In this document: positions 1-64,000 of the stretch, piece after piece
How the letters are laid out: every line of letters starts with the position of its first letter
Numbering within the stretch: the first letter of the stretch is position 1
DNA from: Trypanosoma brucei
Taxonomy: Eukaryota
Length of the DNA stretch: 64,000 nucleotides
Direction of reading: 5' to 3'
Assembly (NCBI GenBank): GCA_000002445.1
Contig: CP000070.1
Location: forward strand, 1,280,001-1,344,000
Program-made: the position numbers and the translations under genes
Notes under the pieces: model-generated
Database searches by the model: none
What the model saw: only the letters and a program-made list of their open reading frames with translations
Told to the model about the DNA's origin: nothing

Positions 1-153
1 AATATCGTTTATAAAAACATTGATGCTGCGAAATGCATTCCGCACACCACCAACCGTGCGCTCGGACTCTGGTAGTTTGTCTACAACGTGTACGAGGACC
101 CAAAGCTTCTTCTTTCCGAGTCGCTCCACTGCTTTTGCAATAAGAACGTCCAT
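1..153 (-). CDS. N-terminal fragment of a minus-strand gene running off the window edge (starts MDVLIAKAVERLGKKKLWVLVHVVDKLPESERT...); product unknown
   Basis: The reverse complement of 151-153 is ATG. The frame stays open to position 1. An in-frame stop lies just upstream at 175-177. Orientation matches the surrounding minus-strand array. The track omits it only because fewer than 60 codons fall inside the window. Confidence 0.3.
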   Translation of the reverse strand, partial: MDVLIAKAVERLGKKKLWVLVHVVDKLPESERTVGGVRNAFRSINVFINDI

Positions 154-833
154 GACCACTAATCCTATGCCTCTCTATAAATGTACAAATAAATAAACAA
201 ATATATATATATATATATAACCCTATTCACTTTCTGTTCGCGCACCTCTAAAACTCTTTCTTGCTTTACCCCTTCCCTCCTTTTAGCGTTTCTTCGTCGT
301 TTCAATATGCTCTTCCACAAGTGCACGTGTAGCTTCGACAAGGAGGAAGAGTAAACCACTTCTCGTAAGATGTTGCGCTCAAACGTGGGGACCACCGAAT
401 GACAGAGAAGTGGGGGAGGGGGAAGGGAGGGAAAGATCAAAAGGTCGAAATATTGAGATACCGAAGTGATTACAACAATGAAACGTGAAGGAAACAGATG
501 TTTACAAAGCTGAACGAAAGGGCAAGTTGGAGGAACGGAAGGAGTAAGATGTGTCAAAACAAGAGTTTCCCCAGTGCGGCATTGGTAGCCAGAACCAGCT
601 TCGAATGACGCCCGCATGCTCTTATTTATTTTATTTCCTATTTCACCATGTGGAAATATTACCCCTTTGAATCTCCCATGTTACGCCGCTAATATCCTCA
701 ACTCCGTCTGGTCCGGACCACATCCCTTTCATTTCTCTCTCTTTCTCTCCACAAGCGTCGCCCCAGTTAACATGGAGTTAAATGTGCAGTTGGGATGGTA
801 ATTCGAGCGGGAGACCTCACCACCACCACCCTC

Positions 834-1559
834 TCAAATTTTCGCACCAGTTTTAGATCCAAGGAAGCACCGTATACACAGCAAGGCGACCATATTTAGC
901 GCGGATCCGATGAGGTTGTTTCCGTAAAAATAAGCGACGCCGTTTCCCATCACACGCACAACTGCAACCCAAATCCACATACCTGAGCTAACATTATGGG
1001 TACTGTTGACCTTGTTTGAATTATGTTCATTACCTTGCACACGCCCCTCAATTAAACGCGCCGCAATCAAAAGTGACACGATGTTCACGAAGGCCTCCAC
1101 CGCAGAGCGGAGGTTCTCCTCATCGAAACCTGGCTGTCCCATCACATGATACCAGTTGAACCAACGATACAGGGCGACATCAACAGCGGTCCACGCGACG
1201 GCAACAGCGGCACTGGCATCATCGCCTCCACCCATCACTTGCAACGACTTACGAGCTTTTGGATCGTTGAGTGCGAAGTCTATCAGCGCTGCATCCATCA
1301 CCGGGACGGCCAGGACCTTAAACATTTGTTGAAGGCAATTCAAAAATAATCCCGAACCCGTCAACGACGTGATGATTGTCGACTGTGCAATAAGGGAGAG
1401 GGCGATAACTGCGACAAGTGGTAGAAGCCGCTGAGGACGCATATTGTACCCCCTGGAGAGCAGAATGATGGGTAACACCATCAGAATGTATATGGAAATG
1501 TTGCAGAGGAGACTCATTGGATATTTTCTTGTGAGGGAATTGGGCGTAACTTCTCCCAC
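834..1559 (-). CDS. Multipass integral membrane protein (about 6 hydrophobic helices), family not identified
   Basis: 241-aa ORF with alternating long hydrophobic segments (ILMVLPIILL, LLPLVAVIALSLIA, AVAVAWTAVDVALY, IVSLLIAARLI, MWIWVAVV, LIGSALNMVALLCI). Same orientation as neighbours. Confidence 0.6.
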   Translation of the reverse strand: MGEVTPNSLTRKYPMSLLCNISIYILMVLPIILLSRGYNMRPQRLLPLVAVIALSLIAQSTIITSLTGSGLFLNCLQQMFKVLAVPVMDAALIDFALNDPKARKSLQVMGGGDDASAAVAVAWTAVDVALYRWFNWYHVMGQPGFDEENLRSAVEAFVNIVSLLIAARLIEGRVQGNEHNSNKVNSTHNVSSGMWIWVAVVRVMGNGVAYFYGNNLIGSALNMVALLCIRCFLGSKTGAKI

Positions 1560-1611
1560 CTGGAGCGCGTGGACCTCCTGAAATAAGTGCGTCCTAGGAA
1601 GAGGGGTGGAA

Positions 1612-1646
1612 AAAATATATATGTATATATATATATATATATATGC
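1612..1646. repeat. (TA)n microsatellite
   Basis: Direct read: atatatatgtatatatatatatatatatatatgc. Similar runs occur at about 196-218, 7446-7470, 7960-7981, 24738-24756 and 50247-50266. Confidence 0.9.
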
Positions 1647-2112
1647 AAATCAAAGTTGAGACAACGATGACGCGTTCGGTGGAACTTTCACCCAAAAACA
1701 ACTTTATACCAAGGACATAAGCAGGTGAAATAAACGAGGCTTCCCTTCGCTCACCACGAATACCCTTGCACAAAAATGTGTATAACCAGAAAAAGGAAGG
1801 AGATAATAACAACGAAAAAAAAAAAAGACACAGTATCTTAAAAAAAAAAAACAAGACACATGGGTCGGAAAAAGAACGAAGCAGAAAGAGAGGGAGAGGC
1901 ATGGCCGCCCGACAACTCATATGCAGTCACAAGGAGCGACAAGCAACCCCTTTGGTAAACAAATAACCAACACGGGTACGTATGAGACTGCAGGGAGTTG
2001 CCTTGCAGCCGCCGTCGCACATCTTCCCGCTCCTCTTGGAAGAAGAGTAAAGAGAGAGGGAAGGAAAGGAACAGCAAAGCGCACAGAGGCGATGGATGCA
2101 TTACAACAATCC

Positions 2113-4701
2113 CTATGCCGTCACTCCGGTTGAGACAGAGAGATTGGAAGCGAACTGCCGTACAACCTGCCTAACGGCTGCGAGAGGGTACCCCTCCAAA
2201 CTGGCGAGGAAAAGGAAGGCACAACCCTCACAACACACAACTACTGCCACTTGCAGAGTCGTAGATTCCTCTCTGGAGTCTAGCGACGGGGCGCGCAGCA
2301 GCATATGCTCTGCAGAGCGCGATAAAACAGACGAACCCACAGCAGAAGCAGACATGCCAATCACTGGTGTGTGTTGCTCTTGTGGGCACTCTGCGCCCTC
2401 CATATCATGCCCCTCATGACAATATGGTGAACCCAGGAAGGAAAACGGGTTGAAGCGCCCCATATCATTGTCCATGACGAAGGAATCGGAATCACCATCG
2501 TCGTCGTCACTATCGCACAGCTGCTCGTAATGCACCTCCAGTGCGGCGGAGGCGCCTAACATGGTGGTCTCCCAATGGTGCACACATACGCGGCCAGGAA
2601 GCCGCAATAGGTAATCCCGTACTAGTTTCTCGAGCCGAGAGGTTGCCCGGCGTCGCGCCACCTGCGAAGTGTGCGCAACAAATGGAATTGGGAATACCCT
2701 GAGGTGGACAGTAAGGCCATCCATGCCACCAACACAGAATGCAGCAAGCGGTTCACCCATAATAGGTTCTCTTACCACAACTGTTGCAGCGGCAGCTGCG
2801 CAAGCAGGGTTTAATAATATACTAAAGGGTAGTACTTCGTGTCGTTTATTGCAGTATATAAGCGAAGTACTCTGTCCGTAATGATTTCCAAGTGACATGG
2901 TATCAATTGTACGGCGGCAGAAAGTAACGACCTCTTCCAGCGTGTGGCATGCAGTCGGGAAAAGAAAACACATAGAAACACATTCACTCCGAATGCGCAA
3001 GCAAAACACACTCAGATAGGCGCTGATAAACGCTTCACCACTTGGACCAGCCTTATCGGTATGCATATGCATTAAGTCGGTGGGTGAGAGAGCATCGCCG
3101 TCACTCCTACGACCCTGTGGATGACGCAAATGGGCAGCGCAAACATTATTTGGATCAATGAGTACTTCCTGCACACAAAGAGCCCCTTCCAACTGTAGTG
3201 TGGGATTCGGGTCATCCTCCCCCGCGCTGTCACCATTCGTTGGTACCATAATCTGCTGTAGTTGCACTACGAAGTTTCTCTGTTTACCGCTTTTCGCGCA
3301 TTGCAATTCGTCATTACTCCTCACGACACTGACAGAGTAGGCATTAGATCCATCAGTGGAGTGATGTACGGAGAAGCGCCGCACTACCGCGCGAAGATGA
3401 TGTTCAAAAAATGTTTGCCAACTGAAATTACCCGCCGGCAAGGGTTCGTAGCAAGCCACGACAACGATTCGGCGTGGGCCGAGGCTTGAAATAGTGACAA
3501 ATTGCACACTAACACTATCACTATTACCATTTGTCTCCCCATTTCCCAAAAACCCGTACCTACCCCCACCGGTAGCGTGTTCAACCGCGCATAAGTCTGG
3601 TAGCTGATGCGGTACACTAAAGCCCCACAGCACGTCTGGAGTTGATGGAGCAGCATTGCCAGCTGCTCTGGGACCGTTGCTGCTGTTGCGCCCCTCCTTG
3701 TCTATCCGGCGAAGGGCACTGTGCGAAGCACTTCCATTTGGTCCTTCACCTCCGGATGCACGAGGTGTCGCCGATGTTACTGTCGTTTCCTCTGCAATTG
3801 TTAACAGCTCTCGCAGGTGCTCATCCATAACAAAGTCGAGCGGTAGTCTAAATCCCAACCCAAGACGCGGCTCAGCACACAACAAATAAGAAGGTGACGA
3901 GCGTGGCTCAGAGAACTGAATGGACCGCACGAGTTCATTGAAGGCCGTAGGCAGCACGCTCTTCACACGCGTGTCGGCAATGTACTGCGCAGTTACGGCA
4001 AGGCGCTTGCTTGTAAGGAACACAGAGAGTGCAAATCTCAGCTTATTTCCTCTGTCCAGATAACAGTACTCGGCACTAGGCAACTGGGCGCTGCCAATTC
4101 GAATGTTCCCGGTGCCAGAAAGCAACTTAGCGCAGTCACAAACACGCTCAAGGCTAAGCTCACGATAGTTTTCTGCCGTCTCTTCTGTTTCACAGTACTC
4201 AAATGTTATGGCAACGCGATGCTCCGGCTGTCTGAGGTAACGCAACCCAACAAGTAGCAACGGGGCTTGCCGCTCCTCGGTTTCCACAGCAAACAGGATG
4301 GGTGAAAAAAGCATTCGAACGCCCAGTACGTCATCCCGCCATTCCATAGTCGTTGCGTTGTGTCTCTTCACATGCCTCTCTGCAAACGCGTAGTAGTATG
4401 ATCTGTTCGTTGGACCGGTGTTACTTTGGGGAAATGTGGAATGTGGAACCCCACGGTTATTGGCACTCGATGCATCCTGGCCCGCCACGTTTCCTTTTGT
4501 TTGAGGCTGGACACTCACCGATTGAAAACCGCCCCGGTTTGCGGCAATGGTAGACAATGCAGACCGGCGTTTGTTAGAAATATAAGTGACCGCAGAAACA
4601 ACAACAGCAGCGCCGGCGAGAGCAACTGTGAGGCAACCGCTCCCTGCCAACGTGGTTGAAGGGCCAGTACTCATCTTCTGAGGAAAAAGTGGGTGCAACA
4701 C
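2113..4701 (-). CDS. Hypothetical protein, 862 aa, with an N-terminal signal-anchor/TM segment
   Basis: Long uninterrupted ORF. N-terminus contains LAGSGCLTVALAGAAVVVSAVTYI, a hydrophobic anchor followed by KRR. An acidic stretch DSDDDDGDSD is present. No recognizable catalytic motif. Confidence 0.6.
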   Translation of the reverse strand: MLHPLFPQKMSTGPSTTLAGSGCLTVALAGAAVVVSAVTYISNKRRSALSTIAANRGGFQSVSVQPQTKGNVAGQDASSANNRGVPHSTFPQSNTGPTNRSYYYAFAERHVKRHNATTMEWRDDVLGVRMLFSPILFAVETEERQAPLLLVGLRYLRQPEHRVAITFEYCETEETAENYRELSLERVCDCAKLLSGTGNIRIGSAQLPSAEYCYLDRGNKLRFALSVFLTSKRLAVTAQYIADTRVKSVLPTAFNELVRSIQFSEPRSSPSYLLCAEPRLGLGFRLPLDFVMDEHLRELLTIAEETTVTSATPRASGGEGPNGSASHSALRRIDKEGRNSSNGPRAAGNAAPSTPDVLWGFSVPHQLPDLCAVEHATGGGRYGFLGNGETNGNSDSVSVQFVTISSLGPRRIVVVACYEPLPAGNFSWQTFFEHHLRAVVRRFSVHHSTDGSNAYSVSVVRSNDELQCAKSGKQRNFVVQLQQIMVPTNGDSAGEDDPNPTLQLEGALCVQEVLIDPNNVCAAHLRHPQGRRSDGDALSPTDLMHMHTDKAGPSGEAFISAYLSVFCLRIRSECVSMCFLFPTACHTLEEVVTFCRRTIDTMSLGNHYGQSTSLIYCNKRHEVLPFSILLNPACAAAAATVVVREPIMGEPLAAFCVGGMDGLTVHLRVFPIPFVAHTSQVARRRATSRLEKLVRDYLLRLPGRVCVHHWETTMLGASAALEVHYEQLCDSDDDDGDSDSFVMDNDMGRFNPFSFLGSPYCHEGHDMEGAECPQEQHTPVIGMSASAVGSSVLSRSAEHMLLRAPSLDSREESTTLQVAVVVCCEGCAFLFLASLEGYPLAAVRQVVRQFASNLSVSTGVTA

Positions 4702-7147
4702 TTGAATAATTCCGCGTCACACTCACAACCTCCTACGAGTATCCGAATATTTTTTCTTTAAAAAAAAAACTCTAATCGAAAATGAATCCTTGCCTCTCCC
4801 TTTTCACAACTTTTGCTTGCTGGACTTCTATCTTCCCTTTTGATTCTTTTCTTGACTTCCTTTCTTTTTTTCCCCCCCCCCCTCACTTCCTCCTCTTCCT
4901 CCTCCTCCCTTTCGCCTCGATGTTTCCTTCACAAGTTTTGTTTGACTCACACCGATAACGTCACTCAACCCTGTCTTGTATATTTCTCCTTCCCCTTCAC
5001 AATCAATCAAACCGTATTTCCAATTTTCTTTCGTCCCGTTTCAGTATGGAGACGCCTTCCTTCTCCTCAGATTATTGATGATATTTATCGCTATGGGTTA
5101 TGTAAAGGAGTGAACGCATAAGTAATTATCTCTGCACCTACCTGTGAAAAGACGATCCCTTTCTTCACAATTTATTTTCTTTTTGCTTTCCTGTGCCTTT
5201 CCTCCCTAATTAACAGTGGTGGTCTCGCGAGAGACTTTAAAGAAAAGACCCCCCCCCAAAAAAAAAAAAAGAAGACAAGAGGAGAATCCACTTGGAACCA
5301 CCACTAACACCACACACACACACACACACCACACGTTGCTGCTGCGGCTAACTCGACCCCGAACACAACCAGCGCGCCCACGAAAACCTTCACTAACACG
5401 CGTTCCTCGTGTTTTCTTCTAATTAAGAAAAACAAAAAGAAAAAAAAGGACCAAAGGGGAAAGGCAAAAAAAATAAATAATAATAATAGATAGATAGATA
5501 TCATAGTCGCAACTGCTGAACACGCATGTGCACATTAAAATTATTTTCAAAAAAAAAACACTCATATGACAAGTAATGTAGGTAACTTACAAAATGGCAC
5601 CAGGAAAACAACTTTCTCTTTTTTTTCTTTCAGCATCATAAGCAAGTTTAACCACCGACATACATGAGGAACAAAACCCTTATTTACAGGCAGAAGTCGA
5701 AACTCATAACAAATCTGTTTATGAAGGTTAAAACTTTCGTTGCTATCGGGTCGCAAACTCCACATAAGAATTCATACATAACTTGAAAACGGTATTTTCA
5801 GACAGGCGTAATAATTCAATTAACCCTTCCATTCCATTTTATGCTTCACTGCGAGCCATGCTCTGACGGTTCGCAATAATAGTAATGATAGTAACATATA
5901 TAATTTCTCCTTTCCAAGGGTGAAAATAAAAATAAAATAAGAAGAATGATTTTAAAATGTAATGCACCTACTAAAATTCACGGCTGGCAACCCGAACCCT
6001 TCACTTTTCCTTTTTTTTAAAAAAAACCGCGCATATCGTGAGACGTAAGCACATATATTATTGTTGCACGGAAACAAATCTATGACCTTTGATGGGAGTA
6101 GGAACAATTAAAAAAAAAAAGAAAGAAAAAAAAAAAGAGAAAAACATGCCAATAATATAAGTTTCAAAAAAAAACAGAACCAGGCGGCGGAAGCAGCAGA
6201 AACGGTACATGGAAAGAACAGACATAAATACATAGTCATAACACAATAATTTGACACGAAAAGAAACAAAAAGAAAAAAAAGACGTTGGAACAATACTTG
6301 CGGCACGCCACAGAACACTGAAAACATACATCAATAGGCGACCAAAACTAAAGCCCAAAAGTCAACAACAAAAAAAAAGGAAAAGGAAAAGAAGTAACAA
6401 ACAAAAAAAAAAGAGACACCCAAAGACATTTAATATTTTTTAAACAAAAAAAAAGGGTGATGGGAACAGAAAACATAACAAAACAAAAAGATGCAAAAAT
6501 AAAGTGATGGAAACGACAATGTGCGCAGACAAAAAACAAAAAAACAGTACTCAAATGACATGCTCTCCATTTTTTTTTCATTTCTTTCCTTTCCTTTCCT
6601 TTCTATCTCCTTTTTCTTTCTTAAAAAAACAAAAATAAAAATAAATTGAAAAAAAAACAAACAAGTTATTTGGAAGGGATGGAACGCGGGAGGGACACGG
6701 GTTCACATGACGTACGTTCGTTTTACCTTTTTTCTTTATTTCTCTTTACTTTTATTTTTATTTTCCTTTCATCACATTTTATTTTATTTTTTTTTTCTTG
6801 CCTGAAAATGACCAGTGCTTTTTTTTCCCCCTTACCGCCTCCTCCGCCCCATTTTCCCCCCCCCCTCGCTTCTCCCTGCATGCCAGCTGCGGCAACATGA
6901 AGTACCGCATGGGAGAGAAATAAAATATTAAAAACAAAACAAAAAAGAAAGGGAATGGGGGTAAGAAAAAGTCGTTTTTCCTGTTCTCAATTGTCACATT
7001 CGTCTCTCCACTTCCGTCATTGGTTTCTTTCGTTTTGCTATCCCCTTCCTTTTTTTCTTTTCTTTATTCCCTCCTCCTTCTTTTTTTTTTTTTGAAACCC
7101 AAACCCATACGTTCATCCTCTTAATATTAAAATTTTTAAAAAAACAT

Positions 7148-7176
7148 GCATGCACACACACACACACACACACACA
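7148..7176. repeat. (CA)n microsatellite in the long 4.7-8.5 kb intergenic region
   Basis: Direct read: catgcacacacacacacacacacacacctc. Confidence 0.9.
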
Positions 7177-8489
7177 CCTCATATCATCACAATACATGTT
7201 GTTGTGCTCTAATTTTTTCCCGTATCTGCACACACTTTTGTGTACCTGTATGAATGCGTGCTTCCTATCCTAGTATCTTATATAAATAAGTAAATAAATA
7301 AGAAACATATATAATCCTTTGTGCCTTCTAACACTTCACCTACTGCTCGGCTATTTTATCAACATTTCGATCCCTCCTCTCTTCCCTCATCAATTAATAC
7401 CTAAACTCCGTAACTAAACCTAACTATACGCAAACATGCAGTTTAATATATATATATATATATATATATTCGTGCATTTGTCACCTTCTTTGCGTTCTCT
7501 TCATGCTTTTCATTATTCCTTCTCCAGTTCTTTTCTTTTCTTTCTCTTTCTCTTTACGTCCTTTTACGCAATCCACTCTGTCCTTTACTGTTTCCCTCAG
7601 CAAAGGAAAGGCAAAGAAAAGTCAAAGAAAAGTACCATGCATTGATACCCCTCGCCCCACATGCGCTCACGCACAAGAAAAAAAAAAGAAAATGGAAACA
7701 CAAACACAAACCCACAAGCACAGTGGAAGGGAAAGGGAAAGGAATATAGTGTGGAAATAAATAGGAGAGAAAGAGCGGACGGCGTTCACAGTGAAATTGT
7801 GTTTAAACTCCGTTGCAAGTCGAATAATGATAATAAGTAACAAAGAAAAGAACACAGTGGCTTAAAATCCTCTTGTGAATCAAAGAAACAAAAAAAGAAA
7901 AAGTTTTTCCCACCTACAAGCGTATGTATATACATATAATCTCATATATAAATAAATAAATATATATATATATATATATATTTGTATAGTTACTTATATA
8001 TTTATTTATTTTTATGTCGTAACTGCCATCACGCGAGGGGGCTAAACTCGCTCTCTCCTCCCTATTGTGTTTTCATTTCACCACACAATGTGGTCGTTCG
8101 ATTCCCGCGTATCAACCTTCTTTTTTTTTTCTTTCCTCTCGCACCCATACACACACGCTTACGCATACGTGAACTTCACACATTTCAACGCTATCATGGT
8201 GTCTTTCATTTCACTTCCAACCACTTGCCACATACACACGCACCAAAAAAAAGAAAAATTGAAGCAATAGAGACAAGCCCACCTTCACGCGCCCATTTAT
8301 CTCCGAGTTCCTCGGGAAAAACGCAAATCTAATATGTACATATGCACATATGTTTAGATGCAAGGTCCACCGTGGGTAAATGTCCAAATAAAGACTGAAA
8401 AGATGAAAAGGAATGAAGTCACGCTTCATGGACGTATTCTTCGGTTCATTTTCTCCCACCAACACCAACACCACTACCACCAACACTCC

Positions 8490-11400
8490 TCATCGTTTCC
8501 TGTCTCCTGATAAATGCTGAGAAATCATGCGCTTCAGAAGCAAAGCCCCTTCACCAGGGCGAATTTGGAATTCACCGTTCAAAACCTCCGACGGAACAGT
8601 AAAAGAGAAACCAGGCTTCCTGCAACCTTTATCACCTTCGCCATCGCCGCTGTTTGTCCTGTTTGCGTTGCCACTTGTACGCGGTAGTGGAACGGAGAAG
8701 GTCCCGGAGCCGGGGGCTGCCGTGGTGGTTACTGAGCGAGGAGCCACCGGCAGTTTATTGCTAGCGACAGTTGGAGCATATGTTGCACCACAAATATTCA
8801 GCCCTGCATCTGGTGAAGTCGCCTTCGACGATGCCAATTTCCCCATAAGTTCTGCTACTTGAATGCCGCCAGAACCACCACTTACCGTTAGAGATGAAGG
8901 TGACACGACGTTCCGTCCAGCTGCGATACCAGAAGCACTTGTCTCCCCCATGGCGCTACGTGGCTTCGGGATGCTTGGGGTACCTTCCGTGGATGGAATT
9001 CCCACCCCACGCCCATGTTGCTGTTGTTGATCGTGATCGTCCTCCTTTTGCTGCAACTTCTTGCAGATACTCTTTAAATTTTGGACAACGGACCCATTTT
9101 GTCCTTGTGACGACTCAGATTCGTCACCCGAAGGTTTATTCAAAACGAGGAGTGTTGACAATTTCGATATCGAACCACGAGGCTGACGCAGCCTGCCGTC
9201 AAAGTAACTTCCACCAACGAAAGGGTCATCATACACAACTTCCGCGTCGTGGCCAGTTGATAGCAAACGAACAACGGTACCAGTTGCACCGAAAGGTGCT
9301 GCACCACAGGCACGGCAGTTCACAACGCGGGAGCCAAGGTGAACTGTCTGCTCCTGGGGAAGAGGTAATTGGGAAATGTGTCCACCAGCACATCTTGTGA
9401 CAGGAAAGTAGAGACACCGCCGCGCCACCGAGCTCAGCATTCTGTCCTCCAACGGCCGTGGCCCTTGACGGTCCAGCTCTTCTTCCAACATTCGCACGTG
9501 TTCTCGTGGAAAAGCGTCATCTTGGGCAGCAACAAGGGGGACGCTTTGTATGCCACACGATTCGATAAACTCTTCGATCGAACGAAGAACGTCGTCCACG
9601 TCGTTATCAGCCCACTCGCCCGTCATGAACTGCGGGGGATCCAGAGCTTGGGGTGAAGAGGCAATGCTTTCCAGTCGGTCAACAAGTGGTTTGAACCTCT
9701 CCACGTACGTTTTGATTAAGACAACGGCTTTCCGCGAGAACCATGTCATGTACTGCATGGGACGGGAAGATCGGGGACGAGACTCGCCCTTTTGCAGGCT
9801 TTCCAAGTAGTGACCCGCCGGCGCAGCATCTTGGACTGGCCTGCCAAATGCATCGTCACTATTTTCCAGCCCCGCACCCAACCTGCCACCGGGGGCTCCC
9901 CATGCTTTGCCACCACGCACCGTTTGTTTCGCGTAACCGATGCGAACGAGGTTATTCCGCGTGTAAATGAGGCCGAGCCCAATCTCACGGCAACCGTACT
10001 GAGGGGATGTGCGTACAGAACCTACAAGATGCTTTAGAGCCAAGGGACCAACACGGACCTCATTGCTCACATCTGGCATTGATACCCAATTGCGAGACGA
10101 AGCATAGTCAAGCAGCACGTGCGGAATAGAAACTGGCTTTTGAAACACCCGTGCAGCGACAGTAAACGTCCCCTCAGCATCAGGGCTGGATCTAACCACA
10201 ACACCAGAACTACCATATAGCTGCTGATCCTTCCCCTTCATACTTTTTGGCTCAGCTCCAACCAGTATGACTCTGGAACCAAAGCGGTTATCCCATTCCA
10301 CACGATCCCTCTCAACGTAGCGAGAGTCTTCCGTTAATTTCACGTCTTGCAAGCGCGCTACAAGGGGCAATGCATAGCATGTTTGGTCCTTGGAAAAGTT
10401 GCGCACCACACGCCCCTTTCGGGTCATGCGCATTCCAGTAAAAAGGTTAACATACACGAGTACTGTCAGGTTGCTTACAGACATTCCGAGCTTCTCCCGC
10501 ATACACTGTCGATGTGTTTCCAATTCCTTCGCTATATTCATTGAAGCGTCCCGGTTTAGTTCCCGTACGTTGGCACCACACGAAACACCCTCTAGATTTA
10601 TATTGGCGCTGATGTGCACACGTTTGTCGCTAACCGCTACCACACGTGCGCGGCGGTAGTGCGGGAATCCAACAAGAACTTCCTGCCCAACAAGCGTTGC
10701 GACCTCATGGGCGGCAATAGCGTTGAAGCTGTCCTTCAACCCTAGGAGCAAGCTCTCACCGCGTGCGGGCATGCCGAAGATAGTCACAACACCGCTCTCA
10801 CGTTGTGGGGTGATGTAACGCCACTTCGACCGAAGTGTCGTGAACCCTTCAAACTGTTGCTCACCAGTGCACACGCCTGTGCAGAGCCGCGGAATAAACT
10901 TTGTCAAGGGGGGGAAGTCGAAAGCGTCACGGCGAACGGTGGTTCTTCTCAGGGGCCCAAATAACGAGTTTGGCACCTCGTAGGCTTCAATAGTGGGATC
11001 GTAGGCATAGAGGGTTGGTAGACCTAGGCGGTTGTTCTTACGTTCCTCCGGCGTTACTCGATCTTGCACGGTTTCATACGCGGCAAGCAACGTCCGTTCT
11101 TCGATGAAGGGAATCAACACTACACCCTCCCAGGGTGCGCGTGTGCCCTCTCGATCGATTTGAAGCTTTTCTGGAAAATACCTGGCCAGAGGACTGTTTT
11201 TGCTTCGTAGTAACGGCCAATAGGCACGGGGCATAGAGCGGTACGACATAGGCGGCAAAACCGCGAGCAACTGTTGGTGGGGAAGAAAAGGTTTACCGGG
11301 ATCAAATTTAACACAAGCCGCCACAGCGGGAAGATTAACCAGATCGCTGGCCATTGGCGCGTAGTGGTGTGGAAAGTACCACTTCCACGATGGCGGCCCC

Positions 11401-12746
11401 TGGTAGTAGTAGCCAATAACCCACATGATGCCCTCAATGTAGTGTAGTCTTAGTTTGGCCATATCTTCCCCTTGTGGATCCCACCCCATGGCAAACTGAT
11501 GCTTGTCTCGGTAGTAACGGTCTTTGTACTCCCTTAACGACTCCACAGTCGACGTTGATATTGTGGCAGCCCGGTGTTCGCCACATTGTTGTGCCATTCT
11601 TCGCTGATACTCCTGTTCCTGCGCCTCTCGAGCTTTAATTGTGGTGAATTCTAGGTCGGCAAGCCCCTGCAGCCACCCCTCCACGGCTCGCCAGTCAATG
11701 CGTCCCATGTCGGTTAGGTACGTGTGGGCCAACAGCACCCGCTGCGCGTAAAGGTCAAGCATTTGCACCAAACTTCCATCGTGGATACCAAGCGTTGGGA
11801 TACTCGGTAGAAAATCATTACCGATAAAAAAGCACATGAGCACGAAGTCGTCTACAACTCGCTCTAGGTCGTAGTTGGTCGGGAGCTTGTCACCAAGCCT
11901 CTCGCGAACCTCAAGGTCGAGATAATCACGCAAGACATTCACATGAAACAAAACAAACTCGTCAGGCTTCTGATAAGACTTGTCAGCCACAATGCCGTCT
12001 GATTCGTCCTGCTCACGCTGTTCACGTGCCCGCCGCGATTCCTGGCCAAACCCAAAGGTCACCACCTCACGCAACAGCACAAAATGAGGCTCGTGAGTAG
12101 CGAGCGCTAGCATGACGAGATCTGCATCAAGTCCGTACATGCAGTGCGTTTCGTTCGGACCGTAGTCCGGCTGCATCTTCCTCCGACGGATAAATTCAAC
12201 AATTTTATGCTCACCCTCACCGGGGTGGTCATGGCCCGAGTAGATAACGCTACAGTTTTGCCACGCAGGGTCCGTCGACATCTTCATCATGATAAAGTAT
12301 TGAAAATGTTCACTTATGCGCACCATGAAGTCCGTTCCCGGGGTAATGCAGTTACTGTCAAACACATCAGCTTCCTCGGGAAGTTCCTCGCCGCGAGATA
12401 AAGCCTCCTCCCGTGCAACCATCATTTCGTACCCACTGCGGTAACGCCGCTGCCGTTGCTGGTTCATCTTGGCTCGTGGGGCCACGCCATCAACGGCAAG
12501 GAAGAAGCACTTTCGGGGCTGAATCGCATTGAAAAGTTTTTCCAAGTACGAAAACATGGCCTCGACCATAGCCTTCTCCGTGGGCGCTTTGTGTGTGGCA
12601 TCCGCATCATTGGGATGTGTGCAGTTGTGAATAATACCATTCATATCCAGGTACAGATTATCAACTGGAGGTGGAAAATCACGAAATGGGGTGATCACTG
12701 AGGGGTAGCGCTCCGCTACCCATCGAAAGAATTTTGGAACACCCAT
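8490..12746 (-). CDS. XRNA: 5'-3' exoribonuclease, XRN1/XRN2 family (XRNA-like, 1418 aa)
   Basis: N-terminus MGVPKFFRWVAERYP....LYLDMNGIIHNC is the signature XRN_N start. Further conserved XRN blocks are present: FFLAVDGVAPRAKMNQQRQRR, GEGEHKI, YGLDADL. A long low-complexity C-terminal tail matches trypanosomatid XRNA. Confidence 0.9.
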   Translation of the reverse strand: MGVPKFFRWVAERYPSVITPFRDFPPPVDNLYLDMNGIIHNCTHPNDADATHKAPTEKAMVEAMFSYLEKLFNAIQPRKCFFLAVDGVAPRAKMNQQRQRRYRSGYEMMVAREEALSRGEELPEEADVFDSNCITPGTDFMVRISEHFQYFIMMKMSTDPAWQNCSVIYSGHDHPGEGEHKIVEFIRRRKMQPDYGPNETHCMYGLDADLVMLALATHEPHFVLLREVVTFGFGQESRRAREQREQDESDGIVADKSYQKPDEFVLFHVNVLRDYLDLEVRERLGDKLPTNYDLERVVDDFVLMCFFIGNDFLPSIPTLGIHDGSLVQMLDLYAQRVLLAHTYLTDMGRIDWRAVEGWLQGLADLEFTTIKAREAQEQEYQRRMAQQCGEHRAATISTSTVESLREYKDRYYRDKHQFAMGWDPQGEDMAKLRLHYIEGIMWVIGYYYQGPPSWKWYFPHHYAPMASDLVNLPAVAACVKFDPGKPFLPHQQLLAVLPPMSYRSMPRAYWPLLRSKNSPLARYFPEKLQIDREGTRAPWEGVVLIPFIEERTLLAAYETVQDRVTPEERKNNRLGLPTLYAYDPTIEAYEVPNSLFGPLRRTTVRRDAFDFPPLTKFIPRLCTGVCTGEQQFEGFTTLRSKWRYITPQRESGVVTIFGMPARGESLLLGLKDSFNAIAAHEVATLVGQEVLVGFPHYRRARVVAVSDKRVHISANINLEGVSCGANVRELNRDASMNIAKELETHRQCMREKLGMSVSNLTVLVYVNLFTGMRMTRKGRVVRNFSKDQTCYALPLVARLQDVKLTEDSRYVERDRVEWDNRFGSRVILVGAEPKSMKGKDQQLYGSSGVVVRSSPDAEGTFTVAARVFQKPVSIPHVLLDYASSRNWVSMPDVSNEVRVGPLALKHLVGSVRTSPQYGCREIGLGLIYTRNNLVRIGYAKQTVRGGKAWGAPGGRLGAGLENSDDAFGRPVQDAAPAGHYLESLQKGESRPRSSRPMQYMTWFSRKAVVLIKTYVERFKPLVDRLESIASSPQALDPPQFMTGEWADNDVDDVLRSIEEFIESCGIQSVPLVAAQDDAFPREHVRMLEEELDRQGPRPLEDRMLSSVARRCLYFPVTRCAGGHISQLPLPQEQTVHLGSRVVNCRACGAAPFGATGTVVRLLSTGHDAEVVYDDPFVGGSYFDGRLRQPRGSISKLSTLLVLNKPSGDESESSQGQNGSVVQNLKSICKKLQQKEDDHDQQQQHGRGVGIPSTEGTPSIPKPRSAMGETSASGIAAGRNVVSPSSLTVSGGSGGIQVAELMGKLASSKATSPDAGLNICGATYAPTVASNKLPVAPRSVTTTAAPGSGTFSVPLPRTSGNANRTNSGDGEGDKGCRKPGFSFTVPSEVLNGEFQIRPGEGALLLKRMISQHLSGDRKR

Positions 12747-14951
12747 GTCTACACGTATATATAAACTGTTTCGCTATCAGAATCTCTCTTATTTGAGAAT
12801 CTCTCACCTTTTCTTTGCTCACCCTTCAGGTTTCTTCTTTTTGCAGTTTGGTAATCACCAACCACCTGACGCACTCAATCCTTTCACGTTCCACTTCGTT
12901 CGTTTCCTCTCCTTTTGCTTCCCCCCAATACTCTGTGACAGAAGGCGTATACCTGGGTTGGAGGGAACGAAAATAATAGGGAAGCACTTTATTGTTTCTC
13001 CTCTCGTTTTCCTCTTCCTTATGAATCTCCCACTATGTTGTTGTTGTTTTCTTTTTTCTTGGGTTGGCTCTCTCTCTCTCTCTCTCTCTTCGTCCCTCCT
13101 GTCCTTTCGCAGCCGCAAAACGTCCGCTTTTTTTTTTTGCTTCTTTCGTTCGTCCTCGATTGTTTCCTCTTTCCTCGTCCCTCTTTCACCACACCTTTCT
13201 CCGTCTGTCTTCCTGTAATGCAACTTCTTTTTTTTCCTTTGTATTTCTTTTCCCTAGTCCCTTACCCTCAGTAATTTGGCCTCGCGCTACGAGCGGACAA
13301 AACACGCCAAAAAAAAGGTCAGCACGTGGCCCACAACAATAGCAAAGATTTTACCCGTTTTCTCTTTTCTTCTCTCTTCTTTAACCCACTCTTTTCTCTC
13401 CCACGCCGATTAATGGGAGTAAGGGGAAAGAGAGACCAACGGAATATAGTACAAGAAAATAAAGGGAAATAAAGCACCCGGGAGGGGGAAAAAACAAATG
13501 GAAGTAAAGGTGGAAGGAATAAACAACGACTACCACCGACCGGCTGCGCTAACTGTAGAAATCTATGTAGATATCTATATACAGCCACTGCGAAAGTGTC
13601 CGAGTCTTCGCTTGTCTTCTTTTTATCTTTATCCTTGTTTTTCTCTTTTTTTTTCTCTTTTCCCTATTTTAACCCTATTGTTCTTTCGTCGGCGGCCCCA
13701 CTATTAAAATCTTCCAAGGTCCTGTCAAGTGGTAGCTAACGACAAATGGTAAAGTAGGAAGGAGAACCGAGCGAACGAAAGACGAAAACAAGAAGTCTAC
13801 TCCCTGTTCTGCCCTCTTTTATTTATTTTTTTTACAATATATATTACTCCTTCTTTACACAGGAGAAACAAATGTGACGGTCCCAAAGAAGAGAAGTGCA
13901 ACCGGAAGCTGCTCTACCGAGGCACAGAACAAGAGTAAAGAGAAGAATCAAATGAAGAACAAAACAAAACCAAAAAAAAGAGGCTGGTCTGTTTGCTTCC
14001 AGTGACAACAAAAGAAAAAAGTGTAAGGAAACTGAGGGAATTATAACAATAATCTCAAGAAAACAAAACAACAACAAAAGTGAAAAGGTAATGAACACAA
14101 AAGTCTGAAAACGAAGGGTTGTGTATGTGTGTGGGGAGGGAAAGTATTCTCCCTGTTACAAAACTTTAAAAAGTCTTTTAGCGTTAATGTGTGATACAAG
14201 CACGCCTAATAACTAGAAAAAAACTAGCGGAAAGGAAAAGAAGAGAAGAGATACGAAAACGACCGAAGATGAGATCGCAGTGAAAGATGAGACTTTGGCG
14301 CACAAAAACAATTAAGCAGTGATCATATTATTGAAAAGTGATACATCAGTGCAAACATCACGTGAAAGAAGGGATGATGATACATTTAACGAGAGAAAAA
14401 AGTAAATGAAATAGAAAACAGAATTGAAAATCAGTCAGATCCTACGCCGGGAAGAATAACCGCGCCTCATTCTAACATGAAGTGCACGAAGAAAAAACAA
14501 AAAGGGGTAAAAGGAGGGAAGAAGGGGGGCAAAAAATTGCAGAAATTGAAAGCGGCAAAGTGGTAAACACAAAAAAATGGGAATAACAACACAAAATACA
14601 GCCAAATTTTTTCAAAATGGTTGTTTATGTGTTGTCATGTAACGGAACTGCAGAAGGAGGAGGTCCTTACACAAACGCCCACCAGCGAACATCTTCACCT
14701 CTTCTTTCCTTTAATTTCGTCCGTTCATGCGTCCCTTCCTCCGAGTGCCTTCCCCGCCAATATCACGTACGAAGATACTTCGCATTTCCCAGCATGCGTT
14801 ACTCCCTACCCCGCGCGTCCCACTCTCTAATCTTCTAACAAGTGTGTAAAGTTTGTTGTCCTTCGTTTACGATTTTGGCACCCCCTCTATCTCACCTCCC
14901 TCGCGCACCCACTCTACATGACTGCAGGAATACTCTCCACAGCGGATTACA

Positions 14952-16061
14952 TCAGTCCACCAGCACCTGGACCTGCTTTTCGCGCTCTTGGCTCCGCCCA
15001 ACAGGCGAATCCGACGACCCCTTCCCGTTTCCGGCTCCGCAATGTCTCCGTGGTGACCGCAAAGCCGGGCTTGTTGTGGCTCCTCCCTGTTCCGCACCCT
15101 CGGCAACCGCCTCCCCACTCACCAACGGGAGTTCGCCACCGTCCCGTGTATCCATACCAGCATCAGCGCAGGCGCCCTTGACACTGTGGTCACACGGAAA
15201 TCGCGGAACCCGTGCGTGCCGCTTCCCCACAATATTGCTGCCTGACTTAAGGGTCCCCTTCTTGGTGTATTCAAAGTTAACGGTGCGGTTGCGGTGGTCA
15301 ATCTCAGCTCCCCGCGCCAGATCCATCGTGTAGTCACCCACTTGGTACACTTCTGCGCAGTGGCAGTGCCTGCTGTTCACCCCGCCGCTCACCTCATCAC
15401 GAAGATACGCCCTGGGACGGTAGTCGCAACTGCCCTTCATAAAGTCGCTCTTTACATCACGCACACCCTGAGGATGATCGTTAGTGCGTAGCAAGAACGC
15501 GTTGTGACTCATGGGCGTAAAATCATAGCCAGCCTGGGAAAGCACAGGTGGTGGGCAGTTCTTGTACAGCACCTGAGGATGGAAACTGCGAGCCGGCGGG
15601 GTGCTGCCAGAAAGATGGTGGCCCCGCCCGTCTACGATGGCGCGCAGCCGGGGAAGCAGTGTAGAACGGTTCTTGAGCGTGCAGTCAAGTGTCTCCTTGT
15701 GGAAGACACCGTTAGGGTCGTATGTAGAAACGCCCTTCAATGTGCTTGGATCGTTCGGATTAGTACGCACGAAGGACTCAAAGGAGCCACAGGAGAACTG
15801 GATGCGAGCCTTTAGGAACCCCCAGTGCTTTGTGTTGGCCTCTTCCACAGCGTCAAGCGCATCACGGTAAGTGGCACCATGCTTTAACACATGTGTTTGC
15901 CATCGAGCAAGTGGATGTACGCGTGTCGAAGTTGTGTTGATATCAGTCATGTTGTAGCCCTTCTTCCGGAGCTCCTTCTTTGGCGGAAGCACCAGAAGTG
16001 AGTAACTCACTGGCTGACTAAGCGAAGGTCCACAGAAAGAACCGGTGGTAGTGGAGAACAT
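14952..16061 (-). CDS. Conserved hypothetical protein; the true start may be the internal Met at MTDINTTS...
   Basis: 369-aa ORF in array orientation. It shows non-repetitive, balanced composition and includes the segment PPKKELRKKGYNMTDINTTSTRVHPLARWQTHVLKHGATYRDALDAVEEANTKHWGFLKARIQF. The C-terminal third is Gly/Ala/Ser-rich. No family assigned from sequence alone. Confidence 0.5.
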   Translation of the reverse strand: MFSTTTGSFCGPSLSQPVSYSLLVLPPKKELRKKGYNMTDINTTSTRVHPLARWQTHVLKHGATYRDALDAVEEANTKHWGFLKARIQFSCGSFESFVRTNPNDPSTLKGVSTYDPNGVFHKETLDCTLKNRSTLLPRLRAIVDGRGHHLSGSTPPARSFHPQVLYKNCPPPVLSQAGYDFTPMSHNAFLLRTNDHPQGVRDVKSDFMKGSCDYRPRAYLRDEVSGGVNSRHCHCAEVYQVGDYTMDLARGAEIDHRNRTVNFEYTKKGTLKSGSNIVGKRHARVPRFPCDHSVKGACADAGMDTRDGGELPLVSGEAVAEGAEQGGATTSPALRSPRRHCGAGNGKGSSDSPVGRSQEREKQVQVLVD

Positions 16062-17056
16062 GCTTCTTTAGGATGCCCTTTCGCTTTATGTTTTCATGTG
16101 CACAAGAAGTGAATAAACAGAACGTAGGGGATAACAGCAACACAGCAAATATGAGGAGACAAAAATGCAAAACTGATCGGAAAAACAGAGTACGGCGAGG
16201 CCACAAAATTAGAAGAACTAAGGAGTAGGGTAGATCTCGCCTTTGATACGGGGAGGCACCCCGTGTACAAAGCACCAGAACGATTGTCAGAGAAAGGTCA
16301 AGATCGCGCAACAGGGTGGAGGAAAAAAAAAAAGGTATATCCTCAAAAACGGAAAAGCACTCAGATGGATATATAAGTGTGTATAGGTAGTGAAAAAACG
16401 GTGCCCACACGCCCCAACGCCGCCGCGAATACTGTGTGGAACCAAGCGCTCCCCGCAGTATTTAAAGTGTTGCTGAAACGTGGAAAAGAGCGTAGCATGG
16501 GCTAAACACAGCGCACAAATGTAGATACAAAAATATATAAGTCTGTATATATTACTCATTTGGTCACGCTTTTCATTTATATATCGAATGACAGTTATAG
16601 ACAAAGGGTAGGTAAAGAAATGGTGGTGAAATAAATCCATTAACTAACACATAAAAAAGAACATATTATCGAACCGAAGTATCTCACAGTCGCTTTTGTG
16701 GGAAAATAATAATGATAACAGTTAATATTCCCCCTGCACCAAAAATAAGGAAACTGAGAAGGAAAAAATAAACAAATCATAGAGTAGGGATGAAAAAGGA
16801 AAGCCCAACAAACCATTATTGAAACACTTTAGAATTAAAACACAATAGTCCACGTCCGCACCTGCAGACACTACCCCCACTGAAAAAAAAAAAAGAGCAA
16901 AGGTCGCGCACAGAAAAATACAGCTATCACAAACCATTGCTATTTGTGGGGACAATGGTAGCAAATGTGTAGTCATTTTATCGCACCCAACGAGTCTCAA
17001 ATACTGCTGAAGGTTAAAACTCCTTTATGCAATAATTTGGCCATTCCGGTCTCATA

Positions 17057-19282
17057 CTACAGGAATGCTTCCAGGTCGAAAACGCTCAGCGGAGCTCTTC
17101 TCGACTGCGGGCCCCGTAACAGATCATTTAACGAGTCTACACGCTTCGCCATTTGTTTCTCTCCTAATGACGTGGTCTTCGAGGGCCAACCTTCCGCATA
17201 CGGCCACGGAAACTCACTCAGGGTGTCACAGTCCAGGACACTGTACTGCGCAGGTGCCTTTTTTTTGGGACGCCTTTGCTGTCGAGGCTGCAGGTTTCGG
17301 GTCGTATGACGCGTGCCCAATTGCCGAATATCCATCCGGATGGCTTTGCCCACAGCATCCGGTATTATATCCACATCATCGATAGCTAGCTGCCGCATTA
17401 ATGAGCCGACCCCGGGTGCGGTCTCAGTGCGGTCGAGTTCGACCTTCTCCCTGCACTCGATTAATTGCTGCTTTTTGAACCACTTGCCGCCACCACCACC
17501 ACCACTGGAGATCAGCGATGCGGCGTAACGCTTAAGGCACGGATGTGAAGATATTGCAAGACCATCCCTCACTGTGAAGTCCATCCCCACCTCTGCGGCT
17601 TGTCGTTTACGGCAGATCCAACCACCTGCGCCCACACTTCGTGTGTTTTGCTCGTGGTGCCCCGTCGCATCGTCATCGTCATAGCCATCCACCTCTTCAT
17701 CACTCCATAGCTCTTGGAAAAGGGGGTTTGGATCCGTTAAACGACCCACAGCAGCGGCCCCGACGCGTCCTCTCTTCATGCCAACACAGGGTCTTCCCGT
17801 CTCTACCTGCGTAAGGATCATATTTGACTCACAGTCGTGGTCTTCCTCAGCATCTTCTCGCTCCATCTCCCCCTGCATTCGACACCCACATTCCTGCTCT
17901 TCTCGCATTTCTTGCCCCTCTTCGGTTGCAGATCGCCCCGTTTGCTCACTGGGAAATCTCTCTGTCTCGTCATATCCTCGTCCCATTTTCTTTTCACAGC
18001 GGTGGTCTTTTTGTTTCGGGTTCGCGTACGCACTCCCTCGCTCAACGGACTTGCAGCTACACGCCGCCGGCTGCTCGCTCTCTCCCGATGGGGAAACATT
18101 GGAGGAGAGAGACAAAGTGGGGAGTGGCTTCAACCACACGACGCTTCGAATGAAGGCCGTGTGCTCCACGCAGCACATGCCCATCGCATATTGTAGCGTG
18201 CGAAGGGGCCCTAAAACAGGAAGCTCCTCCCGGTCGCTGTACAAAACAATGTGATTACAATGCTTTGCGTAAAATGCACGGACTGCGGCTTCGTCCCCAC
18301 AACTGTCAACCGCGTCGAGCAGCGACAAATCCAGAACGGCGCAACCTTGGGTAAAAGGCAGAAACACACGTACCTCATCGTAGAGAAATTGCTGGACGAC
18401 GACAAACGTTGTACCAGCAAACAGTCGCTGCCGTCTTTCCTTTAGTGACGAATCCGAGAGCACAACCTTCAACCCCGCCGAAATCTCACCTGCCGCGGGT
18501 GGTGCTCTGTTGTCTGACACAAAAATTTCGCTGCTCTCGCTACTCAGAAGTGCAGACCACGAGCTGTCAACTGATGGAAAATATGCACGTGGGTCCTGAA
18601 GCTCCTTTTGCGGGTTGCTCTCCCTGCCCTCCTGCAGCACCTTGAAGTACTCAGGGGTTACAATGTGCGAGGAGAAACGACACAACACAGCAACGGCAGC
18701 GGGTGTTATGGTTAAGTGTGGGGTAACGAGATAATCTGCCAGAGCGATATCCGACACGGTTACAGCACCGCATCGGCTCATCCATTCATACATGCATCCA
18801 TCGTTGTAGTCGACTGTGAAGACGCGCATGGGGCTCCATCTCAAAGAAAGGGTCGTACCACGAGCCCCCAAAGTCATGGAAAACCCCCTCCACAGCGCAG
18901 AGTTAACAGGAACACAACACGAATCACCCCTGGACAATTTAACACGCGTCGGAGTGGCACCGGAGAGTTGAACATCCCTCTCCACGGCGTGCGTACTGTC
19001 ATTGTCACCGTCGATGCCGCCACGATTGGGGGAAGAGCGAAGTTCGGTACCGTACTTTGATGTGTCGGTGACAATAAGAGGCAGAAGATCCTTTCCCTCC
19101 TCGTTGCTGAGCTCCTGAGGTTGGGCAAGTGAGGGAAGCAATCCTACCCTTAAAGTGAGATGCTTTCTGCTGATACTGGGATCCCCCGCCAGCGTTATGT
19201 GACACTCCTTGCTACCTACCGTGTAAGTGGCGCCCCCCACAAGCCAAAAGCGGGCCTGACCATTCATAAACACGATCCACAT
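17057..19282 (-). CDS. FHA-domain plus BRCT-like DNA-damage-response protein; candidate NBS1/nibrin orthologue
   Basis: N-terminal FHA signature FWLVGGATYTVGSKECHITLAGDPSISRKHLTL...SKYGTELRSS (G-K/R...S-R-x-H...N/G-T). A BRCT-like block follows (LFAGTTFVVVQQFL...HIVLYSDREE...WLKPLP). A basic KWFKK motif resembles the NBS1 MRE11-binding NFKKFKK motif. The acidic FxF C-terminus (SVFDLEAFL-COOH) resembles the NBS1/Ku80/ATRIP PIKK-binding tail. Confidence 0.5.
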   Translation of the reverse strand: MWIVFMNGQARFWLVGGATYTVGSKECHITLAGDPSISRKHLTLRVGLLPSLAQPQELSNEEGKDLLPLIVTDTSKYGTELRSSPNRGGIDGDNDSTHAVERDVQLSGATPTRVKLSRGDSCCVPVNSALWRGFSMTLGARGTTLSLRWSPMRVFTVDYNDGCMYEWMSRCGAVTVSDIALADYLVTPHLTITPAAVAVLCRFSSHIVTPEYFKVLQEGRESNPQKELQDPRAYFPSVDSSWSALLSSESSEIFVSDNRAPPAAGEISAGLKVVLSDSSLKERRQRLFAGTTFVVVQQFLYDEVRVFLPFTQGCAVLDLSLLDAVDSCGDEAAVRAFYAKHCNHIVLYSDREELPVLGPLRTLQYAMGMCCVEHTAFIRSVVWLKPLPTLSLSSNVSPSGESEQPAACSCKSVERGSAYANPKQKDHRCEKKMGRGYDETERFPSEQTGRSATEEGQEMREEQECGCRMQGEMEREDAEEDHDCESNMILTQVETGRPCVGMKRGRVGAAAVGRLTDPNPLFQELWSDEEVDGYDDDDATGHHEQNTRSVGAGGWICRKRQAAEVGMDFTVRDGLAISSHPCLKRYAASLISSGGGGGGKWFKKQQLIECREKVELDRTETAPGVGSLMRQLAIDDVDIIPDAVGKAIRMDIRQLGTRHTTRNLQPRQQRRPKKKAPAQYSVLDCDTLSEFPWPYAEGWPSKTTSLGEKQMAKRVDSLNDLLRGPQSRRAPLSVFDLEAFL

Positions 19283-19354
19283 GGCAATTTTTCAACGCTG
19301 ACAGGCACCAACCAGCAATTATTTCTTGCCAAATCTTCCTTGCCCTGCCAAGCA

Positions 19355-19385
19355 AATCACACATTGATAAAGAAGAAAAAAAAGA
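19355..19385 (-). promoter_or_regulatory. Polypyrimidine tract (CTTCTTTTTTTTCTTCTTTATC on the minus strand) about 80-100 nt upstream of the 17057-19282 start; likely trans-splicing/polyadenylation coupling signal
   Basis: Pyrimidine run on the coding (minus) strand, followed by AG dinucleotides before the ATG at 19282. This is the canonical trypanosomatid SL-acceptor architecture. Confidence 0.4.
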
Positions 19386-19604
19386 AGCCAGTCCAGGGAG
19401 GTGAAACAATGGGAAACTAATGAGTAAAAGAAACATTTAATGATACTTATTTCGTATAACATTAAAGAAGCTACACGAGTGCTCGCCTGGGGTGCCCCCG
19501 TCTTAACAATGACCTTTGGACAAGTATGCGACGACAACGCAGCATCAGCCTCCTCTGTTACCTTTACAAGGAACCCATCTTCCTCATGTCCCATTCCACC
19601 TGTT

Positions 19605-20030
19605 CTAAGACACCTTCAAGCCAACAATCAGAGAAGCGATTACGGCAAGTGCACCACACCCAAGAACCCAAGAAAGAAACACCTGGTCGCCGACATCATC
19701 AGGACACATGGACAACTCAGATATGCAACTGCTCCCGGGAGCCGTAGTATTCGGGAAGACACAGGCGATTCCACCCTCCATCGTAGGGCAAAAAAGTCCA
19801 CCATTTTTAATGCAATCACCACAAGAAACCTCTTGAAGAAAGCAATCAGTGAAATTTAAGCAAGCAGTGCCACCACAGGAGCAATCACCCTGCGTTTCAC
19901 ATGTCATATCCACAGGGCACCAGCGATTTGATTCGTTGACTGACGTACACTGGGTGCACGATGAAGGCAGAGCACCACCCAGTATAGAAACACCCATTAA
20001 CATCAGTGTCTGCAGTAATAACATTGCCAA
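19605..20030 (-). CDS. Small Cys-rich predicted surface protein (signal peptide + 14-Cys ectodomain + hydrophobic C-terminus/GPI signal), 141 aa
   Basis: N-terminal hydrophobic leader MAMLLLQTLMLMGVSILGGALP. 14 cysteines and 3 N-glycosylation sequons in about 100 aa. C-terminus DDVGDQ-VFLSWVLGCGALAVIASLIVGLKVS is typical of a GPI-addition or TM signal. It lies in array orientation in the 1-kb gap between RNase H1 and the FHA gene. A polypyrimidine tract lies about 100 nt upstream on the minus strand (20100-20160). Confidence 0.45.
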   Translation of the reverse strand: MAMLLLQTLMLMGVSILGGALPSSCTQCTSVNESNRWCPVDMTCETQGDCSCGGTACLNFTDCFLQEVSCGDCIKNGGLFCPTMEGGIACVFPNTTAPGSSCISELSMCPDDVGDQVFLSWVLGCGALAVIASLIVGLKVS

Positions 20031-20339
20031 TCTCGCCCTTTTTCGACGGCGGTGCTGTCAGAAGGTCACCGTTTATTGCTATTAACGAACACACCTTTGC
20101 CCTTAATCCTAAAACGGGTGTGAGCTTCAGTAGAACACACAAAAAAAACGGTGTAAGAAGGTGTCTAACGCGAAGGACGAGGGAAGACATGCCCAGCCAT
20201 CTGAGTGAGCACTTCAAAGATAGTGAGGAGGCTGCGAACAGTACAACGAAAATAACGCAGCCTTTCCTTTGGTTTACAGCCACAGAGAATCACTTGCGTC
20301 ATGTAACCAATCAGTGATGGCGTTCCTGTCTGTGCCACG

Positions 20340-21305
20340 TTAGCCAAAGGGCGATTCACAGGCCTCAACTGCCAAGCGGTCTGCCATTTCATTCCCATAC
20401 ACACCTGCGTGCCCCGGGACGTGCTTCAACTGCAACGCGACAGCGCGTGCAGCTATCGCTGCTAAACTAGCCTTGAAGCGGAACTCCATAGTGAAACGTT
20501 CCGCGCACCGGGATAAGTGCCTATTACGCAATTTCGTCAATTGACTCCACAAGTCGATGTTAGCAACGTCGCCTCCACCGGCAGTTTTAAAACCGTTGCG
20601 TTCCCACCGGTGCAAGTAGGAATTGACACCCATTACGGTGTACTTGCTATCACTGTATACACACAAATTGTAGCAAGGGTGAGAGTCCAACGCAACGCGC
20701 AAGACATGGATGAGCGCGGAGAGTTCCGCACGCTGATTGGTCTGGGGTTCGTGAGCTGGAAGAGGGAATTTAAAGTTACGGCTGTCACCGTCGCCATAGA
20801 ATCCACCGAAGCCAGCACGTGGTCGTCTTTCACGGCTTCGACTTCCGTTATTTCTGCAGGCCCCATCAACATACACAACAACCGCCTCCCGTTTCCGGGC
20901 CTCTACCCATTCTGGGGAGAGAACCTGCTGCTTACTTTCGTCATCCACTTCATTACCGTCATCCGCAGCATCCACCTCCACAGCATCTAACGTCACATCA
21001 AGTGAAAGCGCGCGCTTTACACCCACCAAAACAGGCGTGTGCGAGTCAGCCACAAGTGATGTGCCGACACTTCCCGGCTCAACGTCCTGCACCCCACTAG
21101 CATAGGCCTGCGCCTCCTGTAAAGTCAAAAAAGACTTAAAACGGGCTCCAGAGAACCCTGAGACCTGCTTCTGGCACTCCTCCCAGGTACTGAAAACACC
21201 GGTTTGTCTGCCAACCGCCACCGCGTAAAACCTTTTCTTTCCCATGGACGTCGACACCACCGACGAAAAACTAAGTTCTGCTATTTTCCAGTATCTATTG
21301 ATCAA
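20340..21305 (-). CDS. RNH1: Ribonuclease H1 (hybrid-binding domain + RNase H catalytic domain)
   Basis: HBD: FYAVAVGRQTGVFSTWEECQKQVSGFSGARFKSFLTLQEAQAY. RNase H domain: VVVYVDGACRNNGS...TNQRAELSALIHVL...VYSDSKY...HVPGHAGVYGNEMADRLA, carrying the DEDD catalytic residues. Confidence 0.9.
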   Translation of the reverse strand: MINRYWKIAELSFSSVVSTSMGKKRFYAVAVGRQTGVFSTWEECQKQVSGFSGARFKSFLTLQEAQAYASGVQDVEPGSVGTSLVADSHTPVLVGVKRALSLDVTLDAVEVDAADDGNEVDDESKQQVLSPEWVEARKREAVVVYVDGACRNNGSRSRERRPRAGFGGFYGDGDSRNFKFPLPAHEPQTNQRAELSALIHVLRVALDSHPCYNLCVYSDSKYTVMGVNSYLHRWERNGFKTAGGGDVANIDLWSQLTKLRNRHLSRCAERFTMEFRFKASLAAIAARAVALQLKHVPGHAGVYGNEMADRLAVEACESPFG

Positions 21306-21963
21306 ACGGTTAGAGGAAAATCGTTAAAAAGCGAGCAGAGAAGGCGTGGTGCACCCTAACGAAGTGAATCCATTCGGATGCACGAAGACGAGCATGAGAG
21401 TGTAATTAATTAATTTGCACACACGCCCCCTAACAACAATATGCAGGCTTGCACTAGTCTTCGGCACCAGCCCCGCACCTCAAATATTCCATGCCGCATG
21501 ACTGCAGCTTCCACCGCGTCCATGTTCATCGGATAATTCTTAGGGACTATAATGCATCATCTCCTTGCTCCTTTCTAATGTAGTTGAAAAAGAATATCTG
21601 GAAAACACGGGTAAGGCAAGCGGCAACATGTTTGTCAATCCACCCAGGATCAACGACGGATCGACCGAGATTCGGGTTGCAAAACAGCTGCCCCCCAACT
21701 ACCTGAATGCGTAAGTATTAATACGATATCGAACGGGCAAGAAACTGCTGCTGCGTATCGTCAGTACAGAGCCTGCATACCTCACCAGGCGATGGAAAGG
21801 GAGAGACATTGCCGACGTAACCCTCAGCGCGGCTGCAACATACGTAGCCATATGAAAGACCGCTTCCTCCACATCAGCCACTCAACTGCCACTACACAAC
21901 GAGCACCGCGTCACAAGCGACAACCGATGCGCAACCCTTTCCTTTTCATTTGGGTGTGGTCCA

Positions 21964-24705
21964 CTATTTTCTCCCGTTTTCCGAGGCCCATTTGTTTTCC
22001 CCCATGGCTCGACCGGTACTCCCAGTTTTCGCTTCACTCTTCCCGCGTTCTCGTATGTCTCGTTCTTTCGCACGAAACATCTCATCCACTTTGCTTTGAT
22101 GGAGCTCGCTGTCCGTAGGAACCCAGAAGAAGGGCTGTTTTTCTGCCTTTAGTTTGCGAAAGTTGGGTTCCCAATCAAAATTATGCAGCTTAACGTGGTA
22201 GTCGATGCGCTCCCGCTCCCAATTATCCCACTTGAGGAAAACTTTCTCCTGGTCATCGTGATCCATTGCGCCAGTGACAGTGAGGTTGTGCATGTGCGTC
22301 ATAATGTCCATGTCGTTGAGCACCTTTCCAGGACCCTCAAGGTCAAGCTGTGAACACAAGAATGATAACTCCTCGCAGAGATTCTCAGTGTCGTTCCATA
22401 TGTAGTGACCACCGCTGCTGCGCACACGCAGAATAAGTGGTTTCTCCACAGGATCCACACCTTTGCGCCGTCGCTGTTGCCGCAGCTTCGCCACATACTT
22501 TAAACTATTCCAGGGAGGCACGCGGTCATCGTCGAGACAAACCGAAACCATCATACCAGGGTAGGTCACGCGATCATTGATGTTATGGTACGGATCGTAG
22601 TGAAGCAGCCGAGTGTAATCCTTAGGGGAGTTGAGCGGGTCACCCCAGTCGTCCTGCTCGGCCAACGAGAGCGGAAGGTCTGGGTCCACCATCGTGCTTA
22701 TGACATCCAAAAAAGGTGACCGCATTAATACGTTCCCGAAGAGACCGCACCCTCGCATGTTCATGGCTGCCGCTATCGGTACGCATCCTGCACTATTGCC
22801 CGCCGCTACCATGAGCTCCGGTTTCGTGTACCCCATATTGACCATATGCTCACAACAAGCGATGAAGTCGTGGACCGCGTTTATCTTTTTCTCACCCCTG
22901 CCCTGCTCGGCCCAGTTGGGGAGTTCGCCACCACCACGCACGTGGGCAAAGGCAACAGTCCAACGCCGGCGTAGCATCCACATATACGGTGCCAACTGAA
23001 AGTGCATGGACGGTACTTCACCGTAAGAACCGTAGACATAGATAAAACAGTGCTTGGGTGTGTTGGGCTGCGCCTCGAAATCCGTCGCTTCTTGCACGAA
23101 TGCATCACGCCGGTGACAGATAGTTATGGGGACCTGCGTGCCATCCTTGGAAACGCAGACATCCCGATATATAGTATAGGGCCACATGTAATCCCACGGC
23201 GTAAATTGCTCTGACTGTCGTTGTGTAAAAATGGCTTCCGGGCTGCACATCCGGCACTTACCGGAAGTCATTTCGCTATTAAAGTTGAAGACGCAATCTT
23301 TGCTGGGTTGGCAAAGACTACTGTACACAAAACTAATAGAGTCCTGGTCAAAGTTTTTGTTCAATCCAGGCGTCACACAAGCGAGTGGAGGGAAGTGAAT
23401 CACCAGGTCGTCTGCTCGCGACCGCCGCGCAGTATCATCAATGCCTTTCCCGCACTTGATGATGCGGATGTGGTTAATGCGCTCAAAGGCAAAATGGGAT
23501 TCATATAGTACAATGTGATCGTGAAAAAGGTCAATATCAACTATCTGCACATCGTCTCGGTGTGGCACAAGCTCCTTCCATTCAGCGTCCATGCCATACT
23601 TGAGAACCACCTCCTCCCGTGCGTATACCACACGGTGATTTGGACCCCTGTCACCCACGACCATGAGGAAATGACCCATGTAGTGCTCCAGCCAGTTCCA
23701 GCTTCCCTTGCCGGCAATCTCCACCGGCCGTGCATCGGGGAAGAAAGCTTGCATTTCACGTGGAATCTTTGGAAACGAAGCAGGCAACACAAGGGCACTG
23801 CACTTCACTTTGGAGTCGGATGTGATCACTATGTAGGCGTTGTCCTTCGTTTTTCGAACATCAACAAAAAATTGCTCATCATCATCTCGGTATAGCTCCA
23901 CGGGCGGTGGAAGAACACCGGGACGTATCTCCTGCATTATCACCGCATTTGGACGATTAAGCTCATTGGATTCTGTGAAGTAAAATTGGTTGTCCGATCC
24001 AAACTCGATACTTACTATGTTGCGACCGCGGATCACATGGAAAAGGCTGGCGTTGTCGATGCTTCGCACATGACAAATGTAGCGGTCGCCTCCCCCCACG
24101 GAAAGAGTATACGCTAGGTACTTTCCGTCCTGAGAAACACGGCAGACTCCCACATTACAATGGGCGTATCCAAAGTGTTGTTGCAGAGCGGACGGGTTGA
24201 TCAGTTCCTCTGCGAGCAAATCCACTTCACCGAAACGCTTACGGTAAAACCCAATTGCATTGGGGTCACCGCCAGGGACAACACGTGTGAAATAGATGTA
24301 ATCACCTATTCGCTCCTCTCCTTTGTCAAACCCACCCTCACGACTGGTTATTACGACCTTCGCATCAAGTTCCGCCCACAAACGCGCTTTGTTGTGCTTG
24401 AAATCAAACTTGCTGTCAACCAAAGTAAAGTGCCGTTGCTCTTGCCGCACATAGCTCTGAGTGCGACGATCGAAGAGATCTTCCATGTACTTGAACGGAT
24501 CTGGTTGGTCGTTTCTGCCGTGCAGCAGAAAAGACTGTGGAACTTCCTCCGGTAACGGCCCGTCGAGGAACGTCAGCGGATATACGTTGCGTACCTGCGG
24601 GAAAAAACGGTTCACGAGCCGCCTCCCAAACGCGTACATCGCATTGGATGTTGGAACCCACGGATAGAGTGCCGTCATGGCCACCTCGTCTCTACTGTCA
24701 AACAA
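21964..24705 (-). CDS. Prolyl oligopeptidase family (S9A) serine peptidase, oligopeptidase B-like, 913 aa with an N-terminal extension
   Basis: C-terminal alpha/beta-hydrolase peptidase domain. Nucleophile motif GNSAGC is a variant of GGSNGG. Downstream catalytic Asp (DDDRVPP) and His (SSGGHYIW) are present. The upstream portion is consistent with a beta-propeller. Overall length and order match OPB-like peptidases of trypanosomatids. Confidence 0.85.
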   Translation of the reverse strand: MFDSRDEVAMTALYPWVPTSNAMYAFGRRLVNRFFPQVRNVYPLTFLDGPLPEEVPQSFLLHGRNDQPDPFKYMEDLFDRRTQSYVRQEQRHFTLVDSKFDFKHNKARLWAELDAKVVITSREGGFDKGEERIGDYIYFTRVVPGGDPNAIGFYRKRFGEVDLLAEELINPSALQQHFGYAHCNVGVCRVSQDGKYLAYTLSVGGGDRYICHVRSIDNASLFHVIRGRNIVSIEFGSDNQFYFTESNELNRPNAVIMQEIRPGVLPPPVELYRDDDEQFFVDVRKTKDNAYIVITSDSKVKCSALVLPASFPKIPREMQAFFPDARPVEIAGKGSWNWLEHYMGHFLMVVGDRGPNHRVVYAREEVVLKYGMDAEWKELVPHRDDVQIVDIDLFHDHIVLYESHFAFERINHIRIIKCGKGIDDTARRSRADDLVIHFPPLACVTPGLNKNFDQDSISFVYSSLCQPSKDCVFNFNSEMTSGKCRMCSPEAIFTQRQSEQFTPWDYMWPYTIYRDVCVSKDGTQVPITICHRRDAFVQEATDFEAQPNTPKHCFIYVYGSYGEVPSMHFQLAPYMWMLRRRWTVAFAHVRGGGELPNWAEQGRGEKKINAVHDFIACCEHMVNMGYTKPELMVAAGNSAGCVPIAAAMNMRGCGLFGNVLMRSPFLDVISTMVDPDLPLSLAEQDDWGDPLNSPKDYTRLLHYDPYHNINDRVTYPGMMVSVCLDDDRVPPWNSLKYVAKLRQQRRRKGVDPVEKPLILRVRSSGGHYIWNDTENLCEELSFLCSQLDLEGPGKVLNDMDIMTHMHNLTVTGAMDHDDQEKVFLKWDNWERERIDYHVKLHNFDWEPNFRKLKAEKQPFFWVPTDSELHQSKVDEMFRAKERDIRERGKSEAKTGSTGRAMGENKWASENGRK

Positions 24706-25127
24706 AGAAACACGCAGGGATAAAAGTGATAAATGACATATATATATATATATGAAACTTATTTTCTGTCAGCACTCTACCACTGCTCTCTGCCGCTGGC
24801 ACATAACGCAAACCAGGCAAACAGGTACATAAAAAAAATGCATGTTTGGGAAAGAGCAAAACGGCCCACTTGAACTCGAAGACAGCGCCGACGCAGGAAG
24901 TCGATTCACGCGTATATAGCACAAAACCAATGCAGGAACCGGCTCGTTTGCCAAATCCCTGAAAAGTAAAAGGTCCCCCCATCCCTTAACAACCAATTAT
25001 CGACATCGCTGAGTAGATCCGGAATTGAAGAAGTGTCCGGCTAAATAAACGCACGTACGAAAAAAGGGTGAAGACGATAACCAAAACTAAAATAGAAACC
25101 GATAGAAACTTTACATTACCAACAACT

Positions 25128-26432
25128 TTACCTTGTCATCCTTGCCTGTATGTCAATTTTTTGCTGCGAGCGGTGCGACAAACCCAATAAAGACCGACTC
25201 CGCCCCTCAAATGTAGGAAGCCAGTTCATCTTAAACCACGTAATGGTGTCATCCCAGCCTTCAGTAAACGATATTATTGGCCTATAGCCAAGATCCCTTT
25301 CGGCCGCAGTTATACGAAACCATCGATGCATCGTCAAAACGAAGACGTTGAAAACATTGAGCTTAAACACAAATCCAAACATCCAGCCGACCAACTCTCC
25401 CGCCAGAGCAACAACATAGATCAACCAGAAACTGACGCGTATTTTTTTATGAATAGATACGAATCCCATTGCGACCACCGCTTTGTCCAGCTCATTCCAA
25501 AAAATGCAGTATGCATCGGGTTCGGGATGAGTGCTTCCATCAGTCACGATATAAAATTTACCCAGGATGGGTGAACCCTTGTACAACCCCCGCTCCGCTA
25601 TTATAAGGCCATGGGCATAATTGTCCACGTGCGTAAAGCATATCCTATTCTTTCCAGAGCCAAAAACACGCAGTTTCCCCGTTCCCGCAGCCTCCAGCAT
25701 ATTCGGCAGGAAAAGGTTGTCTCGTGGACCATAAACTTGGTGAGGTGCTACACTTACTGTTAAAAGGTCGTCACAAGATGCGGCAGTCACGGCTAGTTCT
25801 GCTTCCGCCTTAGTCTCAGCGTACATCTGCATGTAAGAATCCAACGGCAACTTTGGCATCTCATCTTCCGTAAGTCCATCAACGCATGGTCGGTGAAAAA
25901 GACCCCCCTTGAAGCGCGTGGACGGTGAGCTGCTCATCACAAGTTTTTTCACACCCAGCTGAAAGCACGCGCGAATGACATTCATTGTGCCCCCATAGTT
26001 CACCTTGCGGTACAACTCGCGCGGGTGAAATGGCCCAACAGCAGCCGCCAGATGCCACACACAGTCGGCACCCTCTAGAGCAACCAACACATCGTTGTAG
26101 TTAGTAATATCCCCTACAACGTATTCAATGACAGGATGTTGCCACGCACTGACGGCGGACTCCATCGGTACGATATCAAAACTCACGACCCTCTCAGCTC
26201 CTCGCTCCACGAGCATTTCCACGAGCCGCGTGCCCACGAAACCTGTACCACCCGTAACAACACAGTTCTTTGGAACGGGTGGATAAACATTTGTTGATGT
26301 CTTCTTCTGCAGTGGGGAAAGGGCGGGGTTTAGTTTACCCATTTGGAAGGGTATTTTCAGAGGAAATGCGTCTAACGAAACTACAGAGGTAAGTGAACGT
26401 CTGAATGCGCAACTCTCTATCCCCTGAAACAA
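25128..26432 (-). CDS. NAD(P)-dependent 3-beta-hydroxysteroid dehydrogenase / sterol-4-alpha-carboxylate 3-dehydrogenase (NSDHL/ERG26-like); a likely alternative start is at 26342 (MGKLNP...)
   Basis: Rossmann motif VVTGGTGFVGTRLVEML. Catalytic YxxxK (YAETKAEAE). C-terminal hydrophobic membrane segment FWLIYVVALAGELVGWMFGFVF. Overall 3beta-HSD family architecture. Confidence 0.8.
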   Translation of the reverse strand: MFQGIESCAFRRSLTSVVSLDAFPLKIPFQMGKLNPALSPLQKKTSTNVYPPVPKNCVVTGGTGFVGTRLVEMLVERGAERVVSFDIVPMESAVSAWQHPVIEYVVGDITNYNDVLVALEGADCVWHLAAAVGPFHPRELYRKVNYGGTMNVIRACFQLGVKKLVMSSSPSTRFKGGLFHRPCVDGLTEDEMPKLPLDSYMQMYAETKAEAELAVTAASCDDLLTVSVAPHQVYGPRDNLFLPNMLEAAGTGKLRVFGSGKNRICFTHVDNYAHGLIIAERGLYKGSPILGKFYIVTDGSTHPEPDAYCIFWNELDKAVVAMGFVSIHKKIRVSFWLIYVVALAGELVGWMFGFVFKLNVFNVFVLTMHRWFRITAAERDLGYRPIISFTEGWDDTITWFKMNWLPTFEGRSRSLLGLSHRSQQKIDIQARMTR

Positions 26433-26637
26433 CCTCTCACGACAGAATACTGCTTCCTAACGAAACAAAGGGTTGTCCTACTGAAAAGGTTGGGGGCAAA
26501 AAAGTGAGGCATAACGAAGTTTTTATCGATGTCATCAGGTATAAGGGGTTAAAATTCAATTAGCCGCGGGCACTTGCCGTCTCTACACGAGAATGCAGAG
26601 GATCACAGAAAATAACCAAACGTTATGTAGAGGTAAA

Positions 26638-28035
26638 TCACACCGGATGATGTGTAGCTGCTATGCGTTCTAATGTGCAATACATTTTATTTTCCTCGTC
26701 CTCGCCTAGTAGATCAGAGAGAGTAGAAGTTGAGGGCAAAAACATCGGGCCCTCGTAAACATCGTCCCGTCCCCTTTTGCGGTCAAAGAGCATGCGCCCC
26801 ACGACGGAAGCAGGAAGTCCCTTTATACTGGAGTTTTGTGTCACCGAAGTCAGCATTGCACTGCGGCACATCAGTGTCAACTTGTCACAATCACGGCACG
26901 AGCTGCTCGCGTTAAAAAATGAAAGCTCCATAGGGATGGATTCAGTTAATGCACTATGCAAACTCGCCGCGACATTCTGGTACACAGTTTCCCCTCGCCT
27001 CATAATTTTATTCGGCTTAAAGGGGGTTGTTAAGTTCCCATACCCGTCTACCAACCCGCCTTTTCGGCAGCCAGTCGGCAACAACGTTCCCAGCAACCGA
27101 GGGCAGAGGAATGGGGTATTGTCGGGTGCTGCATTGGCGTTAGACCCTATTAGGGAAGTGCACACAGCAGCTTCGTGTACAATTGGCCCAATAAGACTAG
27201 CATAGGTCGCCTCACATTGAGCCGACACACGTACAGTTCTCTGTGCCCACGAGGAGTTTGTTACGTAATTGCCCAACGACCTCGCATCTTCGGGTGAATA
27301 CACATGAAGGAGTACCAAATACTTCCATATGACTGGTTTTAGCACACATAAGGAACGCGAAGGGGACCTTTCGTTAGCACCTATAGTTATTATTATAGCG
27401 TTTTCGTATGATATCTCCTTGCAAGCCGTAGCAGACTCCTCCACAACGAGGTAGCATCGTGGAAGAACGTCTTCCAACAACATTCCCACCTTTTCATTGA
27501 GAACGCTGGAAGAGCTAGCACGGATAATGTTACCCTCAGCCGATACTGTGTTTCGCACATAGCCCACGACTGCTTCATAACTGTCCTCAGCGGAGCCATC
27601 GCCAGTAACATGCTCCACAACCTCAGTCGACATGGGTAAGCACCAGCTTAGTGGTACGGGCGGATGTCCTAAACTGCAAATACATCCCAATTGCTGGTAA
27701 AGACATCGGCGATCTCTTGTTTTGGGGTACAGTGACGTCAAAAGCGTAATAGCAAACGCCTTGGATGAGGCACGGAAAGGTCCTAGGGGACCGCTATAAA
27801 GGTGTAGCATTTCCCACAGGGGTATGCAGACTGCAGTAGCCAGTGCAGGGCCTTGGTCTCCACAGGACACTAAATCGCGGTGAACGGCGACCATAAAGCG
27901 GTTATAGAGGTCAAGGAGCCGGAAAATAAGCCTCTCTGAGTCGCCGCCAGTTGTCCATTCAATTAGGTTACCGTTTATCTCATCGACCAATTGCTGAGCG
28001 TTGTCATTTTCACCCATATCAAACCCGAGATACAA
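26638..28035 (-). CDS. Hypothetical protein, 465 aa (first gene of the minus-strand array)
   Basis: Long ORF with complex, non-repetitive composition in array orientation. No recognizable motif. Confidence 0.55.
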   Translation of the reverse strand: MYLGFDMGENDNAQQLVDEINGNLIEWTTGGDSERLIFRLLDLYNRFMVAVHRDLVSCGDQGPALATAVCIPLWEMLHLYSGPLGPFRASSKAFAITLLTSLYPKTRDRRCLYQQLGCICSLGHPPVPLSWCLPMSTEVVEHVTGDGSAEDSYEAVVGYVRNTVSAEGNIIRASSSSVLNEKVGMLLEDVLPRCYLVVEESATACKEISYENAIIITIGANERSPSRSLCVLKPVIWKYLVLLHVYSPEDARSLGNYVTNSSWAQRTVRVSAQCEATYASLIGPIVHEAAVCTSLIGSNANAAPDNTPFLCPRLLGTLLPTGCRKGGLVDGYGNLTTPFKPNKIMRRGETVYQNVAASLHSALTESIPMELSFFNASSSCRDCDKLTLMCRSAMLTSVTQNSSIKGLPASVVGRMLFDRKRGRDDVYEGPMFLPSTSTLSDLLGEDEENKMYCTLERIAATHHPV

Positions 28036-31000
28036 AAAGGAAAACGCCTTTTAATTCAGTACTCTTTCCTAAATCTGACACGTGCAAAAAATAAAACACC
28101 GGAAACCCCAGAGCGCATATACCCCCGAATTATCATTAGTCGTAGTTAGAGTTAACACTTTTTTTTAAAAAAAGGAATGGCTACAACACCACCAAACAGT
28201 AGGGAGCATCGGCACACAAATCCCGTAGTGTGAGAACAATCAACACCGCGGATGAACAACGTTGTCAATCTCTTCCCCCCATCACCTCCAAAAAAAAAAA
28301 AAAGCAAACAACACCTAAACAAAAAAAAGCGTGACTCTGTGTCCCCCAAACTATCTCAGTGGCACTTAAACAAATTTGAAAAGAAGACGATTGTACACTG
28401 AAAGGGAGCGACCGTCTTCACATTTCTGCTGTTACATATTGAAATAGAACTAACCATGATTATTTTTTAAAAAAATAATAACAAAAACAATATTAGCCTC
28501 GTATACACGCGGACGGTTGTAGGTAGAATCAAAAAACGCCATGACTGCACTAAATTGGGTAATACTACACGAATTCAGCGAAAGAAAATAGAAACAATAT
28601 TGTTAAGGTAATAACACTAACGGATTCCACCATCACCACCGAGTAGCAACAACAACGAAGCGCAAGGGACCACCTTCGAGCCAAATCATCTTAAAATTAA
28701 CAGACGAAAGGCTCTTCACAAAATCATTTGAATTGGTTCATCTAAAGCGAATTCAAAATTCAAACCATCTTTTTGGCCTTCTGACAATACTCCACAGCCT
28801 CACCTGCGTCCTGAGCGTCTCCGCTTGCACAATCCGGCTGGTATTTATTAAATTTCGCGCATGGAATAACGTTACCACACCAAAATTTATTTGTTCCATA
28901 GTTTATCCACGGTTTGTGAAGCACATCGTTATATATGCTCAACTTAAAGTCGCTGGCGGAGCAACAAACAAAAGAAAAAATAGTTGACTTAAAAAAGGGG
29001 GAACAGAATCTGACCTCCCCAGTGTCTCAGTCACATCGGAGTCAACCGCCTGGAAAATACACAGTTTTCTTTGAAATGTGTATAGCAAATTCGTGTGCTG
29101 CGTCAGCCCCCGCTGTAAGCTCTAAAAGAACGACAATGGCAACAAGCAATTTAGTTTGTAGCAAAATAAGTGGAAGATCGGCATGGACTCCACAACAGTT
29201 AGGCAATACTCTATACCAGACGCGAAGTAGCTACAATATAGCACCGAAGGCGGCAACTCCGTGCGCATTTATTTTTTTTTTAAGCAGCAAATACAATAAC
29301 GCATGTCACTTGTGATGTATGACTTTAAAAGAAGCTGAAATTCGGAGGAGGAACAATCAGTCCTCTAAAAATCGCAACAAATTTAATAGGGGTAGTTGTT
29401 GCATCAGCTTTTCCGCATCAGTTGTAACAAATGTATGTACGGAGAGTCCAATCAGTGCTTGAACAGCAACTCACCCCCATTCCATAGTGCTCGGAAAAGA
29501 CACTAAGGACGCAGCTTATCTAGCACAACCCCTTTTTTTAAAAAAAAAAAGAAACAAAAGAGGTTTTAAAGCCTAGGGTAGCAACAGCAGCCAAACTAAA
29601 CGCACGGATAGCCGATATGACGGCAAGCTACCCGAACAGAAGCAAAGAGACGGAAATTTTTACATATCGTCACAATACCCCCTTCCTCAGCAATGATTTG
29701 AATTTTAAATCAAAAAAAACGTCCGGTACAGCACAAAGTAAAAAATATGATAAAACTCCCCGCATGTGGCGGCAACGCAGTAACTACCTCGCCCACCGAA
29801 ATAATCAGCAAAGGCGTTCTATTTTTTTTTAATGTATACACAAGCACTTACACGAGGGAAGAGTACAATATTTAGCGAAAGACCGGCGGGATACTAACAG
29901 GTAGAAGTCACCTGCAGAGGGGACACTGTCACCACTTGCACCAACGTTTTTTTTTAAAGGTATAGAAGAAAAAAAAGGACATTTAATATTACAACAGTAT
30001 CTACTTATCACAACACCTTTGGGCACACCTTGGTATGGGACAAAAGGGGGGGGATCAAAAATGTACGAAAAGCTTGCAGTTGAACACATCACTAGCATCT
30101 ATCCGGACCCCATATAGATCACATTTCCGAGCTAATTACCGCGCTAGTAACTACACATGTCAGTTTAGCATCACATATTTGATAGTCACCAAGCACAAAC
30201 AGTTGAGGATAAATACTGTTGGATGGACCCCAATATACAGATATTTATTCACTAATGAATAATAAGTTACAAGCGAATAAAAAGCATGTGGAAAGCTCCA
30301 ACATGGCCTCATCCAACTTAATATGTCAGCTGAAGAGTAGTGGTAAACGAGGGTTTGCACCGCTAACATTAATAAGGAAACAACAACCATGTCCCACAGA
30401 AGACCGAGGCTTTGCCTCTGGGGAGAGAGCAAGAGGGTAACGCCCGCGTGACTGTTTACAACTATTACAGTCAAGAAACGCACGAGCAGCAAAACCATCT
30501 AAACGAAGATAGATCAGTGTTACGCTCCCGTGAGAAAAATAAACTGCTACGGCGACATTCTCCCATTTCAACCACCCAAAGAGCCCATTCGTCCATCATG
30601 TCACCTGGTTGTCCCAAATACACCTGGAAAGCGAAACTTACAGCTGGGCATCAGCGGGTCACAAAGAAGGGAAAATCCAACAGAAACTGAAGGCCTCAAC
30701 AGCACGTGGTTTACTCTAATGTCGTTCTGGCTACAATCAGACGATCAGTAATCAGCTATCAGATAGAAACGGAAGGAACAAATAGCGCTAAAAGCCCTAC
30801 AGTTCCCTGTTTTCTCCACGTCGCAGCGAGCTACCCACTCCTGCACAGCGCGGATATTACACGCAACTACAGTACGTCACGAATGTCCCCGCACAAAAGA
30901 AAAAGTAGTAAGGGCGGTGAAAACGTCAAAGTATTTCTAACCCCATAATACGAACGCACAATCACTTCAACGAAAAATTGTTGACAAACCCTCATTATAT

Positions 31001-32913
31001 CACGAAATGCGATTGTGCGATATAACACATTCCAAATATCGAATTAGTCTGCACAAAATTGCCCACCGTAAGTTGCATCAATTTTTTCCTCGCTGTTGCT
31101 ACAGCAGACCATCGATTCCAAGTACGTTAATATGCGCACGGATAGCTGTCCATGCGGGTTTCAGTGAGGTGTTGCACTTGAACAAGTTCACTTCCGGTCA
31201 TCTTTCGATGACACAGAGCGGAACATCTGCATATTTAAAAAAGCGTGAACAAGTAAGTAAAAAAGCCGAGCCGCCTCGGTGATGCGTGACAGTAGCGCGA
31301 ACGTTAGTGGTTCGTTTCTTCTTCCGGTGATATTGATATTAAAATCCCAGAAAGATAATTCACGCTACAGCCAATCTTCCCTTTGCGCGGACACCTTCAT
31401 TACCCCATCAAAAAGATATTACACCGGTTAAATCGAAAGGGTTTGTAAAATCAACAGAACTTTTGCGAAGGGCGATAGGAACGGGAAGCACATCGACGAA
31501 CATTCGCATAGAAGCAGTGATCAGACCCTTCGTAAGCTGCATAATCGTTAAGAAAGAGATGACACACCTCTCCCTCGTTGTGCACAACCGCACCTAGCAC
31601 CACGAGATGCACGTACAGTTGTGGAGCGTATCAGCAGGGAAAATGACAGGCAGGCCCGGCACATGTACATTATAGCGCAGAAGGGAGGGGTGAAGCGGCA
31701 CCCACCCAGCGCTCCACAGTTCCAGACCACGCAACGTTTGGACCCTTTCAAACAAAGGCCCCGTACCACGATAACGTCCCACCCATCGCACGCCGCATCG
31801 TGGTCGGCACCCACTGGCCCCAACTCATACAACCTAAAGGATACCAACGCGCAGTACCGGGCTAAGCGAGGGCAAATTCCCCATACGCGCCACATCTGCC
31901 GTTCTCGGTAAATACGGGCCGTACGTGCACAGGTTGTCAAGCACCCCTCCAGTCTTCAAGCGCAAAGAACAAAAACTTCGTTCCTCCTCCGCCGCAGCAT
32001 TCCTACTGCGACGCCAGCGGCCGGCGCAGGGCGAACCTGCGGCAGCTGACCATCCCCCACGCCCCACGACAAGCTCCCATTCCACCACCATGCGGCCATG
32101 CCCCAGTGGTACAACACCGACGGAACTGACGCACCCCCATTTTCACTGGCGAATTTCGAATGCACCAATGGCGCGCCACGCACGGTGGCCTTTACAGTGT
32201 GAATCCGCTCCATCCTCCGGGAGAGAAGGTGCACGGAGTGAGCAAACACCGTCGACCAAACTATCCGTCCCGAAACCTTCAGAGGCCTGAAGACAAGCAT
32301 TTCTTGTTTTTTCGTGGTACTCCCCGCCTTGCACTACCACACCGTCCCGACAGCGACCCTCTGCGCATCTTGGTTGCCACACCCACCCTATTGAATGGAG
32401 GAGTCCCTATTGCGAGCGGTGAGCCTAAACTAACCGCACAGGTGGCCCCAAATGGGCAAAGCACGTTGTCGTATTTCCCCCTTCTTCTTAATATGTGTGT
32501 CTTTCCCTCCTTATACATGGCATTTGCTTTTGCTCACCCTGAAGGAGGGGCCCTTTTTCTTGGTCTCGCTTCTTATTGTTGTGTTTTGGTCAAATAGTGT
32601 TTTCCCGTGAGCGTACCACGTTGTAACACCATCCCTTCAAATCATTTAATCACTCATGCGTGCGATGTCCCGGAGGGCTCGATTTCTCTTCCATCACGCG
32701 GGATGACCCTCCCCTGACCACAAGCTGAACAAAACATCCTATTGCTTGTTGCACCTCAAGAGGTGATGGGTCGGCCGCGCCTTCTTCAGGATGTCGCTAC
32801 CGGTCCTGTTGGACAGCCCTCCGTCTACAATGCTCCCCGTCGGACCATGTAACATTTCCATCGTGCTTTTATCATTTATGAATGTTGAGAATAACCACGG
32901 TCCGGCCTCGTAG

Positions 32914-32941
32914 CGCACACACACACACACACACACACACA
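32914..32941. repeat. (CA)13 microsatellite (reads TG on the minus/sense strand of the left array)
   Basis: Direct read: gcgcacacacacacacacacacacacac. Confidence 0.9.
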
Positions 32942-35199
32942 GCTGCACCAACCCCTGATGGAATCTCCAGAATACTCATGTGACCCAGTCCGGTGAAAAA
33001 ACCGCTCCTAACTTTACCAGCATGAGCCTGGTTATTATGGACACTTCTTGCGCACACAACTCCACGACTCATACAGGCTTCGTTGTGTGGCCCGGTTACT
33101 TTGGCGCCTTCCTCAACGCATACCTCTACGGGTCACCATAAGATTTAGTGAAGGGCGCGTTATCCCCCGAAACGGTATGCGCCCGCTTTGGTAGTTTAAA
33201 CTTCAATGAAGTCATCTTTTGATCACTAGGTATCGTGGACAGGTCCAGCCCGTGGGGTTACATTTCAGCTTCCGTCAACCCTCCTCTGTTTGCGTTAGCA
33301 TAAGGTTGCCGGCGGGGAAAAGGTTTAATATATTCTGTTTACATTGGTTAGTAACTCAGTGGATCTATCGTTCACGGCCATGAACAGAACAAAGTCGGAC
33401 ACCGTTCTTTTTGCCACACGGTACGGCTATATGGGGCCTTCCCAAAGTACTGTCGGTTTATAATGACTCTCGCCATCTTGTTGGGTGAAAGTTTCTTACC
33501 CACCACATAATTTGTAGATTAGAAAAAAACTTTCTCGGCCGCTCAGAAAATGGCAACATTTCCCATGGGTTCAAACTAACGAGTGTAGAGTATGAATTTC
33601 ACCGTGGCGAGCACCGTCGATTCGTACCAAGTTGCGTCTCCAATCAACTGAGTTATGGATCCTACTGCCAAATGTTGGCGCAGAAACCTTTCTCTTTTGT
33701 ATACGCAACTGACAGTCAACAGAGTCCACAAATCTCCTTTGAATCAACTACTGCATTGCTTTGTAATTGGCGCAGGTGGTCGCTGTTAGTTTTTGACGAT
33801 GCCATGACAGAAATCCCCTTGCTTTCCCCTAACGCCAGTTCAATAGCTTCACACTTCCACTTCCCGACACTCCTCAGCATTTTCGATTCCCGTTGAGTAG
33901 TTGTTTACCTGTAGTTTAGCCCGTTTACCTCCATGTGCTTTAGTTGGTACACCATACACGCCATTTTCTTCAGCAGAAGAAGGAAATTTCGATCTTCCTG
34001 TGGCAACAATCGGCTCAACCATGCGAAACAGTTTGTGTTTCGCGTCTTCTCAACCTCTGGCACGTTCTTTACCGGGGCATCCGAGAGTTTTGTCTGTCGT
34101 TGGTGGCACATTTTTGACCTTGGTTGCGGCTACCGCTCCTTCTATCAGCGTCTTGCCGTTTATCACTGGTGGAAGGGTTGGTCCCCATTCTGGGGCGTGC
34201 ACCGCGTTCGAAAACTTGCGGCCGCTTTTTTTCTGTTGCCGACGATTTGGGTACATGATCTTTCCATTTTTTAAAGGCTAGTACATGCATGACATGTATC
34301 CTAACTTCAAAGAGGTCGCCTTTCCCTTGCACCTGTGGGAGATTATCAGCTTCCTAGTTTAGTTCTGAAAAACTACTGTTCATAGTAAGAGAAATTACTG
34401 GTCTACAGCTATGGATATTCCTCACTAGAGAGTCGCACATTGCTACGTGCATCCTGTCCCCATTTCAGTTTATACACGCTTCCATCTTGCAGAGCACTTT
34501 CCTCTTCCCTGTTACCCACCGTTTCTTGGATTATATACAGGTTGCCTCTTTTGATGAGAAGTGGGAGCTTCGATGAGCGGTTGGCATTATTTTTTCAACT
34601 CCTGACCCGGCGATGGCATGGAAGACTCTCGAACTGCGGTTGTAGTTCAGCCTGAGCGCGGCGTTCTTCTGCGGCACATCACAATTCTATTGGGAACTAC
34701 TGTCCGGGGCGAATTTGGTTCTTCAATTTTTTCTCCTTGCAATTGTCCCTGTGTGGACGACTCCCATTTCGTCATCCACAAACCAATTTGAGGTTGTCTT
34801 GCCTCTGTGAGTTCGTGAGATATGTTTGTCTTATGTAGGATGGTGGAAAATAACGTTCACCCGGTTAATGATCTCAGCCTTTCCGTGCCCGTTGTGGCGT
34901 TCTCCAGAAAGCGGTTGGGCGCAACGGTGAGCTTTACATGGCGGTCAACCGCCACCATGGTGGTTGCGTCTCCCATCAATTTCGGAGTTGACGACCCCTT
35001 TAGTAACTTCCACTACGTCCAGGACGAGGCATAGGCTCTGGGGACTCCGTTTTCAGTGCGTGCGTGTCCGCAACGCTTATATCCCATCACATTAAAGCAA
35101 AGGCTTTCCCCTCGGCTGAACCGCGTTTCTCAGGGAACGCAGAAAGTCACTTCGCCCTTTCGCAACGTTTCCACCGGGACGACCTCCTTCGATTGGGGC

Positions 35200-36100
35200 C
35201 GGAACATTTTATATCTCACTGAGCCGCGCGGGTGCCGGAACCAGTGGATTGACTGGGACCTTCGGCAAGTAACAGAGTGAGGCCGCGGGGATCTTGCGTA
35301 TGGACTTGTTGGCATGTGCTTCGGTGCAACTCGAGCTGCGTTGGACCCCCGGTGGCCGGCAGTCCGCCGTGCGTCGGCGCGGCCGCGGGTAACCCGAGGC
35401 AATTGCCATTCCATTCTTTCTGGGAGGGCTTTGACACGTCGGGGTTTATGTGTACGGCCGGCGGCTAACCTAACTGCCACGAAAGAACAACTCCAATAAG
35501 TTGTTTCCGTCTTGATTCTCGAGGTTTCAGGGATCCCGTATTAAACCATCCGGCGTGGGGGCGCACGGTCAAAGTCTTCTTTCCACATGCGGTGTGATTG
35601 ACTGCGAGGTCGTGGGTACCCGGAGATAGTTTGAGGGTAGCTCCCCTTTGTAAGCTTTCCCCCCGCCCGCGCTACGGTTACTTCCGTCTTCTTTCCACAA
35701 TGGGATATTCCCAGTGGAATGGGTTCCGGGGCCTTATCACCTCTCGTGCGGGAAAATTCTGACTCTTTGTGCCCTGTGGGGTTGTCTTTGATGACGGGGT
35801 CGGAGTTATCTTGAGACAATTTCACATTTCCTTCCCCCAATACGTTCTGTCGGGCGATGTGTTCTCGTACGGTTGCCCCTGCGTTGCGTTCAACTGGTTG
35901 ATCCTCGCGCCCGTTGCGCCTTACACGGAGTTTTGAGCCCCCCTTCAGGGTTCTGGGCGTTACCGGCAGCTGGGTGGTGGTTGCGGCTCCTTGCCATGAG
36001 TTTCATGTCCAGTGGACGCTGGAAGACATCTGAGGCAGCGCTCATTTTGATAGTATTGGCTATGTTGCTGTTTCTGACGTGTGTGTGGGAGGCTTCGCTT
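35200..36100. other. GC-rich island inside the strand-switch region (short direct repeat GGCCGCGGG at about 35281 and 35381); function unknown
   Basis: Local GC is visibly above 60% against an A/T-rich surround. No ORF with coding character. No match to known snRNA, 7SL or rRNA that I can recognise. Confidence 0.3.
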
Positions 36101-36184
36101 AGGTCGCTGATGGTGTTGCCGCTTTTTAAAAGTTCGGTCGAAAGGCGCGATGGGGGTGAGGCGCCGTGTGTGCACATAAACTGT

Positions 36185-36208
36185 GTTTGTGTGTGTGTGT
36201 GTGTGTGA
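36185..36208. repeat. (GT)11 microsatellite on the plus (sense) strand of the right array
   Basis: Direct read: tgtttgtgtgtgtgtgtgtgtgtgtgatg. Confidence 0.9.
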
Positions 36209-37901
36209 TGGAGGAGCGACTTAGCTCCACCAACGCTGAGAGAAGTGGTTTTAATCTAGTGGTTACTGCCGCTTTGGATTTCCCCTACTGGCGCCAATTC
36301 TGTTATTTGTGCCAGGTAATGGATAATTTGGGATGAGGGTATTGTTTTAATGTTGATGAGAGGCCGCACATGTTTTTTCCCTCTCGCCAATAGCTTGCAT
36401 TTCCAAAAATTTATTATATACCCTGAAAAATTGGCGGCATTTACCTCAATACACTGCTGCGTTCTGTATCTGGACGGTTGGTGCGTACCCCAGAAAAATA
36501 CGTAGCTCCTTTGAGTTATGTGTGGATGTTGTCCATTTATGCCACTGTTTCCCCTACCTATGTGGGGGGACTTGGTATCTTTGTGTTTTTGCCCATTATG
36601 AGGTAAAGCTATTGACGTGGTTTGCTGCGCACTTTCTGTTAAGTATGTTCGAGCTATCGTGTTCATGCGATCAATTTACGATCCCTATAACGGGTTATAT
36701 ATTGGGTTTCTTAGTTGTTGTTGTTTTTGAAGAAAGCGTGTGTCGGGGACGAGCGGCTGTTACAAACTAGGAGTTAAGACCGTCAGTCGTGTATATTTTT
36801 TGCGGTGCTGAATTCATGTGCCATCACTTACATCTTTTTCGTATGATTAATTTTTTTTTTTTGCCGAATCAGATTATCTGTTTATTGGAGGGTATTGGAG
36901 TGCCTTCGCTTTTGTTTAGCATTTTCCCGATTTCTGTTACTGGTTGGTTGGTCTACCGTTTTCCTGCGTAAATGGCGTAGGCGACGTGCTAACATAATTT
37001 GTGTTTCACTTACTGCGGTGCTGTGGGCAAGAAAAAGACCTACTTATGGACGTGAGCCTTTCGAACTATTGGAAAACAGTGGTTTCACTCAGTAAGGCTG
37101 CATCAGTTTTGCTACTGTCGTACATTTGAGAGTGCTCTCGACGCTTTTCGACCGAATTTTTTTTTAAAAAACTTCGTTGAAGTGTTTTCACGGCCATGCG
37201 CGTATGAATAGTAGGAACATTCGTGTATATATGTGCGAAAGTTTCTGTTTTTTTTGTTGATGATTCAGTCTCTTGACTGACGCCTTACCCTTTTTGGTGT
37301 TGATGTATCATATTAGGCCAGGAAAAGAAGGGGGAGGGGTTCACCAATCTACATTCGTACCGACCATTGCCACTAGAATCCATATGGGTAAATATTTGTA
37401 ATCAACTTTTGAGGAACTAGTACTATATCTTATTTCTCTAGAAGGAGGCTAACTACTGAGTGGGGTGATCCACTTTATAGTTTATAACTCACGGACAAAC
37501 AAACCCGTTCCTATCCTTGATTGAGTTTGGCTTGTTCTACCGGCCCTTATAAACACAAAGCTACTGTTGTCGGAAATTCGTAAAGAAAGCCGACTGTCGT
37601 TTCTTTGCTTTTTCGTTATACGTGGTTGCACTCTTTGTTGATACTTTTGTCAATGTTATCTTATGCATAATGCTAAAGCACGAAATGTACCCTAATTCAA
37701 GTTGTTGTAATGTGTTGCTGGCTTCGACATATTACAGATGAATGCCCCCTTTCTACTATAAGACACCGTTTACCTCCCCCCTGACAACAGTGGAGAGAGT
37801 TTGCCAGATACGCCGCCAGCGGTTAAGTCCGTTGTGGAAATAGCATCAACAGGATGGATGTAGGCGATGATGAGTAAGCGTTAAATCTTCTCATAGACGT
37901 T

Positions 37902-39251
37902 GTGAGAAACAGTGTCTCACAGTTAAATAAATATTGGCTCGCTGGTGTGGGGACTTCTTGCCACCAGAGCCTGCGTGGGCTGACAATGTTGTCGGGCATT
38001 ACCTTTGAAATATTTCTGTTTAATTTTGAGATATATCATGATTTTTCTTCCCCCCTCCTTTTTTCTTTAGCCATTCGCATCGTGATTGCTTGTGGAATTC
38101 CGTCAATGACAAACTCTTCAGTGCAGCAGGTTGGTTGCCGGGTAACATACATATGGCTTTCTGGAAAGGATTCGCATCACGATATTCGCAGCAAGGACAG
38201 AACCATATATATTTCACCTGATGATTTGGAAAAGGACCCCAAAGAGCTTCTCCGTTTGGATATGTTCCCTGTATGGAATTTTGACGGTTCCTCAACAGGT
38301 CAAGCTGAAGGATTAATAACTGAAATTCACATCAAGCCTGTAAATGCGTACCACTGTTGCATTCCCCGTGCTTCCTCTTCAGTACCATGGATAGTTGTAC
38401 TCGCTGAATGCTTTTTACCGACCGGCGAACCCACACCCGATAACTCGCGGGCGGTAGCTCGTCGCATATTTGATAAAGGGCTCGGTACCCATCCATGGTT
38501 TGGGATGGAACAGGAATATTTCTTGGTAAAAGACGGACATCCCTATGGTTGGTGTCCCACTTGTCCCCCCGCGTCCCAGGGACCTTACTACTGCGCAACT
38601 GGCTCTGAATGTATCCGAGGTCGGAAACATGTTGATTTGCATTATGAGGTTTGCCTGCAAATGGGACTCAAGATATGTGGCACAAATGCTGAAGTTGCAT
38701 TTGGACAGTGGGAATTTCAAGTCGGGCCGTGCGAAGGGATCGAAATGGGTGATCAGCTTGTTGTGGCTAGGTGGGTGTTGCTACGAATTTTGGAGCTTGA
38801 AGGGTTGGATGCAGATTTTCGTGCAAAGCCTATTTTGGGCGACTGGAACGGTAGCGGACTTCACACCAACTTCTCAACAGAGGCCACTCGGGCACCGGGT
38901 GGTTTGGAAGTCATTTATCAATATATTGAAAGATTAAAGGAAACTTCGTCCAAGGATATAATTTTTTATGGAGTTGACAATAACGAGCGGTTAATAGGGA
39001 AGCACGAGACCTCAAAATTAAATGAAACAACGTTTGGAATAGGTACACGGGGGACCTCAATTCGAATTCCTACCGCTGTGGCTGCCGCACAAAGTGGTTA
39101 TATGGAGGATCGCCGGCCTGCGGCAGGGGCTGATCCATACTTGGTGTCATCAAGGCTCTTTGCATCATGCCTATCAGTGGACGCCGTTGAACTGGATTTT
39201 TCATCTCCTCGACACGAGCGGGAGTGGATGGCAAGTACTTCTAAGGTGTAG
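37902..39251 (+). CDS. GS: Glutamine synthetase type II; the homologous region starts at Met69 (nt 38106), and the preceding 68 codons are non-homologous
   Basis: GS-II signatures: YIWLSG...RSKDRT, FDGSSTGQAEG (matches the FDGSSTGQA signature), WFGMEQEY, NGSGLHTNFST, RGTSIRIP. The upstream 68 aa are hydrophobic, low-complexity, and unrelated to GS. Confidence 0.85.
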   Translation: MRNSVSQLNKYWLAGVGTSCHQSLRGLTMLSGITFEIFLFNFEIYHDFSSPLLFSLAIRIVIACGIPSMTNSSVQQVGCRVTYIWLSGKDSHHDIRSKDRTIYISPDDLEKDPKELLRLDMFPVWNFDGSSTGQAEGLITEIHIKPVNAYHCCIPRASSSVPWIVVLAECFLPTGEPTPDNSRAVARRIFDKGLGTHPWFGMEQEYFLVKDGHPYGWCPTCPPASQGPYYCATGSECIRGRKHVDLHYEVCLQMGLKICGTNAEVAFGQWEFQVGPCEGIEMGDQLVVARWVLLRILELEGLDADFRAKPILGDWNGSGLHTNFSTEATRAPGGLEVIYQYIERLKETSSKDIIFYGVDNNERLIGKHETSKLNETTFGIGTRGTSIRIPTAVAAAQSGYMEDRRPAAGADPYLVSSRLFASCLSVDAVELDFSSPRHEREWMASTSKV

Positions 39252-39804
39252 CGTCTAATAGGAAAATGTTCTTGAATGAGTTTGTGCAAAGAATGTGTCC
39301 GCGAAGCTCGGGCGTATCGTTTTTTCTGTCAGCGGAGCGTCAACTTATTTAACTTAACTCAACCGATGTTGAGAAATCCCTCTGTCGTTTAGGAACTTTG
39401 TTGTGCATTCATTTTTTTATTGTTACGTTATTCTTTGACCTTTTTTTTTTTAACTGTCAGTTTGTTCGTATATATTTTTTCTATGTGATAACACTAATAT
39501 CTGGTAGAGTGTCCTGGAGAGGGAGAGGGAGAGAAAGAGAAGATTAATCTAATCCGTTATAAATGAACGCAATGGTTGTCGGTTGAGTTTTCGTAACCAA
39601 AAAGAAATCGAACGCCTTTGCTCTACCCGTTGCTGCTGTTCTTGGGGGGGGGGGGGAGGGGAGCCTGTCATAGGCTATATGACCACTGTCCCCATTGTGG
39701 TGTTGGAGATCTCTTTCCTCCTTAACTCTGAGCTGTTATGATCCCTCTTTATTCATTTTATTGGTTTCCATGACGCGGGTAGGTGCCAGACAAAGGTAAC
39801 ATTC

Positions 39805-40992
39805 ATGCCTGGTTGCCTTTCGGCGCTGGCGTCGCATGTGGAATCAGCATCTGTGGTCAGTACCAAGTCGAAACGTAAAAGGAAAAGTAAGAAGAAGGCT
39901 TTGTACGACCAATATCTTGCTGACTCAGGCAGCGAAGACTCATCTGAACTGAGCAAAAATGTGAACGGAACTCCAAGCAAGTATGAATATGAAGAATTTG
40001 AACCCGGTATGGATATAAATATTCTCATTCAACAAACTATTCAGAATGTTGTGCAGAGCGTATGTTTAGAAGATTGTGACGGCCTATCACAATTTGGCGA
40101 CAATGATTTAATTTGTTTTAGCGCGGCAGTGAAACATAATAGTTCTATTCTTTCTCTTCAAATCCGGTACCTTGATGTTTCGGATGTGTCACTTGTACCT
40201 CTGTGCCGTGCACTTGAGTGCCATCCTTCTATTCGGGCTCTGGATCTATCGGGGACCAGGGGTGGCCGCCCCTCTGTCAAAGCGGTCTTTCAACTTGTGT
40301 GCACAAATCCTAATATATTGTTTGTTCGCCTGGACGATACGATGGTATCCCCACACGACGCTGAGGATATAAGGGTTGCTACCCTATATAATGCTTTGGC
40401 ATGCCCTGATCCCACTAACAATCCCTTTTATTTAGGGTTGTTGCGAAAAATAAGCGACATAGAAGAGGAAAAGCAGAAATACAAAGAACAGCTATCGGAA
40501 CAGTTGTGGCTTTTTTCAAGTCGACCCCAAAACAATTTAAATTCGGGTAAGGAGAAAAAGGTTGGATTCAGTGAAAAGGTATCAGAGTCTCGAATAGGCG
40601 CTGATGTTTGTGCACAGTTTATGTCTGGGAGGTGTGCATACGGGTCACGGTGCAGGTACATTCACCCTGATAAGACCACCGCACTTAGGAACGCAATTGC
40701 CCTTAGTAAATATAAGATGGCGCAGATGATCGATGACGACGCGAAATCAGTTAAAAGCAGCGCAACTTCCCTTGGACAGACTGGAAGGGGTAGGTTGCAG
40801 AGTAGACTTCGTCCAACGAATTTTACTATGAATAAAGTGCATTGTGCGGTCGCCACTGTGCATGAAGGTTCGGTTGAACAGTGTAGTGCAGGCTCGAACG
40901 AGGAAGCGGCTGACGTAGCTTTGAGGTTGTCCATTTGGACATTTGCTCTTGTTACTGCTGTTTGCAGTGTTGTGCTGATCGTGGTTTACTGA
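39805..40992 (+). CDS. CCCH-type zinc-finger protein with leucine-rich-repeat-like region and a C-terminal tail-anchor TM
   Basis: C-x7-C-x5-C-x3-H motif (CAQFMSGRCAYGSRCRYIH). Basic N-terminal KRKRKSKKK. LRR-like L..L..L periodicity (LSLQIRYLDVSDVSLVPLCRALECHPSIRALDLSG). Extreme C-terminus LRLSIWTFALVTAVCSVVLIVVY is hydrophobic. Confidence 0.7.
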   Translation: MPGCLSALASHVESASVVSTKSKRKRKSKKKALYDQYLADSGSEDSSELSKNVNGTPSKYEYEEFEPGMDINILIQQTIQNVVQSVCLEDCDGLSQFGDNDLICFSAAVKHNSSILSLQIRYLDVSDVSLVPLCRALECHPSIRALDLSGTRGGRPSVKAVFQLVCTNPNILFVRLDDTMVSPHDAEDIRVATLYNALACPDPTNNPFYLGLLRKISDIEEEKQKYKEQLSEQLWLFSSRPQNNLNSGKEKKVGFSEKVSESRIGADVCAQFMSGRCAYGSRCRYIHPDKTTALRNAIALSKYKMAQMIDDDAKSVKSSATSLGQTGRGRLQSRLRPTNFTMNKVHCAVATVHEGSVEQCSAGSNEEAADVALRLSIWTFALVTAVCSVVLIVVY

Positions 40993-41182
40993 TGAGCCGT
41001 GTAATGGGTTTGTATATGTTCTTTTTTTTTTTGTTAAATCTGGGTGTCGAGGTGTGTAATGCAAATGGGTACGGTAAATTCCACGGGGTTCCACTTGCGG
41101 ATGTTCATTTTTGAGGAAAAAAAATATGCAAACCTACTTTCTGTTTACTACCATCGGGTACTTATAACAGAGCTATAATTTA

Positions 41183-43534
41183 GTGACAACACTGAACTAC
41201 CGCAGGTTATCGGCAACCAAATTTGTGGCGAGGTATTTTAGGAGAATAATCTCTTTCTTTGAAAGACATACACGTGGTGTACGGCACAACTCAATGTCTG
41301 GTTCTTTCCGAAAAATATGTGAGCCTCCTGTTATGGAGGGTATCGAAGTTTCTGCGTTGGACATACGTAGTCGTCGGCAATTTAGAACCACAGGATCCGA
41401 TGTGATGGAAAAGTATATTTCATCGTCTTTTTTACCTATATTAAGGGAGATTATTCCTCACAGTGATAATCCACCGGGGTTTGGTGGGTGCTGGTTTTGG
41501 GGTTGTTACTTCCATGGTTTGTACGGTGAAGATATGTTGGTTGACCTAAACGGAACGGGAGTCAGTTTATCGGAAGATCCATTAGATACACAGGTTGCAC
41601 TGAGGAAGAAGTCGTTTTCATTGGCGGGAGACGAGTCAAATAAGGTTATTTTAGAGCACTGCTGCTCTAAGCTGGAAGCGCTATGTGGTTTGTGTCTTTC
41701 TGTGGTTCTACATGTAGCACGACAACCGATGTTGGAGGATGGGGAGGGACCGCAAGCGTTAGTGTTGTGTGCTACCAAGGACCAATGCGATGAAGTGCAC
41801 GAGCTCATAGATCGTTTCGGATCTGGTCTTCATTTAGTTACACACAATCTGTTTGGTGCGTACCCACCGATGCCAGCGGAAAGAAGAGCAGACATCGTCG
41901 TGGGTACTCTGCCGCTGTGGGAAAGCGTGGTACACCTCGCCCCTCGCAGCAGTCAGGATGAACTTGAAGAAATTTTATATCATTTGCCGTACGATACGAA
42001 CAGGGCGGCGTCAACAACACGGTGGCGACCATATTCTCTCGCTTTTGTTACTCAGTTGTTGCTTATCGATTTGGATTTGCAGCATTCACTCGGTTATTGG
42101 CCATTACTGCTACACCTGTTCGCTAAGCAGGGGCAGCTCACCCCGTCGATTCCACGCCGACCAAACGGCAGTGAAGGTCTCAAAGGGAGCCAGTGTTCGT
42201 ATGTTCACGGTGCCGTGCTTCCTAAGGAATGCCAGGTCTACTGTTTGGTGGACGGGTGCGGCGAGGGACGAAAGCTTTTTGGGACCTTGCTTGACTCTCG
42301 CAAACGTGATTATGCCTTGGAAAGCATAGAGCTTGCTTGCATCAGTTTGAGGGCCCAGTCTTTGAACATGAATGCACGAGCTATGGATTCTGCGAACTTA
42401 TATGCACAGGGGAGGACACGCCAGGATAGCAATGACGAGAGCAGTGATGCGAAAAGGGTGGAAAAATACATTCCACGGTTAGAAGTGTACAACGCGCTCT
42501 CGCACTCTCGGCTGCTGGTAGATGCTAGTGCCCTTGCTGAATTTGCTGCCGAGGCGGTCCGTTGTGCCCTCTCTTTTTGGTCGAGGTTTGAGGGGACGCC
42601 ACACACTGAGGACGTGGAAAACGCTTCTTCTGTCGTTGATGTTAGTTTGGCATACACATGCATAAATTCAGGTAGGTATTCCGGAGAAGGAGAGAGCGCG
42701 TGGTTTGTCACTAAAATGATGGCCGTAATAACACCAACCGAACACACAGCGATGCACCCCTCACGGACAACATTGCTTATAAAGCACTTGGCAGATGAGT
42801 TTTCGGGTCAGATATTCGATGGGGGTGTTTTGCAGTGTTTTTGCCGTTGCCAAGCGATAGAGCCGGTAGATCCTTTGGACGTGGTGCTTGGACCCATGTT
42901 CTCTGCCACGGCGAAGTCGCTTTCCGGAGAGCCACTTTTTTTCCCCGCGTGTGGCACTGAGGTAGTGGATGGAGACATGAGCGTGGTGGCTCGACACCGG
43001 GCTGAGCTCCACAAAGCGGTTATGAAGGCATCGTCGACAACAAATGTGTCCACATTGTTTCCCCTGTACAAGTTTCTCAGCACCGTGCCGCGGCTACCGT
43101 GGAACACTGTTCTTGTTTTCCGTCGTATTGATTCGTCCAGTTCCCTATTTTGTGGAATCCAAGGGGAACATAAACCAACCGCACTCCTTTACCTCGAGGA
43201 GTGCTGCCAGTATGGGAAGGTCATTTCTTTTTTTGTATATCAGAGACTGGATGTCGAAGACGGTGCGGAGGGAAGTGTGGATTTTTTTGTCGAGTTCCAA
43301 ACTTGTGAGGGTGCAATAGAGGCTGTTAAGCAGTTCTCAATTCGTCTCGCCACCCAGAACCAGCGAGGTGAGGGAACAGCACAAGTCAGATTTTTCCCAA
43401 ACGATTTGTACTACGAGGGTGTCAGTGCTGAGCTCCGTAAACTGGGTGGCGGCAACACAAGATGTGACGAGGAGAGTGAGGCAATGGACAGTGACGAAGA
43501 TTTTTTTGGTATTTCGCTTCTAGCCGAGCGGTGA
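41183..43534 (+). CDS. Hypothetical protein, 783 aa; possible RRM-like fold near the C-terminus
   Basis: Long complex ORF in array orientation. C-terminal segment GKVISFFVYQ...VDFFVEFQTCEGAIEAVKQF resembles an RNA-recognition-motif beta-alpha-beta pattern, but the match is weak. Confidence 0.6.
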   Translation: MTTLNYRRLSATKFVARYFRRIISFFERHTRGVRHNSMSGSFRKICEPPVMEGIEVSALDIRSRRQFRTTGSDVMEKYISSSFLPILREIIPHSDNPPGFGGCWFWGCYFHGLYGEDMLVDLNGTGVSLSEDPLDTQVALRKKSFSLAGDESNKVILEHCCSKLEALCGLCLSVVLHVARQPMLEDGEGPQALVLCATKDQCDEVHELIDRFGSGLHLVTHNLFGAYPPMPAERRADIVVGTLPLWESVVHLAPRSSQDELEEILYHLPYDTNRAASTTRWRPYSLAFVTQLLLIDLDLQHSLGYWPLLLHLFAKQGQLTPSIPRRPNGSEGLKGSQCSYVHGAVLPKECQVYCLVDGCGEGRKLFGTLLDSRKRDYALESIELACISLRAQSLNMNARAMDSANLYAQGRTRQDSNDESSDAKRVEKYIPRLEVYNALSHSRLLVDASALAEFAAEAVRCALSFWSRFEGTPHTEDVENASSVVDVSLAYTCINSGRYSGEGESAWFVTKMMAVITPTEHTAMHPSRTTLLIKHLADEFSGQIFDGGVLQCFCRCQAIEPVDPLDVVLGPMFSATAKSLSGEPLFFPACGTEVVDGDMSVVARHRAELHKAVMKASSTTNVSTLFPLYKFLSTVPRLPWNTVLVFRRIDSSSSLFCGIQGEHKPTALLYLEECCQYGKVISFFVYQRLDVEDGAEGSVDFFVEFQTCEGAIEAVKQFSIRLATQNQRGEGTAQVRFFPNDLYYEGVSAELRKLGGGNTRCDEESEAMDSDEDFFGISLLAER

Positions 43535-43905
43535 ATACACGTGGTTACGTTTGCGGGGCGGGTGAGTGTATTTACGTTGTTCCCCCAGCGAGTTGTCCTA
43601 GTGGGCGAGAACCAGAGCCACCGGCCGCGTCAGACTACATTAATATTCAACTCCATGCCATTATATTTCTTTATGGTTTTGTTGTCCTTTGCTTGCTAAC
43701 TGATTTTAACGGATCATCCGGAGTCTTTTTAATGTGTGCGTACACGTGCTGCACAAATAGTGTCGCTGCCATATGCGCCTGTTGGCGTTGTGCTGTGAGT
43801 TTATTTTGTGCCGTTTTCATTTGTTGAAGTAGGTTGCAACTTTTTTCACCTCTCCAATACGCATAACGGTTAACTAAATTTATTACTGAAAGGTTTCACG
43901 TAGTA

Positions 43906-44688
43906 ATGGTGTCACTGAAGCTCCAAGCTCGCCTGGCAGCGGACATCCTGCGCTGCGGCCGCGGCCGCGTGTGGTTGGACCCTAACGAAGCAGTAGAGAT
44001 TCGCAATGCCAATTCACGCAAGAGTGTACGCAAGTTGATCAAAGACGGTTTGGTAATGCGAAAGCCTGTTAAGGTGCATTCGCGCTCCCGCTGGCGCCAG
44101 ATGAAGTTGGCGAAGAGCATGGGACGCCACGAGGGTACCGGCCGCCGCGAGGGTACTCGCGAAGCACGCATGCCCAGCAAGGACCTTTGGATGCGCCGAC
44201 TTCGCATTCTTCGCCGTTTGCTTCGCAAGTACCGCGAAGAAAAGAAGATTGATCGGCACATCTACCGCGAGCTGTACATGAAGGCAAAGGGCAACGTGTT
44301 CCGCAACAAGCGCAACCTTATGGAGCACATCCACAAGGTGAAGAACGAGAAGAAGAAGGCTCGTCAGCTTGCTGAGCAACTCGCGGCGAAACGCCTAAAG
44401 GACGAGCAGAACCGCCGCAAGGCACGAAAGCAGGAGCTGAAGAAGCGTGAGAAGGAACGTGAGCGTGCACGCCGTGACGATGCCGCTGCTGCTGCCGCTG
44501 CCAAACAACGAGCTGCCGCGAAGAAGGCTGCCGCTCCCGCTGCCAAGAAGGGTGGCAAGGCTGTTGCCCCCGCCACTCCTGCGAAGGCCGCCCCTGCAAA
44601 GGCCGCCGCTGCGAAGGTTGCCCCAGCGAAGGCGGCTCCCGCAAAGGCCGCCAGCCCTGCCGGGAAGAAGGCAGCGGGTAAGAAGTGA
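43906..44688 (+). CDS. RPL19: 60S ribosomal protein L19e, copy 1, with C-terminal KAAPAKAA repeat tail
   Basis: [28 protein letters not shown]...[29 protein letters not shown]...[28 protein letters not shown] is canonical L19e. The Ala/Lys/Pro repeat tail is typical of trypanosomatid ribosomal proteins. Confidence 0.95.
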
Positions 44689-44888
44689 AGGTTGCACCAC
44701 TGCTTCTAACTGATTTTGGTACTTTTCTTTTTATTGTGTGTATCTGCTATGTTTTCTCTTTTTATGATTGAAAATTCTGTAATGTATATTTTGGATTTGT
44801 TACTTCGTCTTGCACATTTCAGAGATGCATTTTTTTCCCGGTTGTCGTGGCAGAAGGAGGCCTTTTCTAGTGTAGGAACCGTTTAGGT

Positions 44889-45248
44889 GTGATGTCTCAT
44901 GTCACAGCTGACCTCGAGTGTTTTAAGTGCGATATGTGCGGTGTATATCTTCACAAGGACATCTTCTGCAATCATAGACGTGAGTGTAAGGGTCCTCATT
45001 CAACAGAACTGAAGAAAAGTGAATGCCGTCAGATAGAAGCAGCGCTAAACGAAAAATCGAGAGAACGACTTGCGTTGCAGTCCGCTAGCGCAAGACCCCT
45101 TGTCCCTGCCGAACTCATGGAGTTACACCAGCAAGCGCGCATTCGGAGGGAGGTTGCCAACAAGTACGAGAGTGAGGTTGAGAGGAAAATTCAGGAGCGA
45201 CTTGCTCCCGAGAGGATGCTAGCTCTCGCTAAGTTTCTTGCGGAGTGA
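44889..45248 (+). CDS. Small Cys/His-containing ORF (119 aa) between the two RPL19 copies; possible small zinc-binding protein
   Basis: ORF in array orientation. CxxC...C...H...C arrangement (CFKCDMCGVYLHKDIFCNHRREC) followed by a charged, helical-looking C-terminal half. The intergenic context leaves room for UTRs on both sides. Confidence 0.35.
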   Translation: MMSHVTADLECFKCDMCGVYLHKDIFCNHRRECKGPHSTELKKSECRQIEAALNEKSRERLALQSASARPLVPAELMELHQQARIRREVANKYESEVERKIQERLAPERMLALAKFLAE

Positions 45249-45589
45249 AGATAGATGCCTTTTTTGTTCATTGCTCTTCCATCTGATGTCGGAAACCTGT
45301 GAGGTGATTGGGTGAGATGTTTCCATCCTTCTCTGAAAATGCGTGGCCAAATATTTCTCCCATCCCTCAGGTACGCATCTACGCCTGCCGCGGCCGTCGG
45401 ATGTCAGCATGCCGTGGTGGTAGTGAGGTTAGGGTTGTAACTGTCACCGATTCACGGCGGTGAAGGGGTCGATGCTTTCGTTATGTCTCCTCTCATTCCT
45501 CCCCCGTACCGACATCCCACCGTATCGCTCTCCACCCCCTTGTTTTTTGTTTAATTTGTAGCCAATTTTGCTTCATCTTATACCCGTAG

Positions 45590-46372
45590 ATGGTGTCACT
45601 GAAGCTCCAAGCTCGCCTGGCAGCGGACATCCTGCGCTGCGGCCGCGGCCGCGTGTGGTTGGACCCTAACGAAGCAGTAGAGATTCGCAATGCCAATTCA
45701 CGCAAGAGTGTACGCAAGTTGATCAAAGACGGTTTGGTAATGCGAAAGCCTGTTAAGGTGCATTCGCGCTCCCGCTGGCGCCAGATGAAGTTGGCGAAGA
45801 GCATGGGACGCCACGAGGGTACCGGCCGCCGCGAGGGTACTCGCGAAGCACGCATGCCCAGCAAGGACCTTTGGATGCGCCGACTTCGCATTCTTCGCCG
45901 TTTGCTTCGCAAGTACCGCGAAGAAAAGAAGATTGATCGGCACATCTACCGCGAGCTGTACATGAAGGCAAAGGGCAACGTGTTCCGCAACAAGCGCAAC
46001 CTTATGGAGCACATCCACAAGGTGAAGAACGAGAAGAAGAAGGCTCGTCAGCTTGCTGAGCAACTCGCGGCGAAACGCCTAAAGGACGAGCAGAACCGCC
46101 GCAAGGCACGAAAGCAGGAGCTGAAGAAGCGTGAGAAGGAACGTGAGCGTGCACGCCGTGACGATGCCGCTGCTGCTGCCGCTGCCAAACAACGAGCTGC
46201 CGCGAAGAAGGCTGCCGCTCCCGCTGCCAAGAAGGGTGGCAAGGCTGTTGCCCCCGCCACTCCTGCGAAGGCCGCCCCTGCAAAGGCCGCCGCTGCGAAG
46301 GTTGCCCCAGCGAAGGCGGCTCCCGCAAAGGCCGCCAGCCCTGCCGGGAAGAAGGCAGCGGGTAAGAAGTGA
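45590..46372 (+). CDS. RPL19: 60S ribosomal protein L19e, copy 2 (identical to copy 1)
   Basis: Identical 260-aa translation to 43906-44688. Confidence 0.95.
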
Positions 46373-46655
46373 AAGATGACTCCTTTTTTCTTTTGTTAAT
46401 TCTTTTCTAAAGAACTTGCACGTTTTGTGCCCACTATTACCATCATCGTCTATTTCTTATTGTTATTCTGTTTCCATAATGATAACACCCGCTTTGGATC
46501 TTCCCCTGTTTTCAGGCTCATTGCTTTGTTGCGGCGGTTCGCGTGGCCGTTTTCAAGGAATAAATATTTGGCTATATTGTTGATATTAGGGTGAAGCGAC
46601 CATTTATTTGTTACTTTAGAACATTGTCTCTTCTGCTCGGGGCATCGTTTGACAG

Positions 46656-47744
46656 TTGTCTATGATTCTATCCCTCGACATGAAAAATGCGCCCGATTCA
46701 CGATGTAAGTCATCGGGACACGGCGGTAAATGCCGGAAGGAGGGTAATCTTTCACGATCACAACACGAAAGTGCCACTCACACACCTGTGCGGGCACGTG
46801 GTCCCCGGAGGAGTACTTCTCGGTTAGTAAACGAGCGGTCGCCAAACAGGTGCGGTTGGGCTATAGGTGCTAGTGCGATGGAGGAAACACCGGAGATTCT
46901 GGGTTTGCGCCGCCGGGCTGAGGAGGTTGCTCCAATTTTGGGTGCTAATGTTTGTCAAATCCGTGATCTGTTACTATTACAGCGTGTAGCGATCGAGGTT
47001 GCTGAACGATTCTCCCGTCTGGAGGAGTGGTACGTTGCACAGTTGCGGGAGCGCTCCGAGTACTTGGAGCACCGCGTGACGCAGTTGGCGGAGGCTGCTG
47101 CTTCTCAGACCGCTTATTTAACCTCTGATAAGTCCCGAACACCGACGGCGGTACGTCACCGTCAAGGTTTAACCGGTAGAGCCGCGGGGATGAGTAGGCC
47201 CTCGCTCAGTTTTCGCAGTAGGTCTCCTTCGAGTAACGATGATGCTGGGAGGAGCGGTGGGGCCGCGCCGTCTTCCCCTTTCAAGGTCCAGCATTCAAAG
47301 AATTTAAACAGCTCGCGCATTCGTTTTACAGGGCGTTCTACCGCGTCACTGTTCGCTCTGCACTTTCAACCTCCAACTGTCGAACATAACTATAACAATT
47401 CGGCCGATACTTCTCGGGGGACGGGCCCCAACAGACGTCGGACTATGGATATGTTAGGACCTTGTGGGGGCGCAAGTGCCATGAGGATGAAACTAACGAT
47501 GAAAGACAAGCGAAAGTCACCAAGTTCAGGTTCCCACCAGAGGCGTCCTTCTAAGGGGGGTAGCGAATCCGAGGTGTACGATACCCTGAATGGTAGCAAT
47601 AGCAACAATAAGCAGATTAGTACACGGCGCGCTTGTGGTTCAACTATCTTGCTCTCAGTTTCAGATAGGAAGCACACACCACGTCGTGTGTTGCCCGCTT
47701 CCAGCAGACTGATTTATGCGGTCGATGCGATCGCACGGGAATGA
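46656..47744 (+). CDS. Hypothetical Ser/Arg-rich protein with a short coiled-coil segment; the real start may be an internal Met (MEETPEILG)
   Basis: ORF of 362 aa in array orientation. Helical segment LLLQRVAIEVAERFSRLEEWYVAQLRERSEYLEHRVTQLAEAAA. The rest is S/R/G-rich and low in complexity. Confidence 0.45.
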   Translation: MSMILSLDMKNAPDSRCKSSGHGGKCRKEGNLSRSQHESATHTPVRARGPRRSTSRLVNERSPNRCGWAIGASAMEETPEILGLRRRAEEVAPILGANVCQIRDLLLLQRVAIEVAERFSRLEEWYVAQLRERSEYLEHRVTQLAEAAASQTAYLTSDKSRTPTAVRHRQGLTGRAAGMSRPSLSFRSRSPSSNDDAGRSGGAAPSSPFKVQHSKNLNSSRIRFTGRSTASLFALHFQPPTVEHNYNNSADTSRGTGPNRRRTMDMLGPCGGASAMRMKLTMKDKRKSPSSGSHQRRPSKGGSESEVYDTLNGSNSNNKQISTRRACGSTILLSVSDRKHTPRRVLPASSRLIYAVDAIARE

Positions 47745-48265
47745 TGCGTGTACTTTTTTTCTTTTCGTGGTTGGGTACTGAGAGGTCATTCATTTAGTGG
47801 ATGTAAGTTTTTTTTCGTTTTGTCGAATTACGAGGTGAACCATTGTGTGCCTTCATGGTATGACGCCGTGGTGCCCTTGTTATGCGTTGATCTCCTCTAG
47901 AGCAGGGAAAGAAAGAATGATCCATGTACAGAAAGGTCGCTATGGGTGGGATATTCTGTTTGTTTCTGATTTCTGTTTATAGAAAGCGTGTGCGTTTGTG
48001 TGATCGCAAATAAGACTCGTATAATATGTTGAAATATGTTTGCATAATGTGCAATTCTCTTTTTGTTGCATGTCTTTATGTTGCTGGTGTTATGCTTCTG
48101 TTATTACTTCCTGCTAAGATCTGGAAAGGACGGAACTTAGCCGTGAGGGAAACTGGAGAAACGCAGGAGGAGGTGTCGTACCTTTCGCAAACAAGGTAGG
48201 TAGCTCATTATAATCGCTAACTGATCGGGTGAAGAGGGTGAAAGGACGTGTGACGGCACACCGCG

Positions 48266-50140
48266 ATGGAGCAAACCAGCAAACCCGCTAACCTTCCTCC
48301 CTGTTCACCAAGACAGGCGGTGAAGAATATTCTTAGGGGTGTCGATAGCCACGTTCGGGTTATGTCCCATTTAGATAACGTGTCCACTTCTTCCAGTTAC
48401 TCGGCGGTGCGGCTGAAGAAGCCGAAAACGGATTCTTGGACGGAACCATTTAACGTGACCCGTGTGCATCGAGGTACATCTACGAATAGTTTCTACCAGG
48501 AGGTTATAGCACCGTGCGTGGCAAACTGTTTAGCTGGGCAGAGTTACCTGTTTTTAGTTAGTGGTCCCTGTGAAAGCGGTCGAAGTCAGACCCTCTACGG
48601 CAGTCCACACCATAAAACCAAGGGCGTCGTTGAACTTGCCGCCGAAGACTTGTTGGGCTATATGACCGGTGGTGCTGAGAACAACGATGACAACCCTAGT
48701 AGGGGGCAGCCAACAGTCACCCATTCCGCCTTTGTTACGCGCGGGTCACACATAAACGAAACAAAGACAGGCGAGCCCGTTCCTATTGTGGACTTTCCAC
48801 CTCCGCTGGGTCGCACTGCTCTTCCGCGCATGCAGTTGCTAGAGTCAGCTGCTAGCGTTGTACAAATACCCGAGCACAAGTATTCAGACACTTCTTGTAT
48901 TATTCAGTTTCAGGTTTATGTTCCGGTGGACACCCTAGGACGGCGTTCCATGGCCACACTAACCTTTGTGGACGCTGCAGCATTTCACTCGCAGCCGTGC
49001 AGTGAGGTTCGTCATCTTGTATCTACCGTGCGTCGGGTGGCGGGACTGTCTAACGGCGACGGCCCCAGTTTCGATCAGAGGAAACTGACGACTTTGCTTG
49101 AGCCTGCACTTATGGGTTATGTCACGCTAATGTCCATCACAACCATCAGTGGTCGAGATGACTTACACGAAGCGGCATGTGAAGCTCTGCGCTTCGCTGA
49201 GACCATTAGTCGGATTCATCAGGTTCTTATGTTAGTACACATCAACACGCCCAAGTGGTTCCTAGACACGGCGGAGAAAGTAGAGGTTCTGAGGTCCCAG
49301 CGTAATAAGATGCTGTCTGAACAGCATGCTCGCGGCGTGTATGACTATTACGTGACTGTCACCAAGTGGTTGTCTCAGCATGTGGCCGGCGCCGGTTGTA
49401 CGTTTGATAAATTACTTGAAGAAGTGGAGCAAATTCGTGAAGACCTTGCGTGTGAGATGAAGGAGAGGGTTAAAAGCGTCCAGGCATCTATACAAGAGGC
49501 TGAGAAACAGCACGCTCTTCAACTTGAGCGCACACGCAATGCCCACGCGATAACAACTTCACAATTGGACAAGGTAAAACGCTTAGACGAAACAATAGCC
49601 GCGCTTACTCAGAAGGTGACACAGCGAGATCTGTTCAACGACCACAAAATAAGCGAAATGCGTATCGAAATATCTGCTATTGAAAGCGAAACAGAGACGC
49701 GGAGACAGGAGTTGCTGCGGTTCGAAAATGAGGAGAGGCTGTACGGAACTAAATGCGCGGAGGTGATGGGGGTTCTTGAGAAATATTCAGCAGACCTTGC
49801 TAATTCCCAGATGCACTACGTGCTCACCGAAGAGATGAGTGCCATCGAAGAAAAGAAGAAACGCCTGGAGGCAGATCTTGCAACTGCTTCGCGTATTGCA
49901 CATATGGAGAGTGACAATTTCCGCGCTAATCGAGAGAAGAATTCACGCCTCTCACACCTGTCGGTGATGCAGCAGAAAGTTGACTCCCTTCGGGGACGTA
50001 TCTTAACAAACAGCGTTTCCCATACCATGAGCCGAAGCGCAAGCCACCTTAGCCCGCGTAGTCAGCCTGACGCTTCGCCTTCAGAGTCACCGGCGCAAAA
50101 GCGGCGGCGGTTCGCAAGCCCGCGGTACTCCGCTGTGTAG
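48266..50140 (+). CDS. Kinesin-like protein with degenerate nucleotide-binding motifs (pseudo-motor) and a C-terminal coiled coil
   Basis: The kinesin motor fold is recognizable. The segment FYQEVIAPCVANCLAGQSYLFLVSGPCESGRSQTLYGSP corresponds to Q..VY......L.GYN.TIFAYGQTGSGKTYTM.G. GIIPR corresponds to GVVEL. The neck/alpha4-6 region KLTTLLEPALMGYVTLMSITTISG corresponds to SKLTRLLQDSLGGNSKT.MIA.ISP. A long heptad region follows at about residues 370-560. Walker A is GPCESGRS (Lys to Arg, Thr to Ser). Switch II DLAGSE is replaced by DAAAFH. Confidence 0.75.
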   Translation: MEQTSKPANLPPCSPRQAVKNILRGVDSHVRVMSHLDNVSTSSSYSAVRLKKPKTDSWTEPFNVTRVHRGTSTNSFYQEVIAPCVANCLAGQSYLFLVSGPCESGRSQTLYGSPHHKTKGVVELAAEDLLGYMTGGAENNDDNPSRGQPTVTHSAFVTRGSHINETKTGEPVPIVDFPPPLGRTALPRMQLLESAASVVQIPEHKYSDTSCIIQFQVYVPVDTLGRRSMATLTFVDAAAFHSQPCSEVRHLVSTVRRVAGLSNGDGPSFDQRKLTTLLEPALMGYVTLMSITTISGRDDLHEAACEALRFAETISRIHQVLMLVHINTPKWFLDTAEKVEVLRSQRNKMLSEQHARGVYDYYVTVTKWLSQHVAGAGCTFDKLLEEVEQIREDLACEMKERVKSVQASIQEAEKQHALQLERTRNAHAITTSQLDKVKRLDETIAALTQKVTQRDLFNDHKISEMRIEISAIESETETRRQELLRFENEERLYGTKCAEVMGVLEKYSADLANSQMHYVLTEEMSAIEEKKKRLEADLATASRIAHMESDNFRANREKNSRLSHLSVMQQKVDSLRGRILTNSVSHTMSRSASHLSPRSQPDASPSESPAQKRRRFASPRYSAV

Positions 50141-51152
50141 CGGTGTCAGCTACGTTGCCTTCCTTTTGCTTTCCTTTTCATTCACTGTATCTTTTTTGGC
50201 GTCGGGGTACGGCCAACATACTGCAAAATAATGTTAGGTTCACACATGTATATATATATATATATAGAACTAGATCACCTCTCGCTTACGCGGGGAGTGC
50301 TTCGTGCGAAGAGGCGAAAATGGAGAAAAAGGATGCGCTTTTACGACGGGACAGGAGTTGTGGTCACCTCACCAGTGTTTGTTTGTACTATTATGAGAAA
50401 TGTTAGGGGAAATGAAGCAGAAGAGAAGGAAAATGTGGATCGGTAGATGAGACAGAGGTGAACTTAATTACTGTAAGTAGTTACTGGGTTTGTACGCTTA
50501 CTGTGTGTAGGGGAAAAGAGGGGTTTCCGACATTAGGCAGTGTGTGCGCGGTGGCAAGGGCGATTGCCACCTACGCACACGTGCCTCTATCCTTTGTATC
50601 CATACGTTTTAATGTGTCTGCATGGTGGGAGTGTACAGAGGGAGGTTGTTTGTGCCGCACTAACCGCGGCCATTTGTTTGTTCCATTTGTTGGATAGTAT
50701 TTATTTCCGCGGTTACGTAACTTGGGGGTGCATGTGTATGTGCTTCCTTCCCATAAATTGCGCTGTGTTGAACTACCTCCCTGAGTGGGGAAAGTTCTTT
50801 TTTTTGAATATTTCTTTATTTTTGCCAAAACAAAAAAACCTGCTTTATATTTTGACAGCTTGTTGCACTTGCAAGGGTGAAGCACTTGTGCTTTCCGTAC
50901 TTCACGGTAGGGGAAAGTTATAGGCAAAAGAAGCAACGCGGAAGGGGCTATTTTTCTCCCTTCGCGGTGAAGAGAAGGAGGGTAAAGGAGCAAACGGAAA
51001 AGCAGCCAAACTCAGAAGGAAAAAGCTTCAGGAAAGCCGTTGAGGCACGGAAGGTTAAAAAGAAACAACCCTATATTGGGCGGCTCAAGTGTATCTTGTA
51101 GAGGGTTTGGGTATTCACCAAGACTCTTGAGCTCAGTGCAGCGCCGCAGGTA

Positions 51153-54092
51153 GTGCGTTGGAGAGGGGTAATGCACGACGGGTCGCAGCAAGATGCGTCC
51201 CACGGAGCGACTGCAATGAACAGTGGTGTGGTTCCGGATGGCCAGTGGAGGGTGGATGAAAATATCATTATCCGAGAGATACTTGCAATGAATACACTTG
51301 CCATGCAGAGGTGCGATACGGGGGCACTCGATGAATCAAGTAGTATTCTTACTGATGCCTACATGAAACTGCACAACGATACATCAACCGGTGAATCCCA
51401 GGGGTTAGACGCGGTACGTGCAACGACACTCAACAACCTTGGTGTTGTTGAATGCCACCGCGGGCAGCATCGACAGGCGCTAAGTCATTTCGAAGCCGCA
51501 CGGCAGTTGGAGGAGGCGTGGAGTGCCGCCTCCCCTTCCGTGGCTTTGAACAGCTGTGCTGCATATAATGCACTTGGAATGTATGACAAAGCCACGGCTG
51601 CTGCAATGGAAACTATCAATATGTTGCGCAGGTTGTTTGCCCAACAAGAGTTTCAGGGATCGCCTACCGGTGAAGTTGCTTCTACCCCCGGTGGAAGCTG
51701 TGGCGCACAACCTCAGAGCGATGGGATGAATGTTGCCAGTTCCGACAACGCAGCACTGTGGGGTGCCGCCTGGCACAATTTGGCGGTTGCGCAAATCAAC
51801 ACGGCAAAGAGCAGCACTGATCTGAGTGAGTACACCAATGCTGCGGCTCTGTTCCAGAATGCTATGCGTGCGACGCAAGAGTTGTTAGGGTATGACCATC
51901 CGATGACAAAGAGTGTGACGGAGACATACCGTGCGGTACGCAACGCGCTACGGACGCACGGCGTTTATAAACAACACCACACTCTCTTTACGGCACCTTT
52001 GAGGCCTGCGGACCCGCGTGATGAGGCGGATGATATGGAGCAGTATTTCAAGCAATGTGGCATCAAGTCGAGGAGACGGGCTTTGGAAAAGTATTACCGC
52101 GATTTGACCATCACGTTCTGTGGTGCTGTGACGAATGGAGTGAAACTGACTGAGCGGCTCGATCCCACTCCGTACCCCCTGGCAAAAGATGTGTCATTTC
52201 GCAGGAGTGGTCAAAAGGATTCACTGCGAATGTTGCGAGCAATACCGACGGGGAGCACTATTGAGAAAGCATGTCACCTGTACGGTAATCCACATCCTTT
52301 GCTATTTTCGTTACCGCCTGAGTACCGTGCAAGTGAGGTGGGGACTGCAAAGAGTATCCCAAAAGCTGCATCAGCTAATTCTTTTGCAAAAGTGCCTATG
52401 AAACCCAATGCTCTCGCAAGCTCCAGAAGACCACAACCGAAGCGTGAGCAGATATTTAACGAGGGGCAAAGGAGAATGCAAATTCAGTCGAATATGCCAA
52501 AGCAGCAGCAGCGCCAAATCGGTCCGCCATCGACTGTGGTGAACTATTCACGCGCACTACAGGAAACCCCGGGAGCTGCGCCAACTATTCCTCAGATTAC
52601 CCCTCTGAGTTACAAAGCGAGCATCGATGAGCACTGGCAACCACCAGTTAATCAAACTCCGGCACCTGTGAATTACAACTGGTCCGTTCAACAGCAGGCA
52701 CCAAATACTGTCCCAACGGCTCCGCTTGTTTACCAGCAGGCATCAGTTAATCAAACTCCGGCACCTGTGAATCACAACTGGTCCGTTCAACAGCAGGCAC
52801 CAAATACTGTCCCAACTGCTCCGCTTGTTTACCAACAGACGCCAGTTAATCAGGGTCAAGCACCTTTGAATCACAACTGGTCCGCTCAACAGCAGGCACC
52901 AAACGTTGTTCCAACGGCTCCGCTTGTTTACCAGCAGGCATCAGTTAATCAAACTCCGGCGCCTGTGAATCACAACTGGTCCGTTCAACAGCAGGCACCA
53001 AACACTGTTCCAACTGCTCCGCTTGTTTACCAGCAGGCACCAGTTGATCAAACTCCGGCGCCTGTGAATTACAACTGGTCCGCTCAACAGCAGGCACCAA
53101 ATACTGTTCCAACTGCTCCACTTGTTTACCAACAGGCACCAGTTAGTCAGGGTCAAGCGCCTGCCGTGGCCAGTCAACCCCCCCTGAACCAGATGCCGAA
53201 CGTTTCTCAAGGAGAATCATTTGATCACCAGCAAGGGATGAGTGGACGACAGGAACCTTTGCGCCAGCAAGAACAGCAGATGCTGGCCTCATGCCGCCGG
53301 CAAGCTCCCGCTGACCTTGGCCAGGGAGCTGCAGCCGACCACCGTTCGCATCAGGAGTCGGTCTCTAATAATACCCTGGTAGTTGGTGGACAGGAAGAAA
53401 AAAAGAAGAAGGACCATGTGCAACCTGTTCCCGCTGCACCCGCGGCTGTTCCTGCTGGGCCCGCGGTCGGTGAGGCTTCGAAGCCTGCAGCGGCGGTTCG
53501 AGGGCCCCTTCCACCCCTGAAATCACCACCAGGTGGTCGTGTGATAGCAAAGGCTGAGACATCCGATGGAGTTGAGGGAATCGTTAGTGCGCCACGCAAA
53601 GCTTCGTCCGGAGGGCAAACAGCGACATATGATGCACGGAGAGCCTACGAGCAAATAAAGTACATTCTACTGGCCGACCCACCGGCCGAGGCTTCCCGGA
53701 GAAAATCTAAGCAAGACCGTAGCAAAAAGGATTCTGTGCCTGCAAATGTGCCCCAACAGGAATGTGGCCCCTGGACCGATAACGCAGCACCCGCAGCCGG
53801 GGAGTCACCAACGGAGCATAAGCCTCACCGTCTATTTGATGCTTTATGGGTTTCGGGCGGGGGCCCAGCTGACCAGGCCCCGCTGCGCGTAGTTGGGAAG
53901 CCCAGCTACTTTGTGTCATCCGTCCTTGACATGCGCCAGGGTCAGGCGGAATTCCCTGAGGAGGTGATGCAGATGGTGGCGGAAAATAGTCGTTCCTCTT
54001 GTTCCGATGTGGAGGAAAGACATTCTCAGACGATGGGGCCCGCGCAACACTCATGCACTGAGGCTGGAATACCCACACATGATCAGTCATGA
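51153..54092 (+). CDS. TPR-like repeat protein (N-terminus) with an internal array of six 33-aa Q/P-rich repeats and a Pro/Ala-rich C-terminal region
   Basis: N-terminal helical repeats (LNNLGVVECHRGQHRQALSHFEAARQLEE; AYNALGMYDKATAAAMETI; WHNLAVAQI) are TPR-like. The central repeat block has the shape VNQTPAPVN[HY]NWS[VA]QQQAPNTVPTAPLVYQQ[AT][SP] x6. Confidence 0.75.
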   Translation: MRWRGVMHDGSQQDASHGATAMNSGVVPDGQWRVDENIIIREILAMNTLAMQRCDTGALDESSSILTDAYMKLHNDTSTGESQGLDAVRATTLNNLGVVECHRGQHRQALSHFEAARQLEEAWSAASPSVALNSCAAYNALGMYDKATAAAMETINMLRRLFAQQEFQGSPTGEVASTPGGSCGAQPQSDGMNVASSDNAALWGAAWHNLAVAQINTAKSSTDLSEYTNAAALFQNAMRATQELLGYDHPMTKSVTETYRAVRNALRTHGVYKQHHTLFTAPLRPADPRDEADDMEQYFKQCGIKSRRRALEKYYRDLTITFCGAVTNGVKLTERLDPTPYPLAKDVSFRRSGQKDSLRMLRAIPTGSTIEKACHLYGNPHPLLFSLPPEYRASEVGTAKSIPKAASANSFAKVPMKPNALASSRRPQPKREQIFNEGQRRMQIQSNMPKQQQRQIGPPSTVVNYSRALQETPGAAPTIPQITPLSYKASIDEHWQPPVNQTPAPVNYNWSVQQQAPNTVPTAPLVYQQASVNQTPAPVNHNWSVQQQAPNTVPTAPLVYQQTPVNQGQAPLNHNWSAQQQAPNVVPTAPLVYQQASVNQTPAPVNHNWSVQQQAPNTVPTAPLVYQQAPVDQTPAPVNYNWSAQQQAPNTVPTAPLVYQQAPVSQGQAPAVASQPPLNQMPNVSQGESFDHQQGMSGRQEPLRQQEQQMLASCRRQAPADLGQGAAADHRSHQESVSNNTLVVGGQEEKKKKDHVQPVPAAPAAVPAGPAVGEASKPAAAVRGPLPPLKSPPGGRVIAKAETSDGVEGIVSAPRKASSGGQTATYDARRAYEQIKYILLADPPAEASRRKSKQDRSKKDSVPANVPQQECGPWTDNAAPAAGESPTEHKPHRLFDALWVSGGGPADQAPLRVVGKPSYFVSSVLDMRQGQAEFPEEVMQMVAENSRSSCSDVEERHSQTMGPAQHSCTEAGIPTHDQS
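52647..53165 (+). repeat. In-frame 99-bp tandem repeat array (about 5.2 copies, slightly degenerate) inside the 51153-54092 CDS
   Basis: The 'gttaatca' motif recurs at 52647, 52746, 52845 and 52944, giving a 99-nt period. Further copies follow, with third-position and a few replacement differences. Confidence 0.85.
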
Positions 54093-55265
54093 AAGGGTAC
54101 TGATCAAGATTTACGAGCGTGTATGTGTGCCACGTGCGAGTTAGATGTATAGTTGAACATGTGGTTTTCTCACCTACTGGTTATCAGGGAACAGGAGGAA
54201 GAGAGACGAGAAAAGAGAGTGTAGAACCCAGGCGGAATCCGGATGTGTAGAGTTTTTTTTATCCAACCCCCTCCTACAATCCCCAATTGTGACATTTTTG
54301 GATATGCAATGTTCAATTCTGTTGTACTTTTCGTGGGATATACCCCCCTTTCCGGACTGAATCCTCTTCCTGAAGATTGTTGACTTTGTTTCTCTGGTTT
54401 CCTGCTTTGTTCCCAGCAATGGGGGAACTTGTTCCTCTATTTTGCCATGTATGGTTCCGGCGGGGAGACCACAGCTACTATTCACATTATTGCTATTCGT
54501 TCCGTTTTCCTTTTCATCTCTGTATGTTTTTTTTTCCCTGACCCACTTAACGTATCTGTCCAACATACAGATGGGCTCGAGTGAGTGCACGATCTCAGTT
54601 AAAGGACAAGAGGGACGGGATATGTTAGTGGTGGCGGCTGTGAGCTAGCTGAGCTTATTTGGACCACTGTAAGGTGTGCATGTGGTGTGGGGTGTCGCAG
54701 TGGAATTTATAGTGGCTGAGCCGGTGTTAGTTTTGGGATGCCTTCTTCGCTTTCCATTTTCTTACCTGCGTTCCATCGACTATTGCAGGTGATTTTTTTG
54801 TTACTGTATTCATTGCCGTTACTTGTTGTCGTAGTACATCACCGTATTTGCGCACCGTAGTCGCCACTCTAGACGTTGTGTGCCACAAAGTTTGCCATGC
54901 ATGGAACTGATGTACAATATGATATGTACGTTGTGCGTATATGCCGTAGGCTGCGGGATGAATTGTTTGGGCCGTTACTTAGCTTTGTGTAGTGGCAATA
55001 TTTCTGTTGTTGTTCCCACTGGTAGCTATGTTTTATTCACTGTCTTCTCTACTGTGACCAAGTTCTTGTCACGGACTCTTGAGGTTCATCCTCGCCGTTT
55101 TGTCGAATACGCTTCCACACCGCTGATCATCTCCGTATATCTTCCCTCCTTTTTATACACTTTTTTGTATGGAATGACCATTCGAATCCGATATCAAAAA
55201 GAGTGAAACTAAAAAAAAAAGTTTTGCATTACTTCAATTAATTAGTACACATTACACCCAACGTC

Positions 55266-56813
55266 ATGACCGGTGGGGAGTTGGATGTGGTTAACCGCAT
55301 TCACAGGGAGCAACGCAACCGAAACGCATTTTGCATGTGGTGGATTGGCATGATTAACAACTTCCACTACTGCTTGGTGCTAAGTGGTTCCCTGAGTCTT
55401 GCTGAGGGATATGGAATGAGACAATACGTTGCACTGATTACGTGGGCGAATGTGTTCTTCGGAATTGTGGCCCGTATTATTAATGCATTGGTTCTCTCAC
55501 TACTGTCGTTCAACATCCGCGTGACAGTAACGTATTTTATGGGGCTGTTGGCAATTTTCTTGGTGAGCTTCGCTTATGACATCGGTGGACACAACAACGT
55601 TGCTGCTTTTGTTGTACTACTCATCGGTGTCGTCTTCATCGGTACTGCGAGTAGCTACGGCGAGTCCGTGTTTCTTGGATATATGGAGCGGTTACCGTCC
55701 AAGCAGGTCGGTGCGTGGTCCTCCGGGACGGGCCTGTCGGGCGTTGCTGCCTCTCTTATTTATCTCGGACTGGCACACGCTGGTTTTTCAAACTCCTCTA
55801 TCTTCCTCATGAGCACACCGTTTCTTGCGATGTACTGGGCATTTTACTTTTTCGGCCTTAAACTGCCCGTTGAAACGCGGGAGGGTGGGTACAAAGCAAT
55901 GGTGAACTGGAAGGGCACGCCGTGGAGGTCCATCACTCCGGTGCCTCATAATAAGATGCCCGAATGTTTGAAGGATATGCGACAGGAACAATGTTTGGCA
56001 ACTGAGGGGTACGAAGATGGCATGTACTCTGAGCAAGACGGAGACGACTCGCACCGGTCGCAAACCTTCAACGAGTATACTTGGCCTATTTTGAAGTCGA
56101 TGCACAAGTTTACATTGTGGAACAACTTCAACCTTGCCAGTGTGTACATTGCGGAGTACGCTGTTCAGTTCATGGCACCTTTCTGTTTCCCTTGCAAGCA
56201 ACTGAAGGAGAGCAAGAGCTTCTGGATAAAGAATGCGTTCGTATTGACACAGTTCTGCTATCAGTTTGGCGTTTTGATTTCTCGCAGCAGTCTTGTGTGC
56301 GTTCGCATTCGGCAGGTGTGGATTTTGACTGTTATTCAAGTGATTAACGCTGTCGCATGGTTTGTGGAAGCAAAGGTACACTTCCTGGAGGACCCCGACG
56401 ATGAGAAGCGGCAGCTTACATTCACTTTCATTTTGTTTGCGTGGATGGTTTTTGTGGGGCTTTTGGGTGGGGCCTCTTATGTGAATGTCTTCTACAACAT
56501 ACTTGAGGAGACGAAGGAGGCTCAGAATGCTGAGATTGCTGAATTCGTTGCTTGGCGCGGGAGGAAGAGGGCACCTGGGCTATCAAGTGAGCGCGTTTTT
56601 AACGATACAGAGTTTGGGGAGCCTTTGGGTTCAGAAGAGGAGGAAGCCACCATTATACGAGACTGTGTTGCTCACATTACCGCCGAGTGGAAGACAAAGC
56701 GTGACATGGCCATGAACATCGGTGCCCTTTACGTTACTGTTGGCATCACGCTTGGATCCCTCCTTGATCTCTTTTTTACGGTGGTCGTACTGCGCGGTGG
56801 TGGTTGCAGTTAG
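55266..56813 (+). CDS. CLN3: CLN3/battenin-family multipass membrane protein
   Basis: N-terminal signature FCMWWIGMINNFHYCLVLSGSLSLAEG matches the CLN3 motif F(W)LLGLCNNFSYVVMLSAA. It has 10 or more hydrophobic helices and an acidic loop (EGYEDGMYSEQDGDD) in the middle. Overall length about 500 aa. Confidence 0.8.
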   Translation: MTGGELDVVNRIHREQRNRNAFCMWWIGMINNFHYCLVLSGSLSLAEGYGMRQYVALITWANVFFGIVARIINALVLSLLSFNIRVTVTYFMGLLAIFLVSFAYDIGGHNNVAAFVVLLIGVVFIGTASSYGESVFLGYMERLPSKQVGAWSSGTGLSGVAASLIYLGLAHAGFSNSSIFLMSTPFLAMYWAFYFFGLKLPVETREGGYKAMVNWKGTPWRSITPVPHNKMPECLKDMRQEQCLATEGYEDGMYSEQDGDDSHRSQTFNEYTWPILKSMHKFTLWNNFNLASVYIAEYAVQFMAPFCFPCKQLKESKSFWIKNAFVLTQFCYQFGVLISRSSLVCVRIRQVWILTVIQVINAVAWFVEAKVHFLEDPDDEKRQLTFTFILFAWMVFVGLLGGASYVNVFYNILEETKEAQNAEIAEFVAWRGRKRAPGLSSERVFNDTEFGEPLGSEEEEATIIRDCVAHITAEWKTKRDMAMNIGALYVTVGITLGSLLDLFFTVVVLRGGGCS

Positions 56814-57905
56814 CGTCTCTGCTACCATTGTGGTCTCACACCCTCTCTTGTAAGCTTTTTTCTTTGTTTTCTTTAATTAATTAATGTACCTCCCCCTCTT
56901 TGTTTGAATCCGGGTCATGGGAAGTGTCTTTCCCCTAGATAATCCGTTTTCTCGTTTGTGTGGTACTAGCACACACAAAATATGCCTTTTCAGCGGACTT
57001 TAAACAGCTGACATCGTTTTCATTTCTGAGGGTTAATACGATACAAAGTCGGGAGGTAGGCGCATGAGTAAACAGTTTTGAAGGAAAAAAAACTGAACGA
57101 GCGCGAGTAAAACATGATAAAGCTAAAAAGGAGGTGTTACGGTAGTAAAGCAAAGAAAAATAGAAAGCGCGAGGTTGGTAGAAAAGGGAAACAAACGTGG
57201 GTGCCGCGGGAGAATTTTGTTGCGTGATACCGTTATCCCACATCTGTTTCCCATATATTTTTCATAGTTTCGTTGAAACCCTTTGTGCTATGCCACTTTT
57301 AATGCCCCCTCATGCTTTTCATAACTATAAATCGTAAGAAAATTCGGAAGGGCGAGTGTCCCTCTCATTTATTTATTGAAGCAAGCCATTGTTACACAAG
57401 AACTAAACCTTCACTGCCTTCTCGCAATCTTTCTGCACCAACTCATTCATTTTTCCGGATGCATTGCGGAATCACGTGCTAATCTAAGTAGTAGCGTTTC
57501 CGGGCTCACTAACACTGTCGTTTTGGTACCTTATTGTCGGTGGTAGAAGCAGTGATATTTTAAAAAATCGGTTATATCTTACTTCTTGACGTTGATTATC
57601 CATGTGTCTCAACCTCCACGGGTAGAGCGAGCGTTCGGGCCGTTTCACCACCGTTTATTATTGTTTTTTTGTTGGGAATCTTTTTCTGCTTTCGTTGTCG
57701 TTGCATTACGGAGGTGTTTGTTTCTTGGGGGAATTTACTACATGCTGAATGCTTCTATTTATACCCCAACGTCCTAGGCTTTTTTTCTTCGCTTTTTTGA
57801 TTTTTGTGCAGCATCTTTGCTACGCAATAAGGTTACAAGTGCTTCGATGAGCATAGGACGTGCTTGGGTAAGTAAATTTGATCTTCAAAGTTATCTACGA
57901 CATTC

Positions 57906-59879
57906 TTGGCGTTGTTTACCGGCACTGAAATCCTTCACCGCCAACTAGCAGACTTGAAGATGGCACAAGGACGAGTTATTGAGTGGTTCTACGACTCCCT
58001 TCCCTCCTGTGTAGGTTTGTGGGATCACACAGATCGTTCCGATGGCGAATGCGACGTGCTGCAGCGGTCTTCGTGTTCGCTGTGTGACTCACGGCGGCAC
58101 TTGTTGAGAGCTATTCCCAAGGCATATAAATCCTACAAGGATCTTAAACATGGGGGCCTCACGGAGGAACCAACTGATGTGGCGGAACGACATGTCACCG
58201 CCATACGGATTATCCTGCAAGTGAGCTACAACAAATATGCTCTCGATGTGCCTAGCGGTCATGTGCTTACGGTTTCTGCTTTCTTGGATGATCTGTGCTG
58301 CCAGCTGCTATTAGCGATGGCCGGGGGAAGGTATGATATGGATGATGACGTAGCCGTGTGGTGGGAGTTTCTGGAGGACGCTGTTGAGGCGTTGGGTCTG
58401 CACGCTGTGTTGGGAATTGGTGGGGATGGAAGTACGCCCCTGCTGCGTCCCCTCATAACCACACAGTGCTCTCCACATTCTGCTCGCGGTGCGTCGGAAC
58501 ACGAAGCAGGATGTTTGTTTCCACTGAGAAGGTGGATCGCGGTCGTGCGGCATATTTGCAGAACCGTGGACGGAGTGGTGCACCTTCCTAGTTGTGACGC
58601 TGCTCATAGTGGTGACCCAAATGCAGGTGACACGCGGGACGCAGGAGGGAAGGGGACTACGGGGATGCTCCTGAATGGGGCCAACCCGCTGGACTCGTTG
58701 CTTTCAGCTGTTAAGTTACTTTGCAGCTGCCTTTCTAACTCCTTCTTTTGTCACGTGCCGCCGGTGTGTGGCTTAGTGAGAGGGTCTCAGGCCGTGGCAA
58801 GCGGCGGAGATGCGCCGAAGACCGAAAGTAGCGCCCAGCATTTAATTAGGTTAGCTATACGCACCAATATAATTACTTCTTGTCGTCGACATGTTGGAAC
58901 GGCGTTAAGTGACAGCGACTCTCCACCCGTTACCGATGCAGCACTGCGCGAAGGCCGCTGTTCAACACAAAGTATGCTTGGACAGCTGATTTTGCTCCGA
59001 TGTACTCATGAAGAGGGCTGTGTAGGATCTGAGGGAGAAAAACGAGGAGGATGTTTCTGCTGGCTAGTAGTTGCTTCATCGCTAGTTGGTGCTGCCTTTT
59101 GTGTCCTTGTGGATGAAGAAGGAAATGTACCGTTACACACTGAGAGCTTTCTCCTGTGCTTTGTGCAGGTTGCTATTGAGGAGTGGAAGCGGAAACTGCA
59201 GCGGTATTCGCTGGGTGGAACGGAGGGTTTGGAGCTGCTAACACATCTGTTTCGTCGCATTGTGTATCAGTTACAGTTGGGACGACTTGTTGACATCTTT
59301 GGCCGCTCAGCTGCTCTCGTGCCACGCATTTTGTCACGACAGTACGTTCTCGCCAGCACATTAGTTCTACCCAATACCGTTGGCAACATTAACGACGGTA
59401 GTGGGTCAGCTGCGGCTGTTACCAGCTGGTTACTGGACCACGCGATTCGACGCTGGAATTTTCATCCTTCCCTTTTACTTCCCTGTTGGTGTCGCCGTGG
59501 CGACGCGGTTAATGTTGTGCGTGACGCTCCGCACGACGACGAAGGTGCGTTAGGGGATGAATTACTTATACGTACTGTGTTAACCGGGCAGCACGGTGAC
59601 CACTATTTTTTGCGTACCTTCGTAGACCACTGTGCTGCCGCTCGTCGCGGGCGACTCGGGAGTGGTGGGCCGTCCCCATTGGCCGAGATTCACTACTATA
59701 GCGTTATGTTGAATATCGTGAGGGACATGATGGCTGGAGATGCCATAGGTTTTTTAACAAAAAACAACTCTGACGCTAACAGCCCGACAACCGTCGGCAA
59801 CGATGCTTTCCCACGATACGAATGCCTGAGGTTCTTCAACGATTGGATGGCAATGATCCGCAAGGAACTCACGTGCTAA
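57906..59879 (+). CDS. Hypothetical protein, 657 aa
   Basis: Long complex ORF in array orientation. No recognizable motif. Cys-rich in places. Confidence 0.55.
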   Translation: MALFTGTEILHRQLADLKMAQGRVIEWFYDSLPSCVGLWDHTDRSDGECDVLQRSSCSLCDSRRHLLRAIPKAYKSYKDLKHGGLTEEPTDVAERHVTAIRIILQVSYNKYALDVPSGHVLTVSAFLDDLCCQLLLAMAGGRYDMDDDVAVWWEFLEDAVEALGLHAVLGIGGDGSTPLLRPLITTQCSPHSARGASEHEAGCLFPLRRWIAVVRHICRTVDGVVHLPSCDAAHSGDPNAGDTRDAGGKGTTGMLLNGANPLDSLLSAVKLLCSCLSNSFFCHVPPVCGLVRGSQAVASGGDAPKTESSAQHLIRLAIRTNIITSCRRHVGTALSDSDSPPVTDAALREGRCSTQSMLGQLILLRCTHEEGCVGSEGEKRGGCFCWLVVASSLVGAAFCVLVDEEGNVPLHTESFLLCFVQVAIEEWKRKLQRYSLGGTEGLELLTHLFRRIVYQLQLGRLVDIFGRSAALVPRILSRQYVLASTLVLPNTVGNINDGSGSAAAVTSWLLDHAIRRWNFHPSLLLPCWCRRGDAVNVVRDAPHDDEGALGDELLIRTVLTGQHGDHYFLRTFVDHCAAARRGRLGSGGPSPLAEIHYYSVMLNIVRDMMAGDAIGFLTKNNSDANSPTTVGNDAFPRYECLRFFNDWMAMIRKELTC

Positions 59880-60656
59880 CGGAAAGTTGCCGCATTTTTT
59901 TCCCGCAGTAACGATGGTTTTTGAGGGCCGCATTTATACTATCTCTTACTTCTTTGCCTGTGCCCGTGTTTTTTTATTTACCCTAATTTTTTTTCCTTTA
60001 CCTTCCATTGTCTCGCTTTACCACTTCTCTCATACCAGATCCACCATTTCCCCGTATTCTCTTCCAATTGTCTCTGTCTTTTTTGAGGGCACCACCCCCT
60101 TTATTAACATCTTTGCTGCTTTTGTGCTTTATTATTTTTCTTTCCCCCTCTCGCTCACACACGCACACACACGACCAACTGGAACCAGGCTGCTTTGTTT
60201 ACCACTCCTGGTGGTATATGTTTGTCTGCTGCTGCGGGAGTGCTTCACATCGTTGGTTCTAACTACTTCGTTCCGTAACGGCGAAGGGGAGGGTAGGGGA
60301 GGATCAAAGGTTAATCGGTACAACGTGTGAAAGTCAGAGCCAAACTTAGGCGGCCAAAAGGGCGGGAGGTGGCAGAATAGCAGTGGGGCAACAAAGTAAG
60401 GGAGTTAAGTGCCGCCGCGGATTTGGAGGAGGAAGAGGAAGGGGAACTTTCTCTCCGTAGTGAAGTTATATTTTTCTAGCTTTTCTCGATTTGTGCTTTT
60501 GACTTGTTGCACAACCGTGGAAAGGGGAGCAGAGGGACTGAGACCAGAGTGGGAAAGGGGTGCTTGTTGAGTACGGTAGAGGTTTCGAAGTCCAGTTGAA
60601 GTTACGAGTGAGGGTTGTAAAATAAAAATAAATAAATCGCGAAGCGGTGAATCTCG

Positions 60657-62858
60657 TTGGACCTCTTTGCGCATCCCCGTGGGTTGATGCTTCGGCACGC
60701 GTTGAAACTTTTTTGCTGCAGTGTGCCGCTAAACTCTCGCGTTGGTATATTTCCGCTTCACCTTGATCCACCCACTGTACAGCACAGGGAACTCTTCCGG
60801 CTGCTCGTGGGTGACATTGGGAAGGGATGCAGTCCCCCCAGAAGCGGTGGAAACACGGCAGAAATCCCGTGGTACTTCGAAGGCCTTGCGGGGAGTCTAC
60901 AGAAGAGTAGATGTGTGCCTTTTGAGCACCTTATATTGGTTCCCAACACACGTTTCCCCGTCGAGCTTCGGCTCTCAGCCCATATTGCGGCATTAACGTC
61001 ACTTGTGACGCGTGGGCTTCCCCGCGTGCACGTTGATTTCACCGCACTTGAGAACCCAGATGATGATATGCTCTGTGTGTACGAATTAACTCAGAGATAT
61101 AAGAATAGTACTCTTGTGCATTGGCTGCAGGATGCTCAGGAGATGCAAAAGTGGGCCTACTTCGGCGATGTGAAACACCGTGTTCCGCTCTTACTCTTGC
61201 AAACCGTGAGCATTCCTGTCACCGCTGTGGGTAAAGCAGGCGACGCCCGAATGCTTGAAAAGATCAGCGCCAACAGCGAGGGCATCTCGAATATGCCGGG
61301 GGAAGCCGCGGAGCACTCCAAAAAGGAGTGTGGGAGTGTGGGTGGTGAACCACCGCGGAACAGTGATAATTCCGCTAATGGCAGCAAGGTAAGTAGTGAG
61401 TACCCATCGGATGGTTGGATAAATGAGGGTGGTGGCGAAGAGGAAGTTGAAATAAGCCCGGCGTATCAATGTTACCCGAGGGCACTGTGGCTCGCCAATT
61501 CGGACGATACTCCGTTACACCTTGAAGCTGTGGACGAGGGTGACCACGAAATCAACAACGCAAAGGATGACTGTGACGAGGGTGCCGTTACTATTAGAGC
61601 AAACCCCAGTTCACAAGCGGAGGGGGACCCTCACGCCGTGAGCACACGACGTTTTTTCAGTGCCCTCAGCGCCACCCACGATCGTGCGTTGTGTGCGGTG
61701 CAGGTGGGCCGGAAGATTCATGACCTTGTGAAGGAACTCTGTCTAACTCCGAGTCACTCTCAAAAACCACACGAAGGTTTCAGTACTGCGCCGATGCCGC
61801 AACCCCGCGTTGAGGTTTATTCCGTTCCTCGGTGCTGTGGGGCCGACGTAAGGCAAGCGCTATGGGAACGGGAGGTGGATCCTTCGGCACTGCTGACGGA
61901 GCCTGTAAATCATTACATCAATAGTCATGGTCTATACCGTGATTATCGTAAGGATGTTTTCCCCAAGATGACATACATTTTACACAGTATACCCTCGAGC
62001 GACCGTACTGAGAACAAGATACGCAAAGGAAGGTTGCCGAATATTGGGTTCACTTCTGTTCTCTCCTTTCCGGGGATAATCCCCCGGCTTGAATTGCACT
62101 ATGACAAGAACAACAGCTTGGCATGTGATTTGTACGAAAAGTTGAGCATATTTAGCACACCTGAGGGTATGGAACCGGATCTCATTGTTCCCATTGGTGG
62201 TGATGGTTACATGATGCATTGCATTAGGAATAACTGGAGTCGATTCCTACCCTTTTTTGGAGTGAATGCTGGGCATGTAGGCTACCTTCTGAACGACCCC
62301 TCCACCGTCGAGGAGCTTCTCACTGCACCCCTGAAGCTGCACACTACAACCATGCTTTACTGCTTGGCTGAGAGGGAGGATGCACTTAGCGGGGAGAAAG
62401 TCCTTCTTTCCGAGCTTGCCTTCAACGATGCGTGGGTTGAGCGTTCGAGTGGACAGACAGCACTCATCCGTATTCTTATCAATGGCGAGGAGCGGATTCA
62501 TCGATTACGCGGTGATGGAGTGCTGGTGTCCACAGCGGCTGGAAGTACGGCTTACTGTCGCGCACTCGGTGCTTCTCCAGTTCCTGTCGGCGCACCCCTG
62601 ATCCAAGTGGTTGGGAGTAATGTAGTGTCACCTGCTCAATGGAGGCCTACGCACCTGCACCAGGAGGATCAGGTGGAACTGGAGGTGATTGACAGCGCCA
62701 AGCGACCTTGTCGGTGCTTCGTGGATTCCGTTGATGTCGGGAATGTCACGCGCTTGCAGGTGCGTTCGAGCAGGGCAGCCGGAGTTGTAATTGCTTTTGC
62801 GTGTAGTTGCGATCTCCAGCAGAAGCTGTACGAAATGCAGTTCCCCGCGAACATGTGA
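60657..62858 (+). CDS. Protein with C-terminal ATP-NAD kinase (NADK/PpnK) domain and an N-terminal extension of about 480 aa with no recognizable domain
   Basis: C-terminal motifs: LIVPIGGDGYMMH (the GGDG motif). GVNAGHVGYLLN corresponds to NxGxLGFL. NDAWVERSSGQTALIRILINGE. DGVLVSTAAGSTAYCRALGASPV corresponds to DGxxxxTPTGSTAYSxSAGG. Confidence 0.8.
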   Translation: MDLFAHPRGLMLRHALKLFCCSVPLNSRVGIFPLHLDPPTVQHRELFRLLVGDIGKGCSPPRSGGNTAEIPWYFEGLAGSLQKSRCVPFEHLILVPNTRFPVELRLSAHIAALTSLVTRGLPRVHVDFTALENPDDDMLCVYELTQRYKNSTLVHWLQDAQEMQKWAYFGDVKHRVPLLLLQTVSIPVTAVGKAGDARMLEKISANSEGISNMPGEAAEHSKKECGSVGGEPPRNSDNSANGSKVSSEYPSDGWINEGGGEEEVEISPAYQCYPRALWLANSDDTPLHLEAVDEGDHEINNAKDDCDEGAVTIRANPSSQAEGDPHAVSTRRFFSALSATHDRALCAVQVGRKIHDLVKELCLTPSHSQKPHEGFSTAPMPQPRVEVYSVPRCCGADVRQALWEREVDPSALLTEPVNHYINSHGLYRDYRKDVFPKMTYILHSIPSSDRTENKIRKGRLPNIGFTSVLSFPGIIPRLELHYDKNNSLACDLYEKLSIFSTPEGMEPDLIVPIGGDGYMMHCIRNNWSRFLPFFGVNAGHVGYLLNDPSTVEELLTAPLKLHTTTMLYCLAEREDALSGEKVLLSELAFNDAWVERSSGQTALIRILINGEERIHRLRGDGVLVSTAAGSTAYCRALGASPVPVGAPLIQVVGSNVVSPAQWRPTHLHQEDQVELEVIDSAKRPCRCFVDSVDVGNVTRLQVRSSRAAGVVIAFACSCDLQQKLYEMQFPANM

Positions 62859-64000
62859 GCGGCTGACATTTGCAGCAACGCGAAACGATGATAATGATGA
62901 TTTGTACGAAATCCAAAACGAAACCTGTAGAGCGGATAAAAAGTCACGTGTGATTTGCATTGACCTTACTGTACGTTTGCTCCTTTACTTTGTAGTTATT
63001 CGCTTTCTCGTTGATGAGTGTGAGGGTTGTACAAGTTGGTGGACATGAGTGTTTTTGTGTGGTTGTCGAGGGTAATGTGGTGACGAGGTAAACAAGGCAA
63101 TGGAGCAAAGCTTGCTGGGGAGTGGTGGTGGATGGATTCCGTTTACTCTCTTTTGCATCTTTTTGGTGGGGTCTTTTTCGTTGTTGTTTCGCTGTGTGCC
63201 GCGGTGGAGTTCCTTCCCGTTTGCAAAACGACGCATATTTCATATCGGTGATATCATGGTAAAGGTCACATAGACTAGATAAGTGCATCTTTTCCCTCCG
63301 GGCCTTAATTGTTCAATTTTGTATAAAAAGGCTCTATCTTCCTTTTGCTGATGGTCGGTCCCGCAAGGAGGTGATAGAACGATCGCCCATGTATCTGTGC
63401 GCGCACTCGGATGATTGTGGTGTGTAAGAGCGGGCGCAGCGTCGACGGGCTCGTCTGCTCGTTCCGTAGGATGTGATTCCAATCTTTTCTTGCCCTTGTT
63501 ATTTATGCCGATTTTAGTTGTGGCCGTTTCAAATTGTCTTCCCTCCTTCGACCATCCCAAACTTCTTCTATTTTTTTCTTTTCTTACCAGTGCTAGAGTG
63601 TACCAAGGGCCCGTTCTGGTCGTACGGGGAGAAAGGCGTGGAGTTTGTCACTCTAGCGCAAGGATATAGGTTCAGTTAAGCAACAAAACTGAAATAGAGG
63701 GTTTCCGGAGAGGTATCAGAAAAAAATTACTAATAACAGAGATTAAAGTGCGAACGGTTGCAGACAGGCAATAAGAGGTCGAACTAACGGAAAGACAACA
63801 AGTTCATATGCAACACACCGAGGCGCAGTCACAGCAGATTTTGCCGCGTAGTGGGCGGGGCGGCGAATGTTTCGCAGATACACACACTCAAGTTGATGAC
63901 GGGGCAAGTGTGGTTTTTCCTGCCGCTGGTGGTTTATGCAGTCAATCTCAAACCCCCCAGGCTCCGCGTAGGAGGCCTCGTGTCATCACAGCACAAGACC

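Follow-up and report, generated by a model that had tools for sequence, protein, structure and literature searches.

Which gene encodes NBS1 in Trypanosoma brucei is the question raised by an open reading frame on chromosome 7, which lies in the stretch of 64,000 nucleotides analyzed here (the window) and was put forward in the original prediction, from the sequence alone, as a candidate NBS1 orthologue. Besides MRE11 and RAD50, the double-strand-break complex has a third subunit that is specific to eukaryotes, NBS1/Nibrin/Xrs2, and we know of no study of this third subunit in T. brucei. For T. brucei MRE11 and RAD50 it was reported that they shape homologous recombination, γ-H2A signalling and VSG donor choice in antigenic variation (PMC7897489). 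The reading frame is intact and comprises 741 codons from ATG to stop:

17057..19282, minus strand: candidate NBS1 ORF, 741 aa plus stop, T. brucei-group chromosome 7

Gene order identifies this reading frame as Tb927.7.4920, which carries the database label "hypothetical protein, conserved". The mapping is based on the XRNA gene, which is Tb927.7.4900, and on the phosphosites S151, S230 and S293 of Tb927.7.4910, all of which fall on Ser residues of the adjacent ORF. The candidate itself is undisrupted and almost the same in five T. brucei-group sources, and a 741-aa protein of T. equiperdum OVI is identical to the product in the window. The TREU927 reference model of Tb927.7.4920 encompasses 606 aa that are identical to aa 136-741 and is devoid of the FHA domain. 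Ahead of the ATG at 19282, a spliced-leader acceptor AG is predicted near 19345, preceded by a polypyrimidine tract at about 19366-19386. Scans of the window for tRNAs and Rfam families gave no matches, and searches of the literature for Tb927.7.4920, TbNBS1 and T. brucei nibrin returned nothing relevant. The product is not among the proteins of a DNA-damage phosphoproteome and, in contrast to nibrin, it contains two S/TQ sites only. In an MMS RNAi screen Tb927.7.4920 was scored as 'No effects'; this null is uninformative because the ratios of MRE11 (Tb927.2.4390; 1.04) and RAD50 (Tb927.11.8210; 1.35) were likewise unremarkable in the same screen.

At the level of sequence it is the family profile that makes the case for NBS1 strong, while the single T. 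brucei sequence is marginal. Compared on its own with the PDB, the T. brucei protein has human nibrin as best match with E=0.0016, together with a weak collinear stretch in BRCT1. A profile of 28 kinetoplastid-type relatives matches nibrin with E=7.2e-29 over residues 12-248, collinear from the FHA domain through BRCT1 into the first part of BRCT2, followed by Xrs2 with 3.6e-5 and by a generic FHA domain with 0.01. The homology of the family to bona fide NBS1 thus exceeds that to other FHA/BRCT families. An exhaustive phmmer search of 1.84 billion representatives yielded 35 matches, chiefly of one kinetoplastid-type family found in Trypanosoma, a Leishmania clade, Lotmaria and Trypanoplasma. 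The set also includes a sturgeon protein that scores the Pfam family Nbs1_C at 2e-32 and a protein of the jakobid Andalucia godoyi named 'Nijmegen breakage syndrome 1 protein' (EukProt ANDGO_06310); the Trypanoplasma borreli orthologue is tagged as K10867 NBN/NBS1. Aligned with hhalign, the family matches Andalucia NBS1 with 99.7% probability (E=4.4e-26, 254 columns), spanning the FHA domain, BRCT1 and the beginning of BRCT2, and sturgeon NBS1 with 98%, so that sequence profiles link it to jakobid, vertebrate and yeast NBS1. The NBS1-specific Pfam domain NIBRIN_BRCT_II is found in 15 of the 28 members, and Pfam Nbs1_C is matched by none of them. A word-indexed homologue search returned one protein each time, be it with the single protein, the full alignment or a trimmed alignment free of low complexity. 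No NCBIfam entry matches the product, as expected for a prokaryote-oriented library.

The predicted structure points to Nbs1 and Xrs2 as well. The AF2 model is confident for residues 1-390 and shows an FHA domain that is followed directly by an α/β BRCT-like region, i.e., by two BRCT domains:

18833..19282, minus strand: FHA domain, aa 1-150, from the AF2 beta-sandwich, Pfam FHA in the family and the nibrin alignment
18608..18832, minus strand: BRCT1, aa 151-225, directly after the FHA domain
18419-18607, minus strand: helical linker between BRCT1 and BRCT2, aa 226-288
18128..18418, minus strand: BRCT2, aa 289-385

With this model, the best seven Foldseek matches are all FHA-BRCT-BRCT structures of Nbs1 or Xrs2. 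Human nibrin (NBS1/NBN; PDB 8bah chain C) and vertebrate NBS1 likewise possess an N-terminal FHA domain fused to BRCT1-BRCT2, and among solved structures the direct N-terminal fusion of an FHA domain and a BRCT pair to a compact module, as found here, is seen in Nbs1 and Xrs2 only. The structures of S. pombe Nbs1 (PDB 3hue, 3huf, 3i0m, 3i0n) and S. cerevisiae Xrs2 (9ee7) share only 12-18% sequence identity with the T. brucei protein. Secondary structural matches to the tandem BRCTs of MDC1, Brc1, PTIP and TopBP1 and to many FHA domains, together with weak Pfam matches to MU2_FHA and RTT107_BRCT_5 (three members each), would fit a protein of another FHA/BRCT damage family that merely resembles NBS1, such as an MDC1/Mdb1/MU2-like mediator, PNKP, aprataxin/APLF or a TopBP1/Brc1/PTIP-like protein. 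However, these matches span one module each, either the FHA domain (about 90-100 residues) or the BRCT pair (about 170-250 residues), and Foldseek scores them about a million-fold below those to Nbs1/Xrs2; with Pfam, the T. brucei protein showed neither a kinase or phosphatase domain nor a HIT or zinc-finger domain. An MDC1/Mdb1/MU2-type mediator was rejected as its γ-H2A(X)-binding BRCT pair is C-terminal and a long way from its N-terminal FHA domain, whereas here the pair follows the FHA domain directly and the C-terminus is disordered. PNKP, aprataxin and APLF were rejected since their Pfam domains are absent and the structural matches are confined to the FHA domain (about 96-100 residues), and a TopBP1-type assignment was rejected on profile and structure searches. 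We regard this whole group of assignments as having a negligible chance of being correct. The original prediction had named a missing tandem BRCT, or a profile assignment to PNKP, aprataxin or an MDC1-like family, as grounds for giving up the NBS1 candidacy; the tandem BRCT is present and the searches assign the protein to NBS1 instead.

Turning from the fold to the residues of the module, nibrin and the T. brucei protein have GxK-C, SISRxH, SKYGT and IV(T/K)PEYF in common, the latter being represented by IVTPEYF (aa 207-213) within BRCT1 compared to IVKPEYF in nibrin. The FHA-like N-terminus reads ...VGSKECHITLAGDPSISRKH...TDTSKYGT and aligns with nibrin residues 12-110. Outside its loops the FHA model is a beta-sandwich with pLDDT >90, and it differs from that of nibrin by large loop insertions, two of which are modelled with low confidence (about aa 47-68 and 84-112). 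Pfam FHA is matched by 23 of 28 family members, and by the T. brucei protein alone with E=0.027, under the curated cutoff. Two segments contain the equivalents of phosphothreonine- or phosphopeptide-binding residues of human NBS1:

19202..19219, minus strand: VGSKEC, aa 22-27, from alignment columns and the nibrin alignment
19160..19177, minus strand: SISRKH, aa 36-41, counterpart of S42/R43/H45 in the phosphopeptide pocket of human NBS1, from the alignment to nibrin SISRNH

S38, R39 and H41 are nearly invariant across the family and are retained in T. brucei, as are the SKYGT pocket residues. Ser24 is located at the position of the canonical phosphothreonine-binding Arg of FHA domains (human NBS1 R28), so that the canonical set of R28, S42, R43 and H45 is not complete in T. 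brucei. In the column equivalent to R28, T. brucei has Ser, T. congolense Ala and T. vivax Cys, while the Leishmania sequence and T. rangeli have Lys and the deeper-branching relatives Arg. No family member has the BRCT1 Lys that corresponds to human K160; in T. brucei this residue is Ala. The R28-type residue set is a mark of canonical function rather than of family descent. Ctp1 binding by the S. pombe Nbs1 FHA domain uses the canonical Arg, which the T. brucei protein does not possess. The FHA domain bound to Ctp1 is the subject of the S. pombe structure 3huf, according to its entry title.

The substitutions of R28 and K160 would agree with an NBS1 descendant that is partly decayed or re-purposed in African trypanosomes, one whose FHA domain has ceased to recognise phosphothreonine, whose tail has several degenerate motifs and which has lost part of NBS1 function, e.g., CtIP/Ctp1-type recruitment. 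Against such decay stand the ORF that is preserved in the five T. brucei-group sources, the retained SISR-H and SKYGT residues and the conservation of the FHA core, which with 67% identity to T. congolense is the best-conserved segment of the protein and for this reason indicates that the gene is under constraint. The C-terminal half bears on this reading as well. It is predicted to be disordered, with pLDDT <50 almost throughout, and outside its motif islands it shows 5-24% identity to relatives:

17060..18127, minus strand: intrinsically disordered C-terminal half, aa 386-741, from AF2 pLDDT and conservation
17717..17746, minus strand: GRLTDPNPLF, aa 513-522, trypanosomatid-conserved GR(R/K/L)TDxxPLF, from a family regex survey
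17525..17551, minus strand: SSHPCLKRY, aa 578-586, degenerate version of LPxYPCF, a motif of the family
17468..17485, minus strand: KWFKKQ, aa 600-605, family-wide KxFxKQ, from conservation and hhalign register
17360..17383, minus strand: IDDVDIIP, aa 634-641, family-wide acidic (V/I)DADD(I/V)(I/V)P
17258..17275, minus strand: RRPKKK, aa 670-675, basic patch, from the sequence
17060..17086, minus strand: SVFDLEAFL-COOH, aa 733-741, near-invariant C-terminal motif

T. brucei (HPCL) and T. congolense (CPCP) have degenerate forms of LPxYPCF, a motif whose P581 and C582 are nearly invariant in the family and which T. vivax and others keep intact, and none of the three salivarian species has the family motif FNxFDT, both in line with partial decay. 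On the other side, KxFxKQ, DDVDIIP and the C-terminal motif are retained in T. brucei. Taken together we assign partial decay a very slim chance, and it would modify the explanation of the gene as NBS1 rather than replace it.

Nibrin and the T. brucei protein share the order of the tail elements, i.e., a long disordered tail that contains a basic K-x-F-x-K and then an acidic/aromatic C-terminus. The KWFKK patch noticed in the original prediction for its likeness to the MRE11-binding NFKKFKK of NBS1 is present at aa 600-604 (nt 17471-17485) and turned out to be one instance of the family-wide KxFxKQ, of which F602, K604 and Q605 are invariant or nearly so. The likeness extends to the register, as hhalign places KxFxKQ on the KxFxK core of NFKxFxK; the N-F dipeptide is missing, the kinetoplastid form being KxFxKQ instead of NFKxFxK. 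The register is statistically weak both on sturgeon NF-KRFRK (E=0.031) and on Andalucia GKRFRKQ (E=1.9e-4), and K.F.KQ arises in 321 of 200,000 shuffles of the T. brucei protein. KxFxKQ is a putative MRE11-binding motif that would correspond to the KxFxK core of NFKxFxK. Since Andalucia NBS1 with its GKRFRKQ has the KxFxKQ form as in kinetoplastids, the comparison suggests that this may be an older form common to lineages beyond kinetoplastids. The acidic (V/I)DADD(I/V)(I/V)P is located about 30 aa after KxFxKQ. Compared to nibrin, LPxYPCF, DADDIIP, FNxFDT and GRRTDxxPLF are extra, lineage-specific motifs of the kinetoplastid family, and the retrieved Andalucia sequence is devoid of LPxYPCF, DADDIIP and the C-terminal IFDxDxLF. 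RRPKKK is a possible nuclear localisation signal, and comparable basic runs are present in relatives.

The C-terminus of the T. brucei protein reads ...DSLNDLLRGPQSRRAPLSVFDLEAFL, and the original prediction had interpreted it as an acidic F-x-F end, DSLNDLL...SVFDLEAFL, of the type that recruits PIKK kinases. Its last eight or so residues (VFDLEAFL) form a near-invariant, acidic and aromatic end, with F735 nearly invariant, and the consensus (I/V)F(D)(I/L/V)(D/E)x(I/L/F)(F/Y) is located at the very end of essentially all full-length relatives; this pattern was obtained in 0 of 200,000 shuffles of the T. brucei protein. The proposed spacing did not hold, as the residues are arranged as F-D-x-(D/E)-x-x-(F/Y) and not as strict F-x-F/Y, and neither did the DSLNDLL part: DSLNDLLRG (aa 716-724) shows at most 10% identity even to T. 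congolense and was dropped as a PIKK motif, its likeness to human ESLADDLF(RY) probably being coincidental. The kinetoplastid end (I/V)FD(I/L/V)(D/E)x(I/L)(F/Y)-COOH also differs from the human DDLF-x-Y; the sturgeon sequence was used in this comparison as well. KxFxKQ and the C-terminal motif are kept in essentially every relative with a complete C-terminus, amid otherwise unalignable disorder. A role of SVFDLEAFL as docking motif for PIKK kinases (ATM/Tel1) is plausible, though supported only in part.

The name NBS1 is currently given to another gene. Tb927.8.5710, on chromosome 8 compared to chromosome 7 for Tb927.7.4920, is named NBS1 in TriTrypDB and in two papers, with the product 'recombination initiation protein NBS1, putative'. 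If Tb927.8.5710 were the working trypanosome NBS1, Tb927.7.4920 would be an FHA-BRCT-BRCT adaptor in its own right, be it an ancient paralogue or a protein with another role, e.g., in checkpoint mediation. In favour of this, the product name appears in a supplementary table, and one of the two papers that use the label reports a 1.67-fold increase of the Tb927.8.5710 mRNA after a VSG-proximal break. The assignment is, however, a database label for which the papers cite no experiment or domain analysis; here the two genes were compared by locus and label only. Furthermore, the exhaustive search starting from Tb927.7.4920 delivered a single family of kinetoplastid type, without any further trypanosome relative or paralogue among the 1.84 billion representatives, and it did not detect Tb927.8.5710 as a relative. 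The nibrin match (E=7e-29) and the unique three-domain structural match belong to the family of Tb927.7.4920. To our knowledge, eukaryotes have one NBS1 only. This leaves Tb927.8.5710 a slim chance of being the working NBS1.

Sequence profiles and the structural model make it very probable that Tb927.7.4920 is orthologous to NBS1/Nibrin/Xrs2 and encodes the third subunit of the kinetoplastid MRE11-RAD50 complex. The tail motif KxFxKQ (KWFKKQ in T. brucei) would bind across the MRE11 dimer, as NFKxFxK does in yeast and human MRN, and the flanking LPxYPCF and DADDIIP may add further MRE11 contacts. The VFDLEAFL end would dock ATM/Tel1 kinase (ATM being Tb927.2.2260 in T. brucei), which would couple break recognition by MRE11-RAD50 to H2A phosphorylation and homologous recombination. 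For the FHA-BRCT module, the predicted role is to tether the complex to partner proteins at breaks, and in African trypanosomes this tethering may be weakened or non-canonical because the phosphothreonine-binding Arg is lost (Ser24). A more far-reaching version, which we offer tentatively as a serious possibility short of our preferred view, holds that Tb927.8.5710 is misannotated and that Tb927.7.4920 is the real MRN subunit in a rewired form: MRE11 docking would proceed via KxFxKQ and LPxYPCF/DADDIIP, a new C-terminal IFDxDxLF would replace FxF/Y for kinase recruitment, and the loss of the FHA Arg in African trypanosomes would imply that the CtIP/Ctp1-pThr resection axis is absent or replaced.

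The result is an orthologue assignment and no new kind of system. If Tb927.7.4920 is the true NBS1, experiments based on the label of Tb927.8.5710 may hit the wrong gene, the TREU927 model needs an N-terminal extension of 135 codons covering the FHA domain, and the way in which trypanosomatids connect break sensing to ATM signalling is opened to direct tests. The family would moreover be a divergent, deep-branching data point on which features of NBS1 are ancestral and which are lineage-specific, candidates for the former being the FHA-BRCT-BRCT module, the KxFxK core and the acidic/aromatic C-terminus. The African trypanosomes, which are without the FHA Arg, rely on recombination for their antigenic variation.

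The minus-strand gene that the original prediction put forward as a candidate for NBS1, the third subunit of the MRN complex with MRE11 and RAD50, is supported as a previously unlabelled NBS1-family member with lineage-specific re-wiring of motifs. The features described for the ORF are all present: its N-terminus is FHA-like and leads straight into a structured region, KWFKK occupies aa 600-604, and the protein ends in SVFDLEAFL. The protein is 100% identical to the 741-aa protein of T. equiperdum OVI, shows two residue differences to T. b. gambiense DAL972 and matches exactly, with its aa 136-741, the T. b. brucei TREU927 model; at the DNA level, 4 of 8,226 positions differ between the window and the T. 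equiperdum contig. The gene and the following neighbours share one minus-strand transcription unit:

8490-12746, minus strand: XRN1-type exonuclease (Pfam)
14952-16061, minus strand: 369-aa ORF (neighbour listing)
17057-19282, minus strand: target ORF, intact from ATG to stop, 741 codons (ORF scan)
20340-21305, minus strand: RNase H1 (Pfam)
21964-24705, minus strand: S9 peptidase (Pfam)

In supplementary tables Tb927.7.4900 is listed as 5'-3' exoribonuclease A and Tb927.7.4910 with the phosphosites S151, S230, and S293, and the 369-aa ORF carries serine at all three positions. As the gene order matches, the target is Tb927.7.4920, for which the product name in the supplementary table is 'hypothetical protein, conserved'. 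The neighbour Tb927.7.4910 is also a 'hypothetical protein, conserved' without Pfam domain. Its S230 is among the significantly changing sites of a DNA-damage phosphoproteome with a log2 change of -2.64 (PMC11408851 supplement), so that a damage-responsive phosphoprotein adjoins the NBS1 candidate. The order of RNase H1 followed by the NBS1-like gene is also seen on the T. equiperdum contig (L001), and it recurs in another organism, since the fused gene model of a 2110-aa database protein (P0036) joins RNase H1 domains at aa 503-785 to a target-like FHA at aa ~941-992.

Elsewhere in the window, ~10 kb (28036-37901) separate a minus-strand block ending at 28035 from a plus-strand block starting at 37902. 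No ORF of at least 200 aa, tRNA or Rfam match was found in this interval and both GC-skew and AT-skew flip sign within it; it looks like an unusually long divergent strand-switch (transcription start) region. Two 260-aa ORFs on the plus strand (43906-44688 and 45590-46372) with equal Pfam scores for ribosomal protein L19e are a tandem gene duplication. The lowest GC of the window (0.34) lies at 6001-8000, in the gap from 4701 to 8490 between two ORFs.

The TREU927 protein of the target gene (XP_846115.1/Q57XA8) comprises 606 aa, begins at Met136 and lacks the whole FHA core, while the models in DAL972, T. equiperdum and T. b. equiperdum have 741 aa. In the window the frame is open over codons 1-135 (18878-19282) from the upstream ATG, the N-terminus MW(I/V) is kept across the family, and a polypyrimidine tract followed by AG, a putative spliced-leader acceptor, lies ~60-100 nt upstream of this ATG. 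That the gene has kept its 'hypothetical' label is plausibly due to the truncation in TREU927, combined with how far the T. brucei sequence has diverged.

The T. brucei sequence by itself is weakly informative: Pfam returned only a sub-threshold FHA (E=0.027), and phmmer against the PDB placed human nibrin on top with E=0.0016 and a second weak collinear stretch over BRCT1 (IVTPEYF in the target, IVKPEYF in nibrin). An exhaustive phmmer search of 1.84 billion representatives retrieved 35 proteins, ~30 of them clearly one family sharing the N-terminus MW(I/V), a ~390-residue N-terminal module and the tail motifs. A word-indexed search of the same collection found a single protein compared to these ~30 clear relatives, and for this family its negatives do not mean absence. 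The family includes members from T. congolense, T. vivax, T. rangeli, Leishmania spp., Lotmaria passim and Trypanoplasma (Cryptobia) borreli; all trypanosomatid members are labelled 'hypothetical' or 'FHA domain-containing', and the T. borreli member bears the KEGG orthology tag K10867 NBN/NBS1. The phmmer search also retrieved the 'Nijmegen breakage syndrome 1 protein' annotated in Andalucia godoyi, as well as a protein from a sturgeon that matches Pfam Nbs1_C (2e-32), FHA and NIBRIN_BRCT_II.

A profile of 28 family sequences matched human nibrin in the PDB with E=7.2e-29, collinear over nibrin residues 12-248 (FHA, BRCT1 and the start of BRCT2), followed by S. cerevisiae Xrs2 (3.6e-5) and then only generic FHA (0.01). 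The NBS1-specific Pfam NIBRIN_BRCT_II was matched individually by 15 of the 28 members (best 2.8e-8), and hhalign of the trimmed N-terminal alignment to Andalucia NBS1 gave 99.7% probability (E=4.4e-26, 254 columns). The outcome at profile level is unambiguous. The best-conserved segment is the FHA core with 67% identity to T. congolense, which indicates purifying constraint.

In AlphaFold2 with the family alignment, residues 1-390 are modelled confidently (mostly pLDDT >90) as a beta-sandwich followed by two alpha/beta units, and residues 390-741 are disordered. The best seven Foldseek matches in the PDB are crystal structures of S. pombe Nbs1 FHA-BRCT1-BRCT2 and the folded domains of S. cerevisiae Xrs2 (E 6e-13 to 4e-11, ~400 aligned columns). 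A second tier consisting of the BRCT pairs of MDC1, Brc1, PTIP, and TopBP1 is ~million-fold weaker and covers the BRCT pair only. The proposed tandem BRCT after the FHA is thus borne out, and the searches point to NBS1 rather than to PNKP, aprataxin or MDC1.

Beyond the folded module, the disordered C-terminal half can hardly be aligned (5-24% identity) but contains family-conserved islands:

aa 513-522 (window 17717-17746), minus strand: GR(R/K/L)TDxxPLF, in T. brucei GRLTDPNPLF; trypanosomatid-conserved and located centrally in the disordered region
aa ~580, minus strand: LPxYPCF, degenerate in T. brucei (HPCL); family comparison
aa 600-605, minus strand: KxFxKQ, in T. brucei KWFKKQ; F, K and Q invariant in the family
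aa 634-641, minus strand: (V/I)DADDIIP, in T. brucei IDDVDIIP, ~30 residues beyond KxFxKQ; family comparison
FNxFDT, absent in the three salivarian trypanosomes; family comparison
extreme C-terminus, minus strand: (I/V)FD(I/L/V)(D/E)x(I/L/F)(F/Y)-COOH, in T. brucei VFDLEAFL; family comparison

To our knowledge, GR(R/K/L)TDxxPLF has no counterpart in canonical NBS1. Chance is inadequate to explain the tail motifs: K.F.KQ turned up in 0.16% of 200,000 shuffles of the protein and the C-terminal pattern never did, and essentially all full-length relatives have both. The suggested resemblance of KWFKK to NFKKFKK of NBS1 holds in part: hhalign sets KxFxKQ exactly over K-R-F-R-K of the vertebrate N-F-K-R-F-R-K (E=0.031) and over GKRFRKQ of Andalucia NBS1 (E=1.9e-4), in correct register and order relative to the C-terminus, although no family member scanned matched Pfam Nbs1_C. 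Both matches are weak, as expected for a motif of six residues. The PIKK-docking tails of NBS1, Ku80 and ATRIP are acidic and aromatic. The conserved terminal motif shares this character but lacks F-x-F/Y spacing, and DSLNDLL, originally counted as part of it, is not conserved and probably irrelevant.

The target thus combines NBS1-type fold and homology with a conserved short-motif set and purifying constraint. By analogy with established MRN biology, the KxFxKQ region would bind the MRE11 dimer, the extreme C-terminus would dock ATM/Tel1 and the FHA-BRCT module would hold the complex to its partners at break sites. In T. brucei, both H2A phosphorylation and RAD51-dependent repair depend on RAD50 and MRE11 (PMC7897489), and the target protein would be placed upstream of these two processes. 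The FHA pocket residues SISR-H and SKYGT are retained as in canonical NBS1. However, the equivalent of human R28, the FHA arginine contacting the phosphothreonine, is Arg in deeper-branching relatives, Lys in a Leishmania sequence and T. rangeli, Ser in T. brucei (VGSKEC, aa 22-27, window 19202-19219), Ala in T. congolense and Cys in T. vivax, a pattern that suggests stepwise loss in the course of trypanosomatid evolution. In the nibrin alignment the counterpart of human K160, a lysine of BRCT1, is missing family-wide and, compared to canonical NBS1, the T. brucei protein contains only two S/TQ sites. Due to these differences, phospho-dependent partner binding may be altered in African trypanosomes.

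An MMS RNAi screen reported 'No effects' for the target gene and is uninformative, since MRE11 and RAD50 were likewise unremarkable there; the absence of the protein from the DNA-damage phosphoproteome is uninformative as well. In the literature searched, Tb927.7.4920 appears in no main text and no characterised trypanosomatid NBS1 is described. In TriTrypDB it is Tb927.8.5710, on chromosome 8, that is annotated as 'recombination initiation protein NBS1, putative', and two papers, one of them PMC7897489, cite this gene as T. brucei NBS1 without further analysis. Tb927.8.5710, whose label may still be correct, is not among the family relatives in the exhaustive phmmer search, and the NBS1-defining architecture is shown by the target family alone. 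The working assignment of the T. brucei NBS1 gene is corrected or at least challenged, which is relevant mainly for trypanosomatid DNA repair and antigenic variation and offers precise mutations for testing.

Follow-up and report, generated by a model that had tools for sequence, protein, structure and literature searches.

The 64,000-nt window of Trypanosoma brucei DNA analyzed here contains, between the genes for RNase H1 and an FHA-like protein, a small Cys-rich ORF on the minus strand, raising the question of whether it is a gene and, if so, what kind of protein it encodes. The ORF is almost certainly a real coding gene, Tb927.7.4925, which is already catalogued and therefore not new in itself; it is single-copy and trypanosomatid-specific. 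The best overall explanation, held with somewhat better than even confidence, is that its product acts as a type I membrane glycoprotein with a PSI-like ectodomain.

Gene Identity and Coding Potential

The CDS of Tb927.7.4925 lies at 19605..20024 on the minus strand, as do all features described below unless stated otherwise, and comprises 139 codons plus a stop (420 nt), with the start ATG at 20024 and the stop codon at 19605-19607. A preliminary description of the locus had counted 141 aa from 20030; the codon there is TTG, a start only under the bacterial code. Reading in frame from the preceding stop codon, the first ATG met is that at 20024, so the protein has 139 aa. The description was right to place the ORF in a gap of about 1 kb, as 1057 nt separate the RNase H1 stop (20340) from the ATG of the FHA-like gene (19282), and right about the two neighbors, both of which are on the minus strand. 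Upstream, the RNase H1 gene (20340..21245) encodes 301 aa identical to TREU927 XP_846116, with Pfam matches to RNase_H (1.5e-32) and Cauli_VI (1.8e-22). Downstream, Tb927.7.4920 (17057..19282) encodes a 741-aa protein named 'FHA domain-containing protein' in UniRef, whose weak Pfam FHA match (E 0.027) is under the Pfam cut-off. Scans of the whole window for tRNA and Rfam families were empty, and the scan for bacterial promoters and terminators is irrelevant to trypanosome DNA.

In Data Set S1 of PMC7568655, the entry after Tb927.7.4920 (2226 nt) is Tb927.7.4925, a 'hypothetical protein, conserved' of 420 nt, in exact agreement with the ORF lengths of 2226 and 420 nt in the window. An annotated protein identical to the Tb927.7.4925 product is found in T. 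equiperdum OVI between the same neighbors (TEOVI_000394900), one that is 99% identical is annotated in T. b. equiperdum, and the gene model is also annotated in T. vivax and other trypanosomatids. The suggestion that automated annotation may miss such an ORF holds for the old GenBank/RefSeq protein sets of TREU927 and DAL972, from which the protein is missing, but not for TriTrypDB, T. equiperdum or T. vivax. Neither the ID Tb927.7.4925 nor the ortholog locus tags are mentioned in the main text of searchable papers, nor did the ID turn up in the supplementary files, possibly incomplete, that accompany TrypTag, the surface proteome and two papers on ribosome profiling. The literature searched yielded no expression, localization or phenotype data for the gene.

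Length alone is weak evidence for this ORF, since 3.3% of 5000 dinucleotide shuffles of the gap also contain one this long (139 aa or more from an ATG); the coding case rests on Cys composition, codon usage and conservation. Cys makes up 10.8% of the Tb927.7.4925 ORF compared to 2.45% of the long ORFs of the window. At 0.142 bits/codon, the codon score of the ORF lies within the range of the window's known genes (0.168 +/- 0.055) and exceeds that of all other ATG ORFs of at least 100 aa that are not themselves likely genes. In comparison with the T. vivax ortholog, pN is 0.41 and pS 0.74. Codon score, Cys content and cross-species conservation together bear out the initial proposal of a genuine coding gene for a small Cys-rich protein.

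Conservation in Trypanosomatids

A HMMER scan of 1.84 billion proteins recovered full-length orthologs in T. vivax (8e-26), T. theileri, T. rangeli and the Leishmaniinae, and tblastn with the ORF matched the syntenic loci at 5e-29 to 4e-13. Besides TEOVI_000394900, the orthologs include DPX39_070059800, T. vivax TRVL_01694/CCC49172, T. theileri TM35_000401320, T. rangeli TRSC58_04700, L. donovani CGC20_20215 and ABB37_01887 from Leptomonas pyrrhocoris, which UniRef names 'Surface antigen-like protein'. These hypothetical proteins have the Cys framework and the genomic neighbors in common with Tb927.7.4925, and the small gene stands after RNase H1 and before the FHA-like gene and then a 369-aa gene in T. 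vivax, T. theileri and L. donovani. The preliminary description had staked the gene on the ORF and its Cys spacing being conserved at syntenic loci, and this is what the comparison shows: across 16 trypanosomatid orthologs none of the 14 ectodomain Cys varies, nor do W35, P37, M40, G75 and G76, and synteny extends out to Leishmania. The non-salivarian orthologs differ in being 170-290 aa long, with N-terminal regions longer than that of T. brucei and, between C88 and C100, a low-complexity insert plus an additional Cys pair, leaving T. brucei and T. vivax with the most compact version of the family.

The only credible phmmer matches were trypanosomatid orthologs or ortholog-like sequences, the other hits at E <= 1e-3 being long repetitive proteins judged spurious. 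Among the long multi-repeat matches of the exhaustive HMMER scan, a 1453-aa repeated junk ORF (P0013) and an adhesin-like repeat protein (P0019) were set aside as low-complexity or repeat artefacts. Family profile searches with two alignments (A1 and A3) added no lineage beyond trypanosomatids. Judged by these sequence searches, the databases covered contain members of the family in trypanosomatids only.

Protein Features and Membrane Anchor

The N-terminus carries a predicted signal peptide (19968..20024), residues 1-19 (MLLLQTLMLMGVSILGGAL...), with likely cleavage after G-G-A19 according to the -3/-1 rule. Residues 1-19 form a hydrophobic h-region (Kyte-Doolittle about 1.9), and AF2 models residues 2-13 as a helix and 13-17 as a linker of low pLDDT. 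What had been called a textbook signal peptide is better termed atypical: the hydrophobic region is present, but a basic n-region is absent.

The protein has 15 Cys, of which 14 are in the ectodomain, as first described (positions 23, 26, 36, 42, 48, 50, 55, 61, 68, 71, 79, 88, 100 and 107), and one, C123, is in the hydrophobic tail. The three N-glycosylation sequons originally noted were recovered as N30 (NES), N57 (NFT) and N92 (NTT), and the N30 sequon is present in 13 of the 16 orthologs. Two PSI-like modules can be delineated. Module 1 (19854..19967, residues 20-57) has the pattern C23-x2-C26-x9-(W)C36-x5-C42-x5-C48-x-C50-x4-C55 and contains the N30 sequon. Module 2 with a membrane-proximal C-x6-C (19686..19853, residues 58-113) has C61, C68-x2-C71, SGG-x-(F/Y)C79, C88 and C100-x6-C107, and then an acidic PDDVGD; its G75-G76 and Cys are invariant, and its helix-hairpin pattern is alike in both AF2 models. 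No Pfam family was found for the T. brucei protein at E <= 10 or for the 16 orthologs, and Pfam models of trypanosome surface families (VSG, ISG, ESAG, procyclin, BARP, GP63 and others) gave no match.

The C-terminus, too, is built broadly as previously outlined: after an acidic region (PDDVGDQ) comes an uncharged segment, here measured at 22 aa (residues 115-136), and then KVS. The segment (19617..19682; VFLSWVLGCGALAVIASLIVGL) is a predicted transmembrane helix with Kyte-Doolittle values of up to 2.33, and the K-V-S tail with the stop codon occupies 19605..19616. Tb927.7.4925 is very probably a secretory-pathway membrane protein. Whether it is held by a GPI or a TM anchor had been left open, with GPI listed first; a C-terminal membrane anchor stands, and it is probably a TM helix. 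Judged heuristically, the hydropathy, the AF2 helices, the K/R after the segment and the conserved lumenal sequon N30 all fit a type I single-pass topology. A basic residue, Lys or Arg, directly follows the hydrophobic segment in 15 of the 16 orthologs and one ortholog (P0016) carries a 44-aa hydrophilic tail; both features fit a membrane-spanning helix under the positive-inside rule and favor a TM anchor over GPI.

GPI anchoring is very common in trypanosomatid surface proteins, and the strongest competing explanation is that Tb927.7.4925 is a GPI-anchored surface glycoprotein. The C-terminal segment would then be an attachment signal cut within P-D-D-V-G-D (omega about D110, omega+2 = G112), leaving a Cys knot of about 90 aa on the outer leaflet. 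The small and acidic PDDVGDQ stands immediately before the hydrophobic segment and includes a small-residue D-V-G triplet, the T. brucei tail is only 3 residues, and in Leishmaniinae the first Arg comes after a hydrophobic core of only about 15 residues, all of which would suit such a signal. Small GPI-anchored Cys-rich proteins, whether of the Ly6/uPAR/CD59 type or GPI proteins of trypanosomes, are also alike in size, signal peptide, many disulfides and a near-terminal hydrophobic segment; however, neither the three-finger fold nor any other GPI-protein fold appears among the structural matches of Tb927.7.4925. Against GPI attachment, in addition to the K/R residues and the P0016 tail, the T. 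brucei segment is 22 residues, which is enough for a bilayer, the spacer from omega to the hydrophobic core is only about 2-4 residues, and AF2 gives a single continuous helix at 114-138 with pLDDT above 90. GPI anchoring is thus considered unlikely, although it retains a real share of the probability.

Predicted Fold of the Ectodomain

The ectodomain likely adopts a PSI-like fold, as judged from structural models. Two AF2 models were obtained (pLDDT 75.5 and 74.4), and both display PSI-type elements, namely a short helix and a small beta-sheet Cys knot. In a Foldseek search against the PDB the best five matches were plexin chains, but none was below E = 0.3. Using MET and integrin beta3 PSI sequences that were checked against the PDB, hhalign matched module 1 to the C..C...WC motif of PSI, in register but at a probability of only 8-14%, while module 2 or the whole ectodomain gave no signal against PSI. 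An internal repeat was not convincingly detected by hhalign of module 1 against module 2. The Pfam PSI model (PF01437) matched none of the 16 orthologs at E <= 1, and a PDB sequence search with the family profile returned zero matches; in the PDB search with the single protein, suppressyn at E 0.45 was discarded as a chance match.

In comparing module 1 to the eight-Cys framework, C1 to C8, of the PSI domain (PF01437 / SM00423) of MET, plexins, semaphorins and integrin beta, C2, C3, W-C5 and three to four later Cys are present in PSI-like spacing, whereas C1 and C4 are missing in all 16 orthologs and N33 occupies the place of MET C538. C1 and C4 are joined as one disulfide in the MET PSI domain. 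By analogy with MET, the predicted pairs would be C26-C42, C36-C48 and C23-C50/55. Module 2 has CxxC ... (F/Y)C, with a profile similarity to PSI that is undetectable. The setting of the modules differs as well, in that the two modules of Tb927.7.4925 sit directly on a TM helix, and Sema, IPT, hybrid and EGF domains are lacking.

PTTG1IP / PBF is a small animal type I glycoprotein with a signal peptide, a single PSI domain and a TM helix, and is thought to act by binding partner proteins. It would share the plan proposed for Tb927.7.4925, a small single-pass type I glycoprotein whose ectodomain is wholly a PSI-type Cys knot. PTTG1IP differs in that its PSI domain is single and its cytoplasmic tail is substantial and carries sorting motifs, compared to two PSI-like modules and a 3-residue tail in Tb927.7.4925, where a tail this short makes such motifs impossible. 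The exhaustive phmmer scan gave no credible match outside the ortholog set that would relate the two proteins, and no paper linking PSI domains to kinetoplastids was found in the literature searched.

Proposed Mechanism

The proposed mechanism takes splicing and polyadenylation, ER entry and TM retention from sequence features, and the fold from models. The Tb927.7.4925 mRNA would be trans-spliced near 20126 and polyadenylated about 100-125 nt past the stop. The 139-aa precursor would enter the ER via its N-terminal signal and be cleaved around A19, and the lumenal or extracellular part of about 94 aa is predicted to form two PSI-like modules, each with a CxxC helix and then a (W/F/Y)C beta-hairpin. 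Seven disulfides from the 14 invariant Cys may lock the ectodomain, with at least the conserved N30 probably N-glycosylated. A single C-terminal helix, residues 115-136, would retain the protein in the membrane as type I, leaving Lys-Val-Ser alone on the cytosolic side. With essentially no cytoplasmic domain, the protein would be unable to signal or be sorted alone. PSI modules of plexins, MET, integrins and the PSI-only PTTG1IP serve in the partnering role proposed here, and by this analogy Tb927.7.4925 may tentatively be viewed as a rigid module, knotted by disulfides, that pairs with another membrane or lumenal protein and serves for binding or as a spacer. As the family also occurs in monoxenous insect trypanosomatids (Leptomonas), beside Trypanosoma and Leishmania, a core secretory-pathway or surface function is more likely than adaptation to the mammalian host.

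A different function would follow if the CxxC motifs, C23-TQ-C26 and/or C68-GD-C71, served in thiol-disulfide exchange, whether in the ER lumen or on the surface, making Tb927.7.4925 a redox-active membrane protein. Both motifs are invariant in the 16 orthologs and lie at helix N-termini in the models, and in the integrin beta3 PSI domain the CxxC motifs reportedly have thiol-isomerase activity, which is counted as a lead in this direction. However, the invariant Cys are even in number and the in-register PSI positions are disulfide-bonded structural sites in MET, suggesting that all 14 are paired, and Pfam and structure searches found no thioredoxin-like fold or Pfam match. A redox function is therefore held to be improbable, more so than GPI anchoring, and the partnering module is the preferred, if tentative, reading.

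Transcript Signals and Competing Reading Frames

The pyrimidine-rich sequence reported about 100 nt upstream on the coding strand was located as two tracts, 20191-20167 and 20161-20131, with AG dinucleotides after them at 20166 and 20126. The tracts and the first downstream AG (20126/20125) form a candidate spliced-leader acceptor (20125..20191), a sequence signal that would give a 100-nt 5'UTR, from AG 20126 to the ATG, with no upstream ATG. A candidate polyadenylation zone at 19479..19504, 100-125 nt 3' of the stop, is marked by contig ends from five independent run assemblies. In the same run series, contigs of the next gene begin at 19344 and 19310, just past a polypyrimidine tract (19392-19366) and an AG near 19346. 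The ERR79291xx runs are cited in no searchable paper, and their nature as RNA-seq is for this reason inferred only. No spliced-leader sequence was present in the contigs examined, and because the contigs covering the ORF run on without a break into RNase H1, they are compatible both with a separate mRNA and with an extended 3'UTR of RNase H1.

Two other ORFs share the space. The overlapping minus-strand ORF at 19897-20283, which had been said to compete with the gene, does overlap it but needs a GTG start, being 97 aa from its first ATG (20190); an antisense ORF on the plus strand (19440-19859) is equal in length to the Tb927.7.4925 ORF. The codon scores of the two are 0.022 and -0.036, and they have no homologs by tblastn (best E = 0.2); both were dropped for poor codon score and lack of conservation. 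The least probable explanation of the locus is that the Tb927.7.4925 ORF is a chance frame within the RNase H1 3'UTR or intergenic DNA, or that one of these two ORFs is the real product; the shuffle frequency, the equally long antisense ORF, the unbroken contigs and the lack of published expression data for Tb927.7.4925 in the literature searched would agree with it, but it is effectively refuted by the conservation of the ORF, with invariant Cys spacing and synteny in Trypanosoma, Leishmania, Leptomonas and Porcisia, and runs counter to the gene-like codon score and to the position of ATG 20190, upstream of the likely splice acceptor.

Significance

As the model is already in TriTrypDB and several GenBank trypanosomatid annotations, the gene call adds nothing; the modest value lies in characterizing one of the many kinetoplastid genes labeled 'hypothetical protein, conserved'. 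Taken with the structural models, Tb927.7.4925 is probably a compact, glycosylated and probably transmembrane protein with a seven-disulfide, PSI-like ectodomain, in strict synteny from Trypanosoma to Leishmania. If surface-exposed and invariant, it may be a candidate conserved non-VSG antigen or a handle on a membrane complex; if it is instead an ER/Golgi accessory factor, it would be a kinetoplastid-specific part of the secretory pathway. A more speculative possibility is that the family represents unrecognized 'PSI-only' membrane proteins across trypanosomatids, each a pair of degenerate PSI knots mounted on a TM helix and devoid of a cytoplasmic domain. They would be obligate ectodomain partners of another conserved complex of the secretory pathway or surface, or possibly its CxxC redox subunits. 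If true, such a family would place the plexin-semaphorin-integrin module, usually discussed as animal, in an early-branching protist lineage.

The small gene and its neighbours

Tb927.7.4925, in this chromosome segment of the Trypanosoma brucei group, is housed on the minus strand of the 1057-nt gap between the RNase H1 ORF (20340-21245 (-)), identical to TREU927 XP_846116, and a 741-aa ORF (17057-19282 (-)) for the protein named "FHA domain-containing" in UniRef. The small ORF ends at 19605 and has its first ATG at 20024, with no in-frame ATG upstream, giving 139 aa (420 nt including the stop). A preliminary description had placed a 141-aa ORF here; the ORF itself stands, but its start at 20030 is a TTG, reported because ORF finders apply the bacterial code. 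Likewise, the reading frame said to compete for the same space (19897-20283 (-)) is present, but with a GTG start, and 97 aa remain when it is read from its first ATG (20190). The polypyrimidine tract noted about 100 nt upstream corresponds to two pyrimidine-rich tracts on the coding strand (20191-20167 and 20161-20131), followed by an AG at 20126, 100 nt upstream of the ATG with no ATG between.

A length of 741 aa for the FHA-like neighbour is shared by the window, T. b. gambiense and T. equiperdum, and TriTrypDB gives 2226 nt. In the GenBank TREU927 entry (XP_846115) it is only 606 aa, which points to a revised start codon. The protein matches Pfam FHA at E 0.027, below the Pfam cut-off.

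Conservation and existing annotation

Scanned exhaustively with HMMER, 1.84 billion representatives yielded full-length relatives, the named sources being T. vivax, T. theileri, T. rangeli, Porcisia, Leishmania donovani and two Leptomonas species. At the T. vivax, T. theileri and L. donovani loci RNase H1 is directly followed by the orthologue, then by the FHA-like homologue and a homologue of the 369-aa gene; a lack of conservation in syntenic regions, named earlier as something that would refute the gene, is clearly not what is seen in these three species, where synteny holds. The 369-aa ORF (14952-16061 (-)) is itself conserved in these three species, in syntenic position; its codon score (0.161) is gene-like and it lacks a Pfam domain. 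The T. theileri orthologue TM35_000401320 (6001-6561 of its locus) has the annotated start MGILLAEAVLDAGMISTC and no convincing signal peptide, and several Leishmaniinae models (P0020, P0023-P0025) carry long basic N-terminal extensions ahead of the hydrophobic stretch; judging from these sequences, the start codons of both may be mis-assigned.

An identical protein is found in T. equiperdum OVI (TEOVI_000394900, "hypothetical protein, conserved") and a 99%-identical one in T. b. equiperdum (DPX39_070059800). The T. brucei ORFeome paper (PMC7568655) describes its Data Set S1 as tabulating every gene in the ORFeome libraries; Tb927.7.4920 is listed there at 2226 and next Tb927.7.4925, "hypothetical protein, conserved", at 420. 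These are the exact lengths of both window ORFs, and the gene is therefore in TriTrypDB. GenBank/RefSeq accessions from TREU927 or DAL972 are present in the protein clusters of both neighbours and absent from that of Tb927.7.4925; that such a gene is easy to miss was true of the original annotation and is no longer so. As the small ORF is an existing gene model with annotated orthologues, the finding as first stated was already known. Searches by gene and orthologue names found no functional literature on it, and the new elements are only a tentative PSI-like fold assignment and the argument for a transmembrane over a GPI anchor.

Cysteine framework and probable membrane anchor

The protein has 15 Cys, 14 in the ectodomain and C123 in the hydrophobic tail, and sequons at N30, N57 and N92, in agreement with the Cys-rich, three-sequon ectodomain described earlier. 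The N-terminus is hydrophobic, but the basic n-region of a textbook signal peptide is absent; at the other end the acidic region and hydrophobic tail described earlier are present, as PDDVGDQ, a 22-residue uncharged segment and then KVS. None of the 14 ectodomain Cys varies across an alignment of 16 orthologues, nor do T27, W35, P37, M40, G75 and G76. The framework opens with C-x2-C-T-x7/8-W-C-P-x2-M-x-C-x5-C-x-C-x4/5-C, continues with x5-C(F/Y)-x5/6-C-x2-C-x2-S-G-G-x-(F/Y)-C-x8..25-C and closes with C-x6-C before the hydrophobic segment. The compact form is that of T. brucei and T. vivax; non-salivarian orthologues are longer (170-290 aa), with a low-complexity insert and one extra Cys pair. 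The N30 sequon is kept in 13/16 orthologues, N92 is common to T. brucei and T. vivax, and N57 occurs in T. brucei only.

Either a GPI or a transmembrane anchor had been proposed. Lys/Arg directly follows the hydrophobic segment in 15 of the 16 orthologues (YRAAR, LRGGKT, SRARGF, R-L-L-x and similar), one orthologue carries a 44-residue hydrophilic tail after it, and the 22-residue T. brucei segment is modelled as a single confident helix (pLDDT > 90); because of these features, sequence and model favour type I transmembrane anchoring that leaves a minimal tail in the cytosol. A GPI-anchored form is less likely, although D-V-G would be a plausible omega site and the segment is followed by no more than 3 residues.

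Fold of the ectodomain

No Pfam family was found for any of the 16 members, and PDB sequence searches returned nothing meaningful. AlphaFold2 with the orthologue alignment gave models of moderate confidence (pLDDT 75.5 full length, 74.4 ectodomain alone), both showing twice a helix starting at CxxC, then a beta-hairpin with (W/F)C at its end or start. Plexins ranked top in Foldseek at non-significant values (E at least 0.3). By hhalign, with the MET and integrin beta3 sequences checked against the PDB, module 1 (residues 20-57) falls in register with the "sC.qC...WC" core of the MET and integrin beta3 plexin-semaphorin-integrin (PSI) domains (P 0.002-0.004, probability 8-14%; EGF control P 0.58), while module 2 (residues 58-113) gave no signal against PSI. 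In this register MET C538 (canonical C4) faces N33, and MET C1 (C520) has no Cys counterpart; these two form one disulfide in MET, and their joint absence is what might be expected of a PSI knot that is genuine but degenerate. The family fails a sequence-based PSI membership test; even so, the ectodomain probably consists of two PSI-like modules. That the product is instead a redox-active CxxC protein appears quite improbable.

Coding status and candidate transcript ends

Dinucleotide shuffling of the gap (5000 rounds) produced an ATG ORF of 139 aa or longer in 3.3% of cases, and an antisense ORF of the same length with an ATG start (19440-19859 (+), 139 aa) overlaps the gene's 3' half. ORF length alone is not convincing, since that antisense ORF has a negative codon score (-0.036 bits/codon) and no conservation (tblastn to syntenic loci, E >= 0.2). 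Tb927.7.4925 (19605-20024 (-)) scores 0.142 bits/codon, in the range of the window's 17 long genes (0.168 +/- 0.055, 140-codon windows), and is conserved at E 5e-29 to 4e-13; 19897-20283 (-) scores 0.022 and is not conserved (E >= 0.4). The remaining ATG ORFs of at least 100 aa reach about 0.08 at most, except a few themselves likely genes. Cys content is 10.8%, against 2.45% in the long genes; in comparison with T. vivax, pN is 0.41 and pS 0.74, with synonymous sites saturated. Codon score, Cys content and conservation are decisive: this is a conserved, syntenic coding gene, and a chance ORF, for all that the shuffles and the antisense frame allow it, is scarcely credible.

Five independent run assemblies (ERR7929157, ERR7929161, ERR7929162, ERR7929163, ERR7929164), probably of RNA-seq, give contigs that cover the small ORF together with RNase H1; four of them, the longer ones (5.2-6.9 kb), extend over the S9 peptidase gene too. 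All five end at 19479-19504, 100-125 nt past the stop. In this series the contigs of the FHA-like gene begin at 19344 and 19310, just after a strong pyrimidine tract (19392-19366) and an AG near 19346, and finish in a run of T ahead of the next gene. Around both genes these boundaries match where polyA and spliced-leader processing would be expected, and the uncovered interval 19345-19478 would, if this is RNA-seq, be the expected gap from polyA site to next acceptor. As the contigs are continuous with RNase H1, a discrete mRNA and a long RNase H1 3'UTR cannot be told apart. Across the series (L007-L013, ERR7929157-164), contig ends or starts fall at 19479-19504, 19310-19344 and 16323; the 5' end of L012 carries 18 non-genomic bases that are not the spliced leader.

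Other features of the window

Long ORFs are all (-) to the left of about 28000-38000 (last end 28017) and all (+) to the right (first start 37986), with roughly 10 kb between them free of long ORFs, GC down to about 0.39-0.44 and a GC-skew sign flip near 35-36 kb; this strand-switch region is probably a divergent polycistron start. Two 260-aa ORFs (43906-44688 (+), matching ribosomal protein L19e, and 45590-46372 (+)) share a codon score of 0.259 and look like a tandem duplication; a 118-aa ORF between them (44892-45248) has a gene-like score (0.191) and no Pfam match. The ORF 834-1517 (-) (227 aa) has a gene-like score (0.135) and no Pfam domain, and 5001-8000, between 853-aa and 1418-aa minus-strand ORFs, is markedly low in GC (0.34-0.38). 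tRNA and Rfam scans of the whole window gave no matches.

Proposed role

Between its hydrophobic N-terminus and a C-terminal hydrophobic helix, the product carries 14 invariant Cys and a conserved sequon. It would be imported into the ER, cleaved near A19, folded through seven disulfides into two PSI-like knots, N-glycosylated and anchored as a type I membrane protein whose cytosolic part would be KVS only. As it would lack any cytoplasmic domain, one possible role, put forward tentatively, is that of a rigid ectodomain that serves for binding or as a spacer, in partnership with a second protein of the membrane or the lumen, similar to the partner-binding or spacer action of PSI modules and PTTG1IP. 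Because the family is also present in monoxenous Leptomonas, it may be speculated that it serves trypanosomatids in a core function and is not a mammalian-host adaptation.

Follow-up and report, generated by a model that had tools for sequence, protein, structure and literature searches.

Two polycistronic units of Trypanosoma brucei TREU927 chromosome 7 part between Tb927.7.4960, which is read leftward, and the glutamine synthetase gene Tb927.7.4970, which is read rightward. An exact protein match of 395 aa assigns the locus to chromosome 7 of the T. brucei group. Positions are given here in the window, the whole 64-kb stretch of DNA that was analysed; they equal the Tb927_07_v4 coordinate minus 1,280,000, an offset that fits the annotated ends of the glutamine synthetase ORF and two splice sites to the nucleotide. 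With ATG as the start codon, as in eukaryotes, and the splice site as mapped, the gap without CDS runs over 28018-38105 (10,088 bp; chromosome 7 positions 1,308,018-1,318,105). In Lister 427-2018 it corresponds roughly to CM010678.1 1,462,900-1,473,000. The long ORFs left of 28.0 kb all lie on the minus strand and those right of 37.9 kb all lie on the plus strand, which bears out the divergence of two arrays described in an earlier note on this DNA. The region contains the following features.

26638..28017, minus strand: CDS of Tb927.7.4960 (ORF), 459 aa, kinetoplastid-specific, without Pfam domain, heading the leftward polycistronic unit
28018..31500, minus strand: left arm, AT-rich (GC 0.42), with a T/G-rich sense strand and seven strong minus-strand polypyrimidine tracts (composition, polypyrimidine map, 10-mer matches)
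28165..29531, minus strand: Tb7.NT.56, a published trans-spliced, polyadenylated transcript of 1,366 nt (Kolev 2010 Table S7)
31501..32900, no strand assigned: left GC-rich island, GC 0.55, with raised SNP density (composition, divergence)
32916..32941, minus strand: (CA)13, which is (TG)13 on the sense strand of the leftward unit, 7-20 units between strains (repeat search, strain comparison)
32942..35000, no strand assigned: switch centre, with the skew minimum at 33075 and the most SNP-dense stretch (skew, divergence)
35001..36180, no strand assigned: right GC-rich island, GC 0.56, with plus-strand GT/G-rich 10-mers from about 34.96 kb (composition, 10-mer map)
36182..36207, plus strand: TGTGTT(TG)10, an interrupted (TG)13 on the sense strand of the rightward unit, 8-11 units between strains (repeat search, strain comparison)
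36208..38070, plus strand: right arm, GC 0.42, plus strand strongly G/T-rich, no strong polypyrimidine tract before 38039 (composition, polypyrimidine map)
38039..38071, plus strand: polypyrimidine tract and AG, with the spliced-leader acceptor of glutamine synthetase mapped at 38071 (sequence, predictor, Kolev 2010 Table S1)
38106..39251, plus strand: CDS of glutamine synthetase Tb927.7.4970, 381 aa from the first ATG past the splice site (Pfam Gln-synt_N/C), heading the rightward unit

Tb927.7.4960 was identified via a homologue search (one residue differs, so there is no exact match); it has orthologues in T. equiperdum, T. vivax, T. cruzi and T. theileri, and our literature search found no mention of it. 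The identity of Tb927.7.4970 as glutamine synthetase is given in PMC4285177, and Kolev 2010 Table S1 sets the start of its transcript at 1318071. Table S14 of the same study names Tb927.7.4960 as the first ORF of a minus-strand 'Divergent' unit and Tb927.7.4970 likewise as the first ORF of a 'Divergent' Pol II unit; 5'-triphosphate RNA was enriched at every divergent transcription unit in that study, whose Table S14 includes both flanking genes. The ORF strands, the tRNA and Rfam scans and the label of Kolev 2010 together give opposed arrays with neither a Pol III gene nor an rRNA gene in between. The interval belongs to the divergent Pol II strand-switch regions of T. brucei and has already been catalogued.

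Absence of genes and a published internal transcript

That 28036-37901 holds no coding gene, as the earlier note had it, was upheld by ORFs, codon usage and Pfam, all of which were without coding signal. The interval has no ORF longer than 145 aa, and its longest stop-to-stop frame (155 aa) is at chance level (block shuffles 163 +/- 33). A frame-specific codon-usage scan trained on the 18 genes of the window scored the interval at -0.034 compared with 0.170 for the window's genes, with no 300-nt window of the interval reaching the coding 25th percentile, and none of the 91 open frames of at least 55 aa, joined by X spacers for the scan, matched a Pfam family at E<=0.1. Hidden protein genes were rejected on the ORF lists, these two scans and the shuffle test on the longest frame. 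A structured RNA gene (snoRNA, snRNA, tRNA and others) was rejected as well: ARAGORN found 0 tRNA genes in the interval, and Rfam gave 0 matches at the gathering threshold and 0 at E<=1 over 27900-38200. Searches for internal or window-wide repeats, a larger palindrome or duplicated halves found none, with only the microsatellites forming a pair, and blastn, tblastx and tblastn detected no significant cross-species similarity upstream of the T. vivax, T. cruzi and T. theileri orthologues. Two further candidates were tried and rejected, namely remnants of the T. theileri MatE gene or of T. vivax ORFs, to which no similarity was found, and a degenerate retroelement or pseudogene, given that the interval is without Pfam domain, has a codon score at background and lacks homology to the intervening genes of T. 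theileri and T. vivax.

The earlier note had seen room here for unannotated non-coding transcripts; such transcription does occur in the arms, but it had been described before. Kolev 2010 Table S7 lists Tb7.NT.56 at Tb927_07_v4 1309531->1308165 on the minus strand, and its splice acceptor (29531) directly follows a minus-strand polypyrimidine tract and AG. The longest ATG ORF of this transcript is only 48 aa, and it is therefore probably non-coding. Further splice acceptors on the minus strand are predicted at 31593, 30866, 30417, 30028 and 29934.

Strand skew, composition and divergence

The cumulative (G+T)-(A+C) curve of the entire window reaches its minimum at 33075, and the sense-strand excess of G over C and of T over A reverses sign inside the gap. 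On the plus strand T exceeds A from about 32.5 kb and G exceeds C only from about 35 kb; the stretch from 32.5 to 35 kb is therefore pyrimidine-rich rather than G/T-rich. The composition switch proposed at about 33.0 kb is confirmed as regards the A-rich plus strand at 28-31.5 kb and the position of the skew minimum, and refined as regards the onset of G/T richness. GC content in the arms (0.42) is close to that of ordinary non-CDS DNA (0.427), compared with 0.48-0.56 in the core, and CpG enrichment of the kind that marks CpG islands is absent, with observed/expected ratios of 0.89-1.03 everywhere. The left arm looks like ordinary transcribed intergenic or leader DNA. The two sides are not true mirror images of one another, as the GC island lies downstream of the left repeat and upstream of the right one.

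The GC-rich core (31.5-35.25 kb) carries 30.1 variable sites/kb; the arms have 9-10, while other intergenic DNA has 5.9 and CDS 3.0, and the excess in the core has an odds ratio of 3.9 (p=9e-19). This divergence speaks against conservation of a central element and is in keeping with a gap free of constraint; the SNP density has other possible sources, among them recombination, R-loop-associated damage and old haplotypes. We offer as a tentative suggestion, in which we place a minor share of confidence, that this 3.7-kb core, which evolves 3-5x faster than other non-coding DNA of the same chromosome, is the only stretch without productive Pol II transcription. If this is true, missing transcription-coupled repair or initiation-associated damage would have left a population-genetic footprint in the core, and this kind of trace could be used to map the start sites of every divergent region with no data beyond the sequence. 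The core also falls largely between the sense-strand (GT)n repeats.

Start regions and alternative readings

Divergent regions are marked by twin peaks of H2A.Z, H2B.V, H4K10ac and Pol II at the 5' ends of both units. Published H2A.Z and RPB9 ChIP and 5'-triphosphate RNA data for T. brucei are deposited under GEO GSE98061, and the supplements of Staneva 2021 contain no coordinates for this locus. We interpret the interval as an ordinary divergent strand-switch region, most likely with two separate, opposed, dispersed start regions, and put the probability of this reading at about 0.85. The region would hold two oppositely oriented Pol II start regions rather than one bidirectional core, with leftward initiation around 31.5-32.9 kb, rightward initiation around 35-36.2 kb and, between them, some 2-3 kb of unconstrained DNA that would be weakly transcribed or untranscribed; we infer both these positions and the untranscribed centre from composition and divergence. 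Wedel 2017 reported initiation at the 5' ends of start regions and a non-transcribed gap between divergent start regions. The G/T richness of the sense strands, including the two (GT)n repeats, would represent the known strand asymmetry of trypanosome transcription units, which is strongest at start regions, where GT-rich elements promote initiation in one direction and the deposition of H2A.Z. The outer arms (28.0-31.5 and 36.2-38.1 kb) would be transcribed leader DNA, processed to non-coding by-products such as Tb7.NT.56 ahead of the first mRNA splice sites, and the right arm would be the leader of a primary transcript that is discarded on trans-splicing, a leader fate described in Kolev 2010.

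The alternative that survives best, which we nonetheless judge unlikely, is that the centre is mainly an ORC1/CDC6 binding site or replication origin and that the switch results from replication asymmetry, an arrangement that can coexist with two start regions. In the portion of Tiengwe 2012 available, ORC1/CDC6 binding is placed in the middle of divergent regions, flanked by their two H4K10ac peaks, and divergent regions lie at the centre of 19 of 42 early origins; the same portion holds nothing specific to chromosome 7 at 1.31 Mb, and it gives about 80% of ORC1/CDC6 sites as not being active origins. The skew at this locus, moreover, tracks transcription direction over the whole 64 kb, coding DNA included, as has been described for transcription units, which argues against replication as its source.

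The earlier note had put forward the mirrored pair of (GT)n microsatellites as a candidate bidirectional promoter core centred on the switch. Both repeats are present (with coordinates shifted by 1-3 bases from those first noted), each lies on the sense strand of its own unit, and the pair brackets the skew switch. The premise that GT-rich sense-strand elements are proposed promoter motifs is also sound, as they are a published signature of start regions (Wedel 2017). [quoted passage not shown] The mirrored arrangement, however, is not specific to the switch point, as evidenced by the (GT)n runs of at least six units in the window, four of four of which are on the sense strand, including equal runs at 5311 and 7153 that sit within the left unit, 25 kb from the switch. 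The two flanking repeats are 3.2 kb apart with the fastest-evolving, least-conserved DNA of the region in between, their lengths vary freely among strains, and the orthologous T. vivax and T. theileri intervals contain no (GT)n of at least six units. In addition, all 12 of the 12 start-region fragments tested by Wedel 2017 had activity, so a discrete core is disfavoured, and Cordon-Obras 2022, as relayed in PMC13532274, describes two separate unidirectional promoters per divergent region with poly-GTGT outside the essential 75-bp core. Taken together, these points count against the two microsatellites forming a single bidirectional core, a reading that we regard as quite improbable.

The wider set of Wedel 10-mers follows the strands of the two units, being almost only minus left of 33 kb (32915, 32055 and 28033-28994) and plus right of 34.9 kb (20 matches, 34958-37604), but an ordinary intergenic stretch at 5-8 kb is denser (57 minus matches), and the list therefore does not single out start sites.

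The least credible reading is that the size of the gap and its two GC-rich islands are relics of decayed genes or of a degenerate retroelement formerly between the units: the GC of the islands (0.55-0.56) is near that of CDS (0.52) and not that of ordinary intergenic DNA (0.43), the orthologous genes are separated in T. theileri by a MatE transporter gene along with other ORFs and in T. vivax by several predicted ORFs, and gene callers report short ORFs here in other strains, but no open frame of at least 55 aa has a Pfam match at E<=0.1, frame-specific codon bias is absent, the longest open frame is no longer than chance, tblastn and tblastx against protein or DNA of the corresponding T. theileri and T. 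vivax intervals found no similarity and microsatellites are the sole repeats, internal or window-wide.

Comparison with known systems

T. brucei has roughly 70 divergent regions. The gap had been called unusually large, a description that does not hold against published values of 5-10 kb for T. brucei divergent regions, which have two oppositely oriented core promoters (PMC11796357), and of about 10 kb for the width of start regions (PMC5579346). The orthologous genes stand 22.4 kb apart in T. vivax and 15.8 kb apart in T. theileri, so that of the three intervals measured the T. brucei gap is the shortest. Gap size, GT strand bias and the non-coding transcript are thus ordinary for T. brucei. 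The locus, divergent start sites, the GT strand signature and the internal transcript are all in the literature, and the analysis carries little weight as a discovery; it serves as a worked example in which the skew minimum, GC shift, SNP density and polypyrimidine map alone are enough to tell the core of a trypanosome start region from its transcribed arms.

With the divergent strand-switch regions of T. brucei (Siegel 2009; Kolev 2010; Wedel 2017) the interval shares divergent polycistronic units around a gene-free gap of about 10 kb, a mid-gap switch of sense-strand G/T skew, coding-strand GT-rich and G-run 10-mers, and poly(A)+ non-coding by-products ahead of the first mRNA. Nothing substantive differs, long perfect (GT)n on both sides being a minority feature; Dataset EV1 of Wedel 2017, for instance, gives 18 counts of GTGTGTGTGG in the first fifth of 199 start regions. 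With the synthetic and natural GT-rich promoters of Wedel 2017 (EMBO J) it shares 10-mers of the enriched list on the correct strands, at 32915 (minus) and 36078-36187 (plus); those promoters are composites of many G/T-rich 10-mers over 210-416 bp, whereas only short clusters are present here, which we regard as candidate elements. Kolev 2010 draws an analogy with the dispersed divergent promoters of mammalian CpG islands, and the shared features are divergent transcription with broad initiation, a core richer in GC, and short unstable RNAs upstream. The mammalian case differs in that CpG is not enriched here and the units are polycistronic and trans-spliced. The 75-bp core promoters of T. brucei Pol II reportedly contain three defined motifs at the Pol II peak. 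The arrangement of two unidirectional promoters per divergent region, as relayed from the work on these sequence-specific core promoters (Cordon-Obras 2022, Cell Rep), is the model that best fits the anatomy of this locus.

Boundaries and coding content of the divergent interval

Positions in Tb927_07_v4 were converted to the window by subtracting 1,280,000, because the glutamine synthetase (GS, Tb927.7.4970; PMC4285177) ORF and spliced-leader acceptor in Table S1 of Kolev et al. 2010 (1317986-1319251 and 1318071, respectively; PMC2936537) match an ATG ORF spanning 37986-39251 and a polypyrimidine tract followed by an AG whose last base is 38070. This offset was confirmed by a second, independent splice site (29531), which agrees to the single nucleotide. 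The window accordingly corresponds to positions 1,280,001-1,344,000 of T. brucei TREU927 chromosome 7. GS carries Pfam Gln-synt_N/C domains and forms the right edge of the gap. Its spliced-leader site, 38071, falls downstream of the annotated start at 37986, which makes the ATG at 38106 the real start (381 aa); the misplaced start was already flagged in Kolev Table S1 (PMC2936537), and the 421-aa version is still in place in the gambiense entry. Over 21 kb the window is ~98.9% identical to T. brucei gambiense DAL972 and T. brucei Lister 427, and the 395-aa zinc-finger protein at 39805-40992 has identical copies on chromosome 7 of both strains and in T. equiperdum.

To the left of 28.0 kb every long ORF is on the minus strand, and to the right of 37.9 kb every long ORF is on the plus strand. 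The main features of the gap are:

28018-38105: CDS-free gap of 10,088 bp, as delimited by eukaryotic start codons and the splice site mapped for GS
29531-28165, minus strand: Tb7.NT.56, a published novel transcript
31.5-36.2 kb: core, GC 0.48-0.56, with GC islands (0.55-0.56) at 31.5-32.9 and 35.0-36.2 kb
32916-32941: (CA)13 microsatellite
36182-36207: TGTGTT(TG)10 microsatellite

The earlier note had called the interval ORF-free, and indeed it holds no ORF longer than 145 aa. Its longest stop-to-stop frame (155 aa) is at chance level (163 +/- 33 in block-wise shuffles), and a frame-specific codon-usage score trained on genes of the window averaged 0.170 in coding windows versus -0.034 in the gap, where no window reached the coding 25th percentile. 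Searches of the gap found no Pfam family at E<=0.1 in any of its 91 open frames of at least 55 aa, no tRNA gene and no Rfam match, E<=1 included. Farther into the right unit, a 260-aa ORF is duplicated in tandem (43906-44688 and 45590-46372, copies >99% identical over ~790 bp); each copy contains a 15-nt repeat in five units, CCTGCGAAGGCCGCC, and orthologous calls carry no recorded Pfam family. The 979-aa ORF at 51153-54092 includes a 99-bp unit repeated ~5 times (89% match; 52642-53233), with a predicted 33-residue Q/P/V-rich protein repeat as product.

Transcription within this interval is already published. Kolev et al. 2010 reported enrichment of 5'-triphosphate RNA ends at every divergent unit and poly(A)+ RNAs lacking the spliced leader upstream of a unit's first mRNA (PMC2936537), and their Table S7 lists Tb7.NT.56 (1309531->1308165, minus; 1,366 nt; ~1 RNA per cell; PMC2936537), whose longest ATG ORF is 48 aa. 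On the minus strand, CCTCTTTTGTTTCTTTTTTTTTTTAAAAAAAG directly precedes base 29531. A crude polypyrimidine-plus-AG predictor recovered both mapped acceptors, 29531 and 38071, together with five further strong minus-strand candidates at 29.9-31.7 kb, and returned no strong candidate on the plus strand at 34.8-38.04 kb. The window contains six T(5-9)A(6-11) blocks (28159-28173, 28463-28475, 29533-29550, 37157-37171, 6011-6026 and 7133-7144) and not one reverse-order A(n)T(n) block; because the T(n)A(n) motif is palindromic, a polypyrimidine tract is available on both strands. Read on the minus strand, the 28159-28173 and 29533-29550 blocks supply the polypyrimidine tract and A-run/AG of splice acceptors; the 29531 acceptor is mapped, and the one for Tb927.7.4960, at 28159-28173, is putative.

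Composition, divergence and GT-rich elements

The composition switch reported in the earlier note is real and sharp, yet it is staggered, with T exceeding A from ~32.5 kb and G exceeding C only from ~35 kb. Across the whole 64-kb window the cumulative (G+T)-(A+C) curve reaches its minimum at 33075. The arms (28.0-31.5 and 36.2-38.1 kb) have a GC content of 0.42, versus 0.427 in the window's other non-coding DNA, and each shows a strong sense-strand G/T excess; the core shows no CpG excess. Counted against Lister 427 and DAL972, variable sites per kb amount to 30.1 in the core (31501-35250), 9-10 in the arms, 5.9 in other intergenic DNA and 3.0 in CDS (core versus arms plus intergenic DNA, odds ratio 3.9, p=9e-19), with clean alignments and a predominance of transitions. 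Strand-switch regions were already counted among the variable parts of T. brucei genomes by Jackson et al. 2010. Two 250-bp patches are extremely divergent, 33251-33500 (16-17 differences to both other strains) and 35001-35250 (16 differences, gambiense only), a pattern that points to old haplotypes or local conversion tracts and away from a uniform relaxation of constraint.

Both microsatellites exist, and they form the sole inverted repeat joining the two halves of the gap. Their proposed link to GT-rich promoters is sound, since 10-mers from the start-region list of Wedel et al. 2017 map strand-consistently, on the plus strand from 34958 to 37604 (cluster 35971-36301) and on the minus strand at 32915, 32055 and 28033-28994. 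These 10-mers (Dataset EV1) show a coding-strand enrichment of 6-fold or more, and many of them are (GT)n-like and cluster within the initial fifth of start regions. Four observations speak against the further proposal that the mirrored pair is itself a bidirectional promoter core. The window has four (GT)n runs of at least six units, every one on the sense strand, and the runs at 5311-5328 and 7153-7176 belong to an unremarkable intergenic stretch within the left unit; unit number varies across strains (7-20 left, 8-11 right); the T. vivax and T. theileri intervals contain no such run; and the 3.2 kb between the repeats is the least conserved DNA of the region. In Cordon-Obras et al. 2022, as relayed by PMC13532274, poly-GTGT elements likewise lay outside the essential 75-bp promoter core.

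That intergenic stretch, 4700-8490, is an AT-rich 3.8-kb gap (GC 0.34-0.38) with three C9-C11 runs, two (CA)n repeats, the published transcript Tb7.NT.54 (6086-5543, minus) and the window's densest Wedel sense-strand 10-mers (57 matches); its composition resembles that of start-region arms, yet no internal start site is listed there. No 10-mer of the Wedel 2017 list is more strand-biased than poly-G. A G13 run on the plus (sense) strand at 39644-39656 begins 12 nt beyond the published GS transcript 3' end (39632), and a plus-strand G8 run at 30046-30053, antisense for the left unit, is the window's only G or GT run that violates the sense-strand rule.

Size, conservation and comparison with published start regions

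The earlier description of the gap as unusually large did not hold. Divergent T. brucei units are separated by 5-10 kb, with two oppositely oriented core promoters inside (2024 paper, PMC11796357), start regions are ~10 kb wide in Wedel et al. 2017, and the gap is the shortest of three orthologous intervals measured. The strand switch is conserved, with the 4960 and GS orthologues also divergent neighbours in T. vivax (22,386 bp between CDS starts, one contig) and T. theileri (15,764 bp, with a MatE gene and small ORFs within); in T. cruzi, the 4960 orthologue is preceded on its own strand by amastin genes. Comparisons of the gap with T. vivax, T. cruzi and T. theileri revealed no similarity, either as DNA or in translation. 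In T. theileri, GS is duplicated in tandem and the MatE gene adjoins the strand switch. GC-rich blocks (0.56-0.66) occur in the intervals of T. vivax (L010 and L008, 1-10000 each) and T. theileri (L012/L013), and the T. theileri G+T skew minimum lies in a 1-kb bin with GC 0.56.

Most probably, the gap contains a pair of Pol II start regions, each dispersed and directional, which, judging from sequence, would fire leftward from ~31.5-32.9 kb and rightward from ~35-36.2 kb. The centre between them would be unconstrained and transcribed weakly or not at all, and the arms would serve as transcribed leaders that coupled trans-splicing and polyadenylation convert into non-coding RNAs such as Tb7.NT.56. 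By analogy with Tiengwe 2012, ORC1/CDC6 binding at the centre of the gap is plausible.

Existing knowledge is extended only modestly, by the sharp peak of divergence over the GC-rich core. The divergent region between Tb927.7.4960 and GS is already known, and Kolev Table S14 (PMC2936537) lists both units as Divergent (Tb927.7.4960 -> Tb927.7.4690, minus; Tb927.7.4970 -> Tb927.7.6000, plus). Size aside, the earlier observation was accurate, and its interpretation, apart from the unsupported microsatellite claim, fairly restates the published model; Cordon-Obras et al. 2022, as summarized in PMC13532274, describe each divergent region as holding two separate promoters, both unidirectional, with a 75-bp core.

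Follow-up and report, generated by a model that had tools for sequence, protein, structure and literature searches.

A modest GC-rich block of non-coding DNA, most likely at the upstream edge of a mapped Trypanosoma brucei transcription start region

A GC-rich stretch on chromosome 7 of Trypanosoma brucei is real but modest; most likely it is unremarkable non-coding sequence lying at the upstream boundary of a start region that had already been mapped. The stretch, referred to here as block B, is judged somewhat better than even to be the upstream (5′) part of the region in which transcription of the plus-strand unit Tb927.7.4970→Tb927.7.6000 starts. Among the possibilities listed in a sequence-only reading was a promoter or chromatin element located within a zone of initiation. 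Position, strand asymmetry, published start-region words, and conservation of position among species favor that part of the reading; the evidence is circumstantial, and the zone itself was already known.

Location of the block

The window is a stretch of 64,000 bp corresponding to Tb927_07_v4 1,280,001–1,344,000. All positions are given in window coordinates (chromosome coordinate minus 1,280,000, as checked on glutamine synthetase). The corresponding part of T. b. gambiense chromosome 7 is 98.7% identical to the window.

Block B sits in a gene-free divergent strand-switch region between Tb927.7.4960 (−) and Tb927.7.4970 (+). Minus-strand genes end at 28035 and plus-strand genes begin at 38106; the block is thus flanked by polycistronic units that diverge from each other, as expected of a divergent Pol II start region. 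The switch region is already known as a site of divergent Pol II initiation, since Table S14 of Kolev et al. 2010 lists Tb927.7.4960→4690 (−) and Tb927.7.4970→6000 (+) as “Divergent” Pol II units, an assignment that derives from 5′-triphosphate RNA-seq and applies at the level of the whole switch region. None of the novel transcripts listed in that study maps between 29.5 and 38.07 kb. The features of the locus are collected in Table 1. The glutamine synthetase sequence has 381 aa here versus 421 aa in the annotated protein.

Table 1. Features of the switch region and its flanking genes, in window coordinates
Feature	Position	Strand	Description
Tb927.7.4960, first annotated protein-coding gene of the minus unit	26638–28035	−	465-aa ORF; 459 aa in T. 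b. gambiense
Tb7.NT.56, minus-unit processed transcript closest to the switch	28165–29531	−	Kolev et al. 2010
GC-rich non-coding block A (partner)	31450–32400	−	57–58.5% GC; GC skew −0.18 on the + strand
Switch-region core between blocks A and B	32400–34800		GC 43–50%
(CA)13 on the + strand, i.e., (TG)13 on the sense strand of the minus unit	32916–32941	−	Repeat tract
GC-rich non-coding block B	34800–36300	+	Over 34800–36150: 55% GC, GC skew +0.05, G+T 0.57, CpG observed/expected 1.03
TSR 10-mer cluster	34958–36310	+	16 on the + strand, 0 on the − strand
GC peak of block B	35200–35400		64% GC in 200 bp; two GGCCGCGGG copies, one NotI site
Most GT-rich + strand stretch of the window	35500–37000	+	G+T 0.57–0.66, with 0.57 at a single point
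(TG)13 microsatellite, downstream edge of block B	36182–36207	+	T. b. gambiense tract two units shorter
Glutamine synthetase Tb927.7.4970, first gene of the plus unit	38071–39251	+	Spliced-leader acceptor site 38071, true ATG 38106, stop 39251

Composition and extent of block B

The interval 35200–36100, originally described as an island, has a GC content of 56.2%. Mean values for 900-bp windows are 44.0% (sd 6.3) in non-coding and 51.9% (sd 2.4) in coding sequence, with the richest coding window reaching 58%. All 15 of the 15 GC-richest non-coding 900-bp windows fall either in block B or in a second block at 31.4–32.4 kb (block A), and four-fold degenerate sites, a rough proxy for neutral sequence, have a GC content of 49%. 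On these grounds block B is a true outlier among non-coding sequence. The description “strongly GC-rich” overstates the enrichment, as the GC level only slightly exceeds that of coding DNA. The island was also drawn too narrowly: GC stays at 0.51 or higher between roughly 34.8 and 36.3 kb, dipping at 35.4–35.6 kb.

The motifs ggccgcgggg (35281–35290), ggccgcgggt (35381–35390), and ccggcgtgggggcgcacgg (about 35550) are found where they had been reported, as is a (GT)n tract by the end of the island, the (TG)13 microsatellite of Table 1. The number of GGCCGCGGG copies is at the level of chance for a 9-mer in 900 GC-rich bases (an estimated 1–2 such pairs), and the NotI site GCGGCCGC, read from the sequence, occupies 35378–35385. 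A repeat search within the window returned no second copy of block B. The many CG dinucleotides are also present, but their abundance is explained by base composition rather than special enrichment. The CpG observed/expected ratio of 35200–36100 is 0.98, compared with 0.95 for the whole window, 0.95 for non-coding windows, and 0.94 for coding windows; a CpG island, considered as a candidate, was therefore rejected.

Start-region signals on the plus strand

The base skew of the locus switches at 33–35 kb, with the minimum of the cumulative GC skew at 34–35 kb, i.e., at the left edge of block B. On the + strand, G+T rises through the block to the maximum of the window (approximately 0.66 at 35.95–36.85 kb).

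Strand-biased 10-mers have been published for the 5′ ends of T. brucei transcription start regions (TSRs; Wedel et al. 2017, PMC5579346). Between 34.96 and 36.31 kb these words occur 16 times on the + strand, where about 0.2 per strand would be expected in random sequence, although several of the matches are overlapping words within two GT tracts, and the chromosome 7 locus was presumably among the 199 start regions that yielded the words, so that the test is not fully independent. Examples on the + strand are TGGTGGTTGC, which is found twice, GTGCGTGCGT, TTCGCCCTTT, TGGGTGGTGG, and CGTGTGTGTGGG. The enrichment of G/T-rich words on the coding strand, strongest toward the 5′ end, by which a dispersed GT-rich promoter is recognized is thus present at this locus. 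The closest G13 run lies at 39644, downstream of glutamine synthetase. The reporter-tested regions of Wedel et al. 2017 (PMC5579346), regA and regB, are on chromosome 10 and not at the chromosome 7 locus.

Partner block, core, and subspecies divergence

Block B is not the only GC-rich island, as block A, in the same strand-switch region, shows a stronger GC enrichment. The negative + strand skew of block A means that the sense strand of the minus unit is rich in G there. Apart from the (GT)n tracts, neither block is an inverted copy of the other, nor are they mirror images in layout, as (TG)n lies downstream of B and upstream of A. The sense strands of both carry GGCGTGGGG, which has three copies in the window versus 0.47 expected; this count was reached by 1 of 100 shuffles and, being a post hoc observation, serves as a lead only. 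In the core separating the blocks, AT skew is already plus-like and GC skew is still minus-like.

Divergence between T. b. brucei and T. b. gambiense is fastest at 33.0–35.5 kb, mostly inside the core. The left half of block B (35.0–35.5 kb) is among the fastest-diverging sequence, with 19 substitutions per 500 bp compared with 0–5 in 500-bp bins covering coding sequence, which argues against tight sequence constraint in that half. Within block B, differences between A/T and G/C (W↔S) are balanced in direction by our own count (13 versus 12), and hence there is no sign of a lineage-specific gain of GC.

The orthologous locus in other species

Blocks of comparable composition recur upstream of glutamine synthetase in other trypanosomatids. 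In T. theileri, the block has 59% GC and a skew of +0.16 and ends 1.05 kb upstream of the glutamine synthetase ATG; in T. melophagium, the values are 58.5%, +0.11, and 1.28 kb. The T. theileri block begins where similarity to another copy of the neighboring retroelement stops, and that other copy is not followed by a GC-rich block. The block of Leishmania sp. Namibia ends 0.65 kb upstream of glutamine synthetase and has 60% GC, a skew of +0.37, and a G+T of 0.68; the orthologous switch region there also harbors a partner block with a skew of −0.14 and an AT-richer center. Compared with these, block B is weakly skewed (+0.05) and lacks the G-runs present in the blocks of the other species. This comparison covers one locus in four lineages, two of which are sister species. 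Two further loci are uninformative as controls: the upstream region of T. cruzi is a long repeat open in three frames, and the T. conorhini contig is interrupted by an assembly gap and does not include a switch region.

Recurrence is one of position and not of sequence. Searches with tblastx, blastn, and nhmmer against T. vivax, T. cruzi, T. theileri, and T. melophagium detected no similarity in the switch region. The same holds for tblastx against T. conorhini and Leishmania, where the only match to the Leishmania locus is an 11-residue segment (E 0.007) in a different, unrelated part of the locus.

Alternative explanations

The alternative that survives best, although it is considered doubtful, is that block B is a functionless by-product. 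It could be what is left of an old, decayed insertion (a retroelement or a dead gene). Alternatively, a local bias of mutation or repair may have produced it, for instance GC-biased gene conversion, or repair at an origin or in open chromatin; other intergenic DNA is kept AT-rich by UTR and poly-pyrimidine constraints, which would not apply to this stretch. The syntenic switch region does accumulate retroelements: T. vivax (where the RT relic has about 60% GC) and T. theileri have DIRS/VIPER-like RT-RNaseH relics, and T. melophagium has both an ingi-like element and an RT relic. The VIPER element is approximately 4.5 kb long, and blocks A and B of T. brucei jointly span approximately 4.7 kb. 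In addition, the rapid divergence of the core and of the left half of block B is what unconstrained or hypermutable DNA would show, and the blocks are unalignable across species, even between T. theileri and T. melophagium.

However, no similarity of any kind to a mobile element or gene was found in T. brucei. Stop-free segments of at least 45 aa from 34.8–36.2 kb, trimmed of (GT)n-encoded ends, had no match at E ≤ 1 among 5.8 billion proteins. Pfam searches of ten ORFs and of six-frame translations covering 30.3–33.3 and 33.3–36.3 kb were empty, and the period-3 signal of block B (1.4–2.1) resembles that of non-coding sequence, i.e., codon periodicity is absent. The observation that no ORF here has a protein-like composition is borne out by these results. 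Comparison by tblastx with seven related loci, two of which harbor intact-looking RT ORFs, gave nothing at the E thresholds applied (0.01 or 1). A family HMM built from the multi-copy RT-RNaseH element of the T. vivax, T. theileri, and T. melophagium switch regions scores strongly in the other species but only at E above 3 in T. brucei. The relic of a degenerate gene, which the sequence-only reading had named as a finding that would refute it, was thus not detected by tblastx or by the other searches.

Nor does a random relic explain the G/T bias of the sense strand on both sides of the switch or the two-block layout of Leishmania, and the balanced W↔S differences likewise count against the by-product reading. 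A relic that has decayed past detection would still be compatible with these results.

A second alternative, regarded as improbable, is that block B encodes a non-coding RNA, which could be structured or else an unstable transcript of the promoter-associated or long non-coding type. Polyadenylated transcripts that are heterogeneous and poorly spliced have been described near divergent switch regions (Kolev et al. 2010), and transcripts from such regions are enriched among the RNAs stabilized upon RBP33 depletion. Moreover, block B lies upstream of the first splice-acceptor site, and a primary transcript starting inside it would cross part of the block. Against this, block B coincides with none of the listed novel transcripts, and the lncRNAs of T. 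brucei are reported to have a lower GC content than its mRNAs. No Rfam family matched at gathering thresholds in the whole 64-kb window. At E ≤ 10 over 32–38 kb, only two chance-level C/D snoRNA matches were obtained (E 1.5 and 6.3), both at 34.70–34.79 kb and outside the island. A tRNA/tmRNA scan found none, and none of 20 windows of 150 nt folded on both strands is more stable than its shuffles (z-scores −0.68 to +2.56). Alignable homologues are absent outside T. brucei, and hence covariation lends no support; T. b. gambiense differs at too few sites for covariation to be assessed. The structured ncRNA suggested earlier therefore finds no backing in Rfam, tRNA, or folding results.

About equally improbable is the suggestion that block B acts via unusual DNA structure, as a G-quadruplex (G4)- or R-loop-forming zone or a binding site of the origin recognition complex. 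ORC1/CDC6 sites reportedly map to transcription-unit boundaries. The counterpart blocks of T. theileri, T. melophagium, and Leishmania contain 1–2 G4 motifs each and many G-runs. R-loops have been mapped in T. brucei switch regions near initiation sites (Briggs et al. 2018), and replication initiation and transcription are reported to interact functionally in the T. brucei genome (Tiengwe et al. 2012). In T. brucei block B, however, a pattern search over 34.8–36.2 kb found no canonical G4 motif with loops of up to 7 or 12 nt, and a G4Hunter-like score gave one weak cluster of at least 1.5, on the C-rich strand, where approximately 0.3 was expected. Runs of at least five bases comprise one of G and four of C. 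In no 100-bp stretch does G exceed 39%, whereas the criterion for an R-loop elongation zone in T. brucei is at least 40% G (Briggs et al. 2018), and the GC skew is only close to +0.05; the same study found that the R-loop signal of T. brucei does not track positive GC skew. The sequence thus lends no support to the earlier proposal of a G4-forming or R-loop-prone region.

Proposed role of block B

With block B taken as the upstream part of the plus-unit start region, the switch region holds two GC-rich non-coding blocks of approximately 1–1.5 kb, each biased toward G (and T) on the sense strand of the unit that it faces. These are separated by an AT-richer, skew-neutral core of approximately 2.4 kb that diverges rapidly between subspecies. 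It is hypothesized that block B acts at the level of DNA and chromatin and yields no stable RNA or protein product. Its strand-biased G/T-rich words and (TG)n tract may support directional recruitment of RNA polymerase II and may favor H2A.Z/H2B.V nucleosomes, as has been shown at other T. brucei start regions, while its higher GC content could provide nucleosome-favoring DNA between AT-rich flanks. Initiation would then start in or right beside block B, and GC richness itself would matter.

Pol II start regions are recognized in trypanosomes by means that are understood only in part: the literature describes GT-rich tracts and a small number of short promoters, but not a compositional “island”. 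A broader proposition, for which the odds are rather long, is that kilobase-scale GC-rich, sense-G-biased blocks, conserved in position but not in sequence, are an ancient feature that generally marks the Pol II start regions of kinetoplastids, with one block per direction flanking an AT-richer, fast-evolving core. If so, organisms commonly described as devoid of promoter-like sequence features would have a class of promoters defined by composition, comparable to CpG-island promoters. Retention of the layout from T. brucei to Leishmania would mean that selection, or a conserved mutational process linked to initiation, maintains composition rather than sequence. Paired GC-rich, sense-G/T-biased blocks, if general, would offer a simple sequence-based predictor of start-region edges as well as a handle on the placement of H2A.Z nucleosomes at start regions. 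The single-locus result mainly clarifies that block B belongs to a mapped initiation region and represents no new gene or RNA.

Comparison with known systems

Vertebrate CpG-island promoters resemble block B in being kilobase-sized GC-rich blocks at broad, unregulated, weakly directional promoters, and block B, with a GC content above 55% and a CpG observed/expected ratio of approximately 1, falls in the same range. In contrast to vertebrate genomes, T. brucei is not CpG-depleted (0.95 in the window), and thus the block offers no CpG contrast. We know of no cytosine-methylation logic at such blocks in T. brucei. Briggs et al. 2018 note that CpG islands have not been detailed for this organism.

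The orthologous switch region of Leishmania shares the arrangement of two sense-G-rich blocks around an AT-richer center. A strand-switch region on L. major chromosome 1 is likewise said to be rich in G/C tracts. Unlike the nearly unskewed block B, the Leishmania blocks are strongly G-skewed (+0.37) and contain many G-runs. Start regions and H3K4me3 peaks in Leishmania have been reported to be GC-poorer than the genome overall, which has 60% GC.

Sequence-specific Pol II core promoter elements of T. brucei divergent switch regions are short, in the range of tens of bp, whereas block B is a kilobase-scale compositional block. Two promoters of opposite orientation, each orientation-dependent, are reported for every divergent switch region (Cordon-Obras et al. 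2022, Cell Rep 38:110221), which matches the two-block layout.

Published accounts of T. brucei start regions describe GT-rich tracts rather than GC-rich blocks. Compared by sequence alone, block B departs from the published GT-rich promoters, with their G-runs, T-runs, and GT tracts, in that it extends over approximately 1.4 kb, exceeds the GC level of coding DNA, is weakly GC-skewed, and lacks long G-runs. It resembles the dispersed GT-rich Pol II promoters of T. brucei (Siegel 2009; Kolev 2010; Wedel et al. 2017, PMC5579346) in lying between divergent Pol II units without a discrete conserved motif or gene product of its own, and in combining an excess of G+T on the sense strand with sense-only TSR 10-mers and (TG)n tracts.

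Genomic setting of the strand switch

The window contains polypyrimidine- and purine-rich intergenic tracts together with a reversal of skew, which, along with its ORF arrangement, point to a kinetoplastid. Its strand-switch region is a divergent initiation region by prior experimental assignment (Kolev et al. 2010), with Tb927.7.4960→4690 (minus strand) and Tb927.7.4970→6000 (plus strand) listed as 'Divergent' Pol II units (Table S14). Table S1 of that study places Tb927.7.4970 at Tb927_07_v4 1317986-1319251, so the window corresponds to Tb927_07_v4 1,280,001-1,344,000. Tb927.7.4970 is the glutamine synthetase gene, as confirmed in a 2025 preprint. Its protein is 100% identical to the T. b. 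gambiense DAL972 counterpart, and window 27991-49242 aligns to chromosome 7 of that genome with 98.7% identity. Given the end of Tb7.NT.56 and the glutamine synthetase acceptor site, approximately 8.5 kb (29.5-38.07 kb) is devoid of a known processed transcript. The annotated 421-aa glutamine synthetase start (window 37986) lies upstream of that acceptor site; translation really starts at 38106 (381 aa), a correction flagged before in Kolev et al. 2010, Table S1.

Features of the window (T. brucei) and of the syntenic loci compared (L002, T. vivax; L006, T. theileri; L007, T. melophagium; L011, Leishmania sp. Namibia)
Feature	Position	Strand	Remarks
Last convincing minus-strand gene	end at 28035	-	
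Tb7.NT.56	29531-28165	-	Processed transcript closest to the switch on the minus side (Kolev et al. 2010 list)
(CA)13	32916-32941	+	(TG)13 on the minus-unit sense strand
(TG)13	36182-36207	+	
Acceptor site of Tb927.7.4970	38071	+	Spliced leader (Kolev et al. 2010)
Glutamine synthetase, Tb927.7.4970		+	First gene past the switch; Pfam matches
G13AG4 run	39644-39661	+	Between glutamine synthetase and the CCCH zinc-finger gene; strongest G4-type motif of the window
Ribosomal protein L19 genes	43906-44688; 45590-46372		Tandem duplicate, identical across at least the first 300 nt; both copies end in serial 15-nt repeats that code for pentapeptides rich in Ala, Lys, and Pro
979-aa ORF	51153-54092		A 99-bp unit (33 codons) is repeated in tandem at 52538-53261, with six copies
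T. theileri block	L006 8.0-8.95 kb		59% GC (intergenic 31%, coding 47.5%); skew +0.16
T. melophagium block	L007 7.9-8.72 kb		58.5% GC; skew +0.11
Leishmania plus-side block	L011 8.2-9.35 kb		60% GC; skew +0.37; G+T 0.68
Leishmania AT-richer centre	L011 7.0-7.8 kb		Skew flips here
Leishmania minus-side block	L011 5.4-6.95 kb		Skew -0.14
Degenerate retroelements	L002 5361-6964; L006 6721-8184; L007 ~30-1450 (-), 4188-6259 (-)		DIRS/VIPER-like RT-RNaseH and ingi-like

Two GC-rich blocks

The sequence-only reading described a strongly GC-rich, CpG-abundant island at 35.2-36.1 kb, an observation that is borne out in part. The GC-rich strings and the (TG)n tract that it quoted are found at the positions it gave. 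The GC content of 35200-36100 is 56.2%, peaking at 64% in 35200-35400, compared with 44.0% (sd 6.3) for non-coding and 51.9% (sd 2.4) for coding 900-bp windows and 49% at four-fold degenerate sites. The island is a true outlier among non-coding windows but barely exceeds the coding level, and its true extent is wider, from ~34.8 to 36.3 kb (block B, facing the plus unit). The abundance of CpGs merely follows from base composition, since the observed/expected ratio is 0.98 in the island versus 0.95 for the window.

Across the strand-switch region lies a second and stronger non-coding block (block A, 31.45-32.4 kb; 57-58.5% GC), whose G excess lies on the minus strand (skew -0.18). All of the top 15 non-coding windows by GC fall in one of the two blocks. 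The T. b. gambiense annotation carries two 115-aa 'hypothetical' ORFs at block A; the two ORFs of the window there have no Pfam match and no tblastx homologue in the related loci compared.

Strand bias and start-region words

Block B is located at the minimum of the cumulative GC skew. The G+T content of the plus strand rises from ~0.5 at 34.9 kb to 0.59-0.66 over 35.5-36.9 kb, a stretch that includes the window maximum and drops to 0.57-0.58 at three points. The (CA)13 and (TG)13 microsatellites bracket the switch core; read in the sense orientation of the unit on its side, each is a (TG)n tract, and their placement relative to the GC blocks is not mirror-symmetric. The (TG)n tract is shorter by two units in T. 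b. gambiense.

At other T. brucei loci, initiation clusters at the 5′ end of H2A.Z domains, coding-strand-biased 10-mers, mainly G- or T-rich, are densest at the 5′ ends of start regions, and GT-rich synthetic elements afford directional transcription and H2A.Z deposition (Wedel et al. 2017, PMC5579346). The top strand-biased 10-mer of these regions is GGGGGGGGGG (Dataset EV1 of the same study). When the 157 published 10-mers were mapped onto the window, 34958-36310 was found to harbor 16 on the plus strand and none on the minus strand. Rare words among the 16 are TGGTGGTTGC (twice), GTGCGTGCGT, TGGGTGGTGG, and TTCGCCCTTT, while the minus strand of block A carries GGGCGTGGGG and TGGGGCGTGG. 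The locus is probably among the 199 regions behind the list, so this test is supportive rather than independent. Both blocks carry the 9-mer GGCGTGGGG on their sense strand (32055-32063, minus; 35552-35560, plus); its three copies in the window (0.47 expected; at least three in 1 of 100 shuffles) were noted post hoc and could be due to chance.

The reading with the best support makes block B the upstream part of the plus unit's dispersed GT-rich Pol II start region, mirrored by block A for the minus unit. It draws on the observed location, composition, strand bias, start-region words, positional recurrence, and absent product signal. Pol II initiation would begin at block B, and GC richness may contribute, e.g., as nucleosome-favoring DNA between AT-rich flanks. 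Papers citing Cordon-Obras et al. 2022 portray a divergent switch region as containing two promoters in opposite orientation, consistent with a two-block reading.

Alternative origins of the block

The main competing explanation makes the block a functionless by-product, whether of an old insertion or of repair or conversion bias in DNA released from UTR constraints. It fits the rapid divergence from T. b. gambiense, for which substitutions were counted per 500-bp bin. Bins from 38 kb onward, mainly coding, contain 0-5 substitutions, 36-38 kb contains 3-5, and 35.5-36.0 kb contains 5; four of the five bins of 33.0-35.5 kb reach 14-22, the exception being 34.0-34.5 kb with 3, and 12 substitutions fall within the 52 bp of 35052-35103. 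Evolution is thus fastest between the blocks and in the left half of block B, the right half being calmer. The 33.0-35.5 kb peak may stem from a conversion tract or from the absence of constraint or of transcription-coupled repair. In the block, W↔S differences split almost evenly (13 to 12), a count that is unpolarised, as no outgroup is alignable.

A by-product also fits the absent sequence conservation: no block-to-block alignment is possible between species, T. theileri and T. melophagium included. It is a poorer fit to the sense-strand bias on both sides and to the layout in Leishmania. Three other lineages have a non-coding GC-rich block with sense-strand G excess just 5′ of the AT-rich glutamine synthetase leader. 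The Leishmania locus is fully syntenic (minus: peptidase S9, 3-beta-HSD, hypothetical; plus: glutamine synthetase, CCCH protein), and its positions 5079-10001 are the orthologue of the T. brucei divergent switch region, in which an AT-richer centre is flanked by two GC blocks, each G-rich on the sense strand. GC skew reaches +0.48 in the plus-side block, which has 16 G-runs of at least 5 bases and two G4 motifs. Among these blocks, that of T. brucei has the lowest skew, and the G-runs and G4 motifs of its counterparts are absent from it.

A retroelement relic as the origin of the block is not supported, although a remnant decayed past detection may be present. The T. vivax and T. theileri switch regions share an RT-RNaseH sequence with frameshifts and stops (tblastx E 2e-55), in which motifs like FDLKASFFQ and TDASM.G.GA are recognisable. 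The family is multi-copy in both species, with RVT_1 on one T. theileri member, and T. melophagium harbors, besides a relic of it, an ingi-like element bearing RVT_1 and Exo_endo_phos; thus, the syntenic switch region collects retroelements. However, the RT-family HMM, which scores E 1e-50 to 1e-102 in these three species, yields only E > 3 for the T. brucei window and for T. b. gambiense, and no retroelement is detectable in the Leishmania switch region. Moreover, the T. theileri block starts where similarity to a second element copy ends, and that copy is not followed by a GC-rich block. The T. cruzi contig lacks a switch region of the T. brucei type; ~5 kb upstream of glutamine synthetase (L004 1-5300) carries long ORFs in every frame of the plus strand, with GC flat at 40-44%, and is presumably a long tandem repeat.

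The sequence-only reading is supported in part: of the functions it proposed, the promoter or chromatin option is favored, while the structured-RNA and G4/R-loop options are not supported. Rfam gives no match at the gathering score over the whole 64 kb and, at E≤10, just two chance-level snoRNA matches outside the island; no tRNAs were found, and the folding of 20 overlapping 150-nt windows on both strands is in no case more stable than that of dinucleotide shuffles (z -0.68 to +2.56). The block contains no canonical G4 motif and a single weak G4Hunter cluster on its C strand (~0.3 expected), its G content is always below the 40% cut-off for R-loop elongation zones, and its GC skew is just +0.05. 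A relic gene, one of the refuting outcomes which that reading had named, was not detected: the block shows no period-3 signal, ORFs and six-frame translations of 30.3-36.3 kb have no Pfam match, and segments of 45 aa or more uninterrupted by stops (34.8-36.2 kb) have no match at E≤1 among 5.8 billion proteins. Comparisons by tblastx, blastn, and nhmmer with the T. vivax, T. cruzi, T. theileri, and T. melophagium syntenic loci were negative, as was tblastx with T. conorhini; the sole Leishmania tblastx match spans 11 residues (E 0.007) in an unrelated portion of the locus.

Comparison with known start regions

A general, ancient compositional promoter architecture would be the most novel account of these features but is improbable. 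The T. brucei data cover a single switch region. Published work on T. brucei notes GT-rich tracts and states that CpG islands have not been detailed there (Briggs et al. 2018 for CpG islands), and chromatin marks of Leishmania start regions coincide with lower overall GC, so that the GC aspect is at most a minor addition. The block belongs to a known kind of element, at a locus mapped earlier as an initiation region.

Follow-up and report, generated by a model that had tools for sequence, protein, structure and literature searches.

Trypanosoma brucei KIN-B carries a degenerate kinesin-like head that is the best-conserved region across its family

It is almost certain that the open reading frame at 48266..50140 (+ strand) of the window, i.e., of the whole 64,000-nt stretch of Trypanosoma brucei DNA analysed here, is the KIN-B gene and that its product belongs to the chromosomal passenger complex (CPC) of kinetoplastids as a kinesin-like subunit without catalytic activity. 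The frame runs from ATG to TAG and encodes 624 aa, all of which (624/624) are identical to the protein named 'Orphan kinesin KIN-B KINB_TRYB2' in UniRef (P0035; XP_846127.1). That is, the ORF and T. brucei KIN-B are the same gene without any difference. The sequence matches the proteins of both T. b. brucei TREU927 and T. b. gambiense DAL972, and the gene ID Tb927.7.5040 is given in PMC2396291.

KIN-B is thus a known and characterised protein, and the finding of a dead kinesin is already published. Li et al. 2008 (PMC2396291) described that the P-loop Lys and SSRSH are missing, and with the missing switch II all three defects are in print (PMC2396291; PMC10987093). Ballmer & Akiyoshi 2024 (PMC10987093) credit Wickstead & Gull 2006 with the prediction of an inactive motor. 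As a discovery, KIN-B therefore carries little weight. What we add is that the dead head is the best-conserved region across 39 family members, with frozen remnants of its motifs. Table 1 lists the respective features. The head and coiled-coil boundaries found here agree with the published constructs 2-316 and 317-624 (PMC10987093).

Table 1. Features of the KIN-B gene and protein; positions refer to the window.
Feature	Residues (aa)	Position	Strand	Basis
Complete CDS, T. brucei KIN-B (Tb927.7.5040)	1-624	48266..50140	+	ORF list; 624/624 identity; 624 aa + TAG stop
N-terminal low-confidence, probably disordered segment	1-27	48266..48346	+	pLDDT <50 for residues 1-30; mean conservation 0.39
Kinesin-like pseudo-motor head	28-325	48347..49240	+	
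N4 base-binding region remnant SHLDN	34-38	48365..48379	+	KIF5B RFRP opposite aa 35-38 HLDN (MAFFT)
Degenerate P-loop / Walker A GPCESGRS, replacing GQTxxGK[ST]	100-107	48563..48586	+	HMMER to CENP-E; hhalign and MAFFT to KIF5B; translation check
Degenerate switch I YSDTS, replacing SSRSH	206-210	48881..48895	+	MAFFT to KIF5B
Degenerate switch II DAAAFH, replacing DLAGSE	236-241	48971..48988	+	Profile vs Kip3; MAFFT to KIF5B
L12/alpha5-equivalent FDQRKLTTLLEPALM	269-283	49070..49114	+	Aligned to KIF5B YRDSKMTRILQDSLG
Strongly conserved neck-linker-like strand RIHQVLMLVHINTPKWF between head and coiled coil	316-332	49211..49261	+	Aligned to KIF5B neck linker TIKNTVCVNVELTAEQW
Long alpha-helical, probable coiled-coil region (published KIN-A dimerisation and CPC scaffold region)	330-578	49253..49999	+	AlphaFold2; composition; partial heptad signal
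Disordered Ser/Pro/Arg-rich C-terminal tail with KRRR and several S-P sites	579-624	50000..50137	+	pLDDT <50 for residues 577-624

In the window, KIN-B is surrounded by unrelated genes of housekeeping function, arranged in a polycistronic unit, which provide no functional clue. No RNA genes were found in the window.

The kinesin homology of KIN-B is well above chance. Pfam PF00225 matches the protein with 34.9 bits (E 1.1e-08; gathering cut-off 29.3 bits) in two stretches, the best of which spans only aa 43-135. Searched against the PDB, the KIN-B family profile finds the CENP-E motor (E 3e-08) and also Kip3, OSM-3 and Ncd; CENP-E is likewise the best match of the single KIN-B sequence (E 1e-03). 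When Foldseek is run with the AlphaFold2 model, all of the top-50 matches are kinesin motors (E ~1e-17), with target TM values of 0.6-0.7 over ~315 columns at 14-19% identity. For the comparison with KIF5B, we used MAFFT --add and the structure searches in place of hhalign. Here, KIN-B 28-331 aligns to the verified KIF5B motor 8-340 with 18% identity, while hhalign of the family profile against the single KIF5B sequence covers the P-loop neighbourhood only (probability 4%), because a single-sequence template is too weak. The kinesin motor fold, i.e., a central beta-sheet with flanking helices (beta1-alpha1-beta3-P-loop-alpha2...alpha4-alpha5-beta8-alpha6), is present in KIN-B and thus retained by its N-terminal head. 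A kinesin-fold head was what the original prediction had claimed, and two of the checks named there, the PF00225 search with a KIF5B alignment and the AlphaFold2 model, bear it out.

By the established mechanism, Ser/Arg of switch I and Gly/Glu of switch II are essential for kinesin hydrolysis. In the KIF5B alignment, GQTSSGKT is found opposite GPCESGRS and switch II is replaced by DAAAFH with both Gly and Glu gone, exactly as predicted for the two motifs, while the segment aligned to the switch I motif NxxSSRSH reads EHKYSDTS. The profile alignment to Kip3 places the KIN-B stretch tltFvDvAafre opposite TLSIIDLAGSE; the loop L11 that follows switch II is ~8 residues shorter than in KIF5B. Furthermore, H93 of KIF5B is opposite Q108. 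The prediction had been tied beforehand to the absence of canonical motifs elsewhere in the sequence. A regex search found no G-x4-GK[ST], DxxGxE, SSxS[HY] or RxRP anywhere in the KIN-B protein, so the claim stands. All three motifs of a competent motor, i.e., Walker A GxxxxGK[ST], switch I NxxSSRSH and switch II DxxGxE, are thus missing. That is, the head is without the residues for gamma-phosphate sensing and hydrolysis: the P-loop Lys is changed to Arg, and SSRSH, the switch II Gly and Glu as well as RxRP are gone. Together with negative microtubule-binding data, this motif loss suggests that KIN-B is catalytically inactive.

The respective binding data are published. The head (aa 2-316), which Ballmer & Akiyoshi obtained as soluble protein from E. 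coli, neither decorated the spindle nor co-sedimented with taxol-stabilised microtubules, where the co-sedimentation assay combined porcine tubulin with the isolated head, not the heterodimer (PMC10987093). In our alignment, the microtubule-contact Arg residues of the L12/alpha5 segment are replaced in KIN-B, and Ballmer & Akiyoshi (PMC10987093) noted the loss of conserved alpha4-L12 tubulin-contact residues. Both observations bear on a further reading of the head, namely as a partner head of the type known from yeast Kar3-Vik1 and Kar3-Cik1, where a kinesin-14 is combined with a non-catalytic motor-homology partner. We consider this very unlikely. Besides the lost contact residues, the isolated KIN-B head differs from the KIN-A head in showing neither co-sedimentation nor spindle decoration, and Ballmer & Akiyoshi favour a single-headed KIN-A unit (PMC10987093). 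The Vik1/Cik1 combination of a C-terminal motor-homology domain that has no P-loop and binds microtubules is not what we find in KIN-B, which shows a degenerate N-terminal head (28-325) and a C-terminal coiled coil (helices 330-578).

The AlphaFold2 model contains a beta-strand at 318-325, which is part of the neck-linker-like segment. Its residues Q319, V320, L323 and H325 as well as the nearby P329 and W331 are invariant in 20 KIN-B orthologues and can still be recognised when all 39 family members are compared.

Next, we consider conservation across this family. All KIN-B orthologues that were found belong to kinetoplastids or to environmental relatives, and a sharp gap in E-values separates them from other kinesins. 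Across the 39 family members, head identity to T. brucei KIN-B is as low as 30-39%. Nevertheless, mean conservation is highest in the head (0.64), followed by the coiled coil (0.42) and the tail (0.17), and parts of the nucleotide site are nearly fixed. Within the P-loop remnant G-x4-G-R-S, the second Gly and the Ser are present in 39/39 members and the Arg in 38/39, with Lys in the other one. For switch II, Asp is kept in 39/39 members while Gly is found in none and Glu in 1/39. SSRSH is at the switch I position of none of the 39. No intermediate member with canonical motifs is among them; P0049 alone has the Walker A Lys (GPPNSGKS), and even there both switches are degenerate. This sequence stems from ENA metagenome contigs, among them ERZ22232004 NODE_5631, which show no synteny with the T. 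brucei KIN-B locus.

These statistics also relate to the possibility that KIN-B is a genuine, albeit slow, ATPase motor that hydrolyses via unusual motifs. KIN-B keeps the G-x4-G-[R]-S spacing of Walker A, a Walker B-like Asp is present and Pfam still assigns the protein to Kinesin. We nevertheless take KIN-B to be almost certainly no such motor: switch I Ser/Arg and switch II Gly/Glu are absent in essentially all 39 members, the head does not bind microtubules, and, by analogy, a change of the switch II Gly alone (G210A) turns KIN-A into a rigor motor (PMC10987093).

The sequence and structure tests agree with the original proposal that KIN-B is no motor but a structural or regulatory subunit, in line with the published head that does not bind microtubules and the coiled coil that acts as scaffold. 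The sharpened question is why, of all parts of the protein, the dead head is conserved most and why an Arg-containing P-loop remnant is frozen family-wide. One answer would be that the head is a decaying evolutionary relic without own function such that the coiled coil alone matters. This is in accordance with published localisations, i.e., KIN-B 317-624 alone reaches kinetochores while the head alone is nucleolar (PMC10987093). We regard the relic reading as highly improbable, because neutral evolution would have degraded or removed such a relic, whereas the head is more conserved than the coiled coil and, throughout the family, has its fold intact and its motif remnants fixed, even at the low head identities given above. 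The dead head rather appears to be kept under strong purifying selection. Moreover, if the head were a purely passive scaffold, the very strong conservation of its P-loop remnant and switch II Asp would be left without explanation.

An alternative that does address these remnants is a pseudo-ATPase head, which would hold nucleotide or Mg-phosphate as structural cofactor or allosteric switch without hydrolysis and whose bound state would regulate the KIN-A head or Aurora B-INCENP docking. Its phosphate/Mg-binding elements are frozen in the 39 members and only the gamma-phosphate sensors are lost, within the most conserved region of the protein. Furthermore, published crosslinks place the catalytic module and the INCENP N-terminus near the KIN-B head (PMC10987093). 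On the other hand, the adenine-contact elements are gone (RxRP is HLDN, H93 is Q108), the acidic P-loop residue (E103 or D) observed in 26/39 members would disfavour phosphate binding, and the conserved remnant could merely serve the packing of the beta3-alpha2 core. Overall, we rate this reading as unlikely. The more specific proposal, i.e., that the head may bind nucleotide or Mg-phosphate via G-x4-G-R-S and the switch II Asp and that this state or surface controls the KIN-A head or the proposed 'locked/open' Aurora B-INCENP docking, is in our view quite unlikely. If true, KIN-B would be a regulatory switch in the sensing of kinetochore-microtubule attachment. We also considered a phosphate-mimicking salt bridge between E103 and R106 and dropped it, given that E103 is found in only 23/39 members of the wider family.

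Returning to the non-catalytic subunit, we studied the region C-terminal of the head, for which a coiled coil had been predicted. The AlphaFold2 model contains two helices, 330-371 and 381-578, the second with pLDDT of about 71-92. The composition of the region is rich in E/K/R/Q/L (44%) and poor in P+G (2.4%). A simple heptad test yields a significant periodicity for 381-480 only (z 3.5), i.e., neither for 330-371 and 481-578 nor for the whole region. Since the heptad signal is confined to this part, the call of a probable coiled coil rests mainly on the helix model, the composition and published crosslinks. In the latter study, an AF2-multimer model and BS3 crosslinks place residues ~320-580 of KIN-B in a parallel coiled coil with KIN-A (PMC10987093). 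The tail behind it consists to 50% of S+P+R.

Published work also defines the function of KIN-B. It co-purifies with Aurora B, CPC1 and CPC2, and published pull-downs and IP-MS show its physical association with these and with KIN-A (PMC2396291; PMC10987093). Its coiled coil (aa 317-624) is both the pairing partner of KIN-A and the scaffold of the CPC (PMC10987093). Upon KIN-B RNAi, cells arrest in G2/M, and Aurora B, INCENP and KIN-A lose their localisation (PMC10987093). The protein is nuclear, first at kinetochores and then at the central spindle (PMC10987093). This localisation rejects a flagellar or cytoskeletal role, which the original prediction had wrongly given as its example.

Taken together, published work and our analysis give the following picture. 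The C-terminal half of KIN-B and the active kinesin KIN-A form a parallel heterodimeric coiled coil. INCENP (CPC1) and CPC2 dock on it by their N-terminal helices, close to the heads, and tether Aurora B (AUK1). The KIN-A:KIN-B pair is the localisation module of the CPC and, in anaphase, moves it to the central spindle, for which the KIN-A ATPase is required. KIN-B is needed for the localisation of KIN-A and of the CPC and for mitosis. For its dead head, we infer a role as structural partner of the KIN-A head and/or as docking surface for the catalytic module; it is probably not a second stepping head, and Ballmer & Akiyoshi favour a single-headed working of KIN-A (PMC10987093). That kinetoplastids, which are without Borealin and Survivin, position Aurora B by a kinesin pair is biology of real interest, all the more as T. 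brucei, for which KIN-B is essential, is a pathogen of humans and livestock.

Finally, we compared KIN-B with known systems. One of these is its partner KIN-A, whose gene is located outside this window and whose features are taken from published work. Both combine an N-terminal kinesin head with a subsequent coiled coil, are part of the same complex and mutually depend on each other for localisation. In contrast to KIN-B, KIN-A has all nucleotide motifs, binds microtubules and needs its ATPase for central-spindle transfer. Its long disordered tail, by which it binds the KKT8 complex, has no counterpart in KIN-B. Published trees put both proteins near CENP-E/kinesin-7, where KIN-B is nested with CENP-E on a long branch with a bootstrap of only 54/100. 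CENP-E, like KIN-B, is a kinetochore-associated kinesin and provides the best sequence match among solved structures, significant only in the beta1-alpha2 stretch around the P-loop; unlike KIN-B, it is an active plus-end motor. With regard to transport, Ballmer & Akiyoshi (PMC10987093) draw the analogy to MKLP2/KIF20A of animals, also a kinesin that carries Aurora B-INCENP from chromosomes to the anaphase spindle. MKLP2 is an active kinesin-6 that joins the CPC transiently at anaphase, whereas KIN-A:KIN-B is a constitutive pair of CPC subunits, which in contrast to MKLP2 also replaces Borealin/Survivin as kinetochore-targeting module, as published.

The product of the kinesin-like ORF is identical (624/624) to a T. 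b. brucei TREU927 cluster member with the UniRef name 'Orphan kinesin KIN-B, KINB_TRYB2' (XP_846127.1), and a T. brucei gambiense protein matches it at 100% identity. Given this identity and the gene ID Tb927.7.5040 of TbKIN-B (Li et al. 2008, PMC2396291), the ORF is therefore the KIN-B gene itself, whose degenerate motor head has already been described in print and studied by experiment. It sits within a same-strand gene run, a pattern typical of a trypanosomatid polycistronic unit. Its neighbours are ordinary housekeeping genes, none with an evident functional link to KIN-B.

Respective coordinates are listed in the table. The two tandem copies of the ribosomal protein L19e gene show the same Pfam scores, and the repeat in each encodes an Ala/Lys/Pro-rich C-terminal extension. 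Downstream of KIN-B, the repeat in the TPR-protein gene specifies a Gln/Pro/Val-rich unit of 33 aa (...NWSVQQQAPNTVPTAPLVYQQ...). The divergent strand-switch region separates the minus-strand block (ending at 28035) from the plus-strand block and includes both dinucleotide tracts; GC skew and AT skew switch sign around 34-36 kb. Neither tRNA nor Rfam matches were found across the full 64-kb window.

Positions of the genes and repeats in the window, of KIN-B elements (all aa positions being KIN-B residues), and of the environmental KIN-B relative P0049 on its own loci
Feature	Position	Strand	Remark
XRN1-type 5'-3' exoribonuclease	8490-12746	-	
RNase H1	20340-21305	-	
S9 prolyl-oligopeptidase-family peptidase	21964-24705	-	
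3-beta-HSD/epimerase-family dehydrogenase	25128-26432	-	
Strand-switch region	~28036-37901		~10 kb without ORF of at least 150 aa
(CA)13 microsatellite	32916-32941		
Complementary (TG)n tract	36181-36207		
Glutamine synthetase	37902-39251	+	
CCCH zinc-finger protein	39805-40992	+	
L19e, first copy	43906-44688	+	15-bp x5 repeat, 44578-44652
L19e, second copy	45590-46372	+	15-bp x5 repeat, 46262-46336
KIN-B ORF	48266-50140	+	single, intact, ATG to TAG, 624 aa
KIN-B neck-linker-like strand	49211-49261		aa 316-332
KIN-B tail	50000-50137		aa 579-624
TPR-containing protein	51153-54092	+	~979 aa as listed; 99-bp tandem repeat (5.1 copies, 89% match), 52642-53149
CLN3 homologue	55266-56813	+	
KIF5B RFRP	aa 35-38		HLDN in KIN-B
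KIF5B GQTSSGKT (P-loop/Walker A)	aa 100-107		GPCESGRS in KIN-B
KIF5B H93	aa 108		Q108 in KIN-B
KIF5B SSRSH (switch I)	aa 206-210		YSDTS in KIN-B
KIF5B DLAGSE (switch II)	aa 236-241		DAAAFH in KIN-B
Loop L11	after aa 241		8 residues shorter in KIN-B than in KIF5B
KIF5B YRDSKMTR	aa 269-276		FDQRKLTT in KIN-B
P0049 gene	L001:3312-6134		ENA ERZ22232004 NODE_5631; also L002:1092-3914

The kinship with kinesins, claimed by the original prediction, is real. Pfam PF00225 scores 34.9 bits against KIN-B (gathering score 29.3, E 1e-08), but its strongest stretch spans just aa 43-135. Among PDB sequences, phmmer matches the CENP-E and Ncd motors, placing GQTASGKT opposite GPCESGRS. With a profile built from 20 KIN-B orthologues, the CENP-E match improves to E 3e-08, and Kip3, OSM-3, KIF22 and Ncd are picked up as well by way of the alpha5-alpha6 block; the profile's 'tltFvDvAafre' lines up with 'TLSIIDLAGSE' of Kip3. 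The AlphaFold2 model computed from the family alignment (mean pLDDT 68.7, head mostly 60-90) was compared with the PDB using Foldseek, and the best 50 matches are all kinesin motor domains (E ~1e-17, target TM 0.6-0.7, ~315 aligned columns, 14-19% identity).

With regard to the catalytic motifs, we added the KIF5B motor sequence, first confirmed to equal PDB 1MKJ over its full length, to the family alignment with MAFFT. KIN-B 28-331 aligns to KIF5B 8-340 with 18% identity, and the Walker A and switch II substitutions read from the sequence alone recur in this alignment. In a regex scan of the whole protein, Walker A, switch I, switch II and RxRP are all missing in canonical form; therefore, KIN-B has no intact motif copy elsewhere of the kind that would have refuted the original prediction. 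This agrees with Ballmer & Akiyoshi (2024, PMC10987093), who describe KIN-B as devoid of the P-loop, switch I, switch II and many alpha4-L12 residues, and who cite Wickstead & Gull (2006) for a predicted inactive motor.

The family is sharply bounded: searched with a profile, 1.84 billion representative proteins gave 26 representatives with E < 1e-30, followed by a gap to generic kinesins at E ~1e-8 or weaker. We counted motif states in 39 members, in some of which head identity to T. brucei is as low as 30-39%. The P-loop Lys position holds Arg in 38/39 (Lys in 1/39), and the P-loop Ser, its second Gly and the switch II Asp are each kept in 39/39, while the switch II Gly (0/39), the switch II Glu (1/39) and the switch I SSRSH (0/39) are lost. 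Thus, phosphate- and Mg-binding elements are preserved and gamma-phosphate sensors are gone, and from these motifs we infer a catalytically dead head. Such a pattern is compatible with a pseudo-ATPase, i.e., a head binding its ligand without hydrolysing it, but adenine-contact residues are lost in KIN-B and most members carry an acidic residue within the P-loop, which leaves this reading improbable. The same pattern also fits a P-loop remnant kept for core packing only. The single member retaining the Walker A lysine (GPPNSGKS) is P0049, an environmental protein from ENA contigs (940 aa, 29% identity to T. brucei KIN-B, E 2e-49). Both its switches are as degenerate as in the other members, a ~36-residue insertion directly follows switch II, and the genes on either side of it are not syntenic with the T. 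brucei KIN-B locus.

On average, identity with the T. brucei residue is 0.64 in the head, 0.42 in the coiled coil and 0.17 in the tail, which makes the head the best-conserved part of KIN-B. The neck-linker-like strand, RIHQVLMLVHINTPKWF, modelled as a beta-strand, is nearly invariant, with Q319, V320, L323, H325, P329 and W331 invariant in the 20 orthologues. This points to a neck that is permanently docked or to a mechanical coupling to the head of KIN-A, the active partner kinesin; we found no discussion of the strand in the cited KIN-B literature.

The coiled coil predicted to follow the head is likewise recovered: the AlphaFold2 model has one helix over aa 330-371 and a second, at pLDDT about 71-92, over 381-578. 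E/K/R/Q/L make up 44% of the helical region, which is almost without Pro or Gly, and a crude heptad test is significant for 381-480 only. The model ends in a disordered tail rich in Ser/Pro/Arg. We compared the C-termini of T. brucei KIN-B and eight relatives (P0039, P0041, P0043, P0045-P0048, P0054). Trypanosoma tails close with a cluster of basic residues, followed by an S-P site and RYSA[VMI] (T. brucei end ...KRRRFASPRYSAV), and distant members have brief hydrophobic motifs at their ends instead (...S[IL]A[ST]LYL[RIA], ...LALF, ...VALF, ...TSLF, ...SRFF). Judged by sequence, these may be lineage-specific docking or phospho-regulated motifs; Ballmer & Akiyoshi raise the possibility of extra kinetochore-targeting elements in the C-terminus of KIN-B.

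Published work supports a non-catalytic structural or regulatory role. TbKIN-B was purified together with the Aurora B homologue (Li et al. 2008, PMC2396291), and an earlier paper reports its Tousled-like kinase interaction and essentiality in bloodstream forms. The following is from PMC10987093. Under KIN-B RNAi, cells arrest in G2/M, and Aurora B, INCENP(CPC1) and KIN-A lose their localisation. KIN-B 2-316 neither localises to the spindle nor co-sediments with microtubules, and 317-624 alone localises to kinetochores. AF2 modelling and BS3 crosslinking define a parallel KIN-A:KIN-B coiled coil (KIN-B ~320-580) as the assembly site for N-terminal helices from INCENP(CPC1) and from CPC2; INCENP makes its contacts mostly with KIN-B, near the heads. 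KIN-A binds the KKT8 complex through its tail, and its ATPase is needed for the transfer to the central spindle (G210A rigor mutant). The authors call the role of KIN-B in motility unclear and favour KIN-A as a single-headed unit.

In the best-supported account, KIN-B is the non-catalytic member of a kinesin heterodimer that gives the kinetoplastid chromosomal passenger complex (CPC) both its scaffold and its localisation module, and the KIN-B head probably acts as a structural partner or offers a docking surface instead of being a stepping head. Every element of the original observation holds up, as does the core interpretation, apart from the flagellum- or cytoskeleton-associated scaffold offered as an example, which was wrong.

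CENP-E is the best solved-structure sequence match for KIN-B, in agreement with the 2024 phylogeny, which places KIN-A in the CENP-E grouping and KIN-B weakly so (54/100 bootstrap, long branch). In function, the KIN-A:KIN-B pair does the job of MKLP2, i.e., bringing the CPC to the central spindle, as well as that of Borealin/Survivin, i.e., centromere or kinetochore targeting.
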